Shown: piece by piece, positions 1 to 64,000 of the stretch | Position numbering within the stretch: the stretch's first letter is position 1 | Layout: each line of letters starts with the position of its first letter | NCBI GenBank assembly: GCA_035528155.1 | Contig: DATKZA010000035.1 | Location: 5,840 to 69,839 of the forward strand | DNA length: 64,000 nt | Direction of reading: 5' to 3' | DNA from: Patescibacteria group bacterium | Lineage (GTDB): Bacteria > Acidobacteriota > Aminicenantia > UBA2199 | Program-made: the position numbers and the translations under genes | Notes under the pieces: generated by a model | The model's database searches: none | The model's input: the letters and a program-made list of their open reading frames with translations, nothing else | What the model was told of the DNA's origin: nothing

Positions 1-1
1 T

Positions 2-1180
2 GATGAGCCACCGCTCCCCTTTTCCATGTATACCCGCGCCAAAGTGAAAAACCGGGTGTGCTGTTACCTGGGCTACACCACCCCGGCGGTCGGCCGTATC
101 ATTGGCGAAAATTTGCATTTGTCGCCTTTGTATTCCGGAAAAATCCAGGGCGTCGGTCCCCGCTATTGCCCTTCCATTGAGGACAAGATCGTCAAGTTCC
201 CCGGCCGTGAAAGGCACCATTTTTACCTGGAGCCGGAAGGGATGGACAACAAGGAAATTTACGTCAACGGCCTCTCTTCCAGCCTGCCGGTTGAAATTCA
301 AAGAAAAATCCTGCAGGCCATCCCCGGTCTGGACAAAGCGCGGATAATGCGCCCGGCCTACGCCATCGAGTATGACGCCATTCAGCCAACCCAACTGAAT
401 GCCAGTCTGGAAAGCCGGCAGATCGAAAACTTGTTTTTTGCTGGCCAGGTCAACGGCACATCGGGTTATGAGGAAGCCGCCGGCCAGGGGCTCATGGCCG
501 GGATCAACGCTGTGCTCAAGGCCAGGGGCGAAGCGCCGTTCGTCCTGGACCGCCAGGAAGCCTATCTCGGGGTCATGGTGGACGATATTGTGCGCAGCGG
601 CGTCGATGAGCCGTACCGCCTGTTCACGGCGCGGGCCGAGTATCGCCTGCAACTGCGCGAAGATAACGTCTTCGAACGCCTGGGCGGACACGCCCTCCGG
701 CTGGGCCTGGTTTCACGGCGCGATCACAACCGGGAAATGCGCAAGCTGAATCGGCGCCTGCAACTGATCGAAAAACTGGCTGTGCTCAAGGGTTATTTCG
801 ACGGCAAGACGGAAACGCTTTTCAAAATTTTAAAGCGTCCTGGAATGACCTTTGATGACTTGGAAAGGCTGCACCGGCAGCCCTTGCTTGATAAAAAGAC
901 CCTGACCGACGTCTCCTACATCGAGGCCTGCGTCAAGTACGAGGGCTATATCGATATCCAGAAAAGGGAAGTTGCCAGGATGAAGAAAATGCAAAAAGTG
1001 GCCATTCCGGCCGACCTGGATTTCGCCGTGATCGAGGGGCTTTCCACGGAAATGAAACAGAAACTGTCCCGGTCGCGGCCGGGCACCCTGGGCGATGCGG
1101 CGCGCATCCCCGGCGTGACCCCGGCCGCCGTTAACGCCATCAGCATCCACCTGACGTTAAAATACAGGCAAGGATCGTGA
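2..1180 (+). CDS. mnmG: tRNA uridine 5-carboxymethylaminomethyl modification enzyme MnmG/GidA, C-terminal ~385 aa; 5' end lies outside window
   Basis: Translation contains GidA hallmark stretches (GPRYCPSIEDK, YLEPEG, FFAGQVNGTSGYEEAAGQG) and the C-terminal GidA-associated domain; the frame is open from the window start. Confidence 0.9.
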   Translation, partial: DEPPLPFSMYTRAKVKNRVCCYLGYTTPAVGRIIGENLHLSPLYSGKIQGVGPRYCPSIEDKIVKFPGRERHHFYLEPEGMDNKEIYVNGLSSSLPVEIQRKILQAIPGLDKARIMRPAYAIEYDAIQPTQLNASLESRQIENLFFAGQVNGTSGYEEAAGQGLMAGINAVLKARGEAPFVLDRQEAYLGVMVDDIVRSGVDEPYRLFTARAEYRLQLREDNVFERLGGHALRLGLVSRRDHNREMRKLNRRLQLIEKLAVLKGYFDGKTETLFKILKRPGMTFDDLERLHRQPLLDKKTLTDVSYIEACVKYEGYIDIQKREVARMKKMQKVAIPADLDFAVIEGLSTEMKQKLSRSRPGTLGDAARIPGVTPAAVNAISIHLTLKYRQGS

Positions 1181-1291
1181 GCGCAGCGGAGCGGAGCGTT
1201 TTCATTTAATACGGATCGCGCTTGTTCCCGGCTTTGTTCATCTTACTTACCCGGGATTTGATATTTGCCGGGTTTTGGGTTATGAAGAACG

Positions 1292-3073
1292 ATGATGAAA
1301 TTCCTGATCCTGATTCTTTCCGCCCTGCCGCTGCTCGGCAGCACTCCGGACTACACGACCGGAAAGATCCTTAACATGTCCGGAAAAAAAATATTGCTGA
1401 TGGATCAATGGCAGATCCGCATGGGCGATCAATGGGAATGGGCGGTGAATCCCGGGAAGGACTCTTCGTGGAAACCCGTCATTTTTAGGCAGCCCCCGCC
1501 TGACGGCGATCAAACCTCGGCACAGGGAAATTTTTGGCTGCAGACCACCATTACCCTGCAGGGAAAAAAAGATGAAACATACCCGTTGATGCTTTTTTTT
1601 ATCGAACTTCCCTCCGCTTTTGAGATTTTCTGGGACGGCATTCCCTTCGCCCGCAACGGCCGGGTGGGGAAAGACCGGCGCGGGGAAACGCCCGGGAAGA
1701 TACGCGGTTTCCTACTCCTTCCCATCCACAAAACGACAAGCGGAGCGCATCGGCTTTCGATTCGTGTATCCAATTTTCATATTCATAAAACAAATCATGA
1801 ATTCGAAATTCTTTGCGGATACAGCTCCGTATTGAACGACTTGACCGGTCAGAGAAAGGAGGAGAACCTTCTTTATATGGGGCTCTTTTTGACGGCGGCC
1901 CTGTTTTCGCTTTTTCTTTTCCTGGGAGGGTGGCGCTATTTTCCGGCCCTATTCTTCAGCGTCTTTACATTTTTTCTTTTTTTCAATTACTTCTGGTTCT
2001 ATCTCCTCCGTTCCAATTCCCTAAAGGTGCCCCTCTTTTACTGGCTGAATCCTGTTTTTACATCGGCCGGCACGATCTCCTTCCTATTTTGCAATGTCTT
2101 CCTACTCTGGCATTTGGAAATCCCGCGGAGAAAATTTATTTTATGGATACTGTGTATTTCCTCCTCATTGCGGCTTATCAGCCAATTCCTGTTCCAATGG
2201 GAGTTCTGGCATTTGGATCTTTTTATTGCCCTTGTCATGTTGGGATTGATATTTCAACAATTCCGGAAAAAGAAAACAGGAAGCGCTACCGCTTTGCTCG
2301 GATATTCTTTTTTCCTGTTTGATTGGCTGGTTGACCTTCTGGTACCGCTGCTGCCCGTTCTCGCGTTTCTCGATGCACCTTTTATCAGTCTGCTGGCCTA
2401 TTCCATTTTCCTGGTCGGACTCATGGGGTCGGTCACCCTGAAGATGCGCGAGCAATTCCGCACCCTTGACTCCCTGCGTTTCCGTTCGCAACGACTGGAG
2501 GCGGAGCTGCTGAAAAAATACATCCAGCCGCACTTCATCATGAACACCCTGCAATCGATCAAATCGTTCCTGGCCCGGGACAGCGCCAAGGCTGAAAAGC
2601 TGATCGAGGCCCTGGCCGGAGAGTTCCGTCTCATCAACCGCATATCGGGGGAGATCGTGATCCCTCTCGAGGAAGAATTGCATTTGTGTAGGTTCCATCT
2701 CGAATTGATGGGATATCGGCGCAATGCCAGATACCAGCTGTCGACGGAAGGGGACTGCTCCAAGTTTTCCATTCCTCCCATGGTATTGCATACCCTGATC
2801 GAAAACGGCCTGACCCACGCATTTAAACCCGCTGAAAATGGCATTTTCCGATTCCACTGCGCCAGGCACGAGCAGCGGATCGTTTATCGCCTGGAAAACG
2901 ACGGTTCCAACCTGGCGGAAATGCTCAAGGGCTCCAGCGAGCAAATCGAGGAGGGGATGGGGATGAAGTACGTCCGGGCCAGGCTGGCGGAGGCCTACCG
3001 GGAGAGTTGGCGTCTCCATTATGGCGTGGACCGGGGAAACTGGTTCGTCCAAATTGAAATAGAGGAAGGATGA
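1292..3073 (+). CDS. LytS-type sensor histidine kinase: N-terminal 7TMR-DISMED2-like periplasmic region, 7-TM block, C-terminal His_kinase/HATPase
   Basis: Signal peptide/TM followed by a periplasmic segment, then about 7 hydrophobic helices (residues ~200-370). The C-terminus carries the LytS-family motif HFIMNTLQSI and an ATPase region (HTLIENGLTHAF). The 4-nt overlap with the downstream LytTR regulator marks an operon. Confidence 0.75.
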   Translation: MMKFLILILSALPLLGSTPDYTTGKILNMSGKKILLMDQWQIRMGDQWEWAVNPGKDSSWKPVIFRQPPPDGDQTSAQGNFWLQTTITLQGKKDETYPLMLFFIELPSAFEIFWDGIPFARNGRVGKDRRGETPGKIRGFLLLPIHKTTSGAHRLSIRVSNFHIHKTNHEFEILCGYSSVLNDLTGQRKEENLLYMGLFLTAALFSLFLFLGGWRYFPALFFSVFTFFLFFNYFWFYLLRSNSLKVPLFYWLNPVFTSAGTISFLFCNVFLLWHLEIPRRKFILWILCISSSLRLISQFLFQWEFWHLDLFIALVMLGLIFQQFRKKKTGSATALLGYSFFLFDWLVDLLVPLLPVLAFLDAPFISLLAYSIFLVGLMGSVTLKMREQFRTLDSLRFRSQRLEAELLKKYIQPHFIMNTLQSIKSFLARDSAKAEKLIEALAGEFRLINRISGEIVIPLEEELHLCRFHLELMGYRRNARYQLSTEGDCSKFSIPPMVLHTLIENGLTHAFKPAENGIFRFHCARHEQRIVYRLENDGSNLAEMLKGSSEQIEEGMGMKYVRARLAEAYRESWRLHYGVDRGNWFVQIEIEEG

Positions 3074-3768
3074 GAATCCTCATCGTCGAGGATGAACCGC
3101 CCATCGCCGATGACATCGAACGCTGCACCCGCTCCCTGCTGGGCGAACGGGTCCGCAGCATCGATGTGGTATATACCTTGGAGGAAGCCAGCCAGCGGCT
3201 GCGCAGCCGGGCGATCGACCTTTGCCTGCTCGATCTGAACCTGAGCGGCGCCGACGGCTACGATCTCCTCAAACAGGTCCTGGCCATGCCGCAGCAGGTC
3301 ATCATCGTTTCCGCCCATGCCGAGAAGGCGATCACGGCATTTGAATATGGGGTCATCGATTTTATCGCCAAGCCCTTCACCCGCGAGAGGCTGCAAAAGG
3401 CCTTTGACCGCTATCTGGGCAAGGGGCCGGGCTCTTCTCACTTGAAATACCTGGTGTACCGTTGCGGCAGCGAAAACCGCCTGCAGGAGATCGATCAGAT
3501 CGTTTTTTTCAAGGCGGCCAGGGTTTTCGTGGAGGCCTATCTCCAGGATAGGCGAAAAATTCTCCTGGAAAAACACTTGAACCAGCTCGAAAGGATCCTG
3601 CCGGAGGGCTTCGTCCGCGTCCATCGTTCCTATATCGTGAATCTCAGTCATGTCGGGCATTACCTTCATTGCGGTGAAAGCCGGTACCGGTTGCATTTGA
3701 AGGATGGGACGGTCCTGCCGATCAGCCGCTACCGCTACCCGGCGCTGCATCATCTCCTGAAAGAGTAA
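3070..3768 (+). CDS. LytR/AlgR-family response regulator (REC + LytTR DNA-binding domain)
   Basis: N-terminus MRILIVEDEP...LLDLNL with a phospho-acceptor Asp context. The C-terminal LytTR region reads RVHRSYIVNL. Confidence 0.85.
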   Translation: MRILIVEDEPPIADDIERCTRSLLGERVRSIDVVYTLEEASQRLRSRAIDLCLLDLNLSGADGYDLLKQVLAMPQQVIIVSAHAEKAITAFEYGVIDFIAKPFTRERLQKAFDRYLGKGPGSSHLKYLVYRCGSENRLQEIDQIVFFKAARVFVEAYLQDRRKILLEKHLNQLERILPEGFVRVHRSYIVNLSHVGHYLHCGESRYRLHLKDGTVLPISRYRYPALHHLLKE

Positions 3769-4003
3769 GTTTCCCTTCCGATCCTTTCCTGTTTCCGGAA
3801 GGAATTCACGCGGCCAACCGGCCGATCGTGACCATTGGGAAAAACATATCGCGCTTGGGAAAAAAACCTGCACCATTCCATACCATGTTGGCGTAATGTG
3901 TTATGGACGCGCGAGGCGCGCCGGGAAAACAACAAATGATTCATGAGAAACATTTTTTTCGTGGGGCCAGCGGTCGAGAAAAAAATGAAGCAAGTGCCAG
4001 GAG

Positions 4004-4432
4004 GTGGATCCCGTGGAAACCAAATTGACGAACAGCCAGGTCGGGACGGGGTTGGAGCCATTTCTGACCAAACCGGGTTTTATCATCGATTACACCTGGA
4101 TGCAGACACAATGCCAATTCCGGGCATCCTTCTGGAATGATCTGCAGGCAGAGCGATCCCTGGAAGAGACCATGGAATCCCTGGCCCTCTGCTATCTGAG
4201 CACCAACCTGAACTTCAGGAAAATTCCCCTGAAGGGATTCACGGAAAGCATCGAAGAAAATATCCTGCGCGCCTGCCTGCGCCTGACCCAGGGCAACCAG
4301 AAAAATGCCGCTGCGGTTTTGCACCTCAAGCCGACCACGCTGTTCGAAAAAATGCGCAAGCTCGGCATCAACGGCCGGCGCATAAAATTGTCCGGAAAAC
4401 TCGAAACCAAGTCGATCAAGGAAAACGAGTAA
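4004..4432 (+). CDS. small DNA-binding protein with C-terminal Fis-type HTH
   Basis: C-terminal NILRACLRLTQGNQKNAAAVLHLKPTTLFEKMRKLGI is a typical Fis/NtrC-type HTH. The start codon is uncertain and the N-terminal part has no recognisable domain. Confidence 0.45.
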   Translation: MDPVETKLTNSQVGTGLEPFLTKPGFIIDYTWMQTQCQFRASFWNDLQAERSLEETMESLALCYLSTNLNFRKIPLKGFTESIEENILRACLRLTQGNQKNAAAVLHLKPTTLFEKMRKLGINGRRIKLSGKLETKSIKENE

Positions 4433-4646
4433 GCGATCTCTCCCTGCCCGCCTTGACAATGCGGTGCTGCCGGAAAACCATGATGCAAGTCAATCCGGGC
4501 AGCCTTGAGATGTAACCTTTGCATTGATCAGGCGGTATAGCTAAATGTTTTTCCGTTTCCGAGGCAGCCATGCGCACGTTTGTTGGCTGGAAGGAAAACA
4601 GCGGGGAAATGAAGGCAAGAAATTTGAAACGAAAGGGAGAAAGGCC

Positions 4647-7055
4647 ATGATCAAGCATCACCTGCGAATCGCTTTGCGGAGGGTGCGTCGCCAAAAAATC
4701 CTTACCCTGATCAACGTGCTGGGCTTGGCCATCGGCATGGCCGGGGCTTTTTTTATTCTTCTCTGGGTGCATGACGAACGAAATTATGACAGGTTTCATC
4801 AAAACGCCGAGCGCATCTATCGCGTCAATCAAGCCTTCCATTACGGCGACTACCACCTGGAACAAACCCAGACGCCAGCTGTTCTGGCGGAAACAATCAG
4901 GGAGGAGTGCCCTGAAGTGGAGATGGTAACCCGGGTGCGGGGATTCAGGGATGAGAATCTGGTGGTGGCTGCCGGTCGCAAGTTTAATGAACCCGGATTG
5001 GGGATTGCCGATGAATCATTTTTCCGGTTCTTTTCATTTCCCCTCGTTTGCGGCGATGCCGCTACCGTTTTGGCGAATCCCAACACGGTGGCCATCTCCG
5101 AGAAAACAGCCAAAAAATATTTTGGCGATGCGCAGGCAATGGGTCGCGTTTTATCCATTTTCGATCAGGACTTCACCGTCACCGGCGTGTACAAGGATAT
5201 GCCGAACGGGTCGCATTTTCATCTTGATGTCCTTTGTTCTTTTGCTTCCTTTGCCCAATACCAGCAACCTGCCTGGGGAATAAATGTGTTCAAGACCTAT
5301 GTGCTCCTGCGTGAAGGCGGCCGCGTCGCCGCCTTGGGAGAAAAACTGCAGGGCATTGTGAAAAATCACATGTTCCACTCGCCGGAGCAATATGAAACGG
5401 TGTTTGCCAGGGGCGATTACACCAGATTCCTTTTGCAGCCCTTGACGGACATCCACCTTAATTCCCACCTGCTGTGGGAGTTTGAAGCCAATGGCAACGG
5501 GACGTACGTCGCCTTCTTTGCGATCATCGCCGTGTTCATTCTACTCCTTGCCGGCATCAATTATATGAACCTTTCTACGGCACGGTCGGCTGACCGTGCC
5601 AGGGAAATCGGCATTCGCAAGGCGGTGGGTTCCTCGCGTTCCCCCTTGATCCGCCAGTTTTTGACAGAGTCGGTGCTGACGAGCCTCCTGGCGTTGCTCC
5701 TCGCTTTCACCGCGCTGCCGCTGCTCATGCCGGCATTTCGCAACTTGGTGGGGAAACCATGGCTGACAATCCCTTTTTTCGATCATCCGCTTTTGCTTTT
5801 GCCGCTGCTCCTCCTGGCCCTACTGATCGGGATTGCCGCCGGGATTTATCCCGCCTTCATCCTCTCTTCTTTCAAGCCGGCAGCGGTTTTGGTTGGCAAA
5901 GCGGAGCGAGGCGCGAAAAGTTCCGGCTTGCGAAACGGCCTGGTCGTTTTTCAGTTTTTCATCACCGCGGTTCTTTTGGTACTGACGCTGGTCGTTCAAA
6001 AACAGATGAACTTCATCCAGAACCGGGACCTGGGTTATGATGAGGAGCAGGTTGTCGTCATCAATACCTACGGTGAAATGGCAGCCAAACTTCCCGTCTT
6101 GAAAGAAGCACTTCTGCAAAATCCGGAGATCGTGTCAACCAGCGCATCGTCGAGTGTCCCCGGTTCGCAATTCACCAATATCGGCATGGGGCTTGAAGGT
6201 GTCCATTCTTCTCAGGGGACCAATCTGTACATTGCTGATGCCGACTTTCTGAAAACCATGCAAATGGAGATGGCGGCAGGCCGTTTTTTCTCCGAACTCA
6301 TTCCCGGCGATAAACAAGCTGTCGTACTCAACGAAAGCATGGCCCGTTTTCTTTCAGCGGATGATTTGCTCAATAAGCGCATGTTGATTTGGGTGGGTGG
6401 CGAGGGTAGAAAGCCCTTTCAGGTCATCGGCATTGTCAAGGATTTTCATTATGAATCTTTTCATGAAGCGGTCAAACCCATGGTGATCGTGAAGTTGAAC
6501 GGGGCCTGCCCCTGGTCGGAGTCGTATTTCTCCATTCGGGTTCGCAGCAGAAGCATGCGTAAAACCGTGGGCCAGATCCATGAGACCTGGAAAAAAATCA
6601 TGCCGGGCACTCCTTTTGAATATTCTTTCCTGGATTCCATTTACGATGCCCAGCACCGGAACGAAAAGCGCACGGGCCGGGTTTTTACGCTATTCACCCT
6701 GTTTATGATTTTTGTGGCCTGCCTGGGCTTGCTGGGGCTGGCATCCTTCGCCGTGGCAAAACGAGGCAAGGAGATAGCGATCCGCAAGGTGATGGGGGCT
6801 TCGGCAAATCGCATCGTTCTGATGCTGACCGGCGATTTCACCCGCTGGGCGGCTCTGGCCAATCTCATCGCCTGGCCGGTTGCCTACTATCTCACGGCCC
6901 AATGGCTGAGGCAATTCGCTTTTCGTACCGACATCGGGATTTGGCCTTTTGTTTCCGCCACAATGATCATTCTGGCCATCACGTGCTTGACGGTGATCTT
7001 CCATGCTTTCAAGGCCGCATCCACAAATCCGGTGCGGAACCTGCACTGCGAATAA
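4647..7055 (+). CDS. FtsX-family ABC transporter permease (MacB-like, two FtsX/4-TM modules with periplasmic domains)
   Basis: MIKHHLRIALRRVRRQKILTLINVLGLAIGMA is the canonical FtsX/MacB N-terminus. A second 4-TM FtsX module lies at the C-terminus. No ATPase is adjacent. Confidence 0.8.
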   Translation: MIKHHLRIALRRVRRQKILTLINVLGLAIGMAGAFFILLWVHDERNYDRFHQNAERIYRVNQAFHYGDYHLEQTQTPAVLAETIREECPEVEMVTRVRGFRDENLVVAAGRKFNEPGLGIADESFFRFFSFPLVCGDAATVLANPNTVAISEKTAKKYFGDAQAMGRVLSIFDQDFTVTGVYKDMPNGSHFHLDVLCSFASFAQYQQPAWGINVFKTYVLLREGGRVAALGEKLQGIVKNHMFHSPEQYETVFARGDYTRFLLQPLTDIHLNSHLLWEFEANGNGTYVAFFAIIAVFILLLAGINYMNLSTARSADRAREIGIRKAVGSSRSPLIRQFLTESVLTSLLALLLAFTALPLLMPAFRNLVGKPWLTIPFFDHPLLLLPLLLLALLIGIAAGIYPAFILSSFKPAAVLVGKAERGAKSSGLRNGLVVFQFFITAVLLVLTLVVQKQMNFIQNRDLGYDEEQVVVINTYGEMAAKLPVLKEALLQNPEIVSTSASSSVPGSQFTNIGMGLEGVHSSQGTNLYIADADFLKTMQMEMAAGRFFSELIPGDKQAVVLNESMARFLSADDLLNKRMLIWVGGEGRKPFQVIGIVKDFHYESFHEAVKPMVIVKLNGACPWSESYFSIRVRSRSMRKTVGQIHETWKKIMPGTPFEYSFLDSIYDAQHRNEKRTGRVFTLFTLFMIFVACLGLLGLASFAVAKRGKEIAIRKVMGASANRIVLMLTGDFTRWAALANLIAWPVAYYLTAQWLRQFAFRTDIGIWPFVSATMIILAITCLTVIFHAFKAASTNPVRNLHCE

Positions 7056-7104
7056 CGCATGCATCATGAAAAGACACGCATGAAGATCGGTTTGATAATT
7101 CTAT

Positions 7105-7809
7105 TCAAAGGACGGCGGAAAAGCCGAACCAGATTTCCGTATCTTCATTGACCTCGTCGAGCAGCGGGATCATTACGTTGAGCGAAGGGGTCAGCGTCAG
7201 CCCGCCCCATTTCAGCGGCAGCCTGGCGTAGAGATCGATGTCGGAAACCCCCGTCGTGTCGATGTACTGCCTGCTGTTGAAGCCGACTAGCCCGCCCACT
7301 TCCACACCCAGCTTCTCGCTCACCTGCCATTCATGGCTGGCGCCGAGAGTGACGTAAAGGCCGCTGCCCAGGTTGACATCGTAGTAGAGGCAAAGTTCCG
7401 GCGCCATGGGCAGGCCGGTCGCGGCAACCGCGGCGAACACCTCCTGCGAGGTGTGGTCCCTGAACTTGAAATCTTCCGCGAACCAGTAGCCGTAGTGGAT
7501 CAAGCCGGCGCTCAGTTCCCAGCCCCCGGGCATCTCGAAGGCGTACGCGAGGGTCAGGTCGATCTCGTCGGAGTAACTGAACGTGCCGCGCTGCGCCAGG
7601 GCGAAGCTGCCCCAGACGTTTATTGAAAGTCCGCTCTTGCCCAGGTCGAAAGTGAGCGCAGGCTGGATGGCCGCGTGGTTTTCGGGCAGCAAATCGAAGC
7701 CGCGCCAGATATAGCGGCTGACCAGGTCGACCTGTCCTGAGACTGCTCCGCCAAGCGGCAGCGCCGCGCCGGCCAGGCAAGCGAGCAGCAACAATACGAA
7801 TCTTTTCAT
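7105..7809 (-). CDS. TorF-like outer-membrane beta-barrel (gcw_chp family), signal peptide
   Basis: MKRFVLLLLACLAGAAL signal peptide; the motif SRYIWRGFDL is typical of the gcw_chp/TorF family. A strong SD (AAGGAGG) precedes the ATG. The track ORF starts further upstream at a TTG. Confidence 0.65.
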   Translation of the reverse strand: MKRFVLLLLACLAGAALPLGGAVSGQVDLVSRYIWRGFDLLPENHAAIQPALTFDLGKSGLSINVWGSFALAQRGTFSYSDEIDLTLAYAFEMPGGWELSAGLIHYGYWFAEDFKFRDHTSQEVFAAVAATGLPMAPELCLYYDVNLGSGLYVTLGASHEWQVSEKLGVEVGGLVGFNSRQYIDTTGVSDIDLYARLPLKWGGLTLTPSLNVMIPLLDEVNEDTEIWFGFSAVL

Positions 7810-7988
7810 GCCGCCTCCTTGAATCATCCCAATGAACTGGCAGCAAGTGTCCCGCAAATCATATCACAAAAGGAAACCGGGCGGGGAGAGGCCTGCACGC
7901 TCCTGAGATCGTATTTCATATTATGTGTACCCCGCCCGTCAGGTCCCGGCATGGAATGCTTGGATTCAGGCACTTTCCAAAAATGCGG

Positions 7989-8017
7989 GTTGACAATAAA
8001 GGCAACGTTGCGCAAAA
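7989..8017 (+). promoter_or_regulatory. candidate sigma70 promoter for the Lol-like operon (TTGACA - 17 nt - CAAAAT)
   Basis: Perfect -35 hexamer, 17-nt spacer and a 4/6 -10 hexamer about 40 nt upstream of the ATG at 8058. Confidence 0.3.
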
Positions 8018-8057
8018 TGAAAAAGGTTGTTCGCTTGCGAACGAAAAGGAGATATAC

Positions 8058-8858
8058 ATGAGAAAGAAATTCTGTCCGGGTTCGTTGATTTATACAACGC
8101 TGGGTTGGCTGCTGTTTTCTTTTGCCGCCGTCGCTTTCGCCCAGGCCGCTCCCGGTCGGGCGGATGCCAGGGAGATCGTCAAAAAGATGGATGAACTGTA
8201 TCGCAGCCAATCCAGCGCGGTCGTGATGGAGATGGAGATCATTACGCCGCACTGGCGGCGAACCTTGAAAATGAATGTCTGGAGCGTCGGCATGGACAAA
8301 ACCTTCATTCGTATCGTTGAACCAAAAAAAGAGGCCGGCATGGCCACGCTGCGCATGGGCAGCGAGATGTGGAACTATCTCCCCAAGACCGACAAAGTGA
8401 TAAAAATCCCTCCCTCCATGATGATGGGATCGTGGATGGGTTCGGATTTTACCAACGATGACCTGGTAAAGGAATATACTTTCCTGGAGGATTACACCTT
8501 TGATTTTGTGGAAGTGGAAAAGCCGCAAGCGGGCGTGGTGACCGTGAAGTGCGTGCCCAGGGAAGGGTTGCCCATCGTGTGGGGAACCATCGTCGTCGCC
8601 GTCCGCGCAAAGGATCACATCCCCCTCTGGATGAAATACTACGATGAAAAGGGCAAGCTGATGCGGCAGATCGCCTACAGCGAGATCAAGGCCTTCGGCA
8701 GGCGCACCATCCCGGCGGTGATGGAGCTGGTGCCGACTCAAAAAGAGGGGAACAAAACCATTGTCCGTTACCTGGAGGCCCGATTCGACGGCGTCGTGGA
8801 GAAGGAGATCTTCACCCTGCGCAACCTGAGATCCAGGAGCCTGGCGGACGGCAAGTGA
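8058..8858 (+). CDS. LolA-like outer-membrane lipoprotein-sorting family protein (periplasmic), signal peptide
   Basis: The ATG at 8058 is preceded by AAGGAG. It has a signal peptide (LLFSFAAVAFAQA) and LolA_like-family blocks (EMWNYLPKTDKVIKIPPSMMMGSWMGSDFTNDDL). It is the first gene of the LolCDE-like cluster. Confidence 0.7.
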   Translation: MRKKFCPGSLIYTTLGWLLFSFAAVAFAQAAPGRADAREIVKKMDELYRSQSSAVVMEMEIITPHWRRTLKMNVWSVGMDKTFIRIVEPKKEAGMATLRMGSEMWNYLPKTDKVIKIPPSMMMGSWMGSDFTNDDLVKEYTFLEDYTFDFVEVEKPQAGVVTVKCVPREGLPIVWGTIVVAVRAKDHIPLWMKYYDEKGKLMRQIAYSEIKAFGRRTIPAVMELVPTQKEGNKTIVRYLEARFDGVVEKEIFTLRNLRSRSLADGK

Positions 8859-8870
8859 TGGAGTGACGTC

Positions 8871-10094
8871 ATGATCATGCTGAAGATCGCGTTTCGAAAT
8901 ATTTTCCGGCAAAAAAGACGCTCCACGCTGACGGCGCTGAGCATGTTCGGCGGGTTTGTTCTGGCGGCGTTCTTCATAGGATTTTCCGAAGGCACCTACA
9001 ACGATATCATCAACAAATTCACCCGCAGCCAGACCGGGCATATCCAGGTGCACCGTAAAGGCTACCTGGCCCATCCCTCCCTGTACAAAACCATCGACCT
9101 GCCGGAGCGGGCGGCAAAGATCCTGGGGCAAATGGATAAAGTGGATTCCTGGGCGCCGCGTCTCTATTCCGCGGGCTTGGCTTCGCTGGGCGACAAAAGC
9201 ACCGGGGTGCGGATCATCGGTATTGATCCGGAAAAAGAGGTGCGAACCACCAAGTTCGCGGAAAAAGTCATCGCCGGGTCCATGTTTGCGGCCAATGATG
9301 CCCATGCGGTGATGATCGGCAAGGGACTGGCCAGACTTTTGCATGGGGCTGTGGGCCAGGATGCGGTGATCGTATCCCAGGCGGCGGATGGGTCCATCGC
9401 CAACGACCGGTACAAGATCGTGGGCATCCTGGAGAGCGGCGACGAGATCGGCGATCGCTCGTCCTTTTACCTTCCCCTGGCCGCCGCCCAGGAGCTGCTG
9501 GTTCTGGAGGGACGCATCCATGAGATCGCCGTCACGGCCCGCACTCTGCATGATGTGGCCCCGCTTGACAAAATCCTGGAGAAAAAATTAGCCGCAGTGG
9601 ACGCCCGGCTGTCGGTAGAACCCTGGCAGGAGTTCGCCAGGTCCTTTTACATCGCCATGCAGGCCGATAAAGCCGGCATGTGGATCTCGCTGCTGATCAT
9701 TGTCCTGGTGGTGGCCGTGGGCGTATTGAACACCGTGTTGATGTCCGTACTGGAGAGGCGGCGGGAGTACGGCCTTTTGAAAGCGGTGGGGACCAAGCCG
9801 GACCAGATCATCAAGATGGTGCTGCTGGAAGTCAATATCCTGGGAGTGATCTGCATTGTCCTGGGAAGCCTGGTGGGGCTGCTTTTGAACTACATCTTTT
9901 CCATCCACGGCATTTCCATGCCCGAACCCATGACCTACGGCGGCATTCAATTTCAACACATGTTTACGGAAATCAATGTCATGAGCTTCACCATCCCGGC
10001 CGTCACCGTGTTTTTGTCGGCCACCCTGGTGGGTTTTTTCCCGGCGTTGAAAGCCGCCCATACCGACCCGGCCAGGTCCATGAGGACCCATTGA
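8871..10094 (+). CDS. FtsX-family ABC permease (LolC/LolE-like, ~407 aa)
   Basis: MIMLKIAFRNIFRQKRRSTLTALSMFGGFVLAAFF is a LolC/E-type N-terminus; the protein has 4 TM helices with a large periplasmic loop. Confidence 0.85.
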   Translation: MIMLKIAFRNIFRQKRRSTLTALSMFGGFVLAAFFIGFSEGTYNDIINKFTRSQTGHIQVHRKGYLAHPSLYKTIDLPERAAKILGQMDKVDSWAPRLYSAGLASLGDKSTGVRIIGIDPEKEVRTTKFAEKVIAGSMFAANDAHAVMIGKGLARLLHGAVGQDAVIVSQAADGSIANDRYKIVGILESGDEIGDRSSFYLPLAAAQELLVLEGRIHEIAVTARTLHDVAPLDKILEKKLAAVDARLSVEPWQEFARSFYIAMQADKAGMWISLLIIVLVVAVGVLNTVLMSVLERRREYGLLKAVGTKPDQIIKMVLLEVNILGVICIVLGSLVGLLLNYIFSIHGISMPEPMTYGGIQFQHMFTEINVMSFTIPAVTVFLSATLVGFFPALKAAHTDPARSMRTH

Positions 10095-10234
10095 ACCGGC
10101 AGGCAGGCAAAGCGAAGGAAATGAAGCCGTGAAAAGGGGAAGGGGAAATGGCATGAAAAAAGACGAAGCACGGCTCACTTTTCACCGCCGGCCGGTCAGC
10201 GCTTGCCCGCCCTCACCGGCCAAGGAGGCCCAGC

Positions 10235-11461
10235 ATGTGGTTTACCGTTAAATTGGCATGGCGGAACATATTCAGGAACAAGCGCCGCACCATCATTACC
10301 AGTATTGCCATCGGCATCGGCCTGGCCTCGCTTATTTTCACCGCGGCCCTGATGGAAGGGATGGTCCGCAACATGATCCAATCCGCCACATCATCGTTTT
10401 TGGGCGAAGCCCAGATTCACGGCCGTGATTTTCGCGAAACCCAGGAAGCCGACACGACGGTCAACAACCTGGAGCGGGTCACGGCGGAATTACAGCAGGA
10501 TCCCCTGGTGGCCCGATATACCCTGCGCACCCTCAGCATGGGCATGGTTACTTCTCCGGCCAATGTGAATGCCGCCCTGCTGGTGGGGGTGGAGCCGGAA
10601 AGCGAAAGGGGCCTCTCCAAAATCGCCGAGACAATTCAGAAAGGCGGTTTCTTCGCAGGTGAAAATCCCAGGGACATCGTGATCGGCAGCAAGCTGGCCG
10701 AAGACCTGGAGGTCTCCCTGGGGGACCGCGTCGTGGTCACGGTTTCCCAGGCCGGAAGCGGGGACCTGGCGCAGGAACTGTTCAGGATTTCCGGGATCTA
10801 CCGGTTCGGGATCAATGAGTTGGATTCGGGAATGGCCTTCATCCGGCTCAAAAAAGCGCAAACCATGCTGGGGATCGGGGCGCGGGTCCAGCAGATTGCC
10901 ATCAAATTCAGGAACATCCAAACCGCCGATACGGCCGGCGTTCCTTTCTGGAAAAAGTACTCCCGGTTTGACAATGAAGCCGTGCCCTGGACCAAGCTGT
11001 TGCCGCAGATGAAAGCGGTTCTGGGAATGATCGACATGTCACTGCTGATCATGGCGGTGATCCTTGGTTGCGTGGTGGTTTTCGGCATCATCAATTCGCT
11101 GTTCATGTCATTGTATGAACGGATGTTCGAGTTTGCCGTCATGCGGGCGGTGGGGACCCGCCCCGGCGGGCTTCGCAAGCTGATCATCCTGGAAGCCGGC
11201 GCCCTGGCCGTGATCAGCATAGTCCTGGGTACGGCCCTGGGAATGGCGTTGACCGCGATTTTTGCCCACAGTGGTATCGATTACCGGGGCATCGAATTCG
11301 CGGGCACCACCTTCCACGAACTGATCTACCCGGTGATGAGCTTCTGGCATTACATTGTCTTTCCTGCCGGCGTTCTTTTTTTTACCATGCTGGTGGCCGT
11401 GTACCCGGCCTGGGTGGCAGGCCGTTTGCAGATCGCCGCCGCCCTGAGAAAGAGTTTATAA
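10235..11461 (+). CDS. FtsX-family ABC permease (second LolC/LolE-like paralog)
   Basis: MWFTVKLAWRNIFRNKRRTIITSIAIGIGLASLIF; same architecture as the upstream permease. Confidence 0.85.
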   Translation: MWFTVKLAWRNIFRNKRRTIITSIAIGIGLASLIFTAALMEGMVRNMIQSATSSFLGEAQIHGRDFRETQEADTTVNNLERVTAELQQDPLVARYTLRTLSMGMVTSPANVNAALLVGVEPESERGLSKIAETIQKGGFFAGENPRDIVIGSKLAEDLEVSLGDRVVVTVSQAGSGDLAQELFRISGIYRFGINELDSGMAFIRLKKAQTMLGIGARVQQIAIKFRNIQTADTAGVPFWKKYSRFDNEAVPWTKLLPQMKAVLGMIDMSLLIMAVILGCVVVFGIINSLFMSLYERMFEFAVMRAVGTRPGGLRKLIILEAGALAVISIVLGTALGMALTAIFAHSGIDYRGIEFAGTTFHELIYPVMSFWHYIVFPAGVLFFTMLVAVYPAWVAGRLQIAAALRKSL

Positions 11462-11581
11462 GAGATGAACATGAAAAAAATCGCTGCCTTGGACCGGCGC
11501 AGGGCCAACACGGATAAAAACGATCTTTGGTTCTTCCGTGCTCGCTGCCTGCTCGTCTGCGGTTGAAAAAGGAGAACAAAA

Positions 11582-12280
11582 ATGGAGAAGCAAAAGCCTA
11601 TCATCGCGACCGAGAATGTCAAGAAAACCTATCAGGACAACGACGTGGAAGTTCAGGCGGTTCGCGGCGTGGACCTGACCATCTCGGCCGGTGAATTCAC
11701 CGCCATTGTGGGCCCATCCGGCTCAGGCAAAACCACGTTTTTGAATATCATCTCCGGCCTGGATACGCCGACTTCGGGGAAAGTCCGGCTCAATGGCAGG
11801 CCGTTGTCCGAAATAAGAGGCAGCGAACTGTCGGATTTCCGCCGCGATCATATCGGTTTCATTTTCCAGGCCTACAATCTGATTCCCGTATTGACGGTGG
11901 AGGAAAACGTCGAATACATCATGCTGCTGCAGGGGGTGGCCAAGGCGGAGCGGTATAAGCGGGTCATGGCGATACTGGAGGACGTGGGATTGCAGGGGTA
12001 TGCCCGCAGGCTGCCGGTAAAACTTTCCGGAGGTCAGCAGCAAAGGGTGGCCATCGCCCGGGCCATGGTCTCGAATCCCGACCTCATCCTGGCCGATGAA
12101 CCCACCGCCAACCTCGATTCCAAGACCGGCTCCGAACTCCTGGACATGATGAAGGAATTGAACGAAAGGAAGGGCATGACCTTTCTTTTTTCCACCCATG
12201 ACGAGATGATCATGAAAAGGGCCCGGCGGGTCATTACCTTGAAGGACGGCGTCGTTGCCGATGACGTGGTGAAAAAGTAA
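11582..12280 (+). CDS. ABC transporter ATP-binding protein (LolD/MacB ATPase type)
   Basis: Walker A GPSGSGKTT, signature LSGGQQQRVAIARA and Walker B ILADEPT. Confidence 0.9.
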   Translation: MEKQKPIIATENVKKTYQDNDVEVQAVRGVDLTISAGEFTAIVGPSGSGKTTFLNIISGLDTPTSGKVRLNGRPLSEIRGSELSDFRRDHIGFIFQAYNLIPVLTVEENVEYIMLLQGVAKAERYKRVMAILEDVGLQGYARRLPVKLSGGQQQRVAIARAMVSNPDLILADEPTANLDSKTGSELLDMMKELNERKGMTFLFSTHDEMIMKRARRVITLKDGVVADDVVKK

Positions 12281-12287
12281 ACGGCAA

Positions 12288-13571
12288 ATGAAAAAAATCG
12301 CGGCAGGCGCAATCTGGCTCGCCCTGGTGTTCTTTTTGGGAGCCACGCGGACGGCAACCGGCAGCGATCGGATCGATGTCGGCGGCTATTACAAATTCTT
12401 CTTTACCGCGTTCAATATGCCGGCTTACCGGCTGGGAACGGAGGAGTTCCGAGAGCCTCCCGTCGGCGCGGTGAACAATCGCCTGCGCCTGAAGCTTTCC
12501 GGCCAACCCAGCCGCTGGCTCTCATTTGAAGCGGCGTACGATTTTTCTCCCCGCATCCAGGACCCCTTGCTGTTCCAGGGCGATATCTATTTTGCCGCAC
12601 TTGATCCCGCTGCCTACCGGGTGGCTGATTTCCCCGGACGCATCGTTCCCGGCCAGGGGAAATCGGCCGGCAGTTTTGGGATCTTTCACAACCTGGACCG
12701 CTGTTTTGTCTCGATCAAAACTTCGCGGGCCGACATTTTTATCGGCCGGCAGGCCATTGCCTGGGGCAGCGGCCGTTTTGTTAATCCGACGGATGTCCTC
12801 GCCCCCTTTGCCTTCAATGAACTGGACAGCGAAGAGCGGCGGGGGGTGGATGCGGTTCGCGTCCGCATCCCCTTGGGCATGATGGATGAATTGGACCTGG
12901 GATATATTCCCGGCAACGATTTTGATTTCAAAAACAGTGCGTTTTATCTCAGGGGCAAGACCTACCAGCTGAAAACCGACATCGCCCTCCTGTTGATGGG
13001 ATTCCGGGAGAACCTCTTGATCGGCGTGGACCTGGGCCGTGCCGTCGGTGGGGCCGGTGCCTGGTGCGAAGCGGCCGTGGTGGATCCCGATTTTTTCCGG
13101 CCGGATGGCGATCCTCTGGCCGGGAATGAACGAGACAGTCGAACCTATCTCCGGGCTTCGCTGGGCATGGATTACAATTTCAGCGGCAGGTTCTATGGAT
13201 TTTTCGAATACCATTTCAACTCGGCGGGAAAGGAAAAACCGGGTGATGACAGCGATTTTTTTTCCGGCACCGCCTTTACGGAAGGGGCATCGTACCTGAT
13301 GGGGCGACACTACCTGAACCTGGGCATGACCTGCCAGCTTACGCCGCTGATTCCCTTCACCGCCGCGATGTTCGTCAATCTCGGCGACGGTTCGCTGATA
13401 CTGGCTCCCTCATTGGAATACAATGTCGCCGAGAATATCTACCTGGGCGGGGGAGCCTATGTCGGCCTGGGCAAAAAGCCTGAAAAAACAACTCCGGGCA
13501 AGACTTTTTTCCACTCTGAGTTCGGAGCGTACCCGGCGATGCTTTACACTTCTTTCCGGGTCTATTTTTAA
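12288..13571 (+). CDS. outer-membrane beta-barrel, alginate-export-family-like; signal peptide, C-terminal aromatic residue
   Basis: Signal peptide; the block ADIFIGRQAIAWGSGRFVNPTD resembles the alginate-export family; the protein ends in ...SFRVYF. It starts 8 nt after the ATPase stop. Confidence 0.55.
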   Translation: MKKIAAGAIWLALVFFLGATRTATGSDRIDVGGYYKFFFTAFNMPAYRLGTEEFREPPVGAVNNRLRLKLSGQPSRWLSFEAAYDFSPRIQDPLLFQGDIYFAALDPAAYRVADFPGRIVPGQGKSAGSFGIFHNLDRCFVSIKTSRADIFIGRQAIAWGSGRFVNPTDVLAPFAFNELDSEERRGVDAVRVRIPLGMMDELDLGYIPGNDFDFKNSAFYLRGKTYQLKTDIALLLMGFRENLLIGVDLGRAVGGAGAWCEAAVVDPDFFRPDGDPLAGNERDSRTYLRASLGMDYNFSGRFYGFFEYHFNSAGKEKPGDDSDFFSGTAFTEGASYLMGRHYLNLGMTCQLTPLIPFTAAMFVNLGDGSLILAPSLEYNVAENIYLGGGAYVGLGKKPEKTTPGKTFFHSEFGAYPAMLYTSFRVYF

Positions 13572-13637
13572 ACGATTCGCGAGGGCCGAGCCGGGGAGTG
13601 ACAAGGCTGTTCCTGATTTTTTCCGGTTGCGGAACGG

Positions 13638-14909
13638 TCAGGGTATGATGCCGCGCTGGCGTTGTTCCCGCCGTTTTTCAGAGCGGTCGACGATCAGGGC
13701 GGTGGCCGAGTCGCCCAACACGTTGAGCACGGTGCGGCACATGTCGAGGATCCGCTCCACGCCGATGATCAGGCCGATCCCCTCGGCCGGGATATTGGCC
13801 GATCCCAGCACCAGGGCCAGGGTGATGATGCCGATGCCGGGGATGCCCGCCGTGCCGATAGCGGCGAGAGTGGCGCTGAGAACGATGACCAGTTGTTGCT
13901 GCAGGGTCAGCGCGTAGCCGAACACCTGGGCGATGAACACGGCGCTGACTCCCTGGTAGATGGAGGTGCCGCTCATGTTGATGGTGGCTCCCAGGGGCAG
14001 GATGAAGGAGGCAATGTCGCGGTTGACCCCCAGTTTCTGTTCGCAGCTGATCATGTTTTCAGGCAGGACGGCGTTGGAACTCGAGGTGGAAAAGGCCAGC
14101 AGGCCGACGGAGCTCAGGTTGCGGAAAAAATGAAGGGGGTTGGTGCGGGCCAGGAGCAGGACGGCCAGGCCGTAGTAACCGAACAGGAACGCCGCCATGA
14201 CACCGATGGTCACCAGGGAATAGCGCAGGAGCGAAAGGAGAAAGTGGAAGCCGAACTGGGCCACCACCGAGGCGATCAGGGCGAAGACGGCGAAGGGGGC
14301 AAGCTTCATCACTCCCTTGACCAGGGCGATCAGGGCATCATTGACCGCCTCCAGGAGTTCCAGCACTTTTTCCCGCTTTTGAGCGGCGATCAGGGAAAAG
14401 GCCAGGCCCAGAAGCACGCTGAAAGTGATCACGGCCAGCATGTCGCCCCGGGCCAGGGCGGCAAAGGGATTGGCGGGGATGAGGTCGAGGAAAAAATCGG
14501 CGGCTTTTTTCTTTTTGCCGACGCCGGAGTCGATTTGTTTCTGAAAATCCGCATTCGTCCGTATCTCGGCCATAAGGGCCTGTTTCTTTTCGGGATCCAG
14601 GTGCTGGCCGGGTTTGAAGAGATTGGCCGCCGTCATCCCCAATGAAACGGCGAAAATCGTACTGATCAGAAAAAAGGACACTCCTTTCAAGCCTACCCGG
14701 CCCAGTTTTTTCAGGTCGCCGAAACCGGCGGTGGCGGCCATGATGGAGACCATGATCAGCGGGATGGTGATCATTTTCAGCAACTTGATGAAAAGATCCC
14801 CCAGGGGCTTGATATAGGCGGCGGCCTCGCCCCATTTGAGCAGCGCCAAAAGCGAACCGGTGATGGCTCCGCCCACCAGCCCGATAAAGATCTTCGTATG
14901 CATTTTCAT
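13638..14909 (-). CDS. gltP: dicarboxylate/amino acid:cation (Na+/H+) symporter, DAACS family
   Basis: Full-length similarity pattern of GltP/DctA-type carriers (ITIPLIMVSIMAATAG, NMSGTSIYQGVSAVFIAQ, multiple TM/HP regions). Confidence 0.8.
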   Translation of the reverse strand: MKMHTKIFIGLVGGAITGSLLALLKWGEAAAYIKPLGDLFIKLLKMITIPLIMVSIMAATAGFGDLKKLGRVGLKGVSFFLISTIFAVSLGMTAANLFKPGQHLDPEKKQALMAEIRTNADFQKQIDSGVGKKKKAADFFLDLIPANPFAALARGDMLAVITFSVLLGLAFSLIAAQKREKVLELLEAVNDALIALVKGVMKLAPFAVFALIASVVAQFGFHFLLSLLRYSLVTIGVMAAFLFGYYGLAVLLLARTNPLHFFRNLSSVGLLAFSTSSSNAVLPENMISCEQKLGVNRDIASFILPLGATINMSGTSIYQGVSAVFIAQVFGYALTLQQQLVIVLSATLAAIGTAGIPGIGIITLALVLGSANIPAEGIGLIIGVERILDMCRTVLNVLGDSATALIVDRSEKRREQRQRGIIP

Positions 14910-15064
14910 GGTTTTCCCTGATCGGCAGGTTCTTGTTCCATGACAAGGAACGATTCGACCGTATACAAAAATAGCAGAAAGCCCGGCGCCTGTAAATAGC
15001 GAATTTTTCCGAGGATGGATCTATGATTCGATTTCAGAACGAAAAATCTGAGAATGACGCATTT

Positions 15065-16069
15065 TTATTCTGGTAAAAGCAGCAGAATTTTTTTCAGCAG
15101 TTGCGGATCGTCGGGGAACTGGCCCACAGCGGGAAGGCGCCTCAGGAGTTCGGCCCACCTTTTGTCCTGTTTGAAAACTTTCCTGAACAGCGGTAGGCTT
15201 TCTTCCACCTGGCCCGAAGCGGCCATGGTGACCGCGGGCCAGAAGATCATTTCCGGGTTCTGCGGATAAATGCCCATGGCCAGGGTGTATTCGCGCAATG
15301 CCGCCTCCACGTTGTTGGCGGTCAGGTGGTCATCACCCAGGTTCATGTGGATGTAGGCCTTGGCCACTGTGAGCAGCCGCTGCAATTCCTGCAGGGGACG
15401 GGGATGGTCTTCGACGCGCAGGTCATAGATGCGGTTTTTCCAGGGCGTGCCCGAAGTTTCGCCGTTGACCACCAGCATGGCCGCCGATTGCCGGCCGCGG
15501 ATATCGCCCCCCTCTTTTTCGGCCGCCAGCAATGCCGCCATCAGGCGATCCGCCAATTCCCCGGGAGCGGCTTCAAAAGCCTTGGCCATGGCATCCCACA
15601 CGGTGTTTCTCTCCATCATGTTGGCCTGGCAGGAGTAGTTTTTACCCTGGTGGTGGCCTGCGGCCGGGATGCATTTTCCCCCTGTGTGCACGGCCACGTT
15701 GCCCAGGCGATCGACCATGGCCACTTGCCTGACGCCGGGGAATTTGTCGGTCAGCAAGAGGGCGGCCAGGGCTTGCGGGGCAGTTTTTTCCGCCCGCAGC
15801 AATTGCAGCCCCAATGGTCCGTAATCGGGTTCGACGAATGACTGCGTGGCGACGGCGCCTGTCCCGGCTTCGGCCCAGGTGACGACCGATCCCACCGAAA
15901 ACCAGTGGGACTGCACGGCCACGCCCATTTGGCCGTTGGCCGGATCATAGGCCACGATGGAATAGGTGGCGGCCGGGCGGACCGGTTCGGATCCCCGCAG
16001 GGAAGTTGCGGTGCTGGCAACAACAGCTATCAGGAAAAAGAACAAAAACGATCTTTTATTATATTGCAT
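15065..16069 (-). CDS. DUF1028-family (Ntn-hydrolase-fold) secreted protein with C-terminal TPR-like region
   Basis: Signal peptide, then TYSIVAYDPANGQMGVAVQSHWFSVGS, typical of DUF1028. Confidence 0.65.
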   Translation of the reverse strand: MQYNKRSFLFFFLIAVVASTATSLRGSEPVRPAATYSIVAYDPANGQMGVAVQSHWFSVGSVVTWAEAGTGAVATQSFVEPDYGPLGLQLLRAEKTAPQALAALLLTDKFPGVRQVAMVDRLGNVAVHTGGKCIPAAGHHQGKNYSCQANMMERNTVWDAMAKAFEAAPGELADRLMAALLAAEKEGGDIRGRQSAAMLVVNGETSGTPWKNRIYDLRVEDHPRPLQELQRLLTVAKAYIHMNLGDDHLTANNVEAALREYTLAMGIYPQNPEMIFWPAVTMAASGQVEESLPLFRKVFKQDKRWAELLRRLPAVGQFPDDPQLLKKILLLLPE

Positions 16070-16203
16070 GTCTTCCTCCCTGCAGATGATAATAGATTTT
16101 TATTTTATTGCCAACCCCTGGTTGTCGGCTCGGCCACTTTGGCGAATGCACCGCTTGCTGCAGCTGGTATGATTTTTCGATTTTTTTTGCTACAATAATT
16201 GTC

Positions 16204-17583
16204 ATGGAAGCAAGCAGACGAATACGGGTTGTTATCTGGTGCGCACTGGCCACGATGCTGGCCTTTCCCGGAGCGGTTTTGGCCGCGGAGGACAATTTGC
16301 CCACCTCGGTCTATTTCACCCTGGAGAACGGCTTGCAGGTCTTGCTGCAAGAGAAGCACGACCTGCCGCTGACCGGGCTTGCCTTGGCCATAGATCTTGG
16401 CACCAAGGATGAGACGGAACAGACCAGCGGTTATGCCCATTTGATTGAGCACATGCTCCTTTTCGGCGCCGGCTCCGAATTGGACAGCGAAACCCGGCTT
16501 GCGGAACTGCGTCGCCACGGCATCGCCCATAACGCCCATACCGATCACGACCTGATGACCTTTGAAATTTCCTGCCCTTCCGCAGACAGCATCTGGGCGC
16601 TGGAACGCCTGCGGCAAACGGTTTTTTTCAGCCGCATGGACCCGCTGCATTTGGAGAGCGAGAAGCGCATCATTCGCGAAGAGATCCTGCAGTTGCGCGA
16701 CAATCCCTCCTATCTGGGGCGTTTGCTTGTCATGGAAAGGCTTTTTGCCGGCCATCCCTACGGCCAGCCGGTCTATGGCGACGGTAGTTCCATCCAGGCC
16801 GCTACGGTCGAACGGCTTCAGGCTTTTTGCGACCGCCGGCTCGTCCCCGGTCGCTGTACCTTGTCGGTCATCGGCGCTTTCTCCTTAACCGAGATGGAAA
16901 AGGAGGTGCGCCGCAGCTGGGGTGAATTGGAAAAAAAACATTCCCTTGAGGCGACGGTTCTACTGGCAGAGGATCTAAAAAAGAGCAGTGAACAACAAAT
17001 TGAGTTGGACATACAGGAGAGTCATCTGTTTTTCGGTTGGCGGGCTCCCGATTTCAACCATGAGCACCGCCTGGCGCTCAACCTGCTGGTCCATATCTTG
17101 GGGCGCGGGTTGAACCCGCTTTTGAACCAGGCCCTGCGCGGCGGCCGGCAGTTGGCGCAGCAGTTCGACATAAGTTACCTGCCCTTGCGCAGCGGCGGCA
17201 TGATCCTGCTGCACCTGACACTCAGGGAAAAGGATATCCGCAGCGCCAAGAACGAAGTGACCCGCTTCCTGCGCCAACTCGGTTCCTTCAATTTCAGCCG
17301 TGAGGATTTTCGGCCCCAGAACAGAATGTACGTGCTTGACTTTTTGAGGGGCGCCAAGAATCAAATGGCTTACGGCACCGAGAATTTTCGCGAAGCGGTA
17401 CTGAACATGAGCGTTGCCAGCGCCCGCTTCCTGCTCCTGAACCGCAATCCTTTGAACGGCGCTTATCTCGAAAATGTGGAGAAAGTGAGTTCGTCCGATC
17501 TGCGCCGAGTCGCCAGGAAGTATTTGAGCGGAAAAAAATGGGCCGCATTGGTCATCAAGCCTTTGGCGGGGAAAAAGAAATGA
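16204..17583 (+). CDS. M16-family zinc peptidase (insulinase-like), secreted
   Basis: Inverted zinc motif HLIEH (HxxEH) and a downstream Glu region; signal peptide. The start was chosen at the internal ATG (MEASRRI). Confidence 0.8.
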   Translation: MEASRRIRVVIWCALATMLAFPGAVLAAEDNLPTSVYFTLENGLQVLLQEKHDLPLTGLALAIDLGTKDETEQTSGYAHLIEHMLLFGAGSELDSETRLAELRRHGIAHNAHTDHDLMTFEISCPSADSIWALERLRQTVFFSRMDPLHLESEKRIIREEILQLRDNPSYLGRLLVMERLFAGHPYGQPVYGDGSSIQAATVERLQAFCDRRLVPGRCTLSVIGAFSLTEMEKEVRRSWGELEKKHSLEATVLLAEDLKKSSEQQIELDIQESHLFFGWRAPDFNHEHRLALNLLVHILGRGLNPLLNQALRGGRQLAQQFDISYLPLRSGGMILLHLTLREKDIRSAKNEVTRFLRQLGSFNFSREDFRPQNRMYVLDFLRGAKNQMAYGTENFREAVLNMSVASARFLLLNRNPLNGAYLENVEKVSSSDLRRVARKYLSGKKWAALVIKPLAGKKK

Positions 17584-18893
17584 AATCGCTCTCTATTTTT
17601 TTGGCCGGTTTGTTGTTCTGGTTTGCAGGAATGGCCGGGATGGCTGCCGAAGAGATCCCCTGGCAATTGGGCCGTGAGCCTGAGGCGTACGCCCTGGGGA
17701 ACGACTTGTCCGTTATTTTGCAGAAGGATGATGCCGCGGCCATTACCGCTGTCCAACTGCTGGTGCGGGGCGGTGACCGGGACGATCCGGCCGGACTCAG
17801 CGGCCTGGCGTATCTCACTGCGCGTCTGAGCCTGGAGATCCCCGACCAGTCGAAACTGCAGCAGCTGATGGATTTCGGCTCGTCGTTTTCTTTGGCAGTC
17901 GGCGGCGATTATACGCTACTCAGCGTACGTTCCCTGAGCCGGCACCTGGATGCAACCCTGGCCATCATCAGCGCCATCTTGGTCAAACCCCTTTTCTCTG
18001 ACTTGCGCATCGATGCGATAAAGGAACTGATGCGGCACCTGCAAAAAAGGGAGATGGATGACCCGACCAATTTGATGCGCCTGACCCTGGCCCGGACTTT
18101 TTTTGCAAACAGCGCTTATGGCGCGGCCCGCTTCGGTAGCGAAACCTCGCTGGCTGAGATCGGCAAAAAGGACATCCAAGCCTTTTTCCGCAGCCATTAC
18201 GTGGCCGGCAACATGACGGCCGTGGTCATCAGCGACCTGGATGCGGATGTCATCAAGCCGATCCTGAACCGCCATCTCGGCGTAATCCCCACGGGGCCGC
18301 GGCTGCCGTTTAAACCGGCGGGGCTGCGTCCGCTTCCATCGCAGCGGCTGACGCTCGGGCGCCAGTCGGCCCAAGCCCACCTTTCTCTCTCCGTGCTGCT
18401 GCCGGAAGCAACACCAGATCATTTCATTATGGCCGCCCTGCTGGAAACCTGGCTGGGCAAAGGCATCGGCAGCCGCTTGTGGTCCCTGCGCAGCCGTGAC
18501 GATCTTGCCTATGGCTTGAATGCCGAATTGCGGCCCAATCGCGAGGCCATGCTGCTCAGTGTTTATCTGCAAACCGACAACCGCCGCAGTCCGCAGGCGC
18601 TGAAGGAACTGATGCAACTGATGCAAACGGTTCATGATACCGGCAGTGATGAAGCGGAGTTGGCCGCGGCCAAAGCCTACGCCCGGGCCGATTTTTGGCG
18701 TGAGAATGAAACCCGTGAACACCGCGCCGCCACCCTGGCCTTCCTGGAAGGCAGCGGACTGTCCTATCGCCTGGCCGGTGATTTCAGCGAACGGCTGGAA
18801 AAAATCAGCCTGGAGGAATTCAACCGCGCGCTCCGCGCCTGGCTGGCTCCCGAACGTTGGTTCGTATTGCATATCGGTCCGGCGGCAAAGTAG
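17580..18893 (+). CDS. M16-family peptidase paralog (likely non-catalytic partner subunit), secreted
   Basis: Overlaps the upstream M16 stop by 4 nt. It has the M16 fold pattern without HxxEH and a signal peptide. Confidence 0.75.
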   Translation: MKSLSIFLAGLLFWFAGMAGMAAEEIPWQLGREPEAYALGNDLSVILQKDDAAAITAVQLLVRGGDRDDPAGLSGLAYLTARLSLEIPDQSKLQQLMDFGSSFSLAVGGDYTLLSVRSLSRHLDATLAIISAILVKPLFSDLRIDAIKELMRHLQKREMDDPTNLMRLTLARTFFANSAYGAARFGSETSLAEIGKKDIQAFFRSHYVAGNMTAVVISDLDADVIKPILNRHLGVIPTGPRLPFKPAGLRPLPSQRLTLGRQSAQAHLSLSVLLPEATPDHFIMAALLETWLGKGIGSRLWSLRSRDDLAYGLNAELRPNREAMLLSVYLQTDNRRSPQALKELMQLMQTVHDTGSDEAELAAAKAYARADFWRENETREHRAATLAFLEGSGLSYRLAGDFSERLEKISLEEFNRALRAWLAPERWFVLHIGPAAK

Positions 18894-18906
18894 TTCTCGT
18901 TTTGGC

Positions 18907-18935
18907 TTGCAATCTCCTGTAAAAAATTGTATAAG
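18907..18935 (+). promoter_or_regulatory. candidate sigma70 promoter (TTGCAA - 17 nt - TATAAG) ending 5 nt before the beta-CASP ATG
   Basis: Hexamers read directly in the sequence. No SD lies between the -10 and the ATG at 18941. Confidence 0.35.
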
Positions 18936-18940
18936 AAAAA

Positions 18941-20347
18941 ATGGCTATAAAACTCTTTTCTCACGGCGCCTGCGCCGAAGTGACGGGTTCCAAGCATTTC
19001 CTGGACATTGACGGCCGGCTGCTGCAGATCGATTGCGGCATGTTCCAGGGCCGACGCGCTGAATCCTACCAGAAGAACCGGGACATGCTGTACGACCCGG
19101 GGGCAGTGCGTGCCGTCATCCTGACCCACGCCCATTTCGACCATTCCGGTGCCCTGCCGATCATGCTCCAGAAAGGTTTCACCGGCAACATCCATTCCAC
19201 CTCCGCCAGCCGCGATGTCACCCAGATCATCCTCCTGGACAGCGCCTATATCCAGCAAAAGGATTTTGAGATCCTCCAGGAAAAGGCGACCAAGCACCCT
19301 GAAAGGAAATTGACCGTTTACCCGCCCCTGTACAGTGCTCAAGAGGCCGTTGCTGTCTTGGGCAATTTCGTCACCAGCAACTACCACCGCAAGTTCAGTC
19401 CCCTGGAAGGCGTGGAAGCGGAATTTTGCGATGCCGGCCATATCCTGGGCGCGGCCACGGTGCACCTGACCGTCCAGGACCGCCTGCGTATCGGATTCAG
19501 CGGCGATCTCGGCCGCCGCGGCTTGCCGATCATCCGTGATCCCGAGATCATGCCCCCTATGGATTATTTGGTCCTGGAATCGACCTACGGCAACCGGCTG
19601 CACAAGTCCATTGACCTGGCCGGCGAGGAGTTGAGCGAGATCATTCACAAAGCCCATTCCCGGCGCGGCAAGATCATCATCCCTGCCTTCACCATCGAGC
19701 GCACCCAGGAACTGATCTACCTGATCCATGTTCTGCAGCAGGAGGGGAAGATTCCCATCCTGCCCATCTTCATCGATTCGCCCATGGCGGTCAATGCCAC
19801 CGCCATTTTCAAGATCCATCCCGAATGCTTTGACGAGGAGACCATGCGCCGCTTCACCGGAGCCAACGTCGATCCTTTCGGCTTCGACAACATCCGCTAC
19901 GTGGTTTCCACGGCCGAGTCCAAGGAGATCAATGCCTTCGATGGTCCGGCCATCATCATTTCGGCCAGCGGCATGGCCGAATCGGGACGCATCCTGCACC
20001 ACCTGATCCGCCGCATTGAAAATCCGGCCAATATCGTGGCCATCGTCGGCTTCATGGCCGAGCACACCCTGGGACGGCGGCTGGTGGAGCGGGCCCCTGA
20101 GATAAGGATCTTCGGGCGGAGTTACAAAGTCAAGGCCGAGATCGCAACCCTGAACGCCTTTTCCGGCCATGCCGATTACGCCGAAACCATCGAGTGGCTC
20201 TCGCGCCATGACTGGAAGCGCTTGAAAAAAATATTCCTGGTGCATGGCGAGGAACCGGCCCTATTGAACCTGCAAAAAGAACTATTGCGCTTCGGCATCC
20301 CCCAGGTGGAGATCGTCCGCTATGGCGGCTCCTACGAGTTGAATTAG
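18941..20347 (+). CDS. MBL-fold beta-CASP family nuclease (RNA-metabolising metallo-beta-lactamase)
   Basis: HAHFDHSG metal-binding motif, beta-CASP region and C-terminal His motifs; N-terminus ...EVTGSKHFL. Confidence 0.8.
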   Translation: MAIKLFSHGACAEVTGSKHFLDIDGRLLQIDCGMFQGRRAESYQKNRDMLYDPGAVRAVILTHAHFDHSGALPIMLQKGFTGNIHSTSASRDVTQIILLDSAYIQQKDFEILQEKATKHPERKLTVYPPLYSAQEAVAVLGNFVTSNYHRKFSPLEGVEAEFCDAGHILGAATVHLTVQDRLRIGFSGDLGRRGLPIIRDPEIMPPMDYLVLESTYGNRLHKSIDLAGEELSEIIHKAHSRRGKIIIPAFTIERTQELIYLIHVLQQEGKIPILPIFIDSPMAVNATAIFKIHPECFDEETMRRFTGANVDPFGFDNIRYVVSTAESKEINAFDGPAIIISASGMAESGRILHHLIRRIENPANIVAIVGFMAEHTLGRRLVERAPEIRIFGRSYKVKAEIATLNAFSGHADYAETIEWLSRHDWKRLKKIFLVHGEEPALLNLQKELLRFGIPQVEIVRYGGSYELN

Positions 20348-20361
20348 AACGCCTCGACGCT

Positions 20362-20907
20362 ATGGTTATGGAGACCATTGATTTCAGCGGCATCTCTTGC
20401 CAGGTGGTGCGCCGGAACCGGCGCCGGGGGGTGCGCATCGCTTTCCGCGCTGGCCGCCTGCAAATCGTCCTGCCCCGCAACCTGAATCCGCTGCCGATCA
20501 TGAACCGCCACAAGCAGTGGATATTGAAAAAGCACGAATGGTTCCGGCGGCAGCAACTCCTGGCCGAAGCATTGGAGCTCAGTCAGCGTTCGAACGAAGA
20601 ATTTTTAAGCTTGGTGCGGGACTTGAACGGGAGTTATGCCGGGGTTCTGGCGGCGCGGCCCTCGGGGATCGCTTTAAGAAAGATGAAAAGCAAGTGGGGG
20701 AGTTGCAATCCAAAGGGGAAGATCTGCCTGAACACCTGGCTGCAGGCCCTGCCTGACGAACTGATCGCCTTCGTGATATTTCATGAACTGGCCCATCTCA
20801 AGGTTCGCAACCACGGCCCCGAATTCAAGGCCCTGATCCGTTCCGCATTCCCCCATTACCGCGCCCTGGACAAAAAATTGCGGCTCTACGGCCTGAAAAT
20901 CCTTTAA
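20362..20907 (+). CDS. YgjP/DUF45-family metal-dependent hydrolase (SprT-like HExxH)
   Basis: C-terminal FHELAHLKVRNHGPEF zinc-binding motif characteristic of DUF45/YgjP. Confidence 0.7.
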   Translation: MVMETIDFSGISCQVVRRNRRRGVRIAFRAGRLQIVLPRNLNPLPIMNRHKQWILKKHEWFRRQQLLAEALELSQRSNEEFLSLVRDLNGSYAGVLAARPSGIALRKMKSKWGSCNPKGKICLNTWLQALPDELIAFVIFHELAHLKVRNHGPEFKALIRSAFPHYRALDKKLRLYGLKIL

Positions 20908-20932
20908 ATCAATACTTCAAAAAAAAGAAATA

Positions 20933-21895
20933 TTATGCCAAGAGTGTCCGAATCCAACCATCTAATAATGTATCATTTAAATAAAATGAGAATCCCAAAA
21001 CAAGTAATCCAATGAAAGAAAAACAAATGATGAGAAATAGAGAATAAAAAGTGAGTTTGAATTTTTTTCTTTTTAATAAAATAGTGGAAAACAAGAATAG
21101 GAAAAATAGACTTAAGATGAAGCCTATTAAAGCAAATTGTCCCCAAAGAAGACTTCCTAATGAAGAAAAAATAAAACAAAGAAAAAAAAGCCAGAAAATT
21201 TTCGGAAATTTTTTATGATAATATTTAAATAACAAAATCCATAAAGCGAATAAAAATACAACGTGCAATATTAACAACGGATAAGGAAAAAAATCCTGCA
21301 AATGAAAAATAATCCATTCGTTCATTTCGCTCAGTACGGGGATTTCTTTAATAATCATAACTCCAGTTAGCATATAAATCCAAAAATGACGAAAAAACCT
21401 GTGAGTTTTAGTTTCTGGAATGAATGGCTCGGTTAAGTCGGAAACGGATTTGCCTGGACCCAGAATTTCAAAATCTTCTTTGGCTTCATCGGAAAATTTG
21501 GTTCGATCGCAAAATGTCGAGGTCAAATGATCAAAAAAATTTCGATTTGCATAAACTAAATATGTTTGTCCAACAGTAAAGAAGTAAGCACAATTGGTTC
21601 TGTTCAAGCACAAAACAACAGAATTACCTTTTAATTCTCCTTTCCATACCCGGAATATGCGGAATTTGTAAGTCGGCCACACCAAACCCATCTCAGGGAA
21701 AAGCTTTGGCCATAAAGACTCAACTCGGCCTTCAAAAACGGCATCCGCTCTTAACAGCGCAATATCTGGTGATGGTGAACCGCATTTGCATGCATAAGCA
21801 ATTTCATTGGCTAAAATTAAAATTGAAAACAATAAAAAAAACAGGAATTTGAAATGAAAAGATTTTGAGAATATATTGCTTCCTAAATTTATCAT
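20933..21895 (-). CDS. secreted/membrane protein, paralog A: signal peptide (..IAYA|CKC..), Cys-containing NTR/TIMP-like N-domain, C-terminal ~5-6 TM region
   Basis: Sits in an AT-rich island. It is paralogous along its full length to the upstream gene, and its ATG overlaps that gene's stop (ATGA). An AxA signal-peptidase site is followed directly by Cys-x-Cys. The Cys spacing and the motifs SPSPDIALLRADAVFEGRVES, RVWKGEL, CAYFFTVGQTYLVYANR and TFCDRT match an NTR/TIMP-like module. Confidence 0.6.
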   Translation of the reverse strand: MINLGSNIFSKSFHFKFLFFLLFSILILANEIAYACKCGSPSPDIALLRADAVFEGRVESLWPKLFPEMGLVWPTYKFRIFRVWKGELKGNSVVLCLNRTNCAYFFTVGQTYLVYANRNFFDHLTSTFCDRTKFSDEAKEDFEILGPGKSVSDLTEPFIPETKTHRFFRHFWIYMLTGVMIIKEIPVLSEMNEWIIFHLQDFFPYPLLILHVVFLFALWILLFKYYHKKFPKIFWLFFLCFIFSSLGSLLWGQFALIGFILSLFFLFLFSTILLKRKKFKLTFYSLFLIICFSFIGLLVLGFSFYLNDTLLDGWIRTLLA

Positions 21896-22833
21896 GCCAA
21901 TAAAAAGTGAATCCAGCTGAATTTATCAAATGGGGAATGAACAAGATACCCAAAAACAAGTAATCCAAAAAAAATAAAAAATAAGCTAAAGGCAAGATAA
22001 TAAAATGCAAGCTTGAATTTTGCTTTTATAAAATGAAAAATGGAAAACAAAATTAAAATAAGCACATTCAAGCAAAAACCGATATACGGAGATCTGCTCC
22101 AAAAGAAATTTCCAACTACAGAAAAGAAAAAACATAGTAAAGAAAACAATAATATTGCAGGAAGTTTTTTATGGAAAATTATGAAAAATGAAACCCATAA
22201 ACCTAGAAAAAAAAGCAGATGCAATGCGAAAAGCGGATAGGCGAGGGGAGCACTTTCCCAAAAAAATTCAAATCCTTTAGATTCAATTAATTCATTTATT
22301 ATCATCAAACCTGACAGCATATAAATCGCAATGTGCCGGCAGAACCTGCGGATTTTGCTTTCCGGGATAAATGGAGTTGATAGATCAGAGATAAATTTGC
22401 TTTGTCCTAAAAGTTCCATGTCTTCTATAGCTTCATTGGCCTCGTTAGTTCTATCACAAATAGTGGAGTGCAATAGTTTTGAAAATTTATCTCGACTTGC
22501 ATAAACCAGATATGTTTGGCCGACACTAAAAAAATAATCACAATTGTTACCACTTGTTATGAGGTCAATGGTATTGCCCCGCAATTCCCCTTTCCATATT
22601 CGGAAAATATGGAATTTGAAAGTTTGCATCACAAAATTCGAAGCCCAGTAAGGGCGGACAAGTTTCGGCCAGACCGACTCGACCCGGCATTCAAAGACGG
22701 CATCCGCTCTGGAAAAAGCAACATCTGAAGGAGGTGTGATACATTTGCATGCATAAGCAATATCGCTGGCTAAAAATAAAAAAGAAATTAAAATAATGAT
22801 TAGAACTTTAAGTTGAAATGTTTTGCTTGGCAT
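21892..22833 (-). CDS. secreted/membrane protein, paralog B of the NTR/TIMP-like + polytopic membrane architecture
   Basis: Same architecture as paralog A (..IAYA|CKCITPPSDVAFSRADAVFECRVES.., ..NCDYFFSVGQTYLVYASR.., ..STICDRT..); SD GAGG 5 nt before the ATG. Confidence 0.6.
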   Translation of the reverse strand: MPSKTFQLKVLIIILISFLFLASDIAYACKCITPPSDVAFSRADAVFECRVESVWPKLVRPYWASNFVMQTFKFHIFRIWKGELRGNTIDLITSGNNCDYFFSVGQTYLVYASRDKFSKLLHSTICDRTNEANEAIEDMELLGQSKFISDLSTPFIPESKIRRFCRHIAIYMLSGLMIINELIESKGFEFFWESAPLAYPLFALHLLFFLGLWVSFFIIFHKKLPAILLFSLLCFFFSVVGNFFWSRSPYIGFCLNVLILILFSIFHFIKAKFKLAFYYLAFSLFFIFFGLLVFGYLVHSPFDKFSWIHFLLA

Positions 22834-22853
22834 ATTTCCTCAATAACTTTTCA

Positions 22854-24008
22854 TTAAAGGATCATATCGCTCCACAGCCGGTCGAGAAAATCCTGCCAGG
22901 GCAGGATGAGGATGCCGTCGGAGGTCAAGCGCGAGCGGGGATCCAGTGAGACCAGGTAGCAGCGGGCTTCGTGTTCCTGGCGGAAAGCCCGCAATCCCCT
23001 GAGGTGGTGGTCGCCAGCGGCCGTGGTCGACTTGATCTCCACGGCCACCTGGCCATCGCCCAGGACCAGGTCCACTTCCAATTGCGAGGCCGTCCGCCAA
23101 TAAGCGATGCCGGGATCGCGCTCCGAATAGGCCGCCCAGGCAAAAACCTCCATGACCAGGAAGTGCTCGAAGGCGCGGCCGAACAACTCGGATCCCGGCT
23201 GGACCGGTCCGCGGCGCGCAAGCCACGAAACGATGCCTGTGTCGAAAAAGAAAAATCTGGGGGCCTGGATGAGGCGGCGTTTCACCCTGCGGCGAAAGGC
23301 AGGAAGGAAGCGCCCGATCAGGGTGTTCTCCAGGATCTGGAAATACCCCTTGACGGTATGTGCGCTGACGCCGCAATCGCTGGCGATGTTCAAAAAATTG
23401 ATCATCTCGCCGTTGGATAGGGCCGCGACCTCCAGGAAACGACTGAAGGCGGGGATGTTGCGCGTTACGGCCTCGACGGCGATCTCCTCCTTCAGGTAAT
23501 CGCCGACATAGGCTTCCAGGAGTTTGCCAGGCTGCGCGCTCAAGTAGTGTCTGGGCAGCAATCCATGATTCAAAGCTTTCTGCAGAGAAAAATCGGGGAT
23601 CTCCGGGGAGGTCAGCGGCATAAGTTCATAGCGAATCGCCCTTCCTCCCAGCAGGTTGGCGTGGTTCCTTTTCAGCTTGCGGGGGCTGGATCCGCAGAGG
23701 ATGAATCGCAGGCCACGGTTTTCGATCAGCCAGTGGACCTCGTCGAGAAGGCCGGGGATCTTTTGCACTTCGTCAATGACGATCGGTTGTTTTTGGTTCG
23801 AGCCGTTCAACCCGCTCGCCTCACATTCCTGGCGCAGCCGTTCGGGATAAGTGACGAAACTGCGGTACAGGTCGGCCAGAAGAAGATCGTAATATTTGGC
23901 ATCCGGAAAGAGCGTTTTCAGCAGGGTGCTTTTTCCGGTTTGCCGCGGCCCCCACAAAAAACAGGATTCCTTTTCGCTTTGGCTCAGGACAAGTTTTCTT
24001 TTAAGCAT
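22854..24008 (-). CDS. AAA+ ATPase of the AAA_14/DUF4143 type
   Basis: Walker A GPRQTGKST, a Walker B-like IVIDEVQ, and a C-terminal DUF4143-like region. It ends 20 nt upstream of paralog B on the same strand. Confidence 0.8.
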   Translation of the reverse strand: MLKRKLVLSQSEKESCFLWGPRQTGKSTLLKTLFPDAKYYDLLLADLYRSFVTYPERLRQECEASGLNGSNQKQPIVIDEVQKIPGLLDEVHWLIENRGLRFILCGSSPRKLKRNHANLLGGRAIRYELMPLTSPEIPDFSLQKALNHGLLPRHYLSAQPGKLLEAYVGDYLKEEIAVEAVTRNIPAFSRFLEVAALSNGEMINFLNIASDCGVSAHTVKGYFQILENTLIGRFLPAFRRRVKRRLIQAPRFFFFDTGIVSWLARRGPVQPGSELFGRAFEHFLVMEVFAWAAYSERDPGIAYWRTASQLEVDLVLGDGQVAVEIKSTTAAGDHHLRGLRAFRQEHEARCYLVSLDPRSRLTSDGILILPWQDFLDRLWSDMIL

Positions 24009-24208
24009 GATATTTCTTAATGTGCTTCTATTTTATCATGATAGAATGCATCAATCCTTCCGATTATCATCATTGTTATTGTAATTCTGAAAAAATAAAA
24101 TGTCAAGGGACTAACGAATTATTTAATTTTGCTTTAAATTAGGAAAAGTATGAAAAAGGGACATATTGCAGCCTTCTATTTCTGAAAAGTATTTAGACCC
24201 CCGTCAGC

Positions 24209-24237
24209 TTGACAATATCCGGGTGAATCGTTATACT
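24209..24237 (+). promoter_or_regulatory. sigma70 promoter for ftsK (TTGACA - 17 nt - TATACT)
   Basis: Perfect -35, 17-nt spacer and a 5/6 -10 in the AT-rich divergent intergenic region. The -10 ends about 8 nt before the ftsK ATG. Confidence 0.45.
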
Positions 24238-24245
24238 TTTTGCCA

Positions 24246-26519
24246 ATGGCAAAGGTGAAAAAAGAGAATTTCAACGATAAAGAACTATCGCTTAAAAACG
24301 AAATCATCGGAATTTTGGCGCTTTTTTCTTCCTTCTTCCTGATTTTCAGCTTGTTCAGCTTCACGCCGTTGGACCCAAGTTTCTTCCATTCCGCCCAGGG
24401 CCGCGTCGTGCACAATTTCGGCGGCCGGGTGGGAGCGGAACTGGCGACGCTGCTGTTCAACCTGTTCGGCTTCGCCTCGCTGCTGTTCATCCTGATATTC
24501 CTGTTTTTGACCGCGTTTTTCCTTTTCAACCGCCGCATCGGCCGAGCGATCAGCAAGGGAATCGGTTTTTTCATCCTGCTGGTGGCGCTGGCGGCATTCC
24601 TGGCCAACGTCAAACCCATGATCGCCGTGGCCGGGCAGCCGGTCCATTCCGGCGGCATGGTCGGCCTGTTGCTGAACAATTTCTTCAGCGCCCAGATCAA
24701 GAGCGGCTTCGCGGCGGCGTTTTTCCTTTCGCTGCTGGGCATTTCCCTGGTGCTGATCGCCAAGATATCGATTAGAAATATTTTTGTATTCCTGGCGCGC
24801 CTCCTGAAAAAAGTGGCTGTCATTCTGGCGGTTTTTTTCCAAAGACGGCTGGAAAATATCCGCAAAAATCGCAACCGCAAAAAAGTCCAGCAAAAATACG
24901 ACGAGGCAGAAGGGAATTTTGTGTTCAAAGGCAGGCAACTGCTTAAGGAAAGAGAAAAAGAGGTTGTCTCGCGCCCGGAAAAGAGAAACCTGGTAAAAAA
25001 ACCCAGCAAATTTCCCGAAGAGACCGGGATCTTCCCGGAATTGGAGCAGGAGTTTCAGCCCGATGCCGAGTATCAGCCGCCCCCGTTGACCTACCTGGAT
25101 GCCCCCAGCCGAAAAAGCCAGATCGATATCGACGAACTGGAAGAAAAAAAATTGGAACTGTCGCAACGGCTGCAGGAATTCAAGATCAACGGCGAGATCG
25201 CCGAATACACTCCCGGGCCGGTCATTACCACCTTTGAATTCGTCCCCGATGTCGGCGTCAAGGTCAAGGACGTGTCCAGCCTGACCGAGGACCTGGCCCT
25301 GGTGGTCAAAGCCCAGTATGTCCGCATCGAGCGCATTTTGGGCAAAAAAGCCATTGGCATAGAGATTCCCAACAAGAAACGCGAAACCATTCACCTGCGT
25401 GAATTGCTGGAAACCGCGCAATATCAGCATTCCAGCTCGCCGCTGACCCTGGCCCTGGGAAAAACCGCCAGCGGCGATATATTCATATCCGACTTGAAGG
25501 AAATGCCCCATTTGCTGATCGCCGGCGCCACCGGCAGCGGCAAGAGCGTGGCCATTCATTCCATCATCCTTAGTGTTCTGTACAAATCCTCGCCCAAGAC
25601 CGTTAAATTCATCATGATCGACCCCAAGCGCATCGAACTGGCCATTTACAACTCCCTGCCGCACCTGCTCACCCCGGTGGTGGTCAATCCCAAACTGGCC
25701 AAGAACGCCCTGGACTGGGCGGTTTTTGAAATGGAGAACCGCTATAAAAAATTGGCCATGCTGCAGGTGCGCAACATCGAGCAGTACAACAAGAAGCTCG
25801 AAATGCTCATCCAATCCGAAGATGAGGACCTGGAGCAGCTGGATGACAAGGAGCCCATTCCCTACATCGTGATCATCATCGATGAACTGGCCGACCTGAT
25901 GATGGTCTCGGCCCGGGAGATCGAGGACGATATCCTGCGCTTGGCCCAGAAGGCCAGGGCCATCGGCATTCACCTGATCCTGGCCACCCAGCGGCCTTCC
26001 ATCGACGTCATCACCGGCAGCATTAAGAATAATTTTCCCTCACGCATCGCCTTGGCCGTTCCTTCAAAGTACGATTCGCGGACGATCATCGACCAGATCG
26101 GGGCGGAAAAACTCCTGGGCAACGGCGACATGCTCTTCCTGCCTCCCAAGACCGCGTCCCTGATCCGCCTCCATTCGGCTTACGTTTCGGAAGCGGAGAC
26201 CGTGCGCGTGGTTAATTTTCTGTCCAAGCAGGCCAAGCCCGAGTTCAACACCCAGATCATCAAGCATTCCACCAAAAAAGAAGCAGCAGGCGATGACCAG
26301 ATCATGGATGAATTGTTTTTCGACGCCGCGGAAACCATCATCAGCACCGGCCAGGCGTCCGCCTCCTACCTGCAGAGAAAAATGAGCGTGGGCTACGCCC
26401 GCGCCGGGCGGCTGATCGACCAGCTCCAGGAAAAAGGGGTCATCTCGCCGCCCAATAGCCGCAACCAGCGGGAGATCCTCATGACCATGGACGACCTGCA
26501 GAACGTCAACAAAGAGTAG
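24246..26519 (+). CDS. ftsK: DNA translocase FtsK/SpoIIIE
   Basis: N-terminal TM helices, a linker, then the FtsK motor (Walker A GATGSGKS, ..ATQRPS..) and a C-terminal gamma domain. The track ORF starts at a TTG 6 nt upstream. Confidence 0.9.
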   Translation: MAKVKKENFNDKELSLKNEIIGILALFSSFFLIFSLFSFTPLDPSFFHSAQGRVVHNFGGRVGAELATLLFNLFGFASLLFILIFLFLTAFFLFNRRIGRAISKGIGFFILLVALAAFLANVKPMIAVAGQPVHSGGMVGLLLNNFFSAQIKSGFAAAFFLSLLGISLVLIAKISIRNIFVFLARLLKKVAVILAVFFQRRLENIRKNRNRKKVQQKYDEAEGNFVFKGRQLLKEREKEVVSRPEKRNLVKKPSKFPEETGIFPELEQEFQPDAEYQPPPLTYLDAPSRKSQIDIDELEEKKLELSQRLQEFKINGEIAEYTPGPVITTFEFVPDVGVKVKDVSSLTEDLALVVKAQYVRIERILGKKAIGIEIPNKKRETIHLRELLETAQYQHSSSPLTLALGKTASGDIFISDLKEMPHLLIAGATGSGKSVAIHSIILSVLYKSSPKTVKFIMIDPKRIELAIYNSLPHLLTPVVVNPKLAKNALDWAVFEMENRYKKLAMLQVRNIEQYNKKLEMLIQSEDEDLEQLDDKEPIPYIVIIIDELADLMMVSAREIEDDILRLAQKARAIGIHLILATQRPSIDVITGSIKNNFPSRIALAVPSKYDSRTIIDQIGAEKLLGNGDMLFLPPKTASLIRLHSAYVSEAETVRVVNFLSKQAKPEFNTQIIKHSTKKEAAGDDQIMDELFFDAAETIISTGQASASYLQRKMSVGYARAGRLIDQLQEKGVISPPNSRNQREILMTMDDLQNVNKE

Positions 26520-26528
26520 GCGCGGCCT

Positions 26529-27596
26529 CTATTTTAAGAATTTAACCTGGAAGATAAAGTTCTGCAGGGAGAGGCGCGCCGACTCCTCGCCGCTGGTCTT
26601 GGACTCGTAATCCAGCTTGTAGATCAGCTTGAGCACTTCCTGGATCTTGAAGTCGGGGAAATTCCTGACCAGGGCGATGAATTTGTTCAGGATGAACTGC
26701 GGCTGCTGCAGCACGGTGCCGATGTCGGCAGTGGAGAAATGCTGCTTCATCAAAAATTTGGCCGTGTAGATCTTGTGGTAATAGGAGATCAGGGTGCCGA
26801 TGATGAAGCTCGGCTTGATACCGTTGATGAACAGGTACTTCAAGATGTCCAGGTAAACGGCGGCGTCTTCCTTTTCGATGGCCTCGGTCAGGTCCCAGAT
26901 GGAGTGGGAATTGATGCCGGTGATCAGCTCGTCCACGTCCTCGCTGTCGATGTTCATGCTCGGGGCGGCGGCCGCTTCCAGCTTGGGCAGCTGGTGGATA
27001 ATGGAGACGAAATCATCGGCCATGATCTCCTGGATCCTTTCGATGGCCCCGACCGTGATGGTGATCTTCCTTTCCTTCATGTACTGCTTGATGAAGTTCT
27101 TGATCTCCGCTGCACTGTTGCGGTCCAGATCGATGCAAACCGTGTGCGGCGAATCGAAATGTTCTTTCAATTTTTTGATCTTGTCTTTTTTCAACTGCTT
27201 GTAGTCGTCACGGCTCAGGTCCAGGGAGACGAACACGATCAGGGTTGTGTGCGGATTGGGTTTTTGCAGGTAATTGCCCACGGCTTTTTTGGCGGCCACG
27301 TTCAAGGCGATTTTTTTTTCTTCGCGGATGGCCACGGTGAGGATCTTCTGGGCGCTGATAAAAAAGTTGGAACTGTTGGCTTCGCTTATTATTTCTTCCC
27401 AGCTGTTCTCTTCTTCATTGTCGAAATAGTAGCGTCTGAAATTGAATTCGGTCCGGTTCTGGCCGAACACGCGGCTGATCTCGCCAATGACGTATTCGCC
27501 CAAAAATTCATTGAAGCCATAGAGCAAAATCAGGGGCGGGAATTTTTTTTCGGCCTGTATGCGGTTGATAAATCCGAAGAAAGTGGTTTCGGACAT
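26529..27596 (-). CDS. holA: DNA polymerase III delta subunit
   Basis: Length, the LILLYGFNEFL N-terminus, C-terminal helical domains (IWDLTEAI), and the conserved position downstream of lptE-leuS. Confidence 0.65.
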   Translation of the reverse strand: MSETTFFGFINRIQAEKKFPPLILLYGFNEFLGEYVIGEISRVFGQNRTEFNFRRYYFDNEEENSWEEIISEANSSNFFISAQKILTVAIREEKKIALNVAAKKAVGNYLQKPNPHTTLIVFVSLDLSRDDYKQLKKDKIKKLKEHFDSPHTVCIDLDRNSAAEIKNFIKQYMKERKITITVGAIERIQEIMADDFVSIIHQLPKLEAAAAPSMNIDSEDVDELITGINSHSIWDLTEAIEKEDAAVYLDILKYLFINGIKPSFIIGTLISYYHKIYTAKFLMKQHFSTADIGTVLQQPQFILNKFIALVRNFPDFKIQEVLKLIYKLDYESKTSGEESARLSLQNFIFQVKFLK

Positions 27597-28105
27597 CAGA
27601 AGTTTTCCAGGATGGAGGCGACGATACTGGCGGCGAATTTGGCCGCGATCTTTACCAGTGAGCCCGTTTCCTGGGAAAAGAAATCAGCGGAATCGGTTTC
27701 ATAGGTTTCACGAAAAGTCATGCCGCTGCCCTGGTAAAACAAGTCGTTTGTTTTCATGTCGATCAGGCGCACGTCGAGGCTGAGAAGCACTTCATAGAGA
27801 TTGGCCGTACCCGCTTCGGAATAGGAGATGGGGGTGGTATTAAAGGTGGTGATCTTGCCTTCGAGAACCAGGTCGGCCGTGATGTCGGAATCGGCCAGGC
27901 GCAGGCGGCTTCTCTTGATGAATTCGTCCCTGACCGCGAAGGTGATGAATTGCTCGACTTTTTGGCGCGAGGTCTGGTTTTTAAAATCCGGGATGGCGAT
28001 GGTCCGCGCCGCCAGCGGCAGGTTGCGTCCCCGCCCCGACAGTCGGTAGCCGCACTGCAGGTTCAGAATGGCAACAGCGAGCAGCAGCCAAACCGTGTGT
28101 TTCAT
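27596..28105 (-). CDS. lptE: LPS-assembly lipoprotein LptE-like (small lipoprotein)
   Basis: Internal start MKHTVWLLLAVAILNLQCGY has a lipobox-like LQC. Its ATG overlaps the leuS stop, and the leuS-lptE-holA order is widely conserved. The track ORF extends upstream in a different context. Confidence 0.55.
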   Translation of the reverse strand: MKHTVWLLLAVAILNLQCGYRLSGRGRNLPLAARTIAIPDFKNQTSRQKVEQFITFAVRDEFIKRSRLRLADSDITADLVLEGKITTFNTTPISYSEAGTANLYEVLLSLDVRLIDMKTNDLFYQGSGMTFRETYETDSADFFSQETGSLVKIAAKFAASIVASILENF

Positions 28106-30705
28106 TTGCTGACGATGCTGAGCATCTTGTTTTTGACAAAAATCATTTTCACGATCTGGCGTCCGGCGAGCAATTGCTTGATTTTCTCGCATTTCATGGC
28201 CTCCCTTTTCACCTCTTCCTCGTCGCAATCGAGGGCGACGCAGATCTTGTCCTTGATCTTGCCGTTTACCTGGATCATGATGTTGACCTTTTCGGCTGCG
28301 GCCACGGCCGGGTCGAAGCTGGGCCACGGGGCCCGGTAGACAGTTTCGCTCCGGCCCAACTGCTGCCAGATCTCCTCGCCCAGGTGGGGGGCGAAGGGGG
28401 CCATCAACAGGGTCAGCGTCTCGGCCAGCTCGGAAACGACGGCCGGATTGAGGTTTTCAGGAAGGGCTTCCCTCTGCGGCGGAGCATACGAAAAGATCTC
28501 GTTCAAAAGCTCCATGATGGCGGCCACGGCTGTGTTGAACTGGAAGGTCTCGATCTGCTCGCCCACCTTGCGCACCGTCTGGTGCAGTTTGCGGCGCACG
28601 TCGCGCTCCGCCGCTGACATTTCCGCCGGCAGGGCCTGCCGCCATTCGCGGTTATAAAGCGGCAGCGCGGCCTGCAGCCAGCGCCAGACGCGGGTGACGA
28701 AACGGAACGAACCGTGGATCCCCTCCTCGCTCCAGTGGACGTCGTCCTCGAACGGCGCCACGAACATCTCGTAGACGCGCAGCGTGTCGGCTCCATAGCG
28801 TTCGGCGATGTCGTCAGGGGTGACGACGTTGCCCTTTGACTTGGACATGCGCGTCCAGCGCCAGACGATCTGGTCGGCGGCAACCTTTTCGCGCTCGTCA
28901 TGCTTGAGCACGATCCAGTCGACGATCCTCTCGTCGCTGCCGCCGTTCTCCTCTTGCGGCCGCGGCCGGCGCCCAGGGGTCAGGGCCAGCAGCGAGCCCT
29001 GGTTGCGCAGCGTCAGGAAAGGCTCCTCGAAGTCCAGCAGCCCCTCGTCAAACAGCACCTTGGTCCAGAAGCGGGCATAAAGCAGATGGGAACGGGCATG
29101 TTCGATGCCCCCGGTATACAGATCCACCGGCAGCCAGTAATCCAGGGCCGGTCGTGATGCGAAAACCTTGTCGTTGCCGACGTCGGCGAAACGGAGGAAG
29201 TACCAGGACGAACAGGCATAACCGCCCATGGTGTCGGTCTCGCGGCGGGCCGCTCCGCCGCAGGCCGGGCAGACGGTGTGCACGAACGCGGGAATGGTGG
29301 CCAGGGGCGACTCGCCGGTGCCGGAGGGCTGGTAATTTTCCACGTCGGGAAGCAGGATCGGGAGCTGCGCTTCCGGTACCGGCACCTCGCCGCAAACCGG
29401 GCAATGGACGATGGGGATCGGCGCCCCCCAATAGCGTTGACGGGAAATCAGCCAGTCATGAAGCCGGTAGTTGATCGTCGGGCGGCCCAGCCTCTTTTCT
29501 TCCAGCCAGCGGCCGATCGCTTCCTTGAATTCGCTTGTGGACAAGCCATTCCACTGGCCGGAATTGACGGCGATCCCCTCCGTTGCTTCTGCGGACTTGA
29601 GATCATAGGTGGAACCGTCGCCGCTGACCACCTGCACGACGGGCAGGCCGAATTTCCTGGCGAATTCAAAATCCCGCTCGTCATGGCCCGGCACGCACAT
29701 GATGGCGCCGGTGCCGTAGCCCATCAACACATAATCGGCGATCCAGACCGGGATTTTTTCACTGTTGACCGGGTTGATGGCGTAGGAACCGGTGAACACG
29801 CCGGTCTTGGCCCGGGCGACATTCAGGCGGTCGATCTCCGATTCGCCTTGGGCCTTGCGGATATAGGCCTCCACTTCGCCGCGTTGCTTGGCAGCGGTGA
29901 TTTCTGCCAGCAGCGGGTGTTCCGGGGCCAGCACCATGAAAGTGGCGCCGAACAGGGTGTCGGGCCGGGTGGTGAAGACACGGATGACCTGGCTGGAGCC
30001 GGCCAGGGCGAAATCAACCTCCGCCCCCTCGCTGCGGCCGATCCAATCGCGCTGCATCTCCTTCATCCCTTCCGACCAGTTGAGCTTTTCCAGGTCGGCC
30101 AGCAGGCGGTCGGCATAAGAGGTGATGCGGAAGAACCATTGAGGCATCGGCTTCTTCTCCACCGGGGTATCGCAGCGCCAGCAGCGGCCGTCCTTGACCT
30201 CCTCGTTGGCCAGGCCGGTCTTGCAGGAGGGGCACCAGTTGATGGGCGCGGTGGCCCGATAGGCCAGCCCCTTGCGATGGAGCAACAGGAATATCCACTG
30301 CGTCCACTTGTAGTACTCGGGAAGGCTGGAATTGATTTCGCGCTGCCAATCATAAGAGCAGCCGGTTTTGATCAAGGTTTCGCGGTAAGTGGCCGCGTAT
30401 TCGGGCACCATCTCGCGCGGATTGCGGCCGCGGCGAATGGCCTCGTTCTCGGCTGGCTGCCCGAAGGCATCCCAGCCCATGGGGTGCAGCACATTGTAGC
30501 CTTGCATGCTCTTGAAGCGGCAGAAGGCATCGGTGGGCACGTAATTCTTGAGATGCCCGACGTGGAGTCCTGAACCGGAAGGGTAGGGAAACATTTCCAG
30601 GCAATAATACTTTTTCTTCTGCTCGTCAAGAATGGTGCGGAAAGTCTGCTCTTGCTGCCAGATCCGCTGCCACTTGGCTTCGATTTCCGTGAAGTTGTAG
30701 TTCAT
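28102..30705 (-). CDS. leuS: leucyl-tRNA synthetase
   Basis: HVGHL (HIGH) and KMSKS motifs and the editing domain; 867 aa. Confidence 0.95.
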   Translation of the reverse strand: MNYNFTEIEAKWQRIWQQEQTFRTILDEQKKKYYCLEMFPYPSGSGLHVGHLKNYVPTDAFCRFKSMQGYNVLHPMGWDAFGQPAENEAIRRGRNPREMVPEYAATYRETLIKTGCSYDWQREINSSLPEYYKWTQWIFLLLHRKGLAYRATAPINWCPSCKTGLANEEVKDGRCWRCDTPVEKKPMPQWFFRITSYADRLLADLEKLNWSEGMKEMQRDWIGRSEGAEVDFALAGSSQVIRVFTTRPDTLFGATFMVLAPEHPLLAEITAAKQRGEVEAYIRKAQGESEIDRLNVARAKTGVFTGSYAINPVNSEKIPVWIADYVLMGYGTGAIMCVPGHDERDFEFARKFGLPVVQVVSGDGSTYDLKSAEATEGIAVNSGQWNGLSTSEFKEAIGRWLEEKRLGRPTINYRLHDWLISRQRYWGAPIPIVHCPVCGEVPVPEAQLPILLPDVENYQPSGTGESPLATIPAFVHTVCPACGGAARRETDTMGGYACSSWYFLRFADVGNDKVFASRPALDYWLPVDLYTGGIEHARSHLLYARFWTKVLFDEGLLDFEEPFLTLRNQGSLLALTPGRRPRPQEENGGSDERIVDWIVLKHDEREKVAADQIVWRWTRMSKSKGNVVTPDDIAERYGADTLRVYEMFVAPFEDDVHWSEEGIHGSFRFVTRVWRWLQAALPLYNREWRQALPAEMSAAERDVRRKLHQTVRKVGEQIETFQFNTAVAAIMELLNEIFSYAPPQREALPENLNPAVVSELAETLTLLMAPFAPHLGEEIWQQLGRSETVYRAPWPSFDPAVAAAEKVNIMIQVNGKIKDKICVALDCDEEEVKREAMKCEKIKQLLAGRQIVKMIFVKNKMLSIVSK

Positions 30706-30912
30706 TTCTTTTCCTTGACCGCTTGGCGATTTTCAATTATACTTGAAAAAGACCGGCAGGACAACGGCGGCTGCCTATTTTTTCAAGGCAGTTTCGGAAA
30801 AATCGCGGTTTAAACCAAAAGCGATCCTTTCCGTATAATTGTTTTCAGGAGTAGGGATGAAAAATTTGCAGGATGGTTAACACTTGAGGGAAGAAAAGTC
30901 GAGGAAGGCAAA

Positions 30913-31605
30913 ATGAACGAATTTTACAATGATTTTATCGGCGTTATCGGCAGTCCCGCTCAAACCATCGGCAAAGTAATGGAGAAAAAACGCTGGCAGG
31001 GCGTGTTGGCCGTCATTCTGCTGCTGACCGCCATCACCACATTTCTTACCTATCCCATCACCAAGGTCGAACAGGCTAAGTTCATCCGTGATTCGGAAAT
31101 GGCAGACAAATTGAGCGAAGAACAATTGGCCAATTTAGACAAATTCACTCCCAGCCAACGCCTGACCGGTGCCATGTTTTCACTTGTTTTCGTCGGATTG
31201 ATGATCGTGCTGGCCGCTTTTTTCATCTATCTTTTTTTCAAGGTCGCCGGCAGCGAAGGAAATTATGTTCACTATTTTTCCGGAGTGGTGCATGCATCCA
31301 TTTTGGACATGTTCCTGGGCGGGATACTGAAATCGTCGCTGATCTTGATGAAAAAAACCATGCTGGTTCATACCGGGTTGACCATGTTTTTCCCGGGGAT
31401 GGAGTTCCGCAGTTTGCCTTATATTGTTCTTTCCCAGTTCGATTTCTTTTCCATCTGGTATCTCGTGGCCCTGGCCTTGGGCATCGCCGTTTTTGCAAAG
31501 ATCAGCGCCCAAAAAAGTATTTCCATCGCAGTGATGTATTTTCTTTTTAAAAGTCTGGTTTTTGTCTCATTTTCCTATTTCAGCATAAAATTATTGGGCA
31601 TGTAA
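30913..31605 (+). CDS. Yip1-domain/DUF1282-like integral membrane protein
   Basis: Five hydrophobic helices; N-terminal soluble region. Confidence 0.5.
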   Translation: MNEFYNDFIGVIGSPAQTIGKVMEKKRWQGVLAVILLLTAITTFLTYPITKVEQAKFIRDSEMADKLSEEQLANLDKFTPSQRLTGAMFSLVFVGLMIVLAAFFIYLFFKVAGSEGNYVHYFSGVVHASILDMFLGGILKSSLILMKKTMLVHTGLTMFFPGMEFRSLPYIVLSQFDFFSIWYLVALALGIAVFAKISAQKSISIAVMYFLFKSLVFVSFSYFSIKLLGM

Positions 31606-31755
31606 ACCGGGCTTTCATTTGTTGAAACTTCAGGTCCGCATTTCTGCCATAAACGCCAAAACACTTGACAATTCATTATTTTTCATATATTAATTCCAGT
31701 GTAATGGGAAAAATATTCGCATCCTGGCCATTTTTCTGAAACAGGGGAGAAAAAA

Positions 31756-33027
31756 ATGAAGAAACTGCTTTTTCTTATCATTTTTGTTTTTTTGGCGGCG
31801 GCCTTGATCGGCAGCGCTGAAGAGAGCAAAAGAATATTAAATATGCAGAAAGCGTATGTCTTTTTGCAGGAATCCTTGTTGATATCGGAAACGGATTTGA
31901 ATTGTTCATACTTCATCAAAGACGATGTGCCGCAGGATATCAGAATCGTTGGCAAAAACTCATTGACTCCCGAACGCAGGGAATTTTCCGACCATGATGA
32001 GTTGGTGATCAACAAAGGTTCCCAGGACGGGCTTAAAGAGGGAGACCTGCTCCTGATCATAAGCAAAGGCCGGGTCATCCGTCACCCCCGCAACCATGAC
32101 CGTTTGGGCCTGTATTTCCTGAAGAAATCGCTGGCCGAGATTACTTGCATTTATGACAAGCAGGCCGTAATCCAGTTGCAGAAAGGATGCAACCCTGTCA
32201 ATATCGGTGATTTCGGCATTCTATACAAGCCGGAACAGACGGTGTTTGCCCAAAAAATTGATTACAAGCTCTGCCGGATCCCGGCCAACGCCGTCAGCGG
32301 CAATGTCGTCTTTTTCGATCTGGGCCTGGGCCAGCTCGGAGAAATTGCCGGCGAATCTCAATATGTGACGGTAGACCTGGGAGAAGGGGTGGTCGGCAAA
32401 GGAACTTTCCTGCTGATTTACCGCCAAGTGGTTTCTGATCTGCCGCCCTTGATTATAGGCCTTGGTATCGTGATTCACAGCGAGAACACCAATTCTACGG
32501 TGAAAATACTTGATTCCAGTTCGGATGTCAAGATCAACGACCGGATGTTGGTCCTGCCCAAAGAGTTAATAACTGTCCCCGGCAGCGCCGGGGAAAGGGA
32601 AAATATCCCGATCGTGGACACGTTGCAAATCGAGAGCGAGGAACCTGGACAGACTGAAGGGGAGCCGGGAGCCGAAGAAATGATCGCTGACCTGAAAGTG
32701 GACGTCTTGTTCGATTTTGACAGCAAGCAGCCCAGCGGTGATCATGCTGCCGATTTTACGGCCATTAAGGAGTTTGTCGCCGCCAAAAGCGAATACCTGA
32801 TCACTCTGCGCGGCTATACCTGCAGCATCGGCCGGGAAGAATACAACCTGCGCCTCTCCTCGCAACGGGTGGAAACAATCAAGAATATTTTGATCAGCCA
32901 GTATGGGATCGATGCCGCCCACATCGAGACGTTCTTTTACGGCGAAAAAGAACCCCAATTCGACAACAGCAGTGAAGCGGAGCGCAGGAAGAACCGGTTG
33001 GTGAAGATCGAGGTGAACGGAAAATGA
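31756..33027 (+). CDS. OmpA-family protein (signal peptide, N-terminal repeats, C-terminal OmpA peptidoglycan-binding domain)
   Basis: C-terminal ...ITLRGYTCSIGREEYNLRLSSQRVETIKNIL... is an OmpA_C-type motif. Confidence 0.75.
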   Translation: MKKLLFLIIFVFLAAALIGSAEESKRILNMQKAYVFLQESLLISETDLNCSYFIKDDVPQDIRIVGKNSLTPERREFSDHDELVINKGSQDGLKEGDLLLIISKGRVIRHPRNHDRLGLYFLKKSLAEITCIYDKQAVIQLQKGCNPVNIGDFGILYKPEQTVFAQKIDYKLCRIPANAVSGNVVFFDLGLGQLGEIAGESQYVTVDLGEGVVGKGTFLLIYRQVVSDLPPLIIGLGIVIHSENTNSTVKILDSSSDVKINDRMLVLPKELITVPGSAGERENIPIVDTLQIESEEPGQTEGEPGAEEMIADLKVDVLFDFDSKQPSGDHAADFTAIKEFVAAKSEYLITLRGYTCSIGREEYNLRLSSQRVETIKNILISQYGIDAAHIETFFYGEKEPQFDNSSEAERRKNRLVKIEVNGK

Positions 33028-33581
33028 AAATCGCCCTTTTTGCTTTGCTGGTTTGTTTCATAGGCGCCGGGTTGGCACCGGTATTCAGCAATGGTATTGA
33101 CCTGGTCGCAATGAAAAAGCAGGAGGAAGAGAGAAGAAAGAAAAACGCCAAGTCAAAACTGGCCGTTAATGACAGCAATATCAATTCGGTTTCCGTTGCC
33201 GGCAAAAAATATGGTTTTGTGCAGTTGGAATCCGACGAGCCCCTTGCCGACGAAGCGCTTGCGCCCTTGCCCGGGAAAGATAAAAAAGAAGATGTATCCA
33301 AGCAACCCGATTTTTGGAAAAAACAGCAGAGTGACCTGCAAGAGCGCATCGCCAAATTAAAGGAAGACATTGATCGTGAACAGTTGGATTTGAACAAGCT
33401 ATGGTCCGATTTCTATATCAAAAGTATCCAGGCTGAACAAGATGCCATCAAGGTCCAGATCTCACAACTGACCAATCAGATAGAGCAGAAAAAACTTTTC
33501 CTGAGCCAGTCCGAGACACAGCTGGAAGATCTTTACGAAAAAGCCCGCAAAGCCGGAGTCCCTCCCGGCTGGCTCAGATAA
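33024..33581 (+). CDS. secreted coiled-coil protein, unknown function
   Basis: 4-nt overlap with the OmpA-family gene; signal peptide; heptad-rich C-terminal half. Confidence 0.45.
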   Translation: MKIALFALLVCFIGAGLAPVFSNGIDLVAMKKQEEERRKKNAKSKLAVNDSNINSVSVAGKKYGFVQLESDEPLADEALAPLPGKDKKEDVSKQPDFWKKQQSDLQERIAKLKEDIDREQLDLNKLWSDFYIKSIQAEQDAIKVQISQLTNQIEQKKLFLSQSETQLEDLYEKARKAGVPPGWLR

Positions 33582-33680
33582 ACCGATTTATCCGCCGGCT
33601 CGGGTTTCATGGCAGGCCCTTTCTCCAAGCGCGCTTGCTGTTTGCAAAATCCCGATGGGGATGATAAGATACACACCGCC

Positions 33681-34622
33681 ATGGACTATTTAAAAGTGCA
33701 GGAACCGATTCTGCCGTTGCTCAGATCTACGGAAAAGGTCCTGGCCAGGCAACTGCGCAGCAAAGTCAACTTGATTTCTGAACTGCGTCAGCACACGCCG
33801 GTCGACAAGGGAAAAAAGATCCGCGCCGCGTTTTTTTTCCTGCTGGCCGGGATGAACCGCGTCGGCACTGAAGGGCTGCCGCAGATGGCGGCGGCCATTG
33901 AAATGCTTCATCTTTCCAGCCTGGTTCATGATGATATTGTGGACAATTCCGTCTGGCGCCGCGGCAAAAAAACAACCAATCACCATTTCGGCAATTATCT
34001 TTCCCTGCTCTGGGGTGATTTTCTATTCATTACCTCGTTGCGCATGATCTCTGCTCAAAATCGCAGCAGGAACATGGACATGATGCTGGACGCTTCCCGG
34101 CAGATGATCGAGGGACAGATCCTGGAATTTGCCAATAACTTCAATTACCGCATTCACTCCCGTACCTATTTTGACATCATTCGTAAAAAAACATCGTCCA
34201 TGTTCGCCGGCATTGCCCGGCTGGCAGCCCAATTGAATGACAAACCGGTGCGGGCAGCTGCCGATTTCTACCGTTTTGGCCAGGATTTCGGCATGATCTT
34301 TCAGATCAGCGACGATCTTCTGGATATCTTTTCCGACAGTGCCGGCAAAAGCCGTTTTCAGGATCTGCAAGAAGGCAAGGTGACCCTGCCCTATATCCTG
34401 TTGCTGCGCCACGACGCATTGCCGCTCATCAAGAATTTCCGCCGCTCCGGACCACAGCCGCTGCTGGAGCGCTGCCGGATCCTGGGCATCAAAGAGCAGT
34501 CGCTGCAGATCATCGATCGTTATTACAGAAAATGCGCCTCTTTTTTGGAATCGTTCCCTGCCTCTGCCCATCGCGAGTCAATGGCGAACTTGCTGGAGTT
34601 CATCCGCTACCGTGATTACTGA
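33681..34622 (+). CDS. polyprenyl-diphosphate synthase (IspB/octaprenyl-type trans-IPPS)
   Basis: First DDxxD (LVHDDIVDN) and second DDxxD (FQISDDLLD) motifs. The start was taken at the internal ATG (MDYLKV). Confidence 0.8.
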   Translation: MDYLKVQEPILPLLRSTEKVLARQLRSKVNLISELRQHTPVDKGKKIRAAFFFLLAGMNRVGTEGLPQMAAAIEMLHLSSLVHDDIVDNSVWRRGKKTTNHHFGNYLSLLWGDFLFITSLRMISAQNRSRNMDMMLDASRQMIEGQILEFANNFNYRIHSRTYFDIIRKKTSSMFAGIARLAAQLNDKPVRAAADFYRFGQDFGMIFQISDDLLDIFSDSAGKSRFQDLQEGKVTLPYILLLRHDALPLIKNFRRSGPQPLLERCRILGIKEQSLQIIDRYYRKCASFLESFPASAHRESMANLLEFIRYRDY

Positions 34623-35160
34623 AAACCCGGTTGAAATAGAGGTGAAAATTAAGGTCGAGCGCCTGGAACCATGGCGTGAAAAACTCATGCGCCTGGAGGC
34701 GGTGCTGGAGTGTCCCCGGGTTTTGGAAAGAAATCTGGTCTTCGACACCTCCCGTCAGCGCTTGAAGAAACGGGGCATTCTCCTGCGCTTGCGCCGGCTG
34801 GATACCGGAAGCATTTTGACCATGAAAAAGCCGGTGCAAATAAGCTCCCTATATAAAATCCGCGAGGAGATCGAGGCCGAGGTTTCCGATTTCACCAATA
34901 TGGAAAAGATCCTGCTGGGCGTCGGTTTTAAAACTTTTTTTGTTTATGAAAAATACCGGGAAGTGTTCAAAAAAAAAGGCATCCGTGTCATGCTCGACGA
35001 GACGCCGATCGGAAATTTCCTGGAAATCGAGGGCGAACCGGCCGCCATTGACGCCATGGCCGCGGAGTTCGGGTTCTCTGCAAAGGATTATATTACTGAT
35101 TCCTATCACCAGCTTTTTCTCCTCAGCGGCCGTTCCGGCAACATGGAATTTCAAGAGTGA
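34612..35160 (+). CDS. CYTH-domain protein (class IV adenylyl cyclase / triphosphate tunnel metalloenzyme-like)
   Basis: N-terminal EIEVKIKVE, typical of CYTH. The GTG start overlaps the ispB-like stop; an alternative ATG lies about 75 nt downstream. Confidence 0.6.
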   Translation: MITENPVEIEVKIKVERLEPWREKLMRLEAVLECPRVLERNLVFDTSRQRLKKRGILLRLRRLDTGSILTMKKPVQISSLYKIREEIEAEVSDFTNMEKILLGVGFKTFFVYEKYREVFKKKGIRVMLDETPIGNFLEIEGEPAAIDAMAAEFGFSAKDYITDSYHQLFLLSGRSGNMEFQE

Positions 35161-36008
35161 AATTTTTCATCCTGGCCGGCGGTTACGGCCATAGGGCCGA
35201 GCCGCTCTCACTGATCAAGCCGAAGCCGGTTTTTCCCCTGAACGGAGTGCCGGTGCTCACTTTGCTGCTGCAGCAATTGCGCGCCCAGGATTGGTTGGAG
35301 GGATTCATCAACCTGCATCACCTGGGCGAGCAGGTGGTCGCGGCGGCTGACGGCTACGGTATTCACTTCATCCGCGAAAAAGAGTTGAGCGGCAGCCGCG
35401 TGCTGAAGCAGGCGCTGCCTTTCTTTACAGATTGGCTGCTGGCGCTCAATGGTGACACTTTTCTGGAAATTCCCCTGACCGGGCTATTGAAAAAAACGGC
35501 GGCAACGGACGTGGACGGCGTCCTGCTGTTGCGCCCGGACCATACGGGCCACTATGCCGGACTGCGCGTCGATGCTGACGGTTTTCTGGAGAGCGACGGT
35601 CCGCAGCCCGGATCGGGATTGATGTATGCCGGCGTGGCCCTGTTCAGGAAAAAAGCGGTTGAAAAAATAGACGAAGCCAACTTTTTCAAAAGCATTCAAA
35701 AAAATCGCCTGCGCTTCCAAACAGTTTTTTATGACGGGATCTGGCTGGATGTGGGCACCCCGGAACTGTATTTTTGTGCCAATTGGAAATACCAGACAGA
35801 TTGCTCGGATCCGCAGCCCAATGCTTTTTCGGAAAATGTCGAGATTTCACCGGCTTCCCGGGTGGAAAAATCGGTGCTCTGGGAAAATACCCGCATCGGC
35901 CCAGGTGTTCATCTATCGGAGTGTATCGTGACCGGAAACCTGCGGCTGGAAAACACCAGTCACAACGGGCAGATCATTTCCCAACAGGGAGTTTTTCCCC
36001 TGTTTTGA
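35157..36008 (+). CDS. sugar-phosphate nucleotidyltransferase (NTP_transferase family)
   Basis: N-terminal FILAGGYGHRAEPLSLIKPKPVFPL (G-x-G-x-R motif); GTG start overlapping the CYTH stop. Confidence 0.7.
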   Translation: MKFFILAGGYGHRAEPLSLIKPKPVFPLNGVPVLTLLLQQLRAQDWLEGFINLHHLGEQVVAAADGYGIHFIREKELSGSRVLKQALPFFTDWLLALNGDTFLEIPLTGLLKKTAATDVDGVLLLRPDHTGHYAGLRVDADGFLESDGPQPGSGLMYAGVALFRKKAVEKIDEANFFKSIQKNRLRFQTVFYDGIWLDVGTPELYFCANWKYQTDCSDPQPNAFSENVEISPASRVEKSVLWENTRIGPGVHLSECIVTGNLRLENTSHNGQIISQQGVFPLF

Positions 36009-36080
36009 ATTCGGCAGGGAAATTTTTCCGGCCTCTTGTTTTTTGTCGGGAAACAGTTTACTATTGTAGCGGGAGTCAAC

Positions 36081-36635
36081 ATGAAGGACATCAATTTATT
36101 GCTTGAAAAATTCAAGATGATCACCGGTGACGGCCATTCGGATACGACTTTCAAATCGGTCATCCACGATATCGCCAAGTTTTACTGTGACAATTTCGAT
36201 CTGGAAGCCGACGAAGTAGCCATATTGCTTACCGACAAGGACAATATGGTGCTGTCTTTCGCCTACCCCAAGCACCTAGTCAACGCCGGCATGATCCCGA
36301 TCTCCTCCCCCGACGCCTTCGCGGCCCGGGTCTTCAAGATGAACCGGGGGCTGATCGAGAACAATTTCAACCAGATGAAGCACCTGCATCTTTTTGAATT
36401 CATCAAAGGGCCCGGCGAAAAGATCCGCAAAATATGGAAGATGATGAGCACGGTCCTGCGCGTCGACGACCTCAATTTCGGCATCATTGAACTTTCCCGC
36501 AAAGGGGCGGATATGGAGGAAGCGGGGGAGGATTTCAGCCCGGAAAATCTGGAATTTTTGGAAGACACCATCGTCGAGATCACTCCTTATTTGCGCAAGG
36601 TCCTGCCGGGCGACTTCAGGGGAAAGCTCGTTTGA
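36081..36635 (+). CDS. GAF-domain protein
   Basis: Size and pattern fit a single GAF fold. Start taken at the ATG (MKDINLL). Confidence 0.5.
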   Translation: MKDINLLLEKFKMITGDGHSDTTFKSVIHDIAKFYCDNFDLEADEVAILLTDKDNMVLSFAYPKHLVNAGMIPISSPDAFAARVFKMNRGLIENNFNQMKHLHLFEFIKGPGEKIRKIWKMMSTVLRVDDLNFGIIELSRKGADMEEAGEDFSPENLEFLEDTIVEITPYLRKVLPGDFRGKLV

Positions 36636-37165
36636 AAGACCGCCTGCGCGAGATCCTGCTGGATAAATCGGTGGTCAGAGGCCGGGAATTCAAGCTGGCT
36701 TCAGGGAAAATCAGCGATTTTTACGTCGACGCCCGGGTGACCACCCTGGACGCCGAAGGGGCGGCCCTCTGCGGCAGGCTCTTTTTGGATATGCTGTCCG
36801 CTTTTGCAGTGGACGCGGTGGGCGGCTATTCGATCGGCGCCGACCCCATCGTTGCGGCCATCGCCGTCAGCAGTTACCTTGAGAAAAAGCCGCTACCGGC
36901 CTTCATCATCCGCAAGGAAGAGAAATCGCACGGTACGCGCAAGATGATCGAGGGCAATTTCCGTTCCGGCATGCGCGTAGCCCTTTTCGACGACGTGATC
37001 ACCTCTGGCGGCTCGATCATCAAGGGCGCCAGGCAGGTCGAGGCCGAGGGCGGCAAGGTTGAGGTGATCATGGCCGTCCTCGACCGCCAGGAAGGCGGCC
37101 GCGAAACGATCGAATCCCACGGCTACCGCTTTATGTCCATTTTTACCAAAAAAGACCTGTTGTAA
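36632..37165 (+). CDS. pyrE: orotate phosphoribosyltransferase
   Basis: PRPP-binding motif VALFDDVITSGGSI; about 177 aa; TTG start overlapping the GAF stop. Confidence 0.85.
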   Translation: MKDRLREILLDKSVVRGREFKLASGKISDFYVDARVTTLDAEGAALCGRLFLDMLSAFAVDAVGGYSIGADPIVAAIAVSSYLEKKPLPAFIIRKEEKSHGTRKMIEGNFRSGMRVALFDDVITSGGSIIKGARQVEAEGGKVEVIMAVLDRQEGGRETIESHGYRFMSIFTKKDLL

Positions 37166-37289
37166 GTATGTAAACGCGGTTTGCTCTCCTTGGGGACGGA
37201 CCTTGCCTTATCCCATTGACCTGCATGGTAGAATAGAGTTGTCATGGAGATGGGATGAACCGCTTTGGCTGCAGGTAAAGTGAATAGAC

Positions 37290-38231
37290 ATGAGACAGAT
37301 TTGGATTTTTGATCAGGCAAAGCAGGCCCAAGCCTGCAGTGATTTCATTACCAGCCGGGATATCGCCAATACCCTGCTGGCCGGTGATGGCGATGCGCAG
37401 GAATTATGGATTCGTGAAGAAGCCGACCTGCCCAAGGCCCGGGAACTGCTGCGGGAATATCTGGCCGATCCGCAGACGGAGCGCTTTCAGCAGGCAGCCA
37501 TAGAGGGCCGGCGGCGCAAAAAAGAGCAGGAAAGCAAAGCGCGGCAGCCCGGCACCATCCTCGACGTCCGCACCACGATTTTCAATCGCTCCGCTGCCGT
37601 TTCCCGCGGTGCCGTGACCCTCATGCTGATTGTGGTCTGCGCAGCTGTTTTTGTCTTTTCCAAGCTTGGGGAAGATCTGTTTTACCTGCGACCGTTCCTG
37701 ATCAGCGGCACGCGGGTTGTGCCGGACCAGGGCATGGTCTGGATTCCCTTGTGGGAGTCACTGAAAAACGGTGAGTTGTGGCGATTATTCTCCCCCATGT
37801 TTATCCATTTTGGGTTCATGCATATCCTCTTCAACATGATGTGGCTGCTCGACCTGGGCAGCATGGTGGAGCAGCGCCGGGGCAGTTTCTTCCTGATTTT
37901 TTTCATTGCCGTGATCTCCGCCTCCAGCAACCTGGCCCAATATTTCTTTGGCAACCCTTTGTTTGGCGGCATGTCGGGAGTGAACTATGGGCTGGTGGGC
38001 TACATCTGGATGAAAGGAAAATACGACCCCGGTTCCGGTCTAGGGCTGCACAAAAACACCATTCTCATGATGGTCGGCTGGTACCTGGCCTGCCTGGTAG
38101 GGATCATCCCCCATGTGGCCAATGCCGCCCACACTGTAGGCTTTGCCGGCGGCCTGGCCTGGGGGTTTCTCACCTCGCTGAAATTCCGGCAAATACTGGC
38201 CCGCATTACTCATAAAAAAAACAACGAATAA
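37290..38231 (+). CDS. rhomboid-family intramembrane serine protease with N-terminal cytoplasmic extension
   Basis: Catalytic GGMSGVNYG (GxSG) and a downstream His (AAHTVGFAGG) in TM helices. Confidence 0.75.
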   Translation: MRQIWIFDQAKQAQACSDFITSRDIANTLLAGDGDAQELWIREEADLPKARELLREYLADPQTERFQQAAIEGRRRKKEQESKARQPGTILDVRTTIFNRSAAVSRGAVTLMLIVVCAAVFVFSKLGEDLFYLRPFLISGTRVVPDQGMVWIPLWESLKNGELWRLFSPMFIHFGFMHILFNMMWLLDLGSMVEQRRGSFFLIFFIAVISASSNLAQYFFGNPLFGGMSGVNYGLVGYIWMKGKYDPGSGLGLHKNTILMMVGWYLACLVGIIPHVANAAHTVGFAGGLAWGFLTSLKFRQILARITHKKNNE

Positions 38232-38385
38232 GGGAAGCCAGGATCGAAATGATTGCGGGCCAAAGGTTTCAAGGGTGCTCACGAAAGTTGGCAGGCGATT
38301 GCAAAAAGCCCGTAACTTGCTATGATACCGGCAGAGGACGATTCTTGGAAGGTTCTGTTATCTTTGCTTTAATTAGGAGGTATTG

Positions 38386-39432
38386 ATGAAAAAAATATTT
38401 GTCGTGTTGTTCATTACAATCTGTGTTCTCTGCATTTCCCTGATTGCCGCTGACAAGGTGCTGACGGAAAATGGTGTCAAGGCCGTTGTGTTGAAGGAAA
38501 ATCTATACCGCATTGAAGGAACCCAGGGAGGGAACGTCGTCTTTCTGGTCACAGCAAAAGGTGTCCTGGTTGTGGATAGCGGCACGTCATTTGCCGAGGG
38601 CGCGCAAATCATCAAGGCCATCCGCAAGGTGACCGAGCAACCGATCCGCTATGTCGTCCTGACCCATTACCATGGCGATCACACCATAGGGCTTTCCGTT
38701 TTCCCGGAAACGGCATTGGTGATTGGGCAGCATATGGTGGCTCACAATATCAGGGAAAACAACATGCCCAGAATGCAAAAATACGTGGATAGCGATCTTC
38801 CGGCCAATATCATAAAATTGCAGGCGGAAGTAGAGAAATTAAAAAAGACAAAAAGCCCCGAACTGGCCAAGACCAAGGAAGAATTGAAAAGTGTGCGGCA
38901 GGAACTGGCGGAAATGAAAACCATGAAATCGCGTCTTCCTGATCTGACCTTTGCCTGTTCCATGAACATCAGCCTGGGCGGCGAAACCATTCAGCTGATC
39001 TATCCCGAATCGGGGCACACCAATTGCAATATCCTGGTTTTCTTCCCCAGGCAAAAAGCGGTGCATATGGGAGATATATTTTTTAATGAATCGCTCCCCT
39101 ACATCGATTTTCAGAATGGCGCCAACACGGCCAACTGGATCAGGCAGATTGCCAAAGTCCAGAGCTGGGATATCACTGCCGTCATCCCCGGACATGGACC
39201 GCTCAGTGACAAAGAAGGTCTGAATAAGCAGATCGCTTATCTCACGTTCCTGCGTCAGGCTGTCACCAAAGAAATGCAAAAGGGCAGCGGCCTGGAAGCC
39301 ATGAAAACCGCCATTGTCCTCCCGGCGGAATTCAAGAATTGGCAGTATCAAAGAATTTTTCCCAGTAACATCGAAGCAGTCTATCGCGAAATGACTGCGC
39401 CCGTTCAGGAACAAGAAAGTCCCAGGCAATAA
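38386..39432 (+). CDS. secreted MBL-fold metallo-hydrolase
   Basis: VVLTHYHGDHTIG motif, signal peptide, and AGGAGG 7 nt before the ATG. Confidence 0.75.
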   Translation: MKKIFVVLFITICVLCISLIAADKVLTENGVKAVVLKENLYRIEGTQGGNVVFLVTAKGVLVVDSGTSFAEGAQIIKAIRKVTEQPIRYVVLTHYHGDHTIGLSVFPETALVIGQHMVAHNIRENNMPRMQKYVDSDLPANIIKLQAEVEKLKKTKSPELAKTKEELKSVRQELAEMKTMKSRLPDLTFACSMNISLGGETIQLIYPESGHTNCNILVFFPRQKAVHMGDIFFNESLPYIDFQNGANTANWIRQIAKVQSWDITAVIPGHGPLSDKEGLNKQIAYLTFLRQAVTKEMQKGSGLEAMKTAIVLPAEFKNWQYQRIFPSNIEAVYREMTAPVQEQESPRQ

Positions 39433-39465
39433 AGAACAGGTTGTCTGGGCGGCCTGGGAGTAGCC

Positions 39466-40938
39466 ATGACCTCTTTATTGCAACATGCTTTTGACAGCGA
39501 AGTTTTTCGTCAGCAGGGACACCAGCTGGTAGACATGCTGGCCGATTACCTGCAGCAGGTGTTGCGGCGCGCCGATTTTCCGGTCATGCCCTGGCGCGAG
39601 CCGGCGGAATTGCGCCGGGAATGGCAGCAGCTGCTCGCCGATCCCCTGCCCGTCTCTTTTGACGAACTTACCGAGAAACTGCTGCAGCAATCGATTCATC
39701 TGCACCATCCCCGCTGCTGCGGTCACCAGGTGGCGCCACCGGCCCCGATAACCGCCCTGGCCGAATTGTTCTCGTCCTTGTTGAACAATAGCATGGCGGT
39801 CTATGAAGTGGGACCGGCCGGGACGGCGATCGAAAAAGCCGTGCTGGGCTGGCTGGCCCAGCGCCTGGGCATGGCGCCGGGAACCGACGGCATCCTCACC
39901 TCGGGCGGCAGCCTGGGCAACCTGACCGGGCTTCTGGCCGCCCGCCGGGAGCGCGGCGGCTGCGACGCCTGGGAAGAGGGTGCCCGCGGCGGCTTGCCCA
40001 TGGCCGTGCTGGTTTCCGAAGAATCCCACTACAGTGTGGCCCGCGCCCTGAAGATCATGGGCCTCGGCAGCCAGGGGCTGATCAAGCTGCCGGTCGATGA
40101 CCATTTGCAGGTACGGCCGGAATTGCTGGAATCCGCGCTGACAACCGCCCGGGCCCGTGGCCGACAGGTCTTCGCCGTCGTGGCCAACGCCTGTTCCACT
40201 TCCACAGGGGCCTATGATCCGCTGCCGGAAATCGGCGAATTCGCCAAAAGAAACGGCCTCTGGTTCCATGTCGATGCCGCCCACGGCGGGGCGGCCTGTT
40301 TTTCGCCGAAGTATCGCCATCTGGTCCGGGGTCTTGAAGATGCTGATTCACTGGTCATTGATTTTCACAAGATGATGCTTTGCCCGGCCCTGGCCACCGC
40401 CGTCCTGTTTCGCGATGGCACCGTCTTAAACCGCATCTTTTCACAAAAAGCGAGCTACCTCCTGCCTGAGCAGCAGCAAATACACTGGCAGGACATCGCC
40501 CGCAACACCATCGAATGCACCAAGAAAATGATGGGTCTTAAGGTCATGATGCTGCTCAAGACGGTGGGGGAAGGGATATTCTCGGAATATATCACCCGTG
40601 TTTATGACCTGAGCCGCGACTTTGCCGCCGTGCTCCAAGGTGAGAGCGATTTCAGGCTGGCTGTCGAGCCTCAGGCCAACATCGTCTGTTTCCGCCATCA
40701 GCCCGCCCGCGTGCCGGCCGGCCAATGGGGTGAATACAACGCCCAACTTCGCCGTCAACTTGTTGCCCATGGCCGCTTTTATATTGTCCAGACCACGATT
40801 GCCGGTGAAATTTGCCTGCGTTTGACCTTGATGAATCCTTTTACCAATCTAAGCGATCTGCAGGAACTGTTGATTGAGATTCGCCACTTCGGCCAGCGAA
40901 TCCGGCAAAATGAAAATCATGGAAAAAAGGATGGTTGA
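39466..40938 (+). CDS. group II pyridoxal-phosphate-dependent decarboxylase
   Basis: FHVDAAHGG and the DFHKMM PLP-lysine motif. Confidence 0.8.
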   Translation: MTSLLQHAFDSEVFRQQGHQLVDMLADYLQQVLRRADFPVMPWREPAELRREWQQLLADPLPVSFDELTEKLLQQSIHLHHPRCCGHQVAPPAPITALAELFSSLLNNSMAVYEVGPAGTAIEKAVLGWLAQRLGMAPGTDGILTSGGSLGNLTGLLAARRERGGCDAWEEGARGGLPMAVLVSEESHYSVARALKIMGLGSQGLIKLPVDDHLQVRPELLESALTTARARGRQVFAVVANACSTSTGAYDPLPEIGEFAKRNGLWFHVDAAHGGAACFSPKYRHLVRGLEDADSLVIDFHKMMLCPALATAVLFRDGTVLNRIFSQKASYLLPEQQQIHWQDIARNTIECTKKMMGLKVMMLLKTVGEGIFSEYITRVYDLSRDFAAVLQGESDFRLAVEPQANIVCFRHQPARVPAGQWGEYNAQLRRQLVAHGRFYIVQTTIAGEICLRLTLMNPFTNLSDLQELLIEIRHFGQRIRQNENHGKKDG

Positions 40939-40992
40939 AAGACTGGGATGAAAGATTTAAGATCAATTGAATCCGGAAGCATGCGAGGTTAC

Positions 40993-42579
40993 ATGGCAAA
41001 AAAAATGAAGCTATTTGTTGCTATAATATTTGTAATGGCCTTTACATTATGGCAAACAGGATGCTGCAGTATGCCGCAGCGTTTGCTCCCGGTCAATTTT
41101 GACCCGACGGAAATGACCATTGCTGATATTCACCAGGGTTATCGGAACGGAACTCTTACTTGTGAACAGTTGGTGCGCGCTTACCTTAGCAGAATTGCAG
41201 CGTATGACCAACCAAATAAACTGAATGCCATTGTTGTGATCAATGCCCAGGCTCTGGAAACCGCCAGGGAGCTGGATAAAGAGTTTCGCGTCACAGGGAA
41301 ATTAAGACCGCTGCACGGAATTCCCATTATAGTGAAAGACAATTTCAATACCATCGGCCTGCAAACCAGCGCCGGATCGCTGGCCATGAAAGGATTCATC
41401 CCGGGCCGGGATGCCTGGCAGGTAAAAAAAATCAAGGCGGCCGGGGCCATTGTCCTGGCCAAAGCGAATATGGCCGAATGGGCATTCAGCCCCAAGGTGA
41501 CCATCAGCTCGCTGGCCGGAGAAACCCTGAACCCCTACAACCTGGCCCATGTTCCGGCGGGTTCCAGCGGCGGCACGGCCGCGGCCGTGGCTGCCAGCTT
41601 CGGAACAGTCGGTCTGGGCTCGGATACCGGAAATTCGATCCGCGGTCCGTCTGCGCACACTGCTTTGGTCGGTTTCAGATCCACTTTGGGTTTGACCAGC
41701 AGGTATGGCATTGTGCCTCTGTACCTGCGCAATGATGTGGGTGGTCCCATGGCCAGAACCGTTGCCGATGCCGTGTGTGTTCTGGAAGTGATTGCCGGCT
41801 ACGATCCGCAGGATCCGCTCACAGAGCACTGTCGGGGCAAGGTTCCCGAGAACTACCGGCAGTTTCTCATGGCCGATGGCTTGCAGGGAGCCAGGGTGGG
41901 GGTGCTGAGAATTTTGAGTGAAAAGGATGTCCACCCGCAGATCAAGGTTCTTTTTGAAAAAGCGATCCTGGATATCAGAGTTCTGGGCGCTGAAATTGTT
42001 GATCCCGTCGTTATCCCCGGCTTCGCCGCCGTGAGCGCCAACCAGTGGTGTTCGACCTTTAAGGCCGATATAAACGACTACCTGTCGGTTTTTGGCCGGG
42101 ATGCTCCGGTCAAGAACTTTGCTGAAATCATCGCCAGCGGCAAGTTTGCCGGCTATATCAAGGAAGATCTTGAATATTTCGCTGCAAATTCCGGCCGCGA
42201 TGAAAAACCCGATTCCCCCTGTCTTGACGTTTACAACGATCCCAAGCGTATAGCCTTTCGCCAGGCCATCGAGCAGGTGATGGACAGCCTGAAACTCGAT
42301 GCGCTCATTTATCCGACCTGGAACCAGCCCCCGGCCAAGGTCGGCGATTTCAGCGGCTATCGGGGTGACAACAGCCAGCTGATCGCCCCCCATACCGGCC
42401 AGCCGGCCTTTACCGTGCCCATGGGTTTCACTTCGGGAAATTTGCCGGCCGGCCTGCAATTCCTGGGCAGGATGTTTTCCGAACCCACACTGATCAGGAT
42501 CGCCTATGCGTATGAACAGGGAACCCGCCACCGCAAGCCGCCCGAACTGTTCCCGCCATTGGCGGTTATTGAAAAATAG
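40993..42579 (+). CDS. amidase (amidase-signature family), N-terminal signal/TM
   Basis: GGSSGG...GSDTGNSIRGPS amidase signature with the catalytic Ser. The start is uncertain (ATGs at 40981 and 40993). Confidence 0.8.
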   Translation: MAKKMKLFVAIIFVMAFTLWQTGCCSMPQRLLPVNFDPTEMTIADIHQGYRNGTLTCEQLVRAYLSRIAAYDQPNKLNAIVVINAQALETARELDKEFRVTGKLRPLHGIPIIVKDNFNTIGLQTSAGSLAMKGFIPGRDAWQVKKIKAAGAIVLAKANMAEWAFSPKVTISSLAGETLNPYNLAHVPAGSSGGTAAAVAASFGTVGLGSDTGNSIRGPSAHTALVGFRSTLGLTSRYGIVPLYLRNDVGGPMARTVADAVCVLEVIAGYDPQDPLTEHCRGKVPENYRQFLMADGLQGARVGVLRILSEKDVHPQIKVLFEKAILDIRVLGAEIVDPVVIPGFAAVSANQWCSTFKADINDYLSVFGRDAPVKNFAEIIASGKFAGYIKEDLEYFAANSGRDEKPDSPCLDVYNDPKRIAFRQAIEQVMDSLKLDALIYPTWNQPPAKVGDFSGYRGDNSQLIAPHTGQPAFTVPMGFTSGNLPAGLQFLGRMFSEPTLIRIAYAYEQGTRHRKPPELFPPLAVIEK

Positions 42580-42592
42580 CAAGGGAGAAGTC

Positions 42593-43039
42593 ATGAGCCG
42601 GCAAGCGAAAGAATTACTGGTTTTCGAAGACGAACTGTTCAGCTTGGAGCAAAGTGCCGAGTGCCCCATACCCGGTTATTTGATTTTAAGGCTGAAGGGG
42701 CCGGAGGCCAGCCTGGCCCAATTGCCAAAAAGAACCGCACGGCTTCTCGGTGTTATGCTAAAGCGAGCGATCAATGCCATAGAGAAGGCGGTCAAGCCCG
42801 AGCGGGTCTATATCCTTTCATTCTGCGAGGTCGATCCCCGGCTGCACTTCCACCTGTTTCCCCGCACTTCCTGGCTGCTGAAGGAGTACTTCAAGGCCAA
42901 CTTCAACGCCAACGACCCGGTAAACGGACCCATGCTGTTCGAATGGGCGCGCAGCGCCTTCGGCCCCGGCAGCCATGTGCCCCAGGGAACGCCCGACATG
43001 GAAACCGCCTGCGGGATCATGTGCGACATCTTGAAATAA
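42593..43039 (+). CDS. HIT-like (degenerate histidine-triad) hypothetical protein
   Basis: LHFHLFPR resembles the HIT motif but its third His is replaced. SD AAGGGAG precedes the ATG. Confidence 0.5.
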   Translation: MSRQAKELLVFEDELFSLEQSAECPIPGYLILRLKGPEASLAQLPKRTARLLGVMLKRAINAIEKAVKPERVYILSFCEVDPRLHFHLFPRTSWLLKEYFKANFNANDPVNGPMLFEWARSAFGPGSHVPQGTPDMETACGIMCDILK

Positions 43040-43051
43040 TAGGGAATACAC

Positions 43052-43642
43052 ATGAAAAGAATATGCGTCTTCTGCGGTTCGAGCCCGGGCGCCAAACCCG
43101 AATATGTCCGGGCGGCACGGCAGCTGGGGGCACTCCTCGCCCAGGGTAGGATCGGTTTGGTCTTCGGCGGCGGCAAGGTCGGCTTGATGGGTCAACTGGC
43201 CCGGGCCGCCCTGGAAAACGGCGGCGAAGTCATCGGCGTGATCCCCAGGGAGCTTCATGAAAAGAGGGTGGCTTTCAGCGGGCTATCCGACCTGCGGGTG
43301 GTGGGCTCGATGCATGAGCGCAAAGCCATGATGGCCGAACTCGCCGACGGCTTCATGGCCTTGCCGGGCGGACTGGGCACCCTGGAAGAAATATTTGAAA
43401 TATTGACCTGGGCGCAGCTGGGCATGCACGGCAAGCCCTGCGGCCTGCTCAATGTCGGCGCTTACTATTCGACGCTACTCGCTTTTCTTGACCAGGTCGT
43501 GGCCCAGGGATTCCTCGATGCGGCCCATCGTTCCATGATATTGACTGCTGAAAACCCCGAGGAATTGCTGCAACAATTTGAGACCTACCGGCCCTCGACC
43601 GCCGATAAGGCGGCCTGGGCGCTGGACCTGGGGCACGTGTAA
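43052..43642 (+). CDS. LOG-family protein (cytokinin riboside 5'-monophosphate phosphoribohydrolase / TIGR00730)
   Basis: PGGLGTLEE motif and a GGG(K)VGLMG region. Confidence 0.85.
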   Translation: MKRICVFCGSSPGAKPEYVRAARQLGALLAQGRIGLVFGGGKVGLMGQLARAALENGGEVIGVIPRELHEKRVAFSGLSDLRVVGSMHERKAMMAELADGFMALPGGLGTLEEIFEILTWAQLGMHGKPCGLLNVGAYYSTLLAFLDQVVAQGFLDAAHRSMILTAENPEELLQQFETYRPSTADKAAWALDLGHV

Positions 43643-43645
43643 AAC

Positions 43646-43690
43646 AAGGGCGGTTCGCGCTTGTCCCCGCCAGGGGGAACCGCCCCTACA
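43646..43690. repeat. REP-like palindromic element (GGGCGGTTC...GAACCGCCCCTACA) with enlarged loop
   Basis: Inverted arms GGGCGGTTC / GAACCGCCC. The 3' CCCTACA equals GTAGGG on the other strand. Confidence 0.5.
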
Positions 43691-43762
43691 TAAAAACCAA
43701 TTTGACAGTTTTTTGTCTGTTTGCCACAATGGGATTGGTTAGGAGATAAGGAAAGAGAGAGA

Positions 43763-44269
43763 ATGAACAAGATTGATACAACCAGGTTCCTGCGGCAAAT
43801 GAAATATCTGCCGGATATTATTCCTTTGGCCAATATTTTGCTGATTGTTGCATTGATTGTATTTCCTGGAGCAATTATGAATTGGAGTTTTCTCCCGGTA
43901 TTGGAAGAGCAAACAGAAATTAAATATGCCAATTATGAACCGTCAGGTTATTCATCTACGAGTGTGACTATTAAAAAAACTGGGGAAATTTATATTATTG
44001 ACCGTGAAATAGAAGATTTATCCAAAATGAAAGGTTTATTGGCTGATAGAATGGATGAATTTCAATCGAAAAGGCTTAGAATTTTTGCAGAATCAGAGGC
44101 GCCATGGGGGAAAATCATAGACGTATTGCAAGCTGCCAAGGAAGCAGGGGCAAAAATGGTGGGATTCATGATGGCAAGGGAATACAGTGTTTTGCATTAT
44201 TGGGAAATGAAAAAATTCTATCGTGAAAAGGGATTGAAAGAACCCTCGGTGTCCCAAATAACTCATTAG
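43763..44269 (+). CDS. ExbD/TolR-like biopolymer transport protein, orphan, in AT-rich patch
   Basis: N-terminal TM (LANILLIVALIVF) followed by an ExbD-like periplasmic domain (..IYIIDREI...RLRIFAESEAPWGKIIDVLQAAKEAGAKMVGF). SD present. No ExbB partner is adjacent. Confidence 0.5.
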   Translation: MNKIDTTRFLRQMKYLPDIIPLANILLIVALIVFPGAIMNWSFLPVLEEQTEIKYANYEPSGYSSTSVTIKKTGEIYIIDREIEDLSKMKGLLADRMDEFQSKRLRIFAESEAPWGKIIDVLQAAKEAGAKMVGFMMAREYSVLHYWEMKKFYREKGLKEPSVSQITH

Positions 44270-44277
44270 ATTTGTAA

Positions 44278-44305
44278 TGTTTATTAATGAGGGGGCGGTT
44301 CGTGA
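44278..44305. repeat. REP palindrome copy (GGGGGCGGTTCGTGAACCGCCC), degenerate head
   Basis: Lies 19 nt upstream of the RAYT start codon. Confidence 0.55.
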
Positions 44306-44323
44306 ACCGCCCATCTATATTGC

Positions 44324-44842
44324 ATGAAGTTCAATCCGGAAATCCATCATCGCCGGTCCATCCGCTTAAAGGGATACGATTATTCACGGAACGGAGCATA
44401 TTTCGTGACGATGTGTTCCTGGAACCGTGAATGCATGTTTGGAGAGATCGTTAATGGGAAAATTATCTTGAATAAATTCGGTTCGATCATCGCTGAAACA
44501 TGGTTATGGCTGGAGAAACGACATGATCATGTTGGATTAGCGGATTTTGTGATCATGCCAAATCATATACATGGAATATTGCTGATTGACCGATATTTGG
44601 GCGGTTCCCGAACCGCCCCTACACGAAGAATAAAACCATTGGGACGAATTCTGGGGGCGTTCAAGACACATTCGACCAAGTTGGTGAACAAATACCGGCA
44701 GACAGCTGGAGCTCCGATTTGGCAGCGCAATTATTATGAGCGCATCATCAGGGATCAATGCGAATTTGATCGAATTGGCAATTATATTGTCTCAAATCCT
44801 GCGAATTGGAATGATGATGAAAATAATCCCATCAATTTATAA
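44324..44842 (+). CDS. REP-associated tyrosine transposase (RAYT, IS200/IS605 TnpA-like HuH Y1)
   Basis: HuH motif MPNHIHGIL and a downstream IWQRNYYERIIRD / GNYIVSNPANW region with the catalytic Tyr; flanked by REPs. Confidence 0.75.
   Translation: MKFNPEIHHRRSIRLKGYDYSRNGAYFVTMCSWNRECMFGEIVNGKIILNKFGSIIAETWLWLEKRHDHVGLADFVIMPNHIHGILLIDRYLGGSRTAPTRRIKPLGRILGAFKTHSTKLVNKYRQTAGAPIWQRNYYERIIRDQCEFDRIGNYIVSNPANWNDDENNPINL
44597..44624. repeat. REP palindrome copy inside the RAYT coding sequence
   Basis: GGGCGGTTCCCGAACCGCCCCTACA encodes LGGSRTAPT in frame, in the loop after the HuH motif. Confidence 0.55.
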
Positions 44843-44870
44843 ATCAGGGAATGGTTATTCTAATTCTTTT

Positions 44871-44898
44871 TGTAGGGGCGGTTCGTGAACCGCCCTTT
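44871..44898. repeat. REP palindrome copy (TGTAGGGGCGGTTCGTGAACCGCCC) with 5' GTAG head
   Basis: Lies 29 nt downstream of the RAYT stop. It is inverted relative to the intragenic copy. Confidence 0.6.
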
Positions 44899-44918
44899 GA
44901 TGACAGGGGATAATTTCT

Positions 44919-45884
44919 TTATTTCCGCCCGTCCATCTCCGCGATGATTTCCAGCACCCGCGAGTGGATGCGGCCGTTGCTGGCCAGAATGCCGCGGTTG
45001 TTGCGCAGGGTCTTGCCAACGGAAAAATCGAGCTTTTTGCCATCGATGTCGCTGACCCAGCCACCGGCTTCTTCCACGAGCAAACTGCCGGCGGCGTGGT
45101 CCCAGATCTTCTCGCGGTAATCGGGGGTGGCGGGATTGGGGATGCGCAGGTAGATGTCGGCGTCGCCTGAGGCCACGATGCCGTACTTGACCTGGCTGTC
45201 CATTTGTTCGGGTGGATTCGAGATCTGCAGGCTGTGGGAAATCTCGAGTTGGGTGTCCTTGTCGCTGTGCGAGGACTCGTAGCTTTCGACGAATTTCATT
45301 CGGGTCGGATCGGTTCTGACGGACGCGCGGATGGGTTCGGCGCTGCCACCCGCGGCCGGGATCTTCCAGCCGCCCTGGCCCTGGATGGCCCAGAACAGGG
45401 TGCCGCCGGTTGCCGGCGGCAGGTTCGGGCAGCCCAGGATGCCCAGGCGGACCTGCCCGCCCTGAACCAGCGCCAAAGCGATGGCGAACTGCTCGCCGCG
45501 CAGGAAGCCCTTGGTGCCGTCGATGGGGTCGAGGGTCCAGAAGGTCCCGTTCGGTTCCGCTCCGCCCTGGTCGATACAGTCACAGATCTCTTTTTCTTCC
45601 ATGGGCGCGTCGCATTTTATCAGATAATGAATGATCTTGCTAAATAATTCCCGGTTTTCCGGCTGGCGCAGGGCCAGCGAATCTTCTTCGCCCACGATGG
45701 GGATGCCCGGAAAATGGCTGCTCAGAATTTTACAGATCAGGGCCTGAACGGCAAAGTCGGCGATGGTCACCGGGCTGCGATCGGTTTTGGTGAGGGTGTA
45801 CTTGCCGGTCATTTCATTCTGGATGGTAGCGGCCAGGTTCATGGCGGCGCCGACCGCCTGCAGGCCGATTTCTTTCTGCAACAT
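44919..45884 (-). CDS. 3'(2'),5'-bisphosphate nucleotidase / inositol-monophosphatase-family (CysQ/HAL2-like)
   Basis: WTLDPIDGTKGF motif of the IMPase/FIG superfamily. Confidence 0.75.
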   Translation of the reverse strand: MLQKEIGLQAVGAAMNLAATIQNEMTGKYTLTKTDRSPVTIADFAVQALICKILSSHFPGIPIVGEEDSLALRQPENRELFSKIIHYLIKCDAPMEEKEICDCIDQGGAEPNGTFWTLDPIDGTKGFLRGEQFAIALALVQGGQVRLGILGCPNLPPATGGTLFWAIQGQGGWKIPAAGGSAEPIRASVRTDPTRMKFVESYESSHSDKDTQLEISHSLQISNPPEQMDSQVKYGIVASGDADIYLRIPNPATPDYREKIWDHAAGSLLVEEAGGWVSDIDGKKLDFSVGKTLRNNRGILASNGRIHSRVLEIIAEMDGRK

Positions 45885-45927
45885 GAGTGTTCCTCTTTTT
45901 TATTGTTGAAGCACGTTGGCCAAATGG

Positions 45928-46272
45928 CTAACTGCGGCCGAAGTCGTCCTGAAAGCGGGTGATGTCGTCTTCGCCCAGGTAGGTTCCGGTCTGCACTTCG
46001 ATAAAGACCAATTCTTCTTTTCCCGGATTTTCGATGCGGTGCTTTGTTTTTTCTGGAATGAAGACCGACTGTCTTTTTTCCAACTCGAGCGTTTCCTCGC
46101 CCAGGGTAACCCGGGCCTGCCCCTGCACCACCACCCAGTTCTCGGCACGGTGCTCATGGCTTTGCAGGGAGAGCCTTTTGGCGGGTTTGACCATGATGCG
46201 CTTGATCTTCAGTTTCGCCTCTTCGAAAAGGATCTCGAACCAGCCCCAGGGCCGTTCTTCCTTGTCATTCAT
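45928..46272 (-). CDS. cupin-domain protein (mannose-6-phosphate isomerase type II C-terminal cupin-like)
   Basis: The 114-aa C-terminal part of a longer shadow ORF in the track. Its ATG overlaps the gmd stop (ATGA). Cupin His motifs [11 protein letters not shown]...FIP. Confidence 0.55.
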
Positions 46273-47243
46273 AAGCGGTAGTCCTTTTTGAGCAGGGCCA
46301 TGTCGGAATCGACCATCATCCTGATCAATTCGGCGAAGTGGACTTTGGGCTGCCAGCCCAGTATTTTTTTGGCTTTGCTGAAGTCGCCGCGCAACAGGTC
46401 GACTTCGGCCGGGCGGATGAATTTGTTGTCCAGGACAACGAAATCTTTGTGATCGAGGTCCAGGTGGGAAAAGGCGATCTCCACCAGCTCCTGCACCGAG
46501 TGGGTCTCGCCGCTGGCGATAACGAAGTCGTCGGGCTTGTCCTGCTGCAGCATCAGCCACATGGCTTCGACGTAGTCCAGGGCGTAGCCCCAGTCGCGTT
46601 TGGCTTCCAGGTTGCCCAGGCGCAGTTCCTTGCTCAAGCCCAGTTTGATCCTGGCGGCATTGTAGGTGACCTTGCGGGTGACGAACTCGATGCCCCTGCG
46701 GGGCGACTCGTGGTTGAATAGGATGCCCGAAACACCGAAGATGTTGTAGCTTTCGCGGTAATTGACCGTGATCCAATGGCCATAGATCTTGGCCACGCCG
46801 TAGGGGCTGCGCGGATGGAAGGGGGTCAGCTCGGTCTGGGGGATCTCCTTGACCATGCCGAACATTTCCGAAGAGGAAGCCTGGTAAAAGCGGAGGCGTG
46901 GATTGACGGCGCGAATGGCTTCCAGCATGCGGGTGACGCCGATGGCCGTGAATTCCGCGGTCAGCACCGGCTGGTCCCAAGAGGTGGGGACAAAGCTCAT
47001 GGCGGCCAAGTTGTACACTTCGTCGGGTTGGATCTCCGCGATGATCTTGCTGATGGAATACTGGTCCAGCAGGTCGGCCTGGCGAATCTTGATGCGGTCC
47101 TTGATGTGTTCGATGCGGTCAAATTTTTCCATGCTGGAACGGCGGACCATGCCGTATACCTCATAGCCTTTCTCCAACAGGAAATCGGCGAGATAGGATC
47201 CGTCCTGCCCGGTGACGCCGGTGATCAATGCTTTTTTTGCCAT
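46269..47243 (-). CDS. gmd: GDP-mannose 4,6-dehydratase
   Basis: N-terminal [25 protein letters not shown] (Rossmann), the YxxxK region and full-length Gmd pattern. Confidence 0.9.
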
Positions 47244-47380
47244 TCGCGCTCCTCTGTTTAGAAGTTATTTTAGCCGAATCGGGGTGGAGAGTCAAATCGC
47301 GGGGAGGAGAGGCGGGACATAGGCGCCTTGCCATTTGAAAACAAGCCGCGGAAGTTTTATAATGCGCAGGGAGAAAATGA

Positions 47381-47572
47381 ATGACTCTTGATAATTACAT
47401 CGAAATTCAGCTGGTTAAAGTAAAAATATCCCGCAAGCAGACCGACAGGCAATTGCTGCAGTGGCTGCTGGAATTGCGGACGCTGCGTGGGCAGATCAGG
47501 CATCTGGAAAGCGAAAACAAACGACTGAAGCGGGATTATGAAAAGGTGCTGCTGCAAAACGCGCAGGCCTGA
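47381..47572 (+). CDS. small coiled-coil ORF (63 aa), hypothetical
   Basis: GGGAG 7 nt before the ATG. It has no homology signal and may not be expressed. Confidence 0.2.
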   Translation: MTLDNYIEIQLVKVKISRKQTDRQLLQWLLELRTLRGQIRHLESENKRLKRDYEKVLLQNAQA

Positions 47573-47587
47573 CTTTTTGCTTTGCGT

Positions 47588-48535
47588 TCAGGATAGAACT
47601 TTTTTGAATTCTTCTTTCAAAAGCGGCACGAGGGTGAACAGATCGCCGACAATGCCGTAATCGGCTTTTTTGAAAATGGGGGCTTCCGGGTCCTTGTTGA
47701 CGGCCACGATGATCTTTGAGGTCTTCATGCCCACGAAATGCTGGATGGCCCCCGATATGCCGCAGGCAATGTACAGCTTGGGGTTGACAACCTTGCCGGT
47801 CTGTCCAACCTGCATGTCGGCCGAAGCAAAACCGGCGTCGACCGCCGCCCGCGAAGCGCCCAGGCCGCCATTTAGCACCTTGGCCAAGTCTTCCAGTATG
47901 GCGAAATTTTCTTTGCCTTTCATGGCCCGGCCTCCGGAAACAATGATCTCGGCTTCGGTCAAATCAATTTTTTGTGAGGCGCTTTTCTCCACGCTGACGA
48001 TTTTTGTCAGCAATTCGCCGTTGTCCAGGGCCACGGTCTTGATCTCCGGCGCCTTGGCCGCAGCCGTTGTTTCGACGGCAATGACGTTGGGCCTGACGGT
48101 GAACAGGGCTGTCCCGGCGTCGATCTGGTACTCGGCCAGCAGTTTGCCCGAATATACGGGCTTGATGGCTTTGCGGGTGTCGAGATCAACGTCCAGGCAG
48201 TCGCTGACCAGGCTGGCCTTGGCCTTGGCGGCCAGGCGCGGGAACAGGTCTTTACCCTGGGCGGAAAAAATACCGCAGAAAAGTTCAAGCTTGAACTCCT
48301 GGATGACCGCTGCCAGGGTGCGGGCATAGCGGTCGGGCTGATAGGTGAGGTCCGCTCCCTGTACCTGAATAACGGTTTGGATGCCCTGCAACTCTTCCAT
48401 GTAGGGCTGCACGTCCGGGCAAAACAGCACGGCGTGCACGGGCTGGCCGCTTTTTCTGGCCAGGCTTAGCAGTTCACGGTTCGATTTCTTGAAAATCCCT
48501 TCTTTCAGTTCGATATACAATCCAATGTTGGCCAT
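47588..48535 (-). CDS. etfA: electron transfer flavoprotein alpha subunit
   Basis: C-terminal FAD-binding region (..KLYIACGISGAIQHFVGMK..) typical of EtfA. Confidence 0.9.
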   Translation of the reverse strand: MANIGLYIELKEGIFKKSNRELLSLARKSGQPVHAVLFCPDVQPYMEELQGIQTVIQVQGADLTYQPDRYARTLAAVIQEFKLELFCGIFSAQGKDLFPRLAAKAKASLVSDCLDVDLDTRKAIKPVYSGKLLAEYQIDAGTALFTVRPNVIAVETTAAAKAPEIKTVALDNGELLTKIVSVEKSASQKIDLTEAEIIVSGGRAMKGKENFAILEDLAKVLNGGLGASRAAVDAGFASADMQVGQTGKVVNPKLYIACGISGAIQHFVGMKTSKIIVAVNKDPEAPIFKKADYGIVGDLFTLVPLLKEEFKKVLS

Positions 48536-48544
48536 GTTCGTCTC

Positions 48545-49315
48545 CTAAAGTACCTTGGCTTCTTCGCGCAACAAGCGCACCAGTTCCCGCACCGCGTCGG
48601 CCGCTTCGCCGGCAATGACCCTGCCCTGCGGTTTTTCGGCCGGGGCCGCCAGCTTGAGCAGGCGGATGCGGTTCTGGGACTCGTCAATGCCGATTTCGCT
48701 CAACGTGATCTTTTTGATCTCGATCTTCTTGGCTTTCATGATGCCCATCATCGAGGCGTAACGGGGGGTGTTCAAACCCTTGGCCGCGGCCACGATGCAG
48801 GGGACGGCCATTTCGATCACTTCCCTGGCGCCCTCGTCGATCTCCCTCTCCACCCGGACCTTGCCGCCGTCGAAGGCGAAAGCCATGACATTGGTGGCGA
48901 CGGGGATAGCCAGTTCCTCGGCCAGCAGGATGTGCAGCTGGTAGGCGTCATCGTCGATGGCTTGCTTGCCCATGAAAATAATTCCGAATTCCTTGTCGGC
49001 CCGGATGACCTGGGCCAGGGCCCGGGCCGTGTTCTGATAATCCAGGGCGGCGTTGCATTCCACGTGCACGGCGTGGTCGGCGCCCATGGCCAGGGCGGTA
49101 CGCAGGGCGTTCTGCACCCGTTCCGGCCCGAGGCACACCGCGGTTACCGTTGAACCTGGGACTTTTTCCTTCAGTTTCAAGGCCTCTTCGATCGCGTATT
49201 CGTCATAGGGGCTGACGATCCATTTGATGGCGGCCTCGTTGATCGACCTACCGTCCTTGACCAGAATGCTGGCTTCGGTATCGGGAACTTGCTTGATGCA
49301 AACGTAAATATTCAC
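48545..49315 (-). CDS. etfB: electron transfer flavoprotein beta subunit
   Basis: The canonical EtfB N-terminus (M)NIYVCIKQVPD starts at a GTG at 49315, preceded by GGAGG (5-nt spacer). The track ORF starts 30 nt further upstream at another GTG (49345). Confidence 0.85.
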   Translation of the reverse strand: MNIYVCIKQVPDTEASILVKDGRSINEAAIKWIVSPYDEYAIEEALKLKEKVPGSTVTAVCLGPERVQNALRTALAMGADHAVHVECNAALDYQNTARALAQVIRADKEFGIIFMGKQAIDDDAYQLHILLAEELAIPVATNVMAFAFDGGKVRVEREIDEGAREVIEMAVPCIVAAAKGLNTPRYASMMGIMKAKKIEIKKITLSEIGIDESQNRIRLLKLAAPAEKPQGRVIAGEAADAVRELVRLLREEAKVL

Positions 49316-49378
49316 TAGTACCTCCTGAAAATCGGTAAAACTCACTTGAATTTATATAATTTGGCAGTGAAAGGAGTA

Positions 49379-49407
49379 TTTATAACTGAAAAGTGGTTGC
49401 TTGTCAA
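49379..49407 (-). promoter_or_regulatory. sigma70 promoter for etfBA (minus strand: TTGACA - 17 nt - TATAAA)
   Basis: Read on the reverse complement: TTGACAagcaaccacttttcagtTATAAAT. Predicted TSS about 49370; 5' UTR about 55 nt. Confidence 0.5.
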
Positions 49408-49516
49408 TATTGCCTCACCCCCGCCCCCACCCGCGTTGCGGGATGGCATCGCCAGATGCCTCTCAAGGCTTCGGCATGGCGATGCGTACCTCTCCTCAAG
49501 GCGAGGGGGCAACCAC
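49393..49516. other. GC-rich palindrome-dense intergenic element (possible structured RNA / protein-binding array) upstream of the etfBA promoter
   Basis: An 8-bp long-range inverted repeat GTGGTTGC...GCAACCAC encloses nested hairpins (GGCATC-gcca-GATGCC; GCATCGCCA...TGGCGATGC) and the direct repeats CTCTCAAGGC / CTCCTCAAGGC. Confidence 0.3.
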
Positions 49517-49592
49517 CTTAATAGAACCCAATAAATGCAGCAATTATCTTGAATTCCCCCTTCTCCTTTAGGGGAAGGGGATGGGGCCGGAC

Positions 49593-50039
49593 TCAGAGGT
49601 GGACGAAAACGCCGCCGCTGACGCGGGTCTTGTTAACATCTGAAAAATGGAGAAAGCGCAGGTCGAAACGCAGGGAAAACATGGAGGTGAAAAAAATATG
49701 AAAACCGCCGCCCGCCATGGTATAGAAGCGGTACTCGCTGAAACGGAAATTCAGTTTTTCGAATTCGCCTCCCGTTCCCAGGACTGCGTACGGGGCGAAT
49801 CTACCGAACTTGGGCCGGAGTTTTACGGCGGCGCTCAGGCTGTTCCAACCCGTTTCCTTGATCCGGTAGCCTTCGAACTCGAATTTGAGCAGGGGCACGA
49901 TGGTACCGGAACCGGCCGACAAACCATAGAAAAAACTGGACGGCTTGCTGATGGAACCGGCGATCAATCCGGCATCCAGGGCGAACGCGTTCAGGGCCAG
50001 GAAGAAACAACCGGCCACGACCACTGTTTTTTTAATCAT
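49593..50039 (-). CDS. small outer-membrane beta-barrel protein (OmpW/OmpA-beta-barrel-like), signal peptide
   Basis: Signal peptide, alternating amphipathic strands and a C-terminal aromatic-rich region. Confidence 0.5.
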   Translation of the reverse strand: MIKKTVVVAGCFFLALNAFALDAGLIAGSISKPSSFFYGLSAGSGTIVPLLKFEFEGYRIKETGWNSLSAAVKLRPKFGRFAPYAVLGTGGEFEKLNFRFSEYRFYTMAGGGFHIFFTSMFSLRFDLRFLHFSDVNKTRVSGGVFVHL

Positions 50040-51399
50040 TGTTTTTGCTCACTTTTTGCAGCAGCGGCCTGCCGTAATAATCTATTTCGATTGCCGGCCA
50101 CACTTTGTGAATATAGAGAGAATAATTTTTTTGGAAAAGAGGGAAAATAATCCCGTCGTTGACGATCGCCTCACTGATGCGGGCGATCTGCTCCATCAGC
50201 AGCTCCTGGGAGTTGCTGAATTTGACCTCGTCCAGTTCGCTGAGCATGCGCAGGTACCTGGCGTTGAATTGGTTGAAACTGGACTCCTTCAGGATGCGGC
50301 TGATTTTTTCTTCGGCAGGAACTTTTTTTTGAAAGATCTTGTCGATGAGAAGGTACTGAATGGCAGCCGAATTCAGGAAAGCCATTAACTGGCTGTCATC
50401 GATGAACAGCGTCTCGATCTTGAAGTTGCTGTTTTTTAAATAGGCGGCCAGGTCTTTTTCCAGGTTGGAAAGCGAGGCGAGGATGTAGAGTTTGATCTCG
50501 GAGTGTTTCAGGATGGATGCGGTTTTTTGCGGGGACATGGTCTTGATCTGTATGGAAACCGGCGATTCCTCGTCGCTGGTCAGGGTGCGCAATTCCTTGT
50601 ATTTGTTTCCCGTGGCCTCGTTGAACCTCTTTAAAAGGGTAAAAAGGGCGATCTTGGTGTTCTGGCCCATATCGTTTTGCAGAAAGCACAGGTAGATGTT
50701 CTGGAAAATACCGGAATCGAATTCCCGGAAATTTTCCTTGAATTGGTTCGGGTTGGCCAGGAAGAGGTCGGGCGGTGTGCTTTCGCTGAAAGTGATCTTG
50801 ACCTTGTCCAGGTAGGTCCGGCCTCCGGCATAAAAGGGATTGGCTTTCAGGGTGAGGTGGTGGTTCTTCTCCCATTCATGGGGAAAAAACATGCCTGAAA
50901 ATGACATTTCATTTTCGGCCAGCACCACCAGTTCCGGGGCGGTGAGCAGGCTCAGGATATCAGGGTTGTCGGCCAGCAGCTCAATCCTGACCTGGTTTTC
51001 GTTGACGCGTACGTTTTTGACCGTCTTGCTCAATTTGCTGGCCGCAAAAAGATCGGAATTCATGAATATTTTTAGCGAAACCTGTATGTTCCGGGCCGTC
51101 AGCGGTTTGCCGTTCGAGAAGCTGAGATTGTCCTTGACCGTCAGGCTTAGGGTTTTGCTGCCGGCATCATAGCGGTATTCCTGGAAGACATTGCTGAATA
51201 TTTCACCGTTTTTTTTCAAATAAAAAAAATTATCGTAGATCAGGGAATAGAAGATCAGGTTTGAATAATTGGCGGTGTTCAGGGTGAAGGAGGTCGGCTC
51301 ATTCAGCCGGATTGTGATCTCGCCCCCGTAATAGGGTTTGATGGCGAAAATCAAAGCCAGCGTCAGCGGTATGAGCAGCAGTTTACCTTTGTCCATCGC
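50032..51399 (-). CDS. family-5 solute-binding-protein-like secreted protein (OppA/DppA fold), orphan
   Basis: Signal peptide plus SBP_bac_5-like N-terminal blocks (..LTVKDNLSFSNGKPLTARNIQVSLK..). No ABC permease or ATPase is adjacent. Start taken at the internal ATG (MDKGK). Confidence 0.55.
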   Translation of the reverse strand, partial: AMDKGKLLLIPLTLALIFAIKPYYGGEITIRLNEPTSFTLNTANYSNLIFYSLIYDNFFYLKKNGEIFSNVFQEYRYDAGSKTLSLTVKDNLSFSNGKPLTARNIQVSLKIFMNSDLFAASKLSKTVKNVRVNENQVRIELLADNPDILSLLTAPELVVLAENEMSFSGMFFPHEWEKNHHLTLKANPFYAGGRTYLDKVKITFSESTPPDLFLANPNQFKENFREFDSGIFQNIYLCFLQNDMGQNTKIALFTLLKRFNEATGNKYKELRTLTSDEESPVSIQIKTMSPQKTASILKHSEIKLYILASLSNLEKDLAAYLKNSNFKIETLFIDDSQLMAFLNSAAIQYLLIDKIFQKKVPAEEKISRILKESSFNQFNARYLRMLSELDEVKFSNSQELLMEQIARISEAIVNDGIIFPLFQKNYSLYIHKVWPAIEIDYYGRPLLQKVSKNND

Positions 51400-52735
51400 G
51401 TTTTCCCCAGAACTGGACCATAAACCGCTCCAGGCCGTCCCGTTCTTGCCTGACGCCGGTCCAGAAGCCCCTGATATTTTGCCAGACGCCTGCTGAGATG
51501 AATTGAATTTCACCCGGAATTTTTTCCGAGTATACTAGCCTTTGCCCGCCGTTTTGGATGTCATAAAAAAACAGCTGGTCGGATGTGCGCGTGTAATCGC
51601 TGACGGCCAGCCATGCGCCCCCAAGGGCGGCCAAGGAAGCGCCTTTCTTTTCGGGTAGCGGAAATTGCTCTGCGAATTCCGAGGTGAACAGATGATAATT
51701 ATAGTTGCGGTCGATGAGGTGGACGGCCTGCAGCTGCCCTTCCTGGACGGAGAAATCCAGGGCCAGGGCCGGGGTTGCCTTCTTTTCATAGATGCCCGCT
51801 CTGTCGGCCGGATCGCTGAAAGGCATGAAATAAATTTTGTCCTTGAAATAATTCCTGCCTTCATCATAGCGCGCGCCGACCAGGTACGGGTTCTGGTTTA
51901 AAATCAGGTATTTGCAGGGAACAAAATCGATTTTCTGGATTTCCTGCCACTGGCTGTTGCGGAAGGTCAGGACCTTGGCGTAGGGTGAAAAATTGTTTCC
52001 GGCCGTTAAAACAAGCCCCTGATTCATTTGCAGCAGCAGGAGTTTGCCTTCGTAATGAAGCACCGGATAAATCGGCCTCGTCCATGCCAGTTTGAACTGG
52101 AGATACTTCTCCAAGCGCATGTTGCTAGCCAGGTAAATGACGATCTCATCGGGAAAGTAAAAAAAATATTGGTCACGCCCGTCGCTGCCAGCCAGGGACT
52201 GGATATCCATTAAGTTTTTTTTGCTTTCGAATTCAAGCAATTTTGAAAAACCCAGTTCGGAAAAAGAAAAATTCCTTGTATTCAGGAAATCCATTTCCCC
52301 TTTGCTGAGGGCTTTTTCGAAGTACTTGATAGCGACGATCTTGTCCTGCAGGCGGGAAAAGATGGTCAGCCCGAGACCGGTTTTGCTTTTGTTCTGAATC
52401 AATTTCAGGCCCAGCAGGAAATGAAGATCATCGGCCCGGCCCAGATTAAATTCGCCCCGGCCATTGGAGAAATTGATCAACAGGTCGGCAATGTGGATAT
52501 TCTTTTCGTTTTCCAAACGGGAGATCAGCATTTGATAGATCTTTTGCATGGCCGTGTCGGTCAATTCCGAATCATTTTCGAAGCGGGCGACCGCCACGTT
52601 GACATCGAACCTGTTGATAAAAAATGCTTTCAGAAAAGCGGTGCTTTCCATAACCAGTGCTTCGGCGCTTTGCTGACCAAAGACGTTATTGCCATACAAA
52701 AAAAGCAACAACAGTGAACAGATCACTTTTTTCAT
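51383..52735 (-). CDS. large secreted hypothetical protein (450 aa)
   Basis: Signal peptide MKKVICSLLLLFLYGNNVFGQQ; no recognisable domain. Confidence 0.45.
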   Translation of the reverse strand: MKKVICSLLLLFLYGNNVFGQQSAEALVMESTAFLKAFFINRFDVNVAVARFENDSELTDTAMQKIYQMLISRLENEKNIHIADLLINFSNGRGEFNLGRADDLHFLLGLKLIQNKSKTGLGLTIFSRLQDKIVAIKYFEKALSKGEMDFLNTRNFSFSELGFSKLLEFESKKNLMDIQSLAGSDGRDQYFFYFPDEIVIYLASNMRLEKYLQFKLAWTRPIYPVLHYEGKLLLLQMNQGLVLTAGNNFSPYAKVLTFRNSQWQEIQKIDFVPCKYLILNQNPYLVGARYDEGRNYFKDKIYFMPFSDPADRAGIYEKKATPALALDFSVQEGQLQAVHLIDRNYNYHLFTSEFAEQFPLPEKKGASLAALGGAWLAVSDYTRTSDQLFFYDIQNGGQRLVYSEKIPGEIQFISAGVWQNIRGFWTGVRQERDGLERFMVQFWGKRDGQR

Positions 52736-52745
52736 GCGGCGTGGT

Positions 52746-53801
52746 TCACTTTTTTTTCAAAGTTATCTTCAAGTTGAGATTTATTTTGACGTCGTCGGAA
52801 TCATCGGGGATCTCCAGTGTGATGGGCAGGTCGATACTTTTTCCTATTGGCATGACCAGGAGCGGTCTCTCGCCGGTATCCTCGTCGGTCTTTATCGCGG
52901 CAACCTTGACGGAGTCTGTGTCTTTCTGTTCTTCATCGGTGAAATTGATCTCGGGAATTTCGCTGTCCGATTTGTCACTATTTATTTCCTGGGCATCTTC
53001 CAAATCGAATATGTCTTCATCGCCGGACGCTTTCAGGGAATCCTCGGCGTCTACCATGGGGGAAGACAACTCGAAAACCTCCTCCGCCTCGGTATCGGCA
53101 ACCGGGATTTCCTCGGCCATGTTCTTTAAAACAACATTTTTTTCTTCGGGTTTGGGAGTGGACGAAGTGATTTCTTCCCGGGAAAACATGACGGTCTTGT
53201 CTTTCTGGAAAATGGACAACTGATTTTTCAAGTGCAGGATGACCAGTTTGATGATGGCGTGTAGACCTTCCAGCACATTCTCCCCGTTTGTGGCCACGGT
53301 CGGAAAAAAAGACTTGTTATCCGGGTTCAAATCCTTGTTCAAGGCACTGATGGGCAGGATCTCCTTGAGATCTCTCTTGTTGAATTGAAAGATCAGAGGA
53401 ATTTTTTCGAATTGCAGGTTGTTGAGTTTTAAATTCTTTTTCAAATTGGTGAAGCTTTCGACGTTCTGTTCGCGTAAGATGACCTGGGAATCGGCGACAA
53501 AGACCACACCGTCGGCTCCCTGAAGCACCAGTTTGCGGGTGGTGTCGTAAGCCACCTGTCCGGGAACGGTATAAAGCTGGATCTTCACGGAGTAATTGCC
53601 CAATTTCCCGATCTCCATGGGCAAAAAATCAAAAAACAGGGTGCGGTCGCCGTCGGTATCCAAGGTGATCAGCTTGCCCTTGTTGTCGACTTCGTCACAG
53701 TTGAAAATATAGCGCAGGCAGGTTGTTTTGCCGCTCAACGCCGGCCCGTAATACACGATCTTGGCCGTAATCTCCTTGTTGTTGTAATTGACGAAAGCCA
53801 T
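52746..53801 (-). CDS. MglA-type Ras-like small GTPase with ~150-aa acidic C-terminal extension
   Basis: Residues 1-195 match Myxococcus MglA (recalled from memory) block by block: AKIVYYGPALSGKTT (P-loop), DRTLFFDFLP (switch I with the intrinsic Arg), YTVPGQ (switch II) and FNKRD (G4). The C-terminal tail is D/E-rich and low-complexity. The ATG overlaps the ssb stop. Confidence 0.8.
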   Translation of the reverse strand: MAFVNYNNKEITAKIVYYGPALSGKTTCLRYIFNCDEVDNKGKLITLDTDGDRTLFFDFLPMEIGKLGNYSVKIQLYTVPGQVAYDTTRKLVLQGADGVVFVADSQVILREQNVESFTNLKKNLKLNNLQFEKIPLIFQFNKRDLKEILPISALNKDLNPDNKSFFPTVATNGENVLEGLHAIIKLVILHLKNQLSIFQKDKTVMFSREEITSSTPKPEEKNVVLKNMAEEIPVADTEAEEVFELSSPMVDAEDSLKASGDEDIFDLEDAQEINSDKSDSEIPEINFTDEEQKDTDSVKVAAIKTDEDTGERPLLVMPIGKSIDLPITLEIPDDSDDVKINLNLKITLKKK

Positions 53802-54292
53802 TAAAATGGATCCTCTTCACAGGCGGGGTCTTCCCTCGCGCTTTCAAACGGGGGAGTGCTTTGGCTGTTCGCTTCCGGGAAAGAATCCCTGTGGAATTTG
53901 TCTCCGGGATAGGAGGATCCCGAACCCTGTCCGGCCGAGTCCTTACGACGGTCCAGGACAATCACGTTGTCGGCCTGGATATCAGTGTTCCACCTGTCCT
54001 GGCCGTTCTTGTCCTGCCACTTGCGGGTGCGGATGCTGCCTTCGACCAGGACCATGTCGCCCTTACCCAGGCTTTTTTCGACTTTCTGGGCCAGCGGTCC
54101 CCAGGCGACGATGTTGTGCCACTCTGTCGGCAAATCTTTCCAGGCATTGTTGTTCTTGTCAAAATACCCTTCGTTGGTGGCCAGGCTGAATTTGGCCAGT
54201 TGCCGGCCGCTGCTTGCCACAACGGTGATCTCGGGATCCTTTCCCATACGGCCAACCAGGATAACACGGTTCAAACTACGGACTTGGCTCAT
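53801..54292 (-). CDS. ssb: single-stranded DNA-binding protein
   Basis: OB-fold N-terminus (RVILVGRMGKDPEI...WHNIVAWG) and a Gly/Ser-rich acidic tail. Confidence 0.85.
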   Translation of the reverse strand: MSQVRSLNRVILVGRMGKDPEITVVASSGRQLAKFSLATNEGYFDKNNNAWKDLPTEWHNIVAWGPLAQKVEKSLGKGDMVLVEGSIRTRKWQDKNGQDRWNTDIQADNVIVLDRRKDSAGQGSGSSYPGDKFHRDSFPEANSQSTPPFESAREDPACEEDPF

Positions 54293-54293
54293 G

Positions 54294-55052
54294 TTATTCG
54301 CTGAACTCCTTGATTTTTTGTCCGGCCAGCGAGGCTTCTTCGGACAAGGGGAAGCGGGAGATCAATTCCTTCAAAATGGCGATGCCTTCGCTTTGCCGAC
54401 CCATTTCGATCAGGGCATAGCCCTTTTTGAGAATCGCGGCGGCAGCCTTGTCGCCGTCCCTGTATTTTGCCAGCAGTTCATTGAATGTATTGATGGCGTC
54501 CTGGTATTTTTTTTTGGCGTAAAAACATTCACCGATCCAATACAGGGAATTGTCGGCCAGGCCGCTTTCCGGGAACCTGAGGATAAATTGCCTGAATCCT
54601 TCAATGGCCAGGTCGAAATTTTCCTTGATGTAATCGGAATAGGCCGCGTAATAGATGCTGGAAGGATCCTGGGTCAGAGAGGTCTCGTCGGGTGTGGTGG
54701 AAGTGGCCGTCCCTGCCGGCAAGGTTCCCACCGGGAACTTTTCTATTTTGTCGTCCAGTTTGTTCAGGGAATTTTTCAGATCGTTCAATTCTTCCTTGAA
54801 AAACTGCATGCTGAGCATGAAATTTTCTTTGCTTTGTGTTAAATCGGCCTGGTTCCTGGCAATGGCACTGATTTTTTCATCGCTGATGCCTGATTTTTTA
54901 AGCAGTTCTGTGACCTGGGCGGAAAGTTTGGCGATAGATTCGGAAAGTTTCTGCATTTCGTCCAGGATGATCTGGGTGTCCTTTTTTACCGCCCGGAGCG
55001 GCAAATTGAGTAACAACAGCACCATCAGTGCCGGAATGAACTTTGGCTTCAT
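54294..55052 (-). CDS. ybgF: Tol-Pal system protein YbgF/CpoB (coiled-coil + TPR)
   Basis: Signal peptide, an N-terminal coiled-coil and C-terminal TPR repeats; lies directly downstream of pal. Confidence 0.65.
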   Translation of the reverse strand: MKPKFIPALMVLLLLNLPLRAVKKDTQIILDEMQKLSESIAKLSAQVTELLKKSGISDEKISAIARNQADLTQSKENFMLSMQFFKEELNDLKNSLNKLDDKIEKFPVGTLPAGTATSTTPDETSLTQDPSSIYYAAYSDYIKENFDLAIEGFRQFILRFPESGLADNSLYWIGECFYAKKKYQDAINTFNELLAKYRDGDKAAAAILKKGYALIEMGRQSEGIAILKELISRFPLSEEASLAGQKIKEFSE

Positions 55053-55057
55053 GCGGG

Positions 55058-55594
55058 CTATTTTTTGGTGATGACAAACTCGGCGCGGCGGTTCTGAAAG
55101 TAGGAATCTTCGTCCTCGCCCTGAACCAGCGGCTTGTTTTTGCCGTAGGAGATGATCTTGATCTTGGCGGCATTCATGCCCAGGGAGACCAGGTAATTTT
55201 TAGCGGCTTCGGCTCTTTTTTCGCCCAGGGCGATGTTGTATTCAATGGTGCCCCTTTCGTCGCAATGGCCCTCGATCAAGACTTCCACGCTGGCGAACTT
55301 AAGCAGCCAGTTGGCGTTGGCCTGAATAATGGCCTTCATGTCTTCCCGGATCGTGTATTTGTCGAAGTCGAAGTTGATCCTTTTTAGTATCTGATCCTTG
55401 TTTAGTTCTTCCAGGGATTTCTGCTGGAAGATCTCTTCCTCGCTCAGCACGGGTTTTTCGACCTGGGGGGTTGGTTCTTCCACTTTTTCCACCACGGGCT
55501 CTTGAACGGGCGCGACCTTAGCGGCTTTTTTACCGCAGGCATTAAACATCAGGATTAGTGACAGTGCTAACAAAATCAACAGACATTTTTTCAT
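55058..55594 (-). CDS. pal: peptidoglycan-associated lipoprotein Pal
   Basis: Lipobox (LMFNAC) and a C-terminal OmpA-like domain (..IEGHCDERGTIEYNIALGEKRA..). Confidence 0.85.
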   Translation of the reverse strand: MKKCLLILLALSLILMFNACGKKAAKVAPVQEPVVEKVEEPTPQVEKPVLSEEEIFQQKSLEELNKDQILKRINFDFDKYTIREDMKAIIQANANWLLKFASVEVLIEGHCDERGTIEYNIALGEKRAEAAKNYLVSLGMNAAKIKIISYGKNKPLVQGEDEDSYFQNRRAEFVITKK

Positions 55595-55665
55595 GGATCC
55601 TCCTTTTATTATTTATACTAAAAATATAATATATAAGAAATATTTTGTCAAATGTATCGGGGGCT

Positions 55666-56967
55666 TTATTTGGGTGATTTCGGCGATTTCTGCCATTTCG
55701 GCATTTTGTTCTCGCCGCTGGCCGTGATCTGCCGGACATTACGGCCATCGTAATCGACCAGGTACAGCTGATACTTGCCGCTGCGGTTCGAGGAAAAGAC
55801 CAGGTGCCGGCCGTCTGGCGACCAGGAGGGATTTTCGTTGCGGCCGGCGTTTTCGGTCAATTTGCTGATCTCGTTGCTTTTCAGGTTGAAGACGTAAATA
55901 TCGAAGCGGTTCTCGATGCGTGAAACAAAAGCCAGGCGCATGCCGTCGGGCGACCAGGCGGCCGAATCGTGGTAGGAACCTTCGGTGGTGATGCGGCGGA
56001 TGTTGCTGCCTTCGGCATCCATGATGTAGATCTGCGGTGTGCCGTTGCGTTGGGAAGTGAAGGCGACCTCGCGTCCGTTGGGACTCCAGCAGGGCGATGT
56101 GTCGATGGCCGGGTTGAAGGTCAGCCGCTTTTCCTGGCCGCTTTTCATGTTTTTCAGATAAATTTCGGCATTGCCGTTCTTGGAAGACGTGTATACGATC
56201 TGCTCGGCAGTGGGAGACCAGTCGGCCGCGTAATTGCTGCCTCCGCTTGACAGCAATTCCGTTTTCCCGGCATAGATGTCAAACATGAACAGGTCGGGAT
56301 TGAGGTTACGGTACGACGTGTATAGGATTTTTTCATTGTCGGCGCTCCAGGAAGGCAGCATGTCGATGGCGCTGCTGAAGGTGATGCGGATCGGGCGGAA
56401 ACCGTCGTAGTCCATGATGTAAATATCCTTGTCCCTGCCTGTTTCGGATACATAAACGATCTTCGATGTAAAAAGCGGTTTTTCACCGAAATGCTTCAGC
56501 ATCTCGTCGGCGGCGCGGTGGGCGATCAGGCGGCTCAGTTCCTTTTTGCCGCCGAAATTCCTACCGAAGATGAACCTGGCGCTTGCTACTTCATACACTT
56601 TAAATGAAAAAATGATGCGTTCGTCGGCTGTGATTTCCAACTGGCCGGAAATGAGGATATTGGCCTGGATTGAGGCCCAATCCTTGAAATTGATGGCGTT
56701 GTGATTGAAGCGGGGAATATAGGAATAATGCTCGCGCGGCACCATTTTGAAGATGCGGGAAAACTCAAGGTCTTTCCATATGGTCTCGTAGATCGTACTT
56801 TTTACTTCGCTTTTTTGCGCCGCTGCTTCGCTGAACTGGAATTCCGGCATGGCCACCGGGATCATGGGCAACCCTTCCTTGATGCGGATGGTGATCTCCT
56901 CCTGGCCGCGCAGTTGCCAGCTCAACAAGCAGATGAAAAGAAACAGGACTATTTTTTGTATTTTCAT
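55666..56967 (-). CDS. tolB: Tol-Pal periplasmic beta-propeller protein TolB
   Basis: Repeated PxWSPDG propeller motifs. Start taken at MKIQK with a GGAG RBS. The start codon (ATG) overlaps the tolA-like stop. Confidence 0.85.
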   Translation of the reverse strand: MKIQKIVLFLFICLLSWQLRGQEEITIRIKEGLPMIPVAMPEFQFSEAAAQKSEVKSTIYETIWKDLEFSRIFKMVPREHYSYIPRFNHNAINFKDWASIQANILISGQLEITADERIIFSFKVYEVASARFIFGRNFGGKKELSRLIAHRAADEMLKHFGEKPLFTSKIVYVSETGRDKDIYIMDYDGFRPIRITFSSAIDMLPSWSADNEKILYTSYRNLNPDLFMFDIYAGKTELLSSGGSNYAADWSPTAEQIVYTSSKNGNAEIYLKNMKSGQEKRLTFNPAIDTSPCWSPNGREVAFTSQRNGTPQIYIMDAEGSNIRRITTEGSYHDSAAWSPDGMRLAFVSRIENRFDIYVFNLKSNEISKLTENAGRNENPSWSPDGRHLVFSSNRSGKYQLYLVDYDGRNVRQITASGENKMPKWQKSPKSPK

Positions 56968-57749
56968 TATTTCTCCCATTCGAATTCAAAATGAACGACC
57001 AGGTATTGCGAGGAAAAATCATTGGGCAGGGGAGCGAAGGGTGCGGCGTTTTCGATGGCCCTCCGGGCTGATAGATCAAGGGAACTGACGCCGCTCGGGC
57101 GTTCCAGCCGCAGGTCGCTGATTTCACCGTTGCGGCGGATGATGAAATAGACGCCGGTGATGTGTTTGCCTTTCAGCCCCGGAGCGACCAGTGAACTGTA
57201 CCATGAAGAAGATATGCGGTTGCGTAAAAGGTCAATGTAATATGCATGCGGGAAATAACCTCCGGGGCCGCCCGGGCCGCTGCCCCAGCCATTGCCATCG
57301 CCGCTGCCGCCTCCACCGCCGGAAATTCCGGTTTTCAGCCCTTCGCTTGTGACGTTACCCTGGATCGGAGTTTCGCTTTTGGCGATGGTCCTTTCCTTGC
57401 GGACAACCGAGATCATTTTGTCATCTTCAACCGTTTTTTTGCTCTCTTTATCGGGAAAGCGCAGAGGAGATTGAAATTTCTTTTCCACCGTCAGGTTCTT
57501 GACGCCGCCGCCCTTTTCCTCGATCAAAGCGGCCTGGGTCGGGGCTTCCTGTTTGAGCGTACCGGCTGCCTTGCCGCTGCCGCCTCCACCGCCTTTGCCG
57601 CTGCCCCCCCCGCCGCCTCCGCCGAGTTGGACCAGGTCAACGTAGTAGGTCATTTCACCGCTGTTTTTCCGCGCCGGGGGAATCATGAATAGCACGGCCA
57701 GGGAGATGTGGAGTATGACTGAAAGCAACAGTGTGGACTTGAATTTCAT
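56967..57749 (-). CDS. tolA: TolA/TonB-like energy-transducing protein (N-terminal TM, Gly-rich linkers, TonB_C-like C-terminal domain)
   Basis: Its position between tolR and tolB, a single N-terminal TM, and a C-terminal domain with the YP..A.....G.V motif pattern. Confidence 0.6.
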   Translation of the reverse strand: MKFKSTLLLSVILHISLAVLFMIPPARKNSGEMTYYVDLVQLGGGGGGGSGKGGGGGSGKAAGTLKQEAPTQAALIEEKGGGVKNLTVEKKFQSPLRFPDKESKKTVEDDKMISVVRKERTIAKSETPIQGNVTSEGLKTGISGGGGGSGDGNGWGSGPGGPGGYFPHAYYIDLLRNRISSSWYSSLVAPGLKGKHITGVYFIIRRNGEISDLRLERPSGVSSLDLSARRAIENAAPFAPLPNDFSSQYLVVHFEFEWEK

Positions 57750-58159
57750 TGCCGCGACTTCTGCTCCACGATCATGCCAACCGTGTCCACGCCGGCGAGC
57801 TTGATGATGTCCATCACTTCGATAACGTATCCATAAGAGAGATTTTTGTCTGCCTTGAGAAAAACGATTTTCTTGTCAATGTTCAAAAAATGGCTTTTCA
57901 GGCGGGATTCCAGAAAATACAGGTTTACGATCTGCTCATTCATGTATATATAGCGGTCCTTGGTCAGGGTCAGGACCAGGCCGCCCGAACTCGGGTTGGT
58001 GCGGGTTTCGGCCGACGGCAGTTTGACCGTGATCCCGGTCTGCATCATCGGGGCCGTGACCATGAAAATGATCAGCAGCACCAGCATGACGTCGACCAGC
58101 GGCGTGATGTTGATCTCGGCCAGGTTGCTGTGCAATTGATGTCGGGATTGGACTTTCAT
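57746..58159 (-). CDS. tolR: ExbD/TolR biopolymer transport protein
   Basis: INITPLVDVMLVLLIIFMVTAP, the canonical ExbD/TolR TM with the conserved Asp. Confidence 0.85.
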   Translation of the reverse strand: MKVQSRHQLHSNLAEINITPLVDVMLVLLIIFMVTAPMMQTGITVKLPSAETRTNPSSGGLVLTLTKDRYIYMNEQIVNLYFLESRLKSHFLNIDKKIVFLKADKNLSYGYVIEVMDIIKLAGVDTVGMIVEQKSRQ

Positions 58160-58851
58160 CAGTTTAGTTTTTCGCTTAAGTTCAGGAATTCAAGGATGAA
58201 ATCTTCCATTATGGCAATGAGCACTTTGAGTTTGTTCAGCAGCAGGTTGTAGAAGATGACCGCGGGAATGGCGGCGAACAATCCCAGGGCGGTAGCGATC
58301 AGGGCTTCGGCTATGCCGGGGGCGACAGTGGCCAGGTTGGCGTTCATTTGGATACCGATCTGCTGGAAGGAATTCATGATCCCCCAGACCGTTCCAAACA
58401 AGCCGATGAACGGAGCGGCCGAGGCGCAGGTGGCCAGGAAACCGTTCAGTCGTTCAAAACGGGTGATCTCCTGGTTGGAGGCCCGAAGCAGTGCCCGGTG
58501 CAGACTGTCCAGGTCGAGTTTTTCCAGTTTTTGCCCGCTTCCGGTCTGTTGGGCGATCTCCCGGTAACCGAAACGGAATATCTCGCCCAGGGGATTGTTG
58601 CCGTATAATGATTTGGCATTGTTGATCTCGCTGAAGTTCTTGTTTTTCTTGAAAAAATTCAGGAATTTGAAACTGTTTTTTCTGGCCCGCGAATATTCCA
58701 TGAGCTTGAAAATGATGATCGCCCAGGAAATAATGGAAAACGCCAGCAGCAGCAGCAAGACCAGTTTGACCACTAAGGACGCGTTCTGGATCAGGTAGAT
58801 GAAATCGCCATTGTGGTTGCCGGGATTGATCGTGAAGAGTATGTGTTTCAT
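58159..58851 (-). CDS. tolQ: MotA/TolQ/ExbB proton-channel protein
   Basis: The C-terminal 231 aa of an 845-aa track ORF; the rest of that ORF is an antisense shadow of the carboxyltransferase gene. TolQ motifs ...FIGLFGTVWGIM...ALIATALGL. Confidence 0.85.
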   Translation of the reverse strand: MKHILFTINPGNHNGDFIYLIQNASLVVKLVLLLLLAFSIISWAIIIFKLMEYSRARKNSFKFLNFFKKNKNFSEINNAKSLYGNNPLGEIFRFGYREIAQQTGSGQKLEKLDLDSLHRALLRASNQEITRFERLNGFLATCASAAPFIGLFGTVWGIMNSFQQIGIQMNANLATVAPGIAEALIATALGLFAAIPAVIFYNLLLNKLKVLIAIMEDFILEFLNLSEKLN

Positions 58852-59046
58852 TGCTTTATTTTTACCATAATTCCCAGCCATTTTCAACCCTGAGGGGGTT
58901 TTGTTTGGCCCGGGCAGGGAGTTTTCAGTGGCCTTGTTGTATATGGCACCGTTTTTCAGGCCCAGGGCCGCTTTTTTGCTTGGCTGGAGGGCGGAATTTG
59001 ATTTTTTTGCGGAATGATTATACAATTCAGCCTGCAGGTGAAACAA

Positions 59047-60591
59047 ATGAAAACAAAAATAAAGGAATTGATAAAGCTGCGCGAAGAAAGAGACGCTGCC
59101 GGCGGGTTGGAGAAACTGGCCCAGCGCCGGGCCCGCGGCTTGATGACCGCCAGAGACCGCATCGAGTATTTGTTCGATCCCAATACCTTTGTCGAGTTGC
59201 AGGGATATGTGGTTCACCATTCGGGCAATTTCGGCCTGGAAAAGAAAAAATTCCTCGGCGACGGCGTGATCACCGGTTTCGGCAAGATCAACGATCAGGT
59301 CGTCTATGTTTATTCCCAGGATTTCACCGTTCTCGGCGGCTCGCTGGGAGAAATGCATGCCCGAAAGATCGTCAACATCATGGACCTGGCCCTGAAGGCC
59401 GGGGCGCCGGTCATCGGCATCAATGACTCGGGCGGCGCCCGCATCCAGGAAGGGATCAACAGCCTGGCCGGTTACGGCGATATTTTTTTCCGCAATACCA
59501 TTTCTTCGGGCGTCATCCCCCAGATCTCGGTGATCATGGGGCCCTGCGCCGGCGGCGCCGTGTATTCCCCGGGGATCACCGACTTCGTCTTCATGGTCGA
59601 CAAATCCAGCTACATGTTCGTCACCGGTCCGGAAGTCATCAAGGCGGTGAACAAGGAAGAGGTGACGTTCGAGGAACTCGGCGGCGCCCAAAGCCATGCC
59701 TCCATTTCCGGCGTGGCCCATTTTGTCGGCCACGATGAAAAAGACACCCTGGACATGGTCAAGGAGCTGCTCAGTTACCTGCCGTCTTCGAATATGGAAC
59801 AGGTGGCGGATGCCGACAGCGGCGATCCCTTCGATCGCATGGACGACAAGCTGAACGAGATCGTTCCGGTCAACCCCAACAAGCCTTACGACGTGAAGGA
59901 ATTGATCATGCTGGTGGTCGACCAGCAGAAATTCCTTGAAGTCCACAAAAGCTACGCCCAGAACCTTGTGGTCGGCTTTGCCCGCCTGGGCGGCAAGTCG
60001 GTCGGCATCATCGCCAACAATCCCGGAATTTTCGCCGGTACGCTCGACGTGCAGGCCTCGCTGAAGGGGGCGCGCTTCATCCGTTTTTGCGACGCCTTCA
60101 ACATCCCGCTGGTCAGTTTCGTCGATGTCCCCGGATTTTTGCCGGGCCGCGACCAGGAGCAGCTGGGCATCATCAAGCACGGCGCCAAGATGCTTTACGC
60201 CTATTCCGAAGCCACGGTTCCCAAGCTGACGGTGATCACGCGCAAGGCCTACGGGGGCGCCTACATCGTGATGAGTTCCAAGCACCTGGGTGCCGACGTG
60301 GTCTGCGCCTGGCCGACGGCCGAGATCGCGGTCATGGGGCCGCAGGGAGCCATCAACATTATTTTCAAAAAGGATATCTCCGAAGCCGTGGAGCCGGAAA
60401 CGGTCCGTGAACGGCTGATCTCCGAATACAAGGAAAAATTCGCCAATCCCAAGGAGCCGGCGGCCTACGGCTACGTGGACGAGATCATTTTGCCCGTGGA
60501 GACCCGTCCCTTCCTGATTAAAAACCTGGAAGCCCTGGCCGGCAAATCGCAAAAATTGCCCTTGAAAAAACACGGCAACATCCCCCTCTAA
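59047..60591 (+). CDS. acyl-CoA carboxylase carboxyltransferase subunit (propionyl-CoA carboxylase beta / methylmalonyl-CoA decarboxylase alpha family)
   Basis: Full-length carboxyltransferase N and C domains (..SGGARIQEG.., ..VITRKAYGGAYIVM..). Start at an ATG preceded by AGGTGA. Confidence 0.85.
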   Translation: MKTKIKELIKLREERDAAGGLEKLAQRRARGLMTARDRIEYLFDPNTFVELQGYVVHHSGNFGLEKKKFLGDGVITGFGKINDQVVYVYSQDFTVLGGSLGEMHARKIVNIMDLALKAGAPVIGINDSGGARIQEGINSLAGYGDIFFRNTISSGVIPQISVIMGPCAGGAVYSPGITDFVFMVDKSSYMFVTGPEVIKAVNKEEVTFEELGGAQSHASISGVAHFVGHDEKDTLDMVKELLSYLPSSNMEQVADADSGDPFDRMDDKLNEIVPVNPNKPYDVKELIMLVVDQQKFLEVHKSYAQNLVVGFARLGGKSVGIIANNPGIFAGTLDVQASLKGARFIRFCDAFNIPLVSFVDVPGFLPGRDQEQLGIIKHGAKMLYAYSEATVPKLTVITRKAYGGAYIVMSSKHLGADVVCAWPTAEIAVMGPQGAINIIFKKDISEAVEPETVRERLISEYKEKFANPKEPAAYGYVDEIILPVETRPFLIKNLEALAGKSQKLPLKKHGNIPL

Positions 60592-60600
60592 GGTGAGGTC

Positions 60601-62088
60601 ATGAAAGAAAAAGTACTGATTCCCACCCGGGGCGTCATCGCCCTGGATATCATCAACTCCCTGAACAGCATGGGCATGGAAACCCTGCTGATGCATTCGC
60701 CTGAAGACTCATTGAGCCTGCCGGTCAAGCTGGCCGACCGCAGCTACAAGTTTTATTCTTCGCGCCTGGAAGACAGTTACATGGACGGCGAGGCCATCCT
60801 GGAAAAAGCGCAGGAGGTGCGCGCCGATTATATCCATCCCGGCTACGGCTTCCTGGCCGAAAGCCCGCAGTTCGCCAAGCTCTGCCGCGACAACAATATC
60901 CGCTTCATCGGCCCCGACAGTTCGGTGCTGGCCGCCGTGGAGAACAAGATCAAATTGCGCGAGACCGCCGCTGCCCTGGGTCTGCCTGTCTTGAAATTCT
61001 CCAAATTGATCAGGAGTCCGCTGGATTTCGATTCCTGCAACGGCGATTGCAACTTCCCGATCATCATCAAGCCGCTGAAAGGCTCGGGCGGCCGGAGCAT
61101 CCGCGTCGCCGACTACCGGCGCGATGCCCAGGAGCAGATCGCCAACCTGCTGAAACGCGAAGAGAACACGCGCAACGGAGTGTTTTTCGAAGAATTCAGG
61201 CCCTATGCCCGCCACATCGAGATCCCGTTCTTCCGCGACGTCAAGGACAACATCCTTTTTCTGCCTGAAATCGAGTCGTCGATCCAGCGCCGTTTTCAAA
61301 AGATATTCCAGGAATCGCCCTCCCCCAACCTGAACGAGCGCTTGCGCACCTGTCTCTACGAGCGTTCCCAGGCCCTGCTCAAGAAGATCAACTATGTCGG
61401 CCTGGGATACGTCGAGTTCATCGTGGAAAACGACGAATGCCTGTTTTCCGAGATCAACCCCACCTTCCAGATCAACACCCTGATCTCCGAGGTCCACATG
61501 ACCGCGAATTTCCTGAAAAAGCAGGTGGTGATTTCGCGCGGCGAACTGCTGCACCATGTGCATGGGATCAAGATCGTCAAGCCCAAGCACCACGTGCTTC
61601 TAGTCTCGCTGATGGCCGAGGACCCCTACAACAATTTCCTTCCCTCCACGGGCCAGATCAACCATTTTTTCCACTACTCGACCATCCGCAATGTCTTCAA
61701 GACCACCCTCTATACCGGGGCGCGGGTAACGCCGATGTATGATCCTTTTATCGGCAAGATCCTGACCTACGCCGTGGAGCGCCCGAACGCCATCAACGAC
61801 ATGCGCATCTTCCTGGACAACATCATCATCCGCGGCATCCGCACCAACCTGGTTTTTCTGAAGCACCTGCTGGAGAACGCGGAATTGCGCAGCGGCGAGA
61901 CCATCATCGATTTCCTGCACCTGAAGTTCGACTTCAGCAAGCTGAAAAACACGGAAGAGGAGTCGCTGGTGGCCGCCGGCCTGCTGGCCGCCGCCTTTCA
62001 CATCGACAATCGCAGGAAGAACTACAACGCCAAGCTCGAAAAGATGAAGCAGCCCGGATTTTTCAAGCGCCTCTTCGGCGGCTATTGA
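60601..62088 (+). CDS. biotin carboxylase (ATP-grasp) homolog, possibly catalytically degenerate
   Basis: Biotin-carboxylase N, ATP-grasp and C-terminal domains are recognisable (IHPGYGFLAE, ..QRRFQKI..). The Gly-rich loop reads GSGGRS instead of GGGGRG. The segment aligned with E. coli AccC EMNTRIQVEH reads EINPTFQINT here. Confidence 0.7.
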   Translation: MKEKVLIPTRGVIALDIINSLNSMGMETLLMHSPEDSLSLPVKLADRSYKFYSSRLEDSYMDGEAILEKAQEVRADYIHPGYGFLAESPQFAKLCRDNNIRFIGPDSSVLAAVENKIKLRETAAALGLPVLKFSKLIRSPLDFDSCNGDCNFPIIIKPLKGSGGRSIRVADYRRDAQEQIANLLKREENTRNGVFFEEFRPYARHIEIPFFRDVKDNILFLPEIESSIQRRFQKIFQESPSPNLNERLRTCLYERSQALLKKINYVGLGYVEFIVENDECLFSEINPTFQINTLISEVHMTANFLKKQVVISRGELLHHVHGIKIVKPKHHVLLVSLMAEDPYNNFLPSTGQINHFFHYSTIRNVFKTTLYTGARVTPMYDPFIGKILTYAVERPNAINDMRIFLDNIIIRGIRTNLVFLKHLLENAELRSGETIIDFLHLKFDFSKLKNTEEESLVAAGLLAAAFHIDNRRKNYNAKLEKMKQPGFFKRLFGGY

Positions 62089-62096
62089 GGTGAACG

Positions 62097-62612
62097 ATGA
62101 AGTACAAATTCCACGTGGATAAGAAGATCGTCGAGGCCGAGATCGCCAACAGCGCCACCTTCCATTCGCCGACCGAAATCAAGGTCGACAAGACCAGACT
62201 CGAAATTCTGATTGGTGAGGTCAAGGACGAGGAGGTGCTTTCGTTCTTTGTCGACAACAAGCTGCACCAGGTGGAGATCGTCCGCGACGAAGGCGGTTAT
62301 CCCCAGGGAATCTATATCGACGACGAATTCTTCTCGGCCGCCCTGCTGAAAATCGACCGTCTGTTTTTGTATAAAGAAAAACCGGTCAGTGCCTCCAAAT
62401 CAGGCGTAGTCAAGAGCTTCATTCCCGGCTACATCAAGAAGATATTTTTCCACGTCCAGGACCGGGTCGAGGAGAACGACATCGTGCTGATCCACGAGGC
62501 CATGAAGATGGAGAACGAGATTCGCGCCCCCAAGTCCGGGGTCATCAAGTCCCTGGGCGTGCACGAGGGGGACAACATCCTGGCCAACCACCTGCTCTTC
62601 GAGATCGAGTAG
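62097..62612 (+). CDS. biotin carboxyl carrier protein-like (biotinyl domain with EAMKM)
   Basis: C-terminal ..IHEAMKMENEIRAPKSGVIKSL.. biotin-attachment motif. Confidence 0.65.
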   Translation: MKYKFHVDKKIVEAEIANSATFHSPTEIKVDKTRLEILIGEVKDEEVLSFFVDNKLHQVEIVRDEGGYPQGIYIDDEFFSAALLKIDRLFLYKEKPVSASKSGVVKSFIPGYIKKIFFHVQDRVEENDIVLIHEAMKMENEIRAPKSGVIKSLGVHEGDNILANHLLFEIE

Positions 62613-62667
62613 CGCTCCGCGTTTTTTTTATCCTGGCCTGGTTGCTGTGGTTCAGTCTATGGTAATA

Positions 62668-62692
62668 AAAATGCCCTGAATCAGGCATTTTG
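62668..62692. terminator. bidirectional hairpin (AAATGCC(C)TGA-A-TCAGGCATTTT), candidate intrinsic terminator after the BCCP-like gene
   Basis: A roughly 9-bp stem with one bulge, followed by TTTT on the plus strand; about 55 nt after the stop at 62612. Confidence 0.35.
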
Positions 62693-62867
62693 AAGATGTG
62701 TGGCTTAAAATAAGATTCTTATCCTGAGCAGAGGTCAAGATTTGCACAGAGGATGACCGTTCGCCCTCACTTTTTCCACAACAGTTTCACGCGGTGCGCT
62801 TGAAATTTGTTTTTTTTCCCTTGAGGTATAATCGACCCATGGGGCAAATTGATTTTCCTATCAGTTA

Positions 62868-63245
62868 TCAGTCAATATCACCCTCAATTTCACCAAAATC
62901 CTCAATGTCTGGCTCTTCAATCTTGTCGGGGACTTCAAAAGGCGCAACTAATGTTGTTGGTTTATTAACATTCGTCTCAACTCTCTTTTTATTTCTCACT
63001 TTGATGTCTTTTTTTGAAGAACATTTTTTCCCAAGGAGAGGTCGAGGTGGTGAAGGTGAGGGCGGTGAGCCCAATAATACAGATATTGATTTCATTATGG
63101 GTGTGTCATTGTCAGCATTTAAAATAGGAGTGATGATTAATGCACCTATAATAATGAGGTGTAAAAAAATCGAGACAGGAAAAAATAACCACCTTTTAGT
63201 TAATCTCTTTTTTTCAAGCAAATCACAAAATAAAACCTTTTTCAT
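62868..63245 (-). CDS. TonB N-terminal-only protein (TM anchor with SxxxH motif + Pro-rich spacer, no C-terminal TonB domain)
   Basis: AAGGAGGT lies 5 nt before the ATG. The TM helix FFPVSIFLHLIIIGALII carries the SxxxH signature of TonB. It is followed by SPPSPSPPRP and then an acidic tail. No TonB_C-like sequence appears in any frame downstream. Confidence 0.4.
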   Translation of the reverse strand: MKKVLFCDLLEKKRLTKRWLFFPVSIFLHLIIIGALIITPILNADNDTPIMKSISVLLGSPPSPSPPRPLLGKKCSSKKDIKVRNKKRVETNVNKPTTLVAPFEVPDKIEEPDIEDFGEIEGDID

Positions 63246-63412
63246 GTTTACCTCCTTAAATCTTTTCTTACATTATTTATATGTGATTTTTTGGAGGTTT
63301 TTTCGTTCTGAATCAAGATTTAGAACAAGTTTATAACTTAATTACATGCTGCTGCATTTAAATAAATATACTGATAAACTCAAGAACTCAAACACTGTCA
63401 CCTAGATCTTGT

Positions 63413-63979
63413 TTATTGCCGGTTTGCTTCGAAAGTGCCGAGGATCAATGCATCTCCAACATCGTTATAAAGATAACCGGCCATATGATCCGCATCACTC
63501 ATAACTCCCACAAACATAACATGCTTGGCAGAGCCTGTTGATTCGTCAATATAATAATGGCAGGGGAAGCGTAGATTAAGACCATCAAAATCATAGGTCT
63601 GTTTTCTTTTATTGTAGAGCCAAACTTCTTCGAGTTCGTTAAAAGAGAATTGCCATTCTTCCGGGAGGTTGAAACGAAAAGGTTCGGAGCCGGCATTATA
63701 GGTCACTTTAAAATCCCAGGTACCAACAACATCAAAAAGCTTCAATTCGTTGATCATGACAGCTTCAATAAAACCAACTCTTTGGGTGCCATCCTTTAAC
63801 TCACCAGTAATATGCCTGGATGATAACCTGGTACAAATAAAATTAAACTGTAGAGTTGTATGGCGATATCTGTCTTCATAGGGGAAACTTAACCGGATTT
63901 CATCTCCATCAGTGGTGTATGTCCCTTTATTTTCTGCAAATAAATCAAAATTACCGTCATCATACAAGGTTATAATCAT
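63413..63979 (-). CDS. hypothetical protein (188 aa), AT-rich region, no signal peptide
   Basis: An uninterrupted ORF with moderate complexity; no recognisable motif. Confidence 0.35.
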   Translation of the reverse strand: MIITLYDDGNFDLFAENKGTYTTDGDEIRLSFPYEDRYRHTTLQFNFICTRLSSRHITGELKDGTQRVGFIEAVMINELKLFDVVGTWDFKVTYNAGSEPFRFNLPEEWQFSFNELEEVWLYNKRKQTYDFDGLNLRFPCHYYIDESTGSAKHVMFVGVMSDADHMAGYLYNDVGDALILGTFEANRQ

Positions 63980-64000
63980 AATCCAGGGCAGATTTAATTT

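Follow-up and report, generated by a model that had tools for sequence, protein, structure and literature searches.

Flexible genomic islands of the replacement type are hypervariable loci for exposed components of the cell envelope, such as the O-antigen and capsule loci with their AT-rich wzx and wzy genes. Highly divergent versions of an equivalent gene occupy a fixed position between core genes; their GC content lies below that of the genome, they use many rare codons and code for membrane or surface proteins, and they are exchanged by homologous recombination in the conserved flanks, with no integrase. The locus described here appears to share all of these features. It differs in being tiny (one or two genes), in having an extra empty state, in being absent from most species, and in specifying a protein with a predicted protease-inhibitor fold instead of a glycan-pathway enzyme.

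The predicted product brings in another family. TIMP-1 to TIMP-4 (PF00965) carry the NTR module, an OB-type barrel whose mature N-terminus, Cys-X-Cys, follows straight after the signal peptide. The TIMP literature that we found treats the family as metazoan, and the sole experimental bacterial example found was Tim of Listeria monocytogenes. Tim, which is TIMP-like, has the metzincin Mtz as its partner; it is a lipoprotein (lipobox LTAC), its gene lies beside that of its metzincin, and it is freed by metzincin cleavage (PMC8235301). A neighbouring gene of the present locus resembles a third described system, PDC-S01 of PADLOC, a candidate single-gene defence consisting of AAA_14/DUF4143 ATPases.

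Compositional islands are usually read as recent foreign DNA. We analysed such an island in a Ca. Aminicenantes genome, within a stretch of 64,000 nucleotides referred to as the window, and it was observed that the same AT-rich family keeps one site across diverged lineages. On balance, we consider it probable that the island is a tandem TIMP-like pair of inhibitor-type function, lying in an exchanged accessory segment and AT-rich as a family trait.

Results

Composition of the island

The positions of the island and of the other features are given in Table 1. A sequence-only reading had estimated the island at about one-third G+C, and 33.1% was measured (0.331, against 0.539 in the remaining window). 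The same reading put the flanks at about 60%, which is near the value for the adjacent genes (57–58%) but too high for the whole window (54%). Non-overlapping windows of the same size had a mean GC of 0.540 (sd 0.035, minimum 0.422), so that the island lies at z = −6.0. The tetranucleotide distance between the island and the remaining window was 0.70, whereas other windows gave 0.24 ± 0.04 (z = 11.9). By GC and by k-mers alike, the island is outside the variance of the window.

When GC was examined in 200-nt windows, it fell from 0.555 (20700–20899) to 0.245 (20900–21099) at the left edge, and rose from 0.365 (22700–22899) to 0.665 (22900–23099) at the right edge. The largest 150-nt GC contrasts were located at 20896 and 22872, which is 11–19 nt from the limits first assigned to the island, and the edges lie at most about 20 nt from the ends of the two genes within it, named ISL_A and ISL_B. 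The sharp boundaries close to the gene ends, noticed earlier by eye, were thus borne out.

Table 1. Features of the locus, with their positions in the window.
Feature	Position	Strand	Remarks
AT-rich compositional island	20908..22853	.	33.1% GC
Whole accessory segment	20908..24195	.	ISL_A, ISL_B, DUF4143 ATPase and AT-rich upstream region, as compared with the empty sites of relatives
ygjP-like gene	20362..20907	+	core left flank; insert starts right after its stop codon
ISL_A	20933..21895	-	320 aa; paralogue of ISL_B, 50% identity
ISL_A C-terminal membrane domain	20978..21397	-	approximate limits, from alignment with ISL_B
ISL_A TIMP-like domain	21425..21790	-	aa 36 to about 157; approximate limits, from alignment with ISL_B
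ISL_B	21892..22833	-	313 aa; signal peptide, TIMP-like OB-fold domain, five TM helices (predicted)
ISL_B C-terminal membrane domain	21937..22356	-	five predicted helices, aa 160–299
ISL_B TIMP/NTR-like OB-fold domain (predicted)	22384..22749	-	aa 29 to about 150; invariant Cys29, Cys31, Cys98, Cys126
ISL_B signal-peptide codons 1–28	22750..22833	-	AYA at the end, CKC next
AAA_14 + DUF4143 ATPase	22854..24008	-	host-like GC, 58%; accessory in its own right
DUF4143 upstream region	24009..24195	.	26.7% GC; present only where DUF4143 is or was
ftsK promoter and gene	24209..26519	+	TTGACA-17-TATACT 24209–24237; ftsK 24240–26519; core right flank

GC3 was 0.30 for ISL_A and 0.32 for ISL_B, against 0.70–0.78 for five flanking genes; GC1 and GC2 were likewise below those of the flanking genes. 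The distinct codon usage and the long A/T runs reported from the sequence were both found on counting. For lysine, AAA made up 95% of the codons in the ISL genes and 54% in the flanks; for phenylalanine, the share of TTT was 71% as against 34%; and 34 of 92 leucine codons were TTA, compared with 2 of 283 in the flanks. Of the 197 A/T runs of at least 6 nt in the window, 17 fall within the island, although it makes up just 3% of the length.

The TM-rich amino-acid content of the products was considered as the sole cause of the low GC and was rejected, since the TM region of ftsK in the same genome has a GC3 of 0.75, and GC-rich homologues make the same architecture from Ala, Leu, Val and Arg. 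Homologues of the wider family (P0019–P0025, except P0022) have a GC-type amino-acid composition (FYMINK 0.13–0.17, compared with 0.33–0.40 in ISL). Hence, AT-richness is not general to the wider family of ISL homologues.

Genes of the island and their resemblance to TIMPs

The island contains two intact, tandem, co-directional genes of the minus strand, which had been taken for a paralogous pair and are one (50% identity, E = 2e-84). ISL_B starts 20 nt past the stop codon of the DUF4143 ATPase gene and is preceded by the ribosome-binding site GAGGAAAT, while the start of ISL_A overlaps the stop of ISL_B by 4 nt. The ATPase gene is probably the first of an operon with ISL_B and ISL_A; upstream of it, a promoter-like site (TTGACA-17-TACAAT) runs on the minus strand from 24106 to 24078. 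The nearest allele to ISL_A, P0004, was found in the relative L057 (79% amino-acid identity), and dN/dS between the two was 0.22. Cys29, Cys31, Cys98 and Cys126 are invariant in 104 homologues, and the fold is modelled confidently by AF2. These three observations indicate that ISL_A and ISL_B are real genes. The membrane domain of ISL_B is its most AT-rich portion (25–30% GC).

The AF2 model of ISL had a mean pLDDT of 80, and values exceeded 90 in most 10-residue blocks of its N-domain. When it was compared with the PDB by Foldseek, the top seven matches were TIMP-1 or TIMP-2 (E 7e-6 to 5e-5, probability 1.0), with a TM-score of up to 0.70 on N-TIMP-1; agrin NtA, PCOLCE NTR and C5 C345C came next. 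A profile of 104 family sequences matched TIMP-2 with E = 3e-7, the alignment extending from mature Cys1, which corresponds to ISL_B Cys29, to residue 102. The Pfam TIMP model (PF00965) was matched by 34 of the 104 members, with a best E of 1.3e-10. Scans of ISL_A and ISL_B themselves gave no match at E ≤ 1 in Pfam and no match in NCBIfam. The two proteins thus appear as divergent members of the TIMP family, tied to it only through family profiles and the predicted structure.

The four invariant cysteines align to Cys1, Cys3, Cys72 and Cys101 of TIMP-2, and the alignment points to two candidate disulfides, the equivalents of Cys1–Cys70 and Cys3–Cys99 in TIMP-1 numbering. No conserved cysteine beyond these four was seen in the family alignment, so that the third disulfide of N-TIMP is absent. 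The motif IAYA/CKC is invariant across all ISL alleles; cleavage after AYA, predicted from the A-x-A rule only, would give a mature N-terminus of Cys-Lys-Cys, as in TIMPs a Cys-X-Cys placed straight after the signal peptide. Residue 2 would then be Lys, whereas animal TIMPs have Ser or Thr. ISL is bacterial, it falls below the Pfam thresholds, and the C-terminal TIMP subdomain is absent, that half of the protein being a membrane anchor of five predicted TM helices.

Like Listeria Tim, ISL is a bacterial protein, predicted to be membrane-attached and to have a TIMP-like domain, and comes from an accessory locus, which for Tim is mobile-element-like (PMC8235301). Unlike Tim, it has a polytopic anchor and a cleavage site of the A-x-A type, and no adjacent or linked cognate metalloprotease or metzincin was present in any ISL context examined. 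No consistently neighbouring metalloprotease was found in the contexts of distant N-domain homologues either (Lederbergia P0012 and P0017).

The accessory segment and its states among relatives

Junctions were compared with empty sites (L007–L009, L011, L012, L017) and with sites that hold the ATPase gene only (L010, L013, L016). The insert relative to the empty site is 3.3 kb long, limited by the ygjP stop codon on one side and the ftsK promoter sequence GACCCCCGTCAGCTTGACA on the other. It includes the DUF4143 gene, whose GC is normal; therefore, the compositional island is only part of the accessory segment. Four states of the ygjP–ftsK site occur among relatives: empty, ATPase only, ISL only, and both.

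None of the 15 species-representative genomes with the locus carries ISL, the closest relatives included, and 12 of the 15 have a clean empty site of 47 nt with no remnant. These closest relatives are L010 and L013 (dS of MBL about 0.3) and L007–L009, in which the site is empty. When the spacers of the ATPase-only sites (L010, L013, L016) were searched for remnants of ISL, nothing but trivial AT-rich matches came up. ISL was found between ygjP and ftsK or DUF4143 in L001, L002–L004, L006, L057 and L059 as well as in the window, and seven of the eight ISL-clade contexts were recovered at this same Aminicenantes site. In L006 the DUF4143 gene has been lost, and the remnant of its C-terminus and its upstream region are retained. 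The same AT-rich genes at the same site in relatives are what the sequence-only reading had said would argue for an ancient origin.

The DUF4143 ATPase matched seven PDC-S01 models of PADLOC, with E = 1.8e-52 to PDLC04790. The profile match and the patchy presence at the same hotspot are in keeping with PDC-S01, and a defence role may be regarded as a candidate function of this protein. The resemblance concerns the neighbour gene only, which is host-like in GC and is present with or without ISL.

Alleles and their exchange between lineages

At least six ISL allele classes were distinguished, roughly equidistant from one another (about 45% amino-acid and 59–66% nucleotide identity). All are AT-rich, with GC of 0.32–0.38 and GC3 of 0.28–0.40, compared with a GC3 of 0.53–0.84 in the host flanks; they occur in at least six lineages and differ at saturated synonymous sites. 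The window holds two classes in tandem, and every other ISL-bearing lineage one copy. ISL_A and ISL_B are no closer to each other than either is to alleles of other lineages.

Identity along the locus is uneven. DNA identity is about 90% across DUF4143, the intergenic spacer and the signal peptide, and drops to 55–65% at about 22750. Between ISL_B and other alleles, the signal-peptide codons are 85–94% identical at the nucleotide level, the mature part only 62–63%. Such an abrupt step marks a recombination boundary at the junction of signal peptide and mature protein. The dS values are also discordant: 0.33–0.50 for DUF4143, 0.8–1.2 for MBL, FtsK and YgjP, and at least 1.35 for ISL. For ISL_A and its L057 counterpart, dS was 0.52, with 1.3–2.2 in the flanking genes. 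The identity breakpoints, together with the dS discordance, suggest that ISL alleles have been exchanged between lineages through homologous recombination. The conserved DUF4143 gene and the signal-peptide codons on one side, and ygjP on the other, would serve as the recombination arms. Divergent versions at one site, mosaic exchange and a low GC in every version are what characterizes a replacement-type hypervariable locus.

Search for mobile elements and outside donors

As the sequence-only reading had remarked, the edges bear neither a tRNA gene nor obvious repeats: neither tRNA nor tmRNA genes occur anywhere in the window, and a search for direct and inverted repeats at the flanks of the island yielded nothing beyond the similarity between ISL_A and ISL_B. 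ISL_A, ISL_B and the DUF4143 ATPase are the only genes of the segment, which lacks the features of an integrase-mediated island. Movement of the alleles by homologous recombination, for which no integrase is needed, would explain why the segment has no integrase, tRNA gene or flanking repeats. No Rfam family was found within the island or close to it.

Viral contigs, GenBank phages and plasmids were searched with the ISL alignment or with ISL_B. No relatives were found, apart from one weak N-domain match to a Bacillus record among the plasmids, and a mobile-element origin was dropped on this ground. No homologue closer than the alleles at the site was present among 1.84 billion representative proteins or 5.8 billion clusters at 90% identity. 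A metagenome scan with the ISL alignment added two short contigs only, one of them from the window's own organism.

Discussion

Origin of the low GC content

The low GC must be long-standing, since all alleles are AT-rich at one site across lineages that have diverged to synonymous saturation. We infer that it is a stable trait of this clade-restricted family, as opposed to the vanishing trace of a single recent import from elsewhere. It is likely due to general AT-biased mutation pressure, to which rare, divergent and weakly expressed accessory alleles would be exposed. They would be without the GC-restoring forces that act on recombining core genes, namely codon-usage selection and GC-biased gene conversion; the abundant TTA and AAA codons would throttle translation in the host.

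The leading idea of the sequence-only reading was that the genes came recently, in one event, from a foreign donor of low GC, whose unameliorated compositional signature they still bear. We regard this as rather unlikely. It would fit the absence of ISL from the closest relatives and the AT shift of GC1, GC2 and amino-acid composition, as after a long stay in a low-GC genome; relatives of low GC do exist among the Aminicenantes (L023 and L024, at 34–35%), and an unsampled low-GC reservoir is a possible source. The polarised third-position changes between ISL_A and its L057 counterpart lean the same way, with 12 AT-to-GC and 4 GC-to-AT, which would fit slow amelioration, though the sites are few and the outgroup is saturated and biased. 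Against it stand the occurrence of one AT-rich family at one site in at least six lineages with saturated dS, and the lack of any closer homologue in the protein, cluster, viral, phage and plasmid collections searched. Moreover, both recombination arms, DUF4143 and ygjP, are specific to the clade, and any donor must therefore belong to it. Of the earlier proposal, horizontal movement as such holds up (the genes are accessory, and the ISL_A–L057 dS is low), but a recent outside low-GC donor is without support; a gene family kept at distinct composition, which had been offered alongside it, agrees with every known allele.

Vertical inheritance of an ancestral gene that evolved very fast and was lost repeatedly, with no horizontal exchange, would explain why synteny is kept across lineages whose core flanks are only 57–82% identical in protein. 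Deletions do occur at the site, as the loss of DUF4143 in L006 demonstrates, and the dN/dS of ISL (0.22–0.3) is above that of the flanks. Nevertheless, this account seems unlikely. The dS between ISL_A and L057 is the opposite of what a fast local clock would give, identity changes stepwise and not gradually at the signal-peptide junction, most species representatives have a clean empty site, and the window's two copies are no closer mutually than to alleles of other lineages. An artefact is highly improbable, be it a chimeric assembly, an AT-rich fragment binned wrongly, or AT-rich DNA without coding function in which ORFs arose by chance. In NCBI the source MAG is labelled Patescibacteria group, which conflicts with the labels of its relatives. 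However, a second metagenome (L058) yielded an independent assembly of the ISL_A–ygjP–MBL junction that is 100% identical, five contigs are on record for P0001, the same arrangement recurs in several independent samples, and the two ORFs are uninterrupted, evolve under purifying selection and have a confidently predicted fold.

If the low GC is indeed a family trait and the alleles recombine as proposed, then flexible genes that belong to a clade itself can remain atypical in composition for long, and a small island with no integrase can spread through recombination in its flanks. ISL, which is absent from most relatives, would nevertheless be exchanged among them.

Possible function

By analogy with TIMPs, ISL may be a membrane-tethered, outward-facing protein that binds or inhibits a zinc metalloprotease via its free N-terminal Cys. 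The diversity of alleles suggests an antagonistic interaction, with the protease of a competitor or a phage or at the exposed cell surface.

A more speculative proposal, to which we assign a low probability, joins these points. ISL proteins would be membrane-tethered, immunity-type inhibitors of zinc-metalloprotease toxins secreted by competitors or phages; they would belong to a miniature defence hotspot beside a candidate defence ATPase, in which cassettes are swapped or stacked behind a constant signal peptide, and would stay AT-rich because alleles so far diverged rarely recombine and are thereby spared GC-biased gene conversion. Were this true, it would provide the first physiological role for the uncharacterised bacterial branch of TIMPs, and a natural test of the forces that maintain GC content. 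It may be noted that this branch comprises about 7,100 cluster representatives, and that a TIMP domain joined to a five-helix membrane anchor, as predicted here, is a new architecture for it.

The two genes and their composition

The two minus-strand paralogues ISL_A and ISL_B (members of a gene family here called ISL) fill the AT-rich block at 20908-22853. This block had a GC content of 33.1%, and the window outside it one of 53.9%; windows of the same size elsewhere averaged 54.0% (sd 3.5, minimum 42.2), giving z = -6.0 for the block. In 200-nt windows, GC dropped on crossing position 20900 (0.555 to 0.245) and climbed again on crossing 22900 (0.365 to 0.665), the contrast being sharpest at 20896 and 22872. 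The tetranucleotide distance of the block (0.70 vs 0.24 ± 0.04, z = 11.9) was the most deviant in the window. GC3 was 0.30 and 0.32 in its two ORFs, against 0.70-0.78 in five neighbouring genes, and GC1 and GC2 were likewise lowered. AAA made up 95% of the lysine codons in the block genes (54% in the flanks) and TTT 71% of the phenylalanine codons (34% in the flanks). TTA was the most frequent leucine codon of ISL_A and ISL_B (20933-22833; 34 of 92), compared with 2 of 283 in the five flanking genes. Given this abundance in ISL and near-absence from the flanks, translation of ISL possibly depends on a rare tRNA-Leu(UAA), a dependence that may act as a built-in throttle on expression. These figures agree with the sharp edges and distinct codon usage described in the sequence-only reading; its estimate of about 60% G+C in the flanks held for the adjacent genes (57-58%) but not for the window as a whole outside the block.

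ISL_A and ISL_B are 50% identical (E = 2e-84), and neither matched a Pfam or NCBIfam model. They are real genes, as judged by their intact ORFs, purifying dN/dS (0.22 for ISL_A against P0004 of locus L057, the relative nearest to it) and a confident AlphaFold2 model (mean pLDDT 80, with the N-terminal domain mostly >90 per 10-residue block). Each protein begins with a hydrophobic signal peptide that has Ala-Tyr-Ala at its end. A domain some 120 residues long follows, with Cys-Lys-Cys at its start, and then come five predicted transmembrane helices (in ISL_B, residues 160-299).

Features of the AT-rich block, its flank and other AT-rich patches
Feature	Coordinates	Strand	Remarks
Yip1-domain membrane protein gene	30913-31605		3' end in patch 31300-31800
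OmpA-family gene	31756-33027		start in patch 31300-31800
ISL_A	20933-21895	minus	320 aa
ISL_B	21892-22833	minus	313 aa
DUF4143/AAA_14 ATPase	22854-24008	minus	accessory; absent from 12 of 15 related species
Intergenic region	24009-24195		187 nt, 26.7% GC; between divergent DUF4143 and ftsK
ExbD/TolR-like ORF	43721-44269		E = 7e-6
ORF	44324-44842		sub-threshold IS200-like Y1 transposase family match, E = 0.005
ORF	62868-63245	minus	125 aa; overlaps patch 62600-63700
ORF	63413-63979	minus	188 aa; overlaps patch 62600-63700

The insertion site

The core genes stand in the order M16, M16, beta-CASP MBL, ygjP, ftsK, with the site between the last two, and 15 GTDB species representatives shared this order. 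Twelve of them had an empty site, with ftsK about 47 nt after ygjP; this group includes L007-L009, where MBL shares 94% protein identity with the window's. The DUF4143 ATPase stood alone between ygjP and ftsK in the other three (L010, L013, L016), with no recognisable ISL remnant in these ATPase-only spacers. ISL was present in none of the 15. It is known from metagenomic contigs only, always at the ygjP-ftsK site, the distant homologue P0018 excepted. ISL followed DUF4143 in L001, L002-L004, L057 and L059. In L006 it occurred without DUF4143, and a remnant of the DUF4143 C-terminus and upstream region shows that the ATPase was deleted there. The window has two ISL copies, every other ISL lineage one.

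Alignment with empty sites placed the start of the accessory DNA directly after the ygjP stop (20908) and its end at 24195, right before GACCCCCGTCAGCTTGACA of the ftsK promoter. The accessory segment is thus 3.3 kb long, and the compositional island makes up its AT-rich two-thirds, the rest being the GC-normal DUF4143 gene and its promoter region; the latter is missing from empty-site relatives and so belongs to the segment. On its minus strand, this promoter region has a promoter-like site close to the consensus, TTGACA-17-TACAAT, from 24106 to 24078. ISL_B starts 20 nt after the DUF4143 stop, is preceded by a conserved ribosome-binding site, GAGGAAAT, and overlaps ISL_A by 4 nt; between the three genes, neither a promoter-like nor a terminator-like site was found. 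This arrangement suggests that DUF4143, ISL_B and ISL_A form one operon. Among PADLOC families, DUF4143 matched PDC-S01, a candidate defence family (E = 1.8e-52).

The ISL gene of L006 is frameshifted, the intact version of this allele being P0007. Between ftsK and ISL (about 9620-10000), L006 has a nested palindrome that is GC-rich, about 90 nt long and REP-like in appearance, reading CTCACCCCCAGCCCCTCTCTTT...AAGAGAAGGGGGTGGGGGATGAG, placed between the DUF4143 C-terminus remnant and its old upstream region.

Exchange of the cassette and origin of its composition

In agreement with the sequence-only reading, the locus has no integrase, tRNA gene or flanking repeat. Compared with L001 and L002, the window DNA was about 90% identical over DUF4143, the intervening spacer and the signal-peptide part of ISL, its first ~84 nt (reaching 93-98% with L002); identity fell within a few codons to 55-65% across the whole mature ISL and returned to about 80% in ygjP. 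The corresponding dS values were 0.33-0.50 for DUF4143, 0.8-1.2 for MBL, FtsK and YgjP, and at least 1.35 (saturated) for ISL. The pattern was reversed with L057: ISL_A had a dS of 0.52 (79% amino acid identity), DUF4143 2.2 and ygjP 1.3. Such discordance between adjacent genes implies that neighbouring segments differ in history, and the evidence points to homologous recombination in the flanks as the way in which the cassette moves. The dS of DUF4143 between lineages, roughly half the value seen in the core genes around it, suggests that the ATPase also spreads horizontally inside the clade.

The ISL alleles fell into at least six roughly equidistant classes (59-66% nucleotide identity in the mature part), ISL_A and L057 being the sole closer pair (86%). 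ISL_A and ISL_B are no more similar to each other than either is to alleles of other lineages; the tandem is therefore read as two stacked allele classes, and a recent duplication in place is less favoured. The locus is a small, clean case of a known kind, the replacement-type hypervariable locus.

An external low-GC donor is not supported: the known contexts of ISL alleles are all the Aminicenantes site, apart from that of the more distant P0018, and searches of protein collections and of viral, phage and plasmid sets gave no closer homologue. The amino acid content of the membrane domain is insufficient as the full cause, since the transmembrane region of ftsK in the same genome has a GC3 of 0.75. 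Distant homologues of the same architecture had a GC-type composition (FYMINK 0.13-0.17, vs 0.33-0.40 in ISL). The allele classes, at saturated dS, all have a GC3 of 0.28-0.40, which makes AT-richness a durable family trait. Of the two origins proposed earlier, a gene family kept at distinct composition therefore fits; for horizontal acquisition, the accessory, horizontally exchanged cassette stood, but the recent foreign import did not. In the most economical mechanism, mutation would be AT-biased everywhere, core genes would be kept GC-rich by codon selection and/or GC-biased gene conversion, and accessory alleles would escape both forces by being rare and divergent, recombining poorly and being weakly expressed. 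Slow amelioration of an older import is possible, as the one pair suited to a polarised substitution count gave a small and biased sample.

P0018 (JGI sample 3300075153, an 11-kb contig) was the sole full-length ISL-like homologue found at another locus. It lies near tyrS, pyruvate:ferredoxin oxidoreductase genes and lptF/G, and it is divergent to a gene for a 408-aa protein with faint retropepsin-like aspartic-protease matches. Its composition is less AT-type (FYMINK 0.28).

Relationship to TIMPs and likely function

When the predicted structure was searched against the PDB with Foldseek, TIMP-1 and TIMP-2 took the top seven places (probability 1.0, E 7e-6 to 5e-5; the TM-score was as high as 0.70, for N-TIMP-1). 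Agrin NtA, the NTR domain of PCOLCE and C345C of complement C5 came next, these being the members already known for the NTR/TIMP fold. TIMP-2 was the top match of a 17-sequence profile (E = 0.02), and a 104-sequence profile matched it at E = 3e-7 from mature residue 1 to 102. Individually, 34 of the 104 homologues matched Pfam TIMP (PF00965; best E = 1.3e-10). Cys29, Cys31, Cys98 and Cys126 of ISL_B, invariant among these 104, align with TIMP-2 Cys1, Cys3, Cys72 and Cys101, which pair up in the two disulfides fixing the inhibitory N-terminal ridge. By profile and predicted fold, the ISL N-terminal domain thus belongs to the TIMP family. Unlike animal TIMPs, ISL lacks the third N-domain disulfide and the C-terminal subdomain, has Lys at position 2 and carries a polytopic membrane anchor.

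The bacterial N-domain superfamily is large (7,096 50%-identity representatives at E <= 1e-3), the full-length close ISL clade tiny (six at E <= 1e-30). TIMPs are metazoan in the TIMP literature retrieved. The sole description of a bacterial TIMP-like protein in the literature found was that of Listeria Tim, a lipoprotein and partner of a metzincin, whose authors report having found no earlier record of such proteins (PMC8235301). The ISL product is a new architectural variant in a large, almost unstudied bacterial branch of TIMPs.

Cleavage after Ala-Tyr-Ala would leave Cys29 as a free N-terminus on the membrane's outward side, on a TIMP-type wedge that two disulfides would stabilize and five helices tether. 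TIMPs use two groups of Cys1, the alpha-amino and the carbonyl, to chelate the zinc in the active site of the protease they inhibit. By this analogy, our best-supported guess is that ISL may be a TIMP-mode inhibitor of a bacterial or phage zinc protease. The many divergent allele classes, the constant signal peptide with a variable mature part, the patchy presence among relatives and the adjoining candidate defence gene fit a role that is antagonistic or surface-exposed. In none of the contexts examined was a cognate protease linked to ISL; M16 and YgjP, the metallopeptidase-like genes nearby, belong to the core and are present with or without ISL.

In L063 (5001-7412), the distant homologue P0017 has a TIMP-like domain and a CarboxypepD_reg-like region (faint Pfam match), and its gene is directly followed by an AstE/AspA-family (zinc carboxypeptidase-related) gene. 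This neighbour is a possible lead in the search for a protease or hydrolase that partners the family at large.

Taxonomic labels and other AT-rich patches

The source MAG, which carries the exact ISL proteins (locus tags VMZ49_02675 and VMZ49_02680), is named 'Patescibacteria group bacterium' at NCBI. The records of the most similar loci carry titles that indicate Candidatus Aminicenantes (Acidobacteriota), and the NCBI label is probably wrong. Public labels are inconsistent across the clade: Chrysiogenales/Chrysiogenia, Aminicenantes and Acidobacteria all occur as labels of loci with 92-94% identical MBL, and 'Clostridia' as that of some loci with 59-79% MBL identity.

At 62600-63700 lies the patch that ranks second in the window for AT-richness, where GC goes down to 0.28 near 63100. 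Its two ORFs had no Pfam match, and it may be a further accessory islet. A short AT-rich patch (GC 0.35-0.42) was seen at 31300-31800. The region 43650-44850 is moderately AT-rich (GC 0.34-0.44), and its ORF at 44324-44842 could encode a REP-associated tyrosine transposase.

Follow-up and report, generated by a model that had tools for sequence, protein, structure and literature searches.

Studies of TIMP evolution portray these inhibitors as an old family, eukaryotic or metazoan, whose history is bound up with the extracellular matrix (PMC4860685, PMC9409782). In bacteria, a TIMP-like protein has been reported in Listeria monocytogenes, where the lipoprotein Tim (LMRG_00714) is paired with the metzincin Mtz (PMC8235301). 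Tim carries a lipobox, its gene lies beside that of the metzincin, and the protein is cleaved by this enzyme, which it has not been shown to inhibit; its likeness to TIMPs is confined to a predicted structure (Phyre2, confidence about 60%) and does not extend to the sequence (PMC8235301). The potempins of Tannerella forsythia, in the available part of their description, are outer-membrane lipoproteins whose genes are placed immediately upstream of those of their target peptidases (PMC9890683). A literature search retrieved no characterised bacterial sequence homologue of TIMP, the terms "bacterial TIMP" and "prokaryotic TIMP" had no occurrence in a full-text search of about 8 million papers, and it appears that no bacterial TIMP homologue has been studied so far.

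Here we describe a pair of bacterial genes whose products combine a TIMP-like N-terminal domain with a polytopic membrane domain. Tim is associated with the membrane, has been called TIMP-like and is linked to a metalloprotease; the two proteins resemble it in being bacterial and membrane-anchored. Judged against the description of Tim, they differ in being, by profile comparison, sequence homologues of TIMP, in carrying a signal peptidase I (SPase-I)-type site and in having no adjacent metzincin. With the potempins they may share the logic of an envelope-tethered inhibitor that shields its producer from secreted peptidases; gene linkage and mode of anchoring, as far as the available description of the potempins goes, set the two groups apart.

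The gene pair and its surroundings

The two genes, named copy A and copy B, occupy the minus strand of the window (the whole 64,000-nucleotide stretch of DNA that was analysed). The two overlapping ORFs given in the earlier note were recovered exactly, with the following features:

20751..22900, no strand: AT-rich island coinciding with both genes (GC 0.35; flanks about 0.58)
22837..22841, minus: Shine-Dalgarno-like GAGGA, read directly from the sequence
21892..22833, minus: copy A, 313 aa, TIMP-like N-domain plus four transmembrane (4-TM) helices; exact match to P0128/HUU04763.1, labelled hypothetical protein at NCBI
22750..22833, minus: copy A signal peptide, 28 aa, MPSKTFQLKVLIIILISFLFLASDIAYA; SPase-I cut predicted after A-Y-A by the -3/-1 rule
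22366..22749, minus: copy A TIMP-like N-domain, predicted mature residues 1-128, with Cys1, Cys3, Cys70 and Cys98 (profile alignments)
21895..22365, minus: copy A juxtamembrane helix and 4-TM orphan membrane domain (hydropathy, profile search)
21892..21895, minus: ATGA stop/start overlap of copy A and copy B, read from the sequence
20933..21895, minus: copy B, 320 aa, TIMP-like N-domain plus 4-TM; HUU04762.1, labelled hypothetical protein at NCBI
21791..21895, minus: copy B signal peptide, 35 aa, ending ...FLFFLLFSILILANEIAYA; SPase-I cut predicted after A-Y-A
21416..21790, minus: copy B TIMP-like N-domain, predicted mature residues 1-125, with Cys1, Lys2, Cys3, Cys67 and Cys94
20936..21415, minus: copy B juxtamembrane amphipathic helix and four TM helices (hydropathy, family alignment)

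The 3' end of copy A reads ...TTG GCA TGA and contains the ATG of copy B, an overlap that makes translational coupling of the two genes probable. The GAGGA motif is found 4 nt 5' of the copy A ATG and 20 nt past the stop codon of an AAA_14/DUF4143 ATPase gene. The paralogy proposed for the two proteins extends from end to end (50% identity over 317 aligned columns, BLASTP E=2e-84), at a level that chance cannot explain; both contain every shared block listed in the earlier note. Identity between the paralogs amounts to 59% in the N-domain and 43% in the TM domain. Comparison of copy B with its 80%-identical ortholog at locus L033 gives a whole-gene dN/dS of 0.21, with the TM part likewise 80% identical, and copy B is therefore a real gene under purifying selection. 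Together with the conserved motifs, this value rules out spurious ORFs. A recent tandem duplication is equally ruled out, since the copies are only 50% identical to each other, yet the ortholog of copy B retains 80% identity at a single-copy locus. Rfam models matched nowhere in the 64-kb window.

The pair stands out in composition, with a GC content of 0.32-0.35 and a GC3 of 0.30-0.32 against 0.69-0.80 in the neighbouring genes. A mobile-element or phage origin was rejected for want of PHROG, PADLOC, BFVD or plasmid support: PADLOC, PHROGs and the viral folds of BFVD gave no match for either copy, and the sole match in a plasmid collection was a 5.5-Mb Bacillus record that covers the N-domain only.

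The search for a protease partner gave no candidate that held. The 64-kb window encodes no secreted metzincin. When 18 diverse relatives were examined, their 62 neighbouring genes showed no enrichment of any peptidase family, HAD hydrolases being the commonest (5 of 62); guilt by association therefore gives no target. An M16 peptidase pair and a YgjP-like HExxH protein encoded nearby were both discarded as partners, their synteny being limited to one narrow clade and lost beside the most divergent family member (P0006). M16 enzymes fall outside the metzincins, and YgjP-like proteins are generally cytoplasmic.

The N-terminal domain and its relation to TIMPs

Both copies start with a classic n/h/c signal peptide that ends in I-A-Y-A and is followed by C-K-C; that of copy A is 93% identical to the signal peptide of family member P0003. 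The junction, A-[YF]-A followed by C-K-C, is kept in all family members. In 115 bacterial relatives of the N-domain, Ala occupies position -3 in 110 and position -1 in every one, and the residue at -2 is mostly Arg, Ser or His, also Asn or Gln, a poor fit to a lipobox. A lipobox, [LVI][ASTVI][GAS]C, requires the residue at -2 to be small or hydrophobic; the window proteins have A-Y-A-C instead. The SPase-I site put forward in the earlier note, with Ala at -3 and -1, is thus predicted to expose Cys1, leaving Cys-Lys-Cys, and the N-terminal Cys-x-Cys, whose conservation had been left to a survey of homologs, is present in every one of them. As in TIMPs, the Cys-x-Cys would stand at the mature N-terminus right after the cleavage site.

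The mature copy A has Cys residues at positions 1, 3, 21, 70 and 98, and copy B at 1, 3, 61, 67 and 94, of which only those at 1, 3, 67/70 and 94/98 are conserved throughout the family. The downstream residues had been thought to be spaced for the TIMP disulfides Cys1-Cys70 and Cys3-Cys99. In agreement with this, the invariant Cys67/70 and Cys94/98 align with Cys72 and Cys101 of TIMP-2, and the conserved pattern predicts disulfides Cys1-Cys67/70 and Cys3-Cys94/98.

The link to TIMPs is visible through profiles of the relatives. Direct scans of both proteins against Pfam, PF00965 and the NTR/C345C family PF01759 included, and against NCBIfam gave no match even at E<=10, phmmer found none among PDB sequences, and a family-only profile reached TIMP-2 at E=0.27 (HMMER). 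The family profile, in turn, aligns with the profile of the bacterial relatives (hhalign 99.7%, E=1.8e-25), and the relatives-only profile matches N-TIMP-3 and N-TIMP-2 at E~1e-8 from the mature Cys1 on. Three of ten relatives exceed the PF00965 gathering score, with matches that end at about profile position 108-112 of 183, and the alignment to a TIMP N-terminus that had been drawn by eye was reproduced with TIMP-2 (HMMER). Through this transitive link both proteins can be regarded as true homologues of TIMP. Similarity of structure to TIMP/NTR OB-folds is significant as well, and the fold is firmly established. The N-domain has the OB-fold (NTR) architecture and is related to PF01759 at the level of the fold alone: two of ten relatives give sub-threshold scores of 13.4 and 12.7 bits (cut-off 21.9). 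The non-inhibitory NTR modules show no significant sequence similarity to the bacterial profile (agrin E=0.4-0.7). No other characterised family matched the two copies in profile or sequence searches; a confident match to a family of unrelated function, one of the refuting outcomes listed in the earlier note, thus did not appear, and neither did any of the others on that list.

The N-domain also departs from vertebrate TIMPs, whose hosts are animals, in several respects. In N-TIMP-3, -2 and -1 (PF00965, MEROPS I35) position 2, the S1'-pocket residue that determines specificity, is Thr or Ser, and it is Ser in 114 of the 115 bacterial relatives, whereas all window-family members have Lys2. For the third N-TIMP disulfide, Cys13-Cys124/126, aligned Cys residues are missing from the window family and from most of the relatives; some acidobacterial ones have a Cys near position 10. 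The C-terminal subdomain of full-length vertebrate TIMPs, with its three disulfides, is missing, and the 4-TM domain takes its place.

The bacterial group to which the N-domain belongs comprises at least 516 clusters with the predicted free CxC N-terminus on which the TIMP mechanism depends. Its members, mostly of 170-190 aa and some labelled MYXO-CTERM, also occur in Cohnella/Paenibacillus, Cyanobacteria, Acidobacteriota and Planctomycetes. They share with the window pair the AxA-CxC junction, the WKG motif, C-G-Y-x-F-x-x-G-E-T-Y-L-V-Y-A, C-x-R-T and the four conserved Cys. In contrast to the 4-TM domain of the pair, they are attached to the cell surface by a short hydrophobic C-tail, by a T9SS sorting domain or by CarboxypepD_reg domains. 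The sole other polytopic TIMP fusion, from Paenibacillus validus (L012), carries a membrane domain that bears no relation to that of the pair (hhalign 0.4%), and the window pair is the rarest architecture within the group.

The orphan membrane domain

The earlier note had counted 5-6 TM helices, a number that hydropathy reduces to four strong segments in copy B (about residues 205-223, 233-251, 256-274 and 286-304) preceded by one weak amphipathic helix at about residues 165-183. The juxtamembrane segment at about residues 161-183, with invariant E161, R166, R169 and G178, is the best-conserved stretch of the C-terminal half. The family alignment contains 13 invariant positions in the membrane domain, which may therefore be more than an anchor; none of the conserved residues is a charged intramembrane one. 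The K/R-rich loops L1 and L3 of copy B are predicted to be cytoplasmic. An exhaustive search of 1.84 billion representatives with a profile of the membrane domain recovered only its own family, about ten clusters, and PDB membrane-protein structures were absent from the Foldseek matches of the full-length model. The 4-TM domain is an orphan confined to this family. As regards the claim that the architecture was undescribed, the fusion of a TIMP N-domain to this orphan domain bears it out; the N-domain family itself was already in databases, where bacterial members bear the PF00965 label.

Candidate functions of the tethered domain

The function that we consider most likely, though tentatively, is that of a membrane-tethered periplasmic inhibitor of zinc metalloproteases of the TIMP type. 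Both gene products would be exported by Sec and most likely cut by signal peptidase I after A-Y-A. This cut would free Cys1-Lys2-Cys3 at the start of a TIMP-type NTR (OB-fold) domain about 125 residues long, whose two stabilising disulfides would correspond to Cys1-Cys70 and Cys3-Cys99 of TIMP. This domain would face the periplasm, since the Tol-Pal genes of the genome make it look diderm. The lineage-specific 4-TM domain would serve as inner-membrane tether, in a topology that puts the N- and C-termini outside and the two basic loops on the cytoplasmic side. At the membrane surface, a zinc metalloprotease would then be bound tightly and inhibited, the alpha-amino and carbonyl groups of Cys1 chelating the catalytic zinc and the side chain of Lys2 entering the S1' pocket, a situation that would imply a target preferring basic P1' residues rather than one with an MMP-like hydrophobic pocket. 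The diverged and coupled copies may cover two targets or form a hetero-oligomer. Several observations weigh against an inhibitor: no protease is genetically linked, Lys2 departs from the Ser of the relatives and the Ser/Thr of TIMPs, the third disulfide and the whole C-domain are missing, the window proteins have no direct PF00965 match, the literature offered no characterised bacterial homologue, and the 13 invariant membrane positions may mean more than anchoring. There are, besides, many NTR modules that do not inhibit, among them agrin NtA, PCOLCE and C345C.

This last point leads to a somewhat unlikely alternative, in which the N-domain is a non-inhibitory NTR module that binds or senses a periplasmic or envelope ligand (a protein, a glycan or a peptidoglycan fragment), and the juxtamembrane helix and 4-TM domain use or transmit the binding for signalling, scaffolding or gating. 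Agrin NtA binds laminin and the PCOLCE NTR binds its partners, and non-inhibitory modules come close in structural score (PCOLCE 9.8, agrin NtA 9.8, meteorin 9.3). The lack of a linked protease, the unusual Lys2 and the conserved juxtamembrane residues, which suggest more than passive anchoring, fit this reading too. The NTR modules of agrin (NtA), PCOLCE and meteorin and complement C345C are parts of larger proteins without a free N-terminal Cys. We doubt more strongly that the functional core lies in the membrane domain (for instance as a small channel, a transporter or a membrane-active factor) on an acquired AT-rich island, with the TIMP-like domain as its lid or plug, perhaps acting with the ATPase as a defence or conflict module. 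The island signature is unlike the host, the TM domain is constrained, as the whole-gene dN/dS and its identity to the ortholog indicate, and the ATPase gene, on the same strand 20 nt upstream, matches the candidate defence family PDC-S01 of PADLOC (E=1.8e-52) and is found together with the family gene at L001, L002, L033 and L034. Against this, the ATPase has a host-like GC3 of 0.74, the family gene occurs without it in L004 and on the contig of P0006, neither copy matched PADLOC, PHROG or viral-fold entries, and the TM domain has diverged more quickly than the N-domain and has no conserved charged intramembrane residues.

Two further explanations bear on Cys1 and are both scarcely credible. 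If the copies were lipoproteins, the cut just before Cys1 would be made by signal peptidase II and this residue would be lipidated, leaving neither a free N-terminal amine nor a Cys1 disulfide. A Cys does follow the signal peptide directly, and I-A-Y-A-C presumably fits the permissive PROSITE lipobox pattern. The relatives, however, with Ala at -3 and mostly Arg, His or Ser at -2, show an AxA SPase-I site; Cys1 aligns with the disulfide-bonded Cys1 of TIMP, its partner is invariant, and four TM helices make a lipid anchor needless. The TIMP-like Tim of Listeria is nonetheless a lipoprotein (PMC8235301). Alternatively, the Cys-x-Cys at the free N-terminus might form a periplasmic metal-binding (copper/zinc) or redox module built on an OB-fold and having no connection with protease inhibition, and one relative (L005) adjoins a multicopper oxidase. 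This is a single neighbour, with no enrichment; moreover, both Cys have conserved partners at TIMP disulfide positions and are therefore expected to be oxidised in the periplasm.

Returning to the inhibitor, a wider claim, which we hold to be distinctly unlikely, is that bacteria have genuine functional TIMPs, a widespread family of envelope-tethered inhibitors of secreted zinc proteases with a free N-terminal Cys, of which the pair would be a specialised inner-membrane form. Inhibition would then serve self-protection or defence against the proteases of competitors or predators, Lys2 would direct it to basic-P1' proteases, and the conserved juxtamembrane helix, together with the 4-TM domain, would link capture of the protease to a response in the membrane. 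TIMPs would in that case have a prokaryotic history, through an ancient origin or horizontal transfer in either direction. If the N-domain inhibits, the pair offers a membrane-tethered and genetically tractable bacterial TIMP, an entry point to TIMP origins and perhaps scaffolds for inhibitors of new specificity; if it does not, it represents a free-N-terminal NTR module with another role.

The low GC3 of the pair recurs at the orthologous loci, and the maintenance of AT-rich codon usage in GC-rich genomes is a separate puzzle.

The N-terminal TIMP-type domain

At their N-terminus, the two tandem proteins of the window carry a TIMP-type NTR domain, divergent within an already known family. NCBI annotates both as 'hypothetical protein', and the earlier note had placed their ORFs exactly, in coordinates as well as in strand:

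21892-22833 (-): copy A, ORF of 313 aa (HUU04763.1)
20933-21895 (-): copy B, ORF of 320 aa (HUU04762.1)

Searches of Pfam, NCBIfam and PDB sequences with these proteins directly were empty. The proposed affinity to TIMP/NTR profiles was instead recovered through relatives, bacterial proteins that share the N-domain outside the window family (the proteins in which it is fused to a 4-TM membrane domain). A pattern scan across GTDB genomes detected N-domain-only relatives in Myxococcota, Cyanobacteria, Paenibacillaceae, Acidobacteriota, Planctomycetes and others, with a common A|C-x-C junction, VF.G.V, WKG, C-G-Y-x-F-x-x-G-E-T-Y-L-V-Y-A and C-x-R-T. The PF00965 (TIMP) gathering score is reached by three out of ten relatives, whose alignments run from profile position 1-2 to about 108-112 of 183. 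The window-family profile aligns with a profile of 46 relatives from Cys1 on (hhalign probability 99.7%, E=1.8e-25), and the relatives-only profile matches N-TIMP-3 (1.2e-8) and N-TIMP-2 (8.8e-8), starting at the mature Cys1; the link to TIMPs thus stands at about 1e-8 by way of the relatives, but not as a direct Pfam match. The combined profile matches N-TIMP-2 at 8.9e-9 and aligns the four conserved Cys with TIMP-2 Cys1, Cys3, Cys72 and Cys101, the last two being the partners anticipated for the NTR/TIMP disulfides. Even for the family-only profile TIMP-2 is the sole PDB match, weak (E=0.27) and with the same colinear alignment, which reproduces the N-terminal TIMP alignment of the earlier note. 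At the structural level, a shallow full-length model (pLDDT 66) already had only NTR/TIMP structures as top Foldseek matches, and an N-domain model from 80 sequences reached a pLDDT of 91.9 and a pTM of 0.86.

A typical signal peptide ending in I-A-Y-A precedes C-K-C in each copy, in agreement with the initial reading; mature Cys occupy positions 1, 3, 21, 70 and 98 in copy A and 1, 3, 61, 67 and 94 in copy B. Every family member has A-[YF]-A|C-K-C and two more invariant Cys. When the family was surveyed for this junction, the sole apparent exception was P0007, a family protein (locus L004, about 7867-8768) called at 255 aa, whose signal-peptide end and CKC N-terminus lie in a different reading frame, with the frameshift between residues 59 and 71. 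Its gene, in an AT-rich stretch, is either a pseudogene or a mis-assembly.

Junction statistics were taken from the 115 motif-bearing relatives among 120 listed, out of at least 516 clusters. Position -1 is Ala in all 115 and position -3 in 110, which defines a canonical AxA signal-peptidase-I site, and at position -2 Arg, Ser or His predominate, so that the fit to a lipobox is poor; a lipoprotein reading is accordingly given very little weight. By predicted cleavage the module is always the mature N-terminus, a position that sets TIMPs apart from embedded NTR modules and is required for zinc chelation by Cys1 (PMC4860685). In the window family, the sequence predicts a cleavage that would free Cys1, together with the disulfides. 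Ser occupies position 2 in 114 of the 115, as it does in TIMP-2, -3 and -4, the only Lys2 being that of P0088, a truncated window-family member. In TIMP-MMP structures the residue-2 side chain fills the protease S1' pocket; Lys2 would hence point to another target specificity, provided that the mechanism is conserved.

A diverged and AT-rich gene pair

The following features surround the two genes:

22854-24008 (-): AAA_14/DUF4143 ATPase, 20 nt upstream of copy A, same strand
22750-22833 (-): copy A signal peptide
20751-22900: AT-rich island over the TIMP-TM genes

The 4-nt overlap of the pair is ATGA, copy A ending in ...TTG GCA TGA and the ATG of copy B overlapping that stop. The end-to-end paralogy holds at 50% identity across the whole length (E=2e-84). 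A GAGGA Shine-Dalgarno lies 4 nt 5' of the copy A ATG, 20 nt past the stop of the ATPase gene on the same strand. A dN/dS of 0.21 between copy B and its L033 ortholog (80% identical) marks these as real genes under purifying selection. A recent duplication is ruled out, as this 80% ortholog sits at a single-copy locus and the two copies share only 50%. The signal peptide of copy A shares 93% identity with that of family member P0003 and 82% with that of P0005, whereas the mature N-domain reaches only 46% and 44%; P0129 also entered this comparison. It is unusual for a signal peptide to be conserved above its mature protein; gene conversion may be the cause, or else a constraint acting on the 5' region.

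Both copies have a GC of 0.32-0.35 and a GC3 of 0.30-0.32, against 0.69-0.80 in all neighbours, including the membrane-spanning part of FtsK. The L001 ortholog (3317-4267) shows 0.28 versus 0.53-0.66 in other genes and the L004 ortholog (8001-8768) 0.31 versus 0.58-0.80. As the contrast is kept between orthologous proteins only about 42% identical, recent transfer was rejected as its source, and the composition is old or actively maintained rather than a fading signature. No phage, plasmid or defence-system affinity was found for the two proteins. Four further AT-rich ORFs, those within 62794-63979 lying on both strands, have low GC3:

43721-44269 (+): GC3 0.36, weak ExbD/TolR match
44324-44842 (+): GC3 0.46, no Pfam/PHROG match
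62794-63336: GC3 0.31, no Pfam/PHROG match
63413-63979: GC3 0.37, no Pfam/PHROG match

Membrane domain, genomic slot and possible function

The full-length architecture is very rare, with 7 clusters including the query in a search of 5.8 billion proteins, and occurs only in a few uncultured genomes. Two more sequences, the paralog and one further member, came from an exhaustive HMM search, and the C-terminally truncated P0088 from the search that gave the at least 516 relative clusters. Kyte-Doolittle hydropathy gives four strong TM segments, fewer than the 5-6 helices first counted, and a juxtamembrane helix of weak hydrophobicity and high conservation, in which E161, R166, R169 and G178 are invariant. 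Loops L1 and L3 hold 5-9 Lys/Arg and zero acidic residues in 8/8 members, and L2 and the C-tail 0-2 Lys/Arg; this concentration is consistent with four TM helices that leave both the N-domain and the C-terminus outside. The impression that this domain lacks recognisable relatives was upheld by an exhaustive hmmsearch of 1.84 billion representatives, which returned the window family alone.

Orthologs are single-copy and mostly occupy one shared slot, in the order FtsK, AAA_14/DUF4143, family gene, YgjP-like, beta-CASP and two M16 peptidases. For P0006, the most divergent member, the surroundings are unrelated, and the synteny therefore reflects relatedness rather than functional coupling. Envelope architecture is indicated by one cluster of the window:

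55058-57749 (-): Tol-Pal-like cluster with an OmpA-family protein in the Pal position, TolB, and a TonB/TolA-like protein with TonB C-terminal domains

These genes, together with LptF/G on a relative's contig, make a diderm envelope likely, and the NCBI label 'Patescibacteria group bacterium' of this MAG consequently looks doubtful.

The best-supported mechanism, to which we give slightly less than an even chance, would be that of a TIMP-type inhibitor that faces the periplasm from an inner-membrane tether. For the window pair, fold, homology, conservation of the motifs and purifying selection are demonstrated, and cleavage site, disulfides, topology and any inhibition are predicted. No secreted metzincin is encoded within the window, and peptidases are not enriched among the neighbours of diverse relatives. 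The M16 and YgjP-like genes nearby were considered as targets, and the linkage is not convincing given the context of P0006. A non-inhibitory binding or sensing role is given a somewhat lower probability. Readings that put the membrane domain or the adjacent ATPase at the core are improbable. The ATPase has a PADLOC match to the candidate defence family PDC-S01 (E=1.8e-52) and accompanies the family gene in L001, L002, L033 and L034, but is absent beside it in L004 and on P0006's contig. As for the membrane domain, its intramembrane segments lack conserved polar or catalytic residues, and it diverges faster than the N-domain (43% versus 59% identity between the copies). The most economical view is that of an anchor which also has some further role. 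Metal handling would be as remote as the lipoprotein reading.

The wider bacterial TIMP-like group

Bacterial TIMP-like domains form at least 516 clusters, and this branch is already visible in databases. Among the 120 relatives listed, length is mostly 170-190 aa, a precomputed PF00965 label is attached to 11, JGI names one 'Tissue inhibitor of metalloproteinase' and several are labelled MYXO-CTERM. A C-terminal hydrophobic tail with a basic tip is present in 106 of the 115, and others have T9SS sorting or CarboxypepD_reg domains; these differing tails point to several unrelated means of surface tethering, the 4-TM domain of the window being one more. No paper on sequence-homologous bacterial TIMPs was found in the literature searched. 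The closest described protein, Listeria Tim, a lipoprotein cleaved by the adjacent metzincin, is TIMP-like by fold prediction only (PMC8235301), whereas the window proteins are sequence homologues. What is new here is the orphan 4-TM fusion, the change to Lys2 and the pairing of two diverged, probably translationally coupled copies; that bacteria have bona fide TIMP N-domains with a conserved, predicted free Cys1 would surprise a TIMP specialist.

One other polytopic fusion was found, in Paenibacillus validus NBRC 15382 (L012, 7917-8876), where an independent TIMP-like N-domain (PF00965, E=0.0055) joins a different polytopic domain without detectable similarity to that of the window (hhalign 0.4%). 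Three relatives from Acidobacteriota (L018, 7536-8477; L019, 7203-8489; L029, 7341-8555) and one from a Verrucomicrobiia MAG (L030, 2790-3758) have a 70-100-aa insertion within the TIMP-like domain; near position 10 they also have an additional Cys, recalling TIMP Cys13. A C-terminal CarboxypepD_reg-like domain scored in Pfam for L018, and a similar C-terminal motif is seen in the other three by eye only.

What the first reader, a model, noticed from the sequence alone, without database searches (positions are those of the whole stretch)
52746..53801. MglA-type small GTPase with a ~150-aa acidic disordered C-terminal tail and no MglB partner
The first ~195 residues match MglA, the Myxococcus polarity/gliding-motility GTPase, almost block for block. 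This includes the MglA-specific switch-I Arg-Thr (DRTLFFDF) and TVPGQ in place of the Ras DTAGQ. The protein then continues for about 155 residues of Asp/Glu-rich low-complexity sequence (..DAEDSLKASGDEDIFDLEDAQEINSDKSDSEIPEINFTDEEQKD..). No Roadblock/LC7 (MglB-type) GAP gene is adjacent. Its start codon overlaps the ssb stop. The genes after it encode a secreted 450-aa protein, an orphan SBP-like protein and a small beta-barrel. MglA homologs outside the myxobacteria are poorly characterised, and an acidic-tail fusion suggests a distinct regulatory mode or partner.
Basis: partly seen in the sequence, partly recalled or inferred. Interest (0 to 1): 0.6.

Follow-up and report, generated by a model that had tools for sequence, protein, structure and literature searches.

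The report
Long-tailed MglA GTPase in Tol-Pal operon
This gene encodes a Ras-like MglA polarity switch with a conserved 157-residue acidic tail ending in a small amphipathic module; it always sits inside a Tol-Pal cell-envelope operon in Aminicenantes bacteria and belongs to a large, unstudied class of long MglA proteins that nearly always lack the usual MglB partner gene next door.

Summary
ORF 52746..53801(-) encodes 351 aa. Residues 1-194 are a Group-1 MglA G domain (PDB MglA E=3e-58; model TM 0.93) with R53-T54, TVPGQ and NKRD. The Ras-G12-equivalent P-loop glycine is an invariant alanine (A21).

The tail is acidic and mostly predicted disordered, but it is not featureless:
- It is under purifying selection (dN/dS 0.09-0.26).
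- It has a near-invariant segment at 195-213.
- It has two conserved [DE][DE]ΦFxL motifs.
- It has a conserved, confidently modelled 29-aa C-terminal amphipathic module ending in KKK.

The protein occurs in 66 species-level Aminicenantes genomes. There the order is always pal-cpoB-ssb-mglA*-(450-aa secreted protein), usually followed by an SBP-like gene and a small OMP gene and preceded by tolQRAB.

It belongs to a much larger class: at least 140 clusters at 50% identity combine an MglA domain, a long acidic linker and a C-terminal amphipathic strand or MinD-like helix. The reference survey excluded proteins over 240 aa.

In a metagenome sample, 23/25 short MglA genes had an upstream Roadblock gene, against 2/39 long ones (p=6e-13). 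One Aminicenantes sublineage does carry a V4R-Roadblock pair five genes downstream, so genome-wide absence of MglB is unproven.

Verdict: a new variant of a known kind. The function is inferred, not shown.

The parts
52746..53801 (-). mglA* : 351-aa long-form MglA-family GTPase (whole ORF including the stop codon)
   Evidence: ORF list. Matches PDB MglA at E=3e-58. More than 115 full-length homologue clusters. Found in 66 GTDB species genomes.
53220..53801 (-). G domain, residues 1-194 (Group-1 MglA type)
   Evidence: Gap-free alignment to MxMglA. AF2 pLDDT above 90. Foldseek TM 0.93-0.94 to 6izw_A/6h17. dN/dS 0.02-0.06.
53724..53747 (-). P-loop GPALSGKT (residues 19-26). A21, codon 53739-53741, replaces the Ras-G12-equivalent glycine.
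   Evidence: A21 is invariant in 114 clusters and in all 61 sequences of the species-level alignment. Other long forms mostly have G21: 108 of 119.
53640..53645 (-). Switch-I R53-T54 (intrinsic arginine finger plus G2 threonine)
   Evidence: Invariant in all alignments. This is the Group-1 signature according to PMC4316618.
53556..53570 (-). G3 motif TVPGQ (residues 78-82, catalytic Q82)
   Evidence: Invariant.
53370..53381 (-). G4 motif NKRD (residues 141-144)
   Evidence: Invariant.
53163..53219 (-). Near-invariant post-G-domain segment LSIFQKDKTVMFSREEITS (residues 195-213). Its start continues helix alpha5.
   Evidence: As conserved as the G-domain core across the species-level alignment. 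AF2 models a helix over 176-203.
52842..53162 (-). Acidic, predicted-disordered linker (residues 214-320)
   Evidence: AF2 pLDDT below 50 for most of it and about 50-70 for the rest. dN/dS 0.14-0.44. Length and sequence vary between species.
53058..53084 (-). Conserved linear motif 1, EEVFELSSP (residues 240-248)
   Evidence: In the 61-sequence species-level alignment: position 243 always hydrophobic or aromatic (F in 49), E244 58/61, L245 60/61, P248 53/61.
52995..53021 (-). Conserved linear motif 2, DEDIFDLED (residues 261-269; family consensus DDIFNLED)
   Evidence: I/V/L264 61/61, F265 61/61, L267 60/61. It resembles the MglB Ct-helix DDDIDNLF, but a shuffle test was not significant.
52749..52835 (-). 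C-terminal module IDLPITLEIPDDSDDVKINLNLKITLKKK (residues 323-351): two amphipathic strand-like stretches plus a basic end
   Evidence: P326 is invariant and the alternating hydrophobic positions are conserved. AF2 pLDDT 80-84. dN/dS 0.06-0.19. A family HMM finds it at the C terminus of distant long forms.
53801..54292 (-). ssb (163 aa, C-terminal tip EEDPF). Its stop overlaps the mglA* start by 1 nt.
   Evidence: Pfam SSB 3e-31 and TIGR00621. Directly upstream of mglA* in every related locus that has upstream flank. The gap is 5 nt or less in 48 of 57 loci where both gene ends were found.
54294..55052 (-). cpoB/ybgF-like TPR protein (252 aa)
   Evidence: Pfam TPR_6 and YfiO. Synteny.
55058..55594 (-). 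pal (OmpA-family lipoprotein, 178 aa). A sigma70-like promoter match lies upstream at 55651-55623.
   Evidence: Pfam OmpA 7e-19. Promoter match 11 of 12.
55666..58851 (-). tolB (55666-56979), tolA/TonB_C (56967-57749), tolR/ExbD (57746-58159), tolQ/MotA_ExbB (58159-58851)
   Evidence: Pfam. Precomputed Pfam in L001, L003 and L004. Synteny.
51383..52735 (-). Conserved 450-aa secreted protein of unknown family, starting 10 nt after mglA*
   Evidence: No Pfam or PDB match, even with a 31-sequence profile. Follows mglA* in every Aminicenantes-type locus held that has downstream flank.
50032..51396 (-). SBP_bac_5-like periplasmic protein (about 454 aa from the ATG at 51396)
   Evidence: Pfam SBP_bac_5 1e-14, partial match. 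Present in L001, L003, L005 and L078.
49593..50039 (-). 148-aa outer-membrane beta-barrel-like protein, the last gene of the cluster
   Evidence: Weak OMP_b-brl and TIGR04565 hits, both below cutoff. Conserved in most loci.

Best explanation
What is shown. mglA* encodes a Group-1 MglA-family molecular switch built as three parts.
1. A complete G domain with the intrinsic arginine finger (R53), catalytic Q82, TVPGQ and NKRD. The P-loop has a fixed Gly21-to-Ala change.
2. An invariant continuation of helix alpha5, followed by an acidic, mostly disordered linker of about 110 aa that carries two conserved [DE][DE]-hydrophobic-F-x-L motifs.
3. A conserved 29-aa C-terminal module of two amphipathic strand-like stretches ending in KKK.

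It is the Aminicenantia representative of a large, undescribed class of long MglA proteins. Their C termini are amphipathic strands, MinD-like basic/aromatic amphipathic helices or, in one case, a transmembrane segment. Their genes are almost never preceded by mglB.

What is inferred.
- The C-terminal module is a localisation or tethering element. It would hold the switch at the inner membrane or on a membrane complex, with the acidic linker as a flexible leash. This would be the bacterial counterpart of the hypervariable region plus anchor of eukaryotic Ras/Rho/Rab, or of the amphipathic helices of Arf and ArcoA.
- A21 (compare MglA G21V, Bdellovibrio S21, Ras G12 substitutions) would make hydrolysis slow, so the protein would be mostly GTP-bound. 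Regulation would then come from the tail, not from an adjacent MglB GAP.
- The gene is translationally coupled inside pal-cpoB-ssb-mglA*-secreted protein, usually followed by SBP-like and OMP genes, and usually directly downstream of tolQRAB. Its most likely job is therefore to position or switch this Tol-Pal-linked envelope and division module from the cytoplasmic side. This would parallel MglA-GTP engaging the Tol-like Agl-Glt machine through GltJ in Myxococcus.
For: Identity. Group-1 signature residues: read against PMC4316618.

The tail is real and constrained:
- 100% coverage in more than 115 clusters and in 66 species genomes.
- dN/dS 0.09-0.26.
- Conserved islands.

The C-terminal module:
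- pLDDT 80-84, against below 50 for most of the linker.
- A family HMM finds it at the C terminus of distant long forms.

Class-level architecture:
- Nearly all of the top 150 representatives from 1.84 billion proteins are 280-800 aa.
- An alternating-hydrophobic strand lies in the last 30 aa in 59/142 representatives (4.9 expected) and in 26/43 metagenome long forms (1.1 expected).
- Basic-aromatic ends occur in a further 44/142 and 8/43.
- Examples resembling the MinD tail: KKKGLLSRLFGGG, KKRGFFSRLFGG.

MglB uncoupling:
- 23/25 short against 2/39 long forms have an upstream Roadblock gene, Fisher p=5.6e-13.
- Pfam on 120 nearest-neighbour ORFs of long forms found Robl_LC7 in only 3.
- None is adjacent in the contexts.

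A21:
- Invariant.
- Literature: G21V lowers kcat 7-fold (PMC3000849). Bdellovibrio has S21 and no MglB, and 5 of 9 MglB-less species have A/S21 (PMC3983030).

Operon:
- Identical gene order on one strand in essentially all 66 loci.
- 1-nt overlap or a gap of 5 nt or less with ssb in 48/57 loci.
- The order persists at 52% identity.

Precedents:
- MglA-GTP binds the linker of the TonB/TolA-like GltJ (PMC11135422).
- A membrane-binding Ras-superfamily GTPase positions division in archaea (bioRxiv 10.64898/2026.07.23.738820).
Against: - No experiment exists, and no model coordinates were available. Where the C-terminal module sits, and whether it binds membrane, are unknown. DSSP assigned no strands to it despite the high pLDDT.
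- In this protein the module has net charge about zero and an acidic turn (DDSDD), which is atypical for a membrane-binding element.
- TolA and TolR here have almost no cytoplasmic N-terminal segment to bind, so any Tol partner would have to be TolQ or something unidentified.
- Conserved synteny within one class can reflect shared ancestry and not function. More distant long forms are not in tol-pal operons, although one lies 4 kb from a divergently oriented tol-pal cluster.
- A21 coexists with a nearby Roadblock gene in L066 and L078. A21 therefore does not guarantee independence from MglB.
- Alanine at this position is a milder change than valine, and its kinetic effect in MglA is untested.
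Confidence: 0.45

Rival explanations
1. Ordinary MglA/MglB cycle with a decorated MglA. A Roadblock GAP, and perhaps RomR/RomX, is encoded elsewhere in the genome. The protein would control polarity or type IV pili as in Myxococcus or Thermus. The tail would only add lineage-specific localisation, and the operon position would be incidental.
For: - The surface and catalytic residues used with MglB (R53, Q82, the FFDF beta2 strand) are fully conserved.
- A bona fide Robl_LC7 gene (PF03259, E=1e-12) lies five genes downstream in the L066 and L078 sublineage.
- A V4R-Roadblock pair also occurs unlinked to any GTPase gene in a contig from the same metagenome (L079). Roadblock genes could therefore be hidden elsewhere.
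- Three long forms do have an adjacent Roadblock gene.
Against: - No Roadblock was found in the 64-kb window or within 10 kb in about 64 other species loci.
- The L066 Roadblock has only two clusters in 5.8 billion proteins by word-index search, whereas mglA* is conserved class-wide.
- Short MglA genes almost always keep mglB immediately upstream, and long ones do not.
- A21 is fixed.
Confidence: 0.22
2. Self-regulation in cis. The conserved acidic amphipathic motifs of the tail (EEVFELSSP, DEDIFDLED) would fold back into the allosteric pocket of the G domain (beta2-beta3 loop plus helix alpha5). In Myxococcus this pocket binds the acidic C-terminal helix of MglB and promotes nucleotide exchange. 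The tail would thus replace the MglB or RomR acidic helix, making the protein self-loading or autoinhibited.
For: - Baranwal et al. (PMC6785124): the MglB helix EISDDDIDNLF contacts L64, I67, K181 and K185. A RomR Glu-rich helix can substitute for it. Basic alpha5 residues co-occur with acidic MglB tails.
- Here I64, L67 and K/R185 are conserved, and position 181 is His in 50/61.
- Among other long forms with acidic tails, K/R occupies 181 in 72/119 and 185 in 94/119.
- The family consensus DDDIFNLE resembles DDDIDNLF.
- Family-specific hydrophobic residues I184 and L/I/M189 on alpha5 suggest a covered surface.
- The AF2 G domain aligns best with the GTP-state beta2 register.
Against: - The similarity to the MglB helix is not significant in this sequence: 1283 of 3000 shuffles scored as well.
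- AF2 did not dock the motifs. pLDDT is below 50 for motif 1 and only about 50-70 for motif 2.
- The motif is not enriched in other long forms: 4/139 against 1.5 expected.
- No control set of short MglA without acidic partners was analysed.
Confidence: 0.15
3. The C-terminal hairpin-like module is a dimerisation or oligomerisation element. Two amphipathic hairpins would form a small sheet. The GTPase would then be activated by dimerisation and need neither GAP nor GEF.
For: - The module has one fully hydrophobic face: I327/L329/I331 plus I340/L342/L344/I346/L348.
- It has no net positive charge.
- Long forms lack MglB.
- High pLDDT without intramolecular strands in a monomer model fits a segment waiting for a partner.
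Against: - No multimer prediction was possible.
- Sister long forms end in MinD-like helices or a transmembrane segment. This points to membrane targeting as the shared role of the C terminus.
Confidence: 0.1
4. SSB-linked function. Tight translational coupling to ssb would mean that the GTPase works with SSB. For example, the acidic tail could mimic ssDNA or the acidic SSB tip and bind the OB fold.
For: - ssb is directly upstream in every related locus with upstream flank. The overlap is 1 nt in 24 loci, and the gap is 5 nt or less in 48 of 57.
- The tail motifs (acidic run plus I-F/L) loosely recall the SSB tip, which here is EEDPF.
Against: - SSB-tip recognition needs a free C-terminal Phe carboxylate (established knowledge), and the motifs are internal.
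- ssb may simply be the housekeeping copy that sits in this operon.
- More distant long forms are not next to ssb.
Confidence: 0.05
5. The tail is non-functional low-complexity sequence or an annotation artefact such as read-through or a fused ORF.
For: Acidic composition, low AF2 confidence over most of 203-318, and no Pfam match.
Against: - A continuous ORF of conserved length in more than 115 clusters and 66 species.
- dN/dS well below 1 in every tail segment.
- Invariant residues F265, L267, L245 and P326.
- Shorter database entries are frameshifted or truncated copies.
Confidence: 0.02

Closest known systems
Myxococcus xanthus / Thermus thermophilus MglA (Group-1 MglA; PDB 5YMX, 6IZW, 6H17, 3T12)
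   Same: - G domain about 50% identical in the structural alignment, with a gap-free sequence alignment over 193 residues.
- Intrinsic Arg finger R53, T54, TVPGQ, Q82 and NKRD.
- The predicted fold matches with TM 0.93.
- The hydrophobic and basic residues of the allosteric pocket are largely kept.
   Different: - 351 aa instead of about 195 aa, because of the 157-aa conserved tail.
- A21 instead of G21.
- No mglB immediately upstream.
- Embedded in a tol-pal-cpoB-ssb operon and not in an mglBA operon.
- The organism is an uncultured Aminicenantes bacterium with no known gliding or reversal system.
Bdellovibrio bacteriovorus MglA (orphan, S21)
   Same: Natural non-glycine residue at position 21 and no adjacent mglB. 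Proposed to be permanently GTP-bound (PMC3983030).
   Different: The Bdellovibrio protein is a short single-domain MglA (own knowledge). It acts with RomR and a TPR protein at one pole for pilus-dependent prey invasion. It has no acidic tail and no Tol-Pal linkage.
SofG (M. xanthus orphan MglA paralogue, 239 aa)
   Same: An orphan Group-1 MglA with an extension beyond the G domain. It is used for positioning other proteins, not as part of an MglB cycle (PMC4316618).
   Different: The SofG extension is short and N-terminal, and it works with bactofilins (own knowledge). It has no long acidic C-terminal tail or C-terminal amphipathic module.
Eukaryotic Ras/Rho/Rab hypervariable region with polybasic or lipid anchor; Arf and archaeal ArcoA amphipathic helices
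   Same: Works-like analogy: a small GTPase joined by a flexible, poorly conserved linker to a terminal membrane-targeting element. ArcoA shows that a prokaryotic Ras-superfamily GTPase can use such an element to position cell division.
   Different: No lipidation signal. The element is C-terminal and strand-like here, or a MinD-like helix in sister long forms. The linker is strongly acidic. Homology of the tails is not implied. Membrane binding is untested.
MglB C-terminal helix / RomR Glu-rich helix acting on the MglA allosteric pocket
   Same: Acidic amphipathic segments with conserved I/F/L residues, and a conserved K185 with hydrophobic positions 64 and 67 on the G domain.
   Different: Here the acidic motifs are in the same polypeptide. 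The sequence similarity is not statistically supported, and no docking was predicted.
MglA-GTP / GltJ / Agl-Glt (Tol-like gliding machinery) of Myxococcus
   Same: An MglA-family switch functionally linked to a TolQR/TolA-type envelope machine (PMC11135422). Here the link is genomic, through a shared operon.
   Different: The cluster here is a canonical Tol-Pal set (TolQRAB, Pal, CpoB) with no Glt-specific proteins, no GltJ-like ZnR-GYF cytoplasmic domain and no AglZ. A physical link is not shown.

Membership tests
MglA family, Group 1 (Wuichet & Sogaard-Andersen 2015) | Ras-like G domain with G1 GxxxxGK[ST] and G4 [NT]KxD | tested here: met
   GPALSGKT (19-26) and NKRD (141-144), invariant. 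PDB MglA E=3e-58.
MglA family, Group 1 (Wuichet & Sogaard-Andersen 2015) | Intrinsic arginine finger adjacent to the G2 threonine | tested here: met
   R53-T54 in DRTLFFDF. Invariant in the family and in 119 other long forms. Criterion taken from PMC4316618.
MglA family, Group 1 (Wuichet & Sogaard-Andersen 2015) | G3 motif TVPGQ instead of DxxGQ | tested here: met
   TVPGQ at 78-82, invariant.
MglA family, Group 1 (Wuichet & Sogaard-Andersen 2015) | MglA three-dimensional fold | tested here: met
   AF2 G domain pLDDT above 90. Foldseek top 14 hits are all MglA, TM 0.87-0.94 normalised to the target, rmsd 1.5-2.5 A.
MglA family, Group 1 (Wuichet & Sogaard-Andersen 2015) | Single-domain small protein (150-240 aa, the cut-off used to define the family set) | tested here: not met
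   351 aa. Homologues are 346-369 aa and up to about 436 aa in species loci. The survey excluded sequences over 240 aa.
MglA family, Group 1 (Wuichet & Sogaard-Andersen 2015) | Coupled to a Roadblock/LC7 MglB gene within four genes (true of most but not all members) | tested here: not met
   No Robl_LC7 in the 64-kb window or in about 64 of 66 related loci. In L066 and L078 a Roadblock gene lies five genes downstream.
Canonical MglA/MglB GTPase cycle | A cognate MglB GAP somewhere in the genome | not testable with these tools
   Only 10 kb of flank can be fetched around a gene, and no whole-genome scan of the Aminicenantes MAGs was possible. Indirect attempts were inconclusive.
Canonical MglA/MglB GTPase cycle | Glycine at position 21 (Ras G12 equivalent), which permits GAP-assisted hydrolysis | tested here: not met
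   A21 in 61/61 sequences of the species-level alignment and in all database clusters except one chimeric contig.
Canonical MglA/MglB GTPase cycle | RomR/RomX, MglC and Frz partners | not tested
   No such genes are among the window ORFs annotated. About ten window ORFs were not scanned (for example 37290-42579 and 44919-46980). Genome-wide presence is unknown.
Membrane-anchored small GTPases (works-like class: Ras HVR, Arf, ArcoA, MinD-type MTS) | Terminal amphipathic or basic element that binds membrane | tested here: inconclusive
   A conserved amphipathic C-terminal module ending in KKK is present. Sister long forms carry MinD-like ends or a TM helix. The module here has no net positive charge, and binding cannot be tested in silico with these tools.
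Tol-Pal system accessory component | Conserved co-orientation and tight spacing with tolQRAB-pal-cpoB | tested here: met
   Same strand and order in essentially all 66 species loci and at 52% identity. Gaps in the window are 71 nt or less from tolQ to the OMP gene.
Tol-Pal system accessory component | Physical or functional interaction with Tol-Pal proteins | not testable with these tools
   No complex prediction or experiment was available.

The most novel reading that the evidence does not exclude
Long-form MglA proteins may be a widespread class of self-contained, MglB-independent bacterial Ras-like switches that has been overlooked. In this reading, a built-in acidic tail supplies in cis the exchange-promoting acidic helix that MglB or RomR supply in trans. 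A C-terminal amphipathic module then anchors the switch at the membrane. In Aminicenantia the switch would be hard-wired into the Tol-Pal/CpoB operon to position outer-membrane constriction or an associated secreted-protein module. That would be an ancestral MglA-Tol partnership, from which the myxobacterial MglA/Agl-Glt control of gliding was later elaborated.
Probability: 0.12. Interest if true: 0.85.

Novelty: new variant of a known kind. Interest (0 to 1): 0.62.

Why it matters
MglA is the model bacterial Ras-like polarity switch, yet almost everything known about it comes from short, cytosolic, MglB-coupled proteins in Myxococcus, Thermus and Bdellovibrio. The only systematic survey discarded everything longer than 240 aa (PMC4316618). 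A 2026 preprint still contrasts membrane-binding archaeal ArcoA with 'cytosolic' bacterial MglA.

The data here show three things:
- A large set of MglA-family proteins carries long acidic tails that end in amphipathic strands or MinD-like helices.
- These long forms have, as a rule, lost the adjacent MglB gene.
- In one whole bacterial class the gene is fixed inside the Tol-Pal/CpoB operon.

If the inferred tethering and self-regulation hold, this gives a bacterial counterpart of the linker-plus-anchor design of eukaryotic small GTPases. It also gives a candidate cytoplasmic regulator of Tol-Pal, and a concrete system for asking how MglA became coupled to Tol-like motors.

The protein is small and soluble-looking, and its motifs are sharply defined. 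The biochemical tests (A21G, tail deletions, liposome binding, peptide effects on exchange) are therefore straightforward even though the host is uncultured.

Tried and rejected
- **AF2 with a family-only alignment** (114 sequences at 62% identity or more) gave an unusable model, mean pLDDT 41. It was repeated with a diverse alignment. No coordinates or PAE are returned, so the position of the C-terminal module could not be read.
- **MglB Ct-helix mimicry.** The best ungapped BLOSUM match of EISDDDIDNLF in the tail scored no better than 43% of shuffles. It is kept only as a low-confidence rival.
- **Tail motif as a class feature.** The [DE][DE]-hydrophobic-F-x-L motif is not enriched in other long forms (4/139 against 1.5 expected). 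It is family-specific.
- **Pfam on the tail and on the C-terminal 46 aa:** no hit even at E up to 10.
- **The 450-aa downstream protein.** There was no Pfam match beyond one E=0.08 hit far below cutoff. There was no PDB match with the single sequence or with a 31-sequence profile. hhalign against TolB gave 50% probability over the N-terminal 70 residues, which include the signal peptide, so this is inconclusive.
- **Tracing MglB in Aminicenantes.**
  - The L066 Roadblock protein recovered only 2 clusters.
  - The adjacent V4R protein is widespread (Aquificae, Polyangiaceae) and none of its contigs matches the mglA* contigs by length.
  - L079 shows an unlinked V4R-Roadblock-response regulator cluster of uncertain taxonomy. 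Its LOG protein is only 47% identical to the window's.
- **The listing of cluster members** gave no taxonomy for the distant long forms.
- **The afdb50 fold library** was unavailable.
- **Promoter and terminator scan** showed no convincing internal terminator, only a promoter-like site before pal.
- **Literature searches** for long or membrane-targeted MglA, or for MglA in Aminicenantes, found nothing. The library is incomplete, so this is absence of evidence only.


Full report
**1. The observation**

The ORF at 52746..53801 on the minus strand encodes 351 aa. Its first 193 residues align without a gap to M. xanthus MglA (5ymx/6h17/6hjh, E about 3e-58) and to T. thermophilus MglA (3t12, E=3e-50). 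The next best PDB hits are Rab and Arf proteins at E above 1e-5. Pfam sees only weak Arf and Ras matches, and NCBIfam only the generic small-GTPase domain.

- GPALSGKT (19-26)
- DRTLFFDF with R53-T54
- TVPGQ (78-82)
- NKRD (141-144)

By the criteria of the reference survey (an arginine next to the G2 threonine, and a TVPGQ G3 motif), this is a Group-1 MglA (PMC4316618).

An AlphaFold2 model built on a diverse alignment gives pLDDT above 90 for residues 1-200. Its 14 best Foldseek matches in the PDB are all MglA, with TM 0.87-0.94. The GTP-gamma-S states rank first.

The remaining details of the finding also hold:
- The tail (195-351) has 41 Asp/Glu against 18 Lys/Arg.
- The start codon shares one base with the ssb stop (TAATG).
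- The genes that follow encode a 450-aa protein with a signal peptide and no family match, an SBP_bac_5-like protein and a small OMP-barrel-like protein.

**2.

The P-loop glycine equivalent to Ras G12 and MglA G21 is alanine. This is fixed in every full-length homologue examined, namely 119 of 120 database clusters and all 61 sequences of the species-level alignment. The single exception is a chimeric 1.5-kb contig.

The literature gives three relevant points:
- MglA G21V lowers kcat about 7-fold (PMC3000849).
- Bdellovibrio MglA naturally has S21 and no MglB.
- Of nine MglB-less species surveyed, five had A or S at position 21 (PMC3983030).

**3. The tail is constrained, not just low complexity**

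The database of 5.8 billion proteins holds more than 115 clusters of full-length homologues. They are 346-369 aa long, cover 100% of the query and are 62-100% identical. Shorter entries are frameshifted or truncated copies. A scan of one genome per species found the gene in 66 GTDB species genomes. Almost all are labelled Aminicenantes, Aminicenantia or Acidobacteriota, and identity ranges from 47 to 94% (most 53% or more).

Against ten of these, dN/dS was as follows:

| Segment | dN/dS |
|---|---|
| G domain | 0.02-0.06 |
| Whole tail | 0.09-0.26 |
| Linker 214-320 | 0.14-0.44 |
| Last 31 residues | 0.06-0.19 |

The species-level alignment shows four conserved islands:
- **Island 1.** Residues 195-213 (LSIFQKDKTVMFSREEITS) are as conserved as the G-domain core. 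AF2 models their start as a continuation of helix alpha5.
- **Island 2.** EEVFELSSP at 240-248: E244 58/61, L245 60/61, P248 53/61.
- **Island 3.** DEDIFDLED at 261-269: F265 61/61, L267 60/61, I/V/L264 61/61.
- **Island 4.** The C-terminal module P-I-x-L-x-I-P ... I-x-L-N-L-x-I-x-x-K-K-K at 323-351. P326 is invariant and the alternating hydrophobic positions are strictly kept.

AF2 gives pLDDT below 50 for most of 203-318 and at most about 70 for the rest. It gives 80-84 for 321-350, although DSSP assigns that segment no regular secondary structure. No coordinates are returned, so I cannot say what the module packs against. No Pfam model matches the tail.

**4. Genomic context**

On the minus strand the window reads as follows:

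| Gene | Coordinates |
|---|---|
| tolQ | 58159-58851 |
| tolR | 57746-58159 |
| tolA/TonB_C | 56967-57749 |
| tolB | 55666-56979 |
| pal | 55058-55594 |
| cpoB-like TPR | 54294-55052 |
| ssb | 53801-54292 |
| mglA* | 52746-53801 |
| 450-aa secreted protein | 51383-52735 |
| SBP5-like | 50032-51396 |
| OMP | 49593-50039 |

No gap exceeds 71 nt. The only sizeable gap, between tolB and pal, holds an 11-of-12 sigma70-like promoter match.

The same order and orientation recur in essentially every one of the 66 species loci that has flanking sequence. They also recur in more distant relatives at 52-64% identity. In one of these the block starts at pal (L005).

The ssb-mglA* junction is a 1-nt overlap in 24 loci and a gap of 5 nt or less in 48 of the 57 loci where both ends were found. 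The next gene most often starts 10 nt after the mglA* stop.

The rest of the window is housekeeping: mnmG, ftsK, holA, leuS, etfAB and acyl-CoA carboxylase subunits. There are no motility or polarity genes.

**5. MglB**

No Roadblock/LC7 protein was found in the window. Pfam was run on 20 small ORFs, and phmmer on the six-frame translation with MxMglB and with an Aminicenantes Roadblock. My recalled MxMglB sequence was verified as 100% identical to 6h5b_B.

Across 1.18 Mb of related loci a single hit appeared. In L066 a V4R-domain gene and a genuine Robl_LC7 gene (PF03259, E=1e-12) follow the OMP gene on the same strand. The same arrangement occurs in a second metagenome contig, L078, whose MglA* still has A21 and the tail motifs.

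That Roadblock protein has only two clusters in the database by word-index search. Its V4R neighbour is widespread across phyla. A V4R-Roadblock pair also occurs on its own in another contig of uncertain origin.

'No MglB adjacent' is therefore correct for this window and for about 64 of 66 species. Absence from the genome is not established, and it is not testable with the tools I had.

**6. A much larger class**

A full HMMER scan of 1.84 billion cluster representatives gave 1,844 hits below 1e-30. Nearly all of the best 150 are 280-800 aa: an MglA G domain (R53, T54, TVPGQ invariant) followed by a long tail with about 21% Asp/Glu. The ranking favours acidic tails, so this is not a frequency estimate.

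Their C termini fall into recurring kinds:
- Strand-like alternating hydrophobic ends, like the one here. These occur in 59 of 142, against 4.9 expected from random 30-aa windows of the same tails.
- Basic-aromatic amphipathic ends, such as KKSWFRF, KKKKFWLLFS, KKKGLLSRLFGGG and KKRGFFSRLFGG. These occur in a further 44 of 142. The last two closely resemble the membrane-targeting tail of E. coli MinD (own knowledge).
- A third recurrent beta-rich end, ...KKVTLILDVKK, in 10 of the 142. Its VTLILDV stretch also fits the alternating-hydrophobic pattern, so these are already among the 59.
- One hydrophobic transmembrane-like tail (P0198).

An independent sample came from the best 80 of at least 598 MglA loci in JGI metagenomes. 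It held 43 complete long forms and about 28 short ones.

| Form (600 nt or more of upstream sequence) | Roadblock gene immediately upstream |
|---|---|
| Short | 23 of 25 |
| Long | 2 of 39 |

Fisher's exact test gives p=5.6e-13. Pfam on the 120 nearest-neighbour ORFs of the long forms found Robl_LC7 in only three.

None of the distant long-form contexts I inspected has one either. A21 is not a general feature of long forms (10 of 119).

The reference survey explicitly removed sequences longer than 240 aa. Its own table implies 39 long members of the MglA clade, of which only 14 were MglB-coupled (PMC4316618). I found no paper describing long or membrane-targeted MglA, or MglA in Aminicenantes. 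A 2026 preprint on the archaeal ArcoA division oscillator still describes bacterial MglA as cytosolic.

**7. How it most likely works**

*Shown:*
- A complete Group-1 catalytic apparatus with A21.
- A constrained tail with defined motifs and a terminal amphipathic module.
- Class-wide fixation inside a Tol-Pal/CpoB/SSB operon.
- A strong statistical link between long tails and the absence of an adjacent mglB.

*Inferred (overall confidence about 0.45):*
- The C-terminal module tethers the switch to the membrane or to a membrane complex, and the acidic linker acts as a leash.
- A21 slows hydrolysis, so control is exerted through the tail and not through an adjacent GAP.
- The target is the Tol-Pal-linked envelope module encoded around it.

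The third step has a precedent. MglA-GTP binds the cytoplasmic linker of the TonB/TolA-like GltJ in the Tol-derived gliding machine (PMC11135422).

*Weak points:*
- The module here has no net positive charge and has an acidic turn.
- TolA and TolR have almost no cytoplasmic segment.
- Synteny within one class may be inherited and not functional.
- A21 coexists with a nearby Roadblock gene in one sublineage.

**8. Rivals**

- **Canonical cycle (0.22).** MglB is encoded elsewhere.
- **Cis-acting mimicry (0.15).** The tail would mimic the acidic MglB or RomR helix that binds the beta2-beta3/alpha5 pocket and promotes exchange (PMC6785124).
  - *For:* pocket residues I64, L67 and K185 are conserved. 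K/R at 181 and 185 is common in long forms. Alpha5 carries family-specific hydrophobic residues I184 and L189.
  - *Against:* the sequence resemblance fails a shuffle test, AF2 does not dock the motifs, and the motif is family-specific.
- **Dimerisation (0.10).** The C-terminal module would pair two copies.
- **SSB-linked role (0.05).**
- **Non-functional tail (0.02).** This is refuted by conservation and dN/dS.

**9. Verdict**

This is a genuine, well-conserved feature and a new variant of a known kind. The G domain is a member of the MglA family by every sequence and fold criterion. The protein fails the family's working definition on length, on MglB coupling and on G21. It represents an architecture (G domain, acidic linker, terminal amphipathic module) that appears common in metagenomes and unstudied.

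Interest is moderately high (0.62). Three results would surprise specialists and are directly testable: the class-level architecture, its anticorrelation with MglB, and the fixed Tol-Pal linkage. The function remains inferred.

Noticed in passing
window 51383-52735 (-); L011-L076 downstream of mglA*: A 450-aa secreted protein follows mglA* in every Aminicenantes-type locus held that has downstream flank. It has no Pfam or PDB match, even with a 31-sequence profile. The only similarity is a weak one to the TolB N terminus (hhalign probability 50%), which is uninformative because it includes the signal peptide.
   Followed up: partly
L066:6553-7468 and L078:9470-10378: In one Aminicenantes sublineage a V4R-domain gene and a Roadblock/LC7 gene (128 aa, no acidic C-terminal extension) sit directly after the OMP gene of the cluster, followed by a transglutaminase-like gene. 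The V4R protein is 55-65% identical to proteins of Aquificae and Polyangiaceae, which suggests a mobile V4R-Roadblock module.
   Followed up: partly
L079:10001-12154: A V4R-Roadblock pair followed by a 297-aa response regulator with an acidic, coiled C-terminal half. No GTPase gene is nearby. The contig is of uncertain taxonomy, from the same metagenome as L078.
   Followed up: no
window 58159-60696 (-): The 845-aa ORF listed here is an artefact. Only its last 230 codons (58159-58851) are TolQ. The rest is a shadow frame over a carboxyltransferase-like gene on the plus strand (59014-60591). That gene is followed by a 495-aa ORF (60601-62088, not scanned) and a biotin-carboxyl-carrier gene (62097-62612).
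   Followed up: partly
window 55623-55651 (-): The best sigma70-like promoter match of the region (TTGACA-17-TATATT, 11 of 12) lies in the 71-nt tolB-pal gap. This fits a pal-to-OMP sub-operon. In L005 the conserved block indeed begins at pal without tolQRAB.
   Followed up: no
window 53801-54292 (-) and SSB genes of L011-L076: The SSB proteins of this lineage end in ...DPF (EEDPF, DDPF) and not in the classical IPF tip. ssb sits between cpoB and mglA* in an envelope operon, an unusual place for a replication gene.
   Followed up: partly
P0147, P0153, P0176, P0198 and others; L083-L088, L109: Many long MglA proteins from other lineages end in MinD-like membrane-targeting sequences (KKKGLLSRLFGGG, KKGLFRRLFGK) or in KKSWFRF-type ends. 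One ends in a transmembrane-like helix. L109 combines such an end with an adjacent Roadblock gene.
   Followed up: partly
window 30913-33027 (+): A Yip1-domain membrane protein (eukaryotic Yip1 proteins are Rab-GTPase partners) is followed by a 423-aa OmpA-family protein. It lies 20 kb from mglA*, so it is probably unrelated.
   Followed up: no
window 43721-44842 (+): A second, divergent ExbD/TolR-like gene (182 aa) is next to an ORF with a weak IS200-type Y1 transposase match.
   Followed up: no
P0106 and P0116; L015 and L032: Database oddities. P0106 is a chimeric contig joining a different MglA N terminus to this family's tail. P0116 is an SSB-MglA* fusion created by a frameshift. One MAG (MFD05942.bin.2.108) holds two copies at 87% and 71% identity. 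The second is riddled with frameshifts, so this is probably bin contamination or assembly error.
   Followed up: no
L006: A distant A21-type long form (P0137, 47% identical) is not in a tol-pal operon, but it lies about 4 kb from a divergently oriented tolQRAB-pal-cpoB cluster.
   Followed up: no
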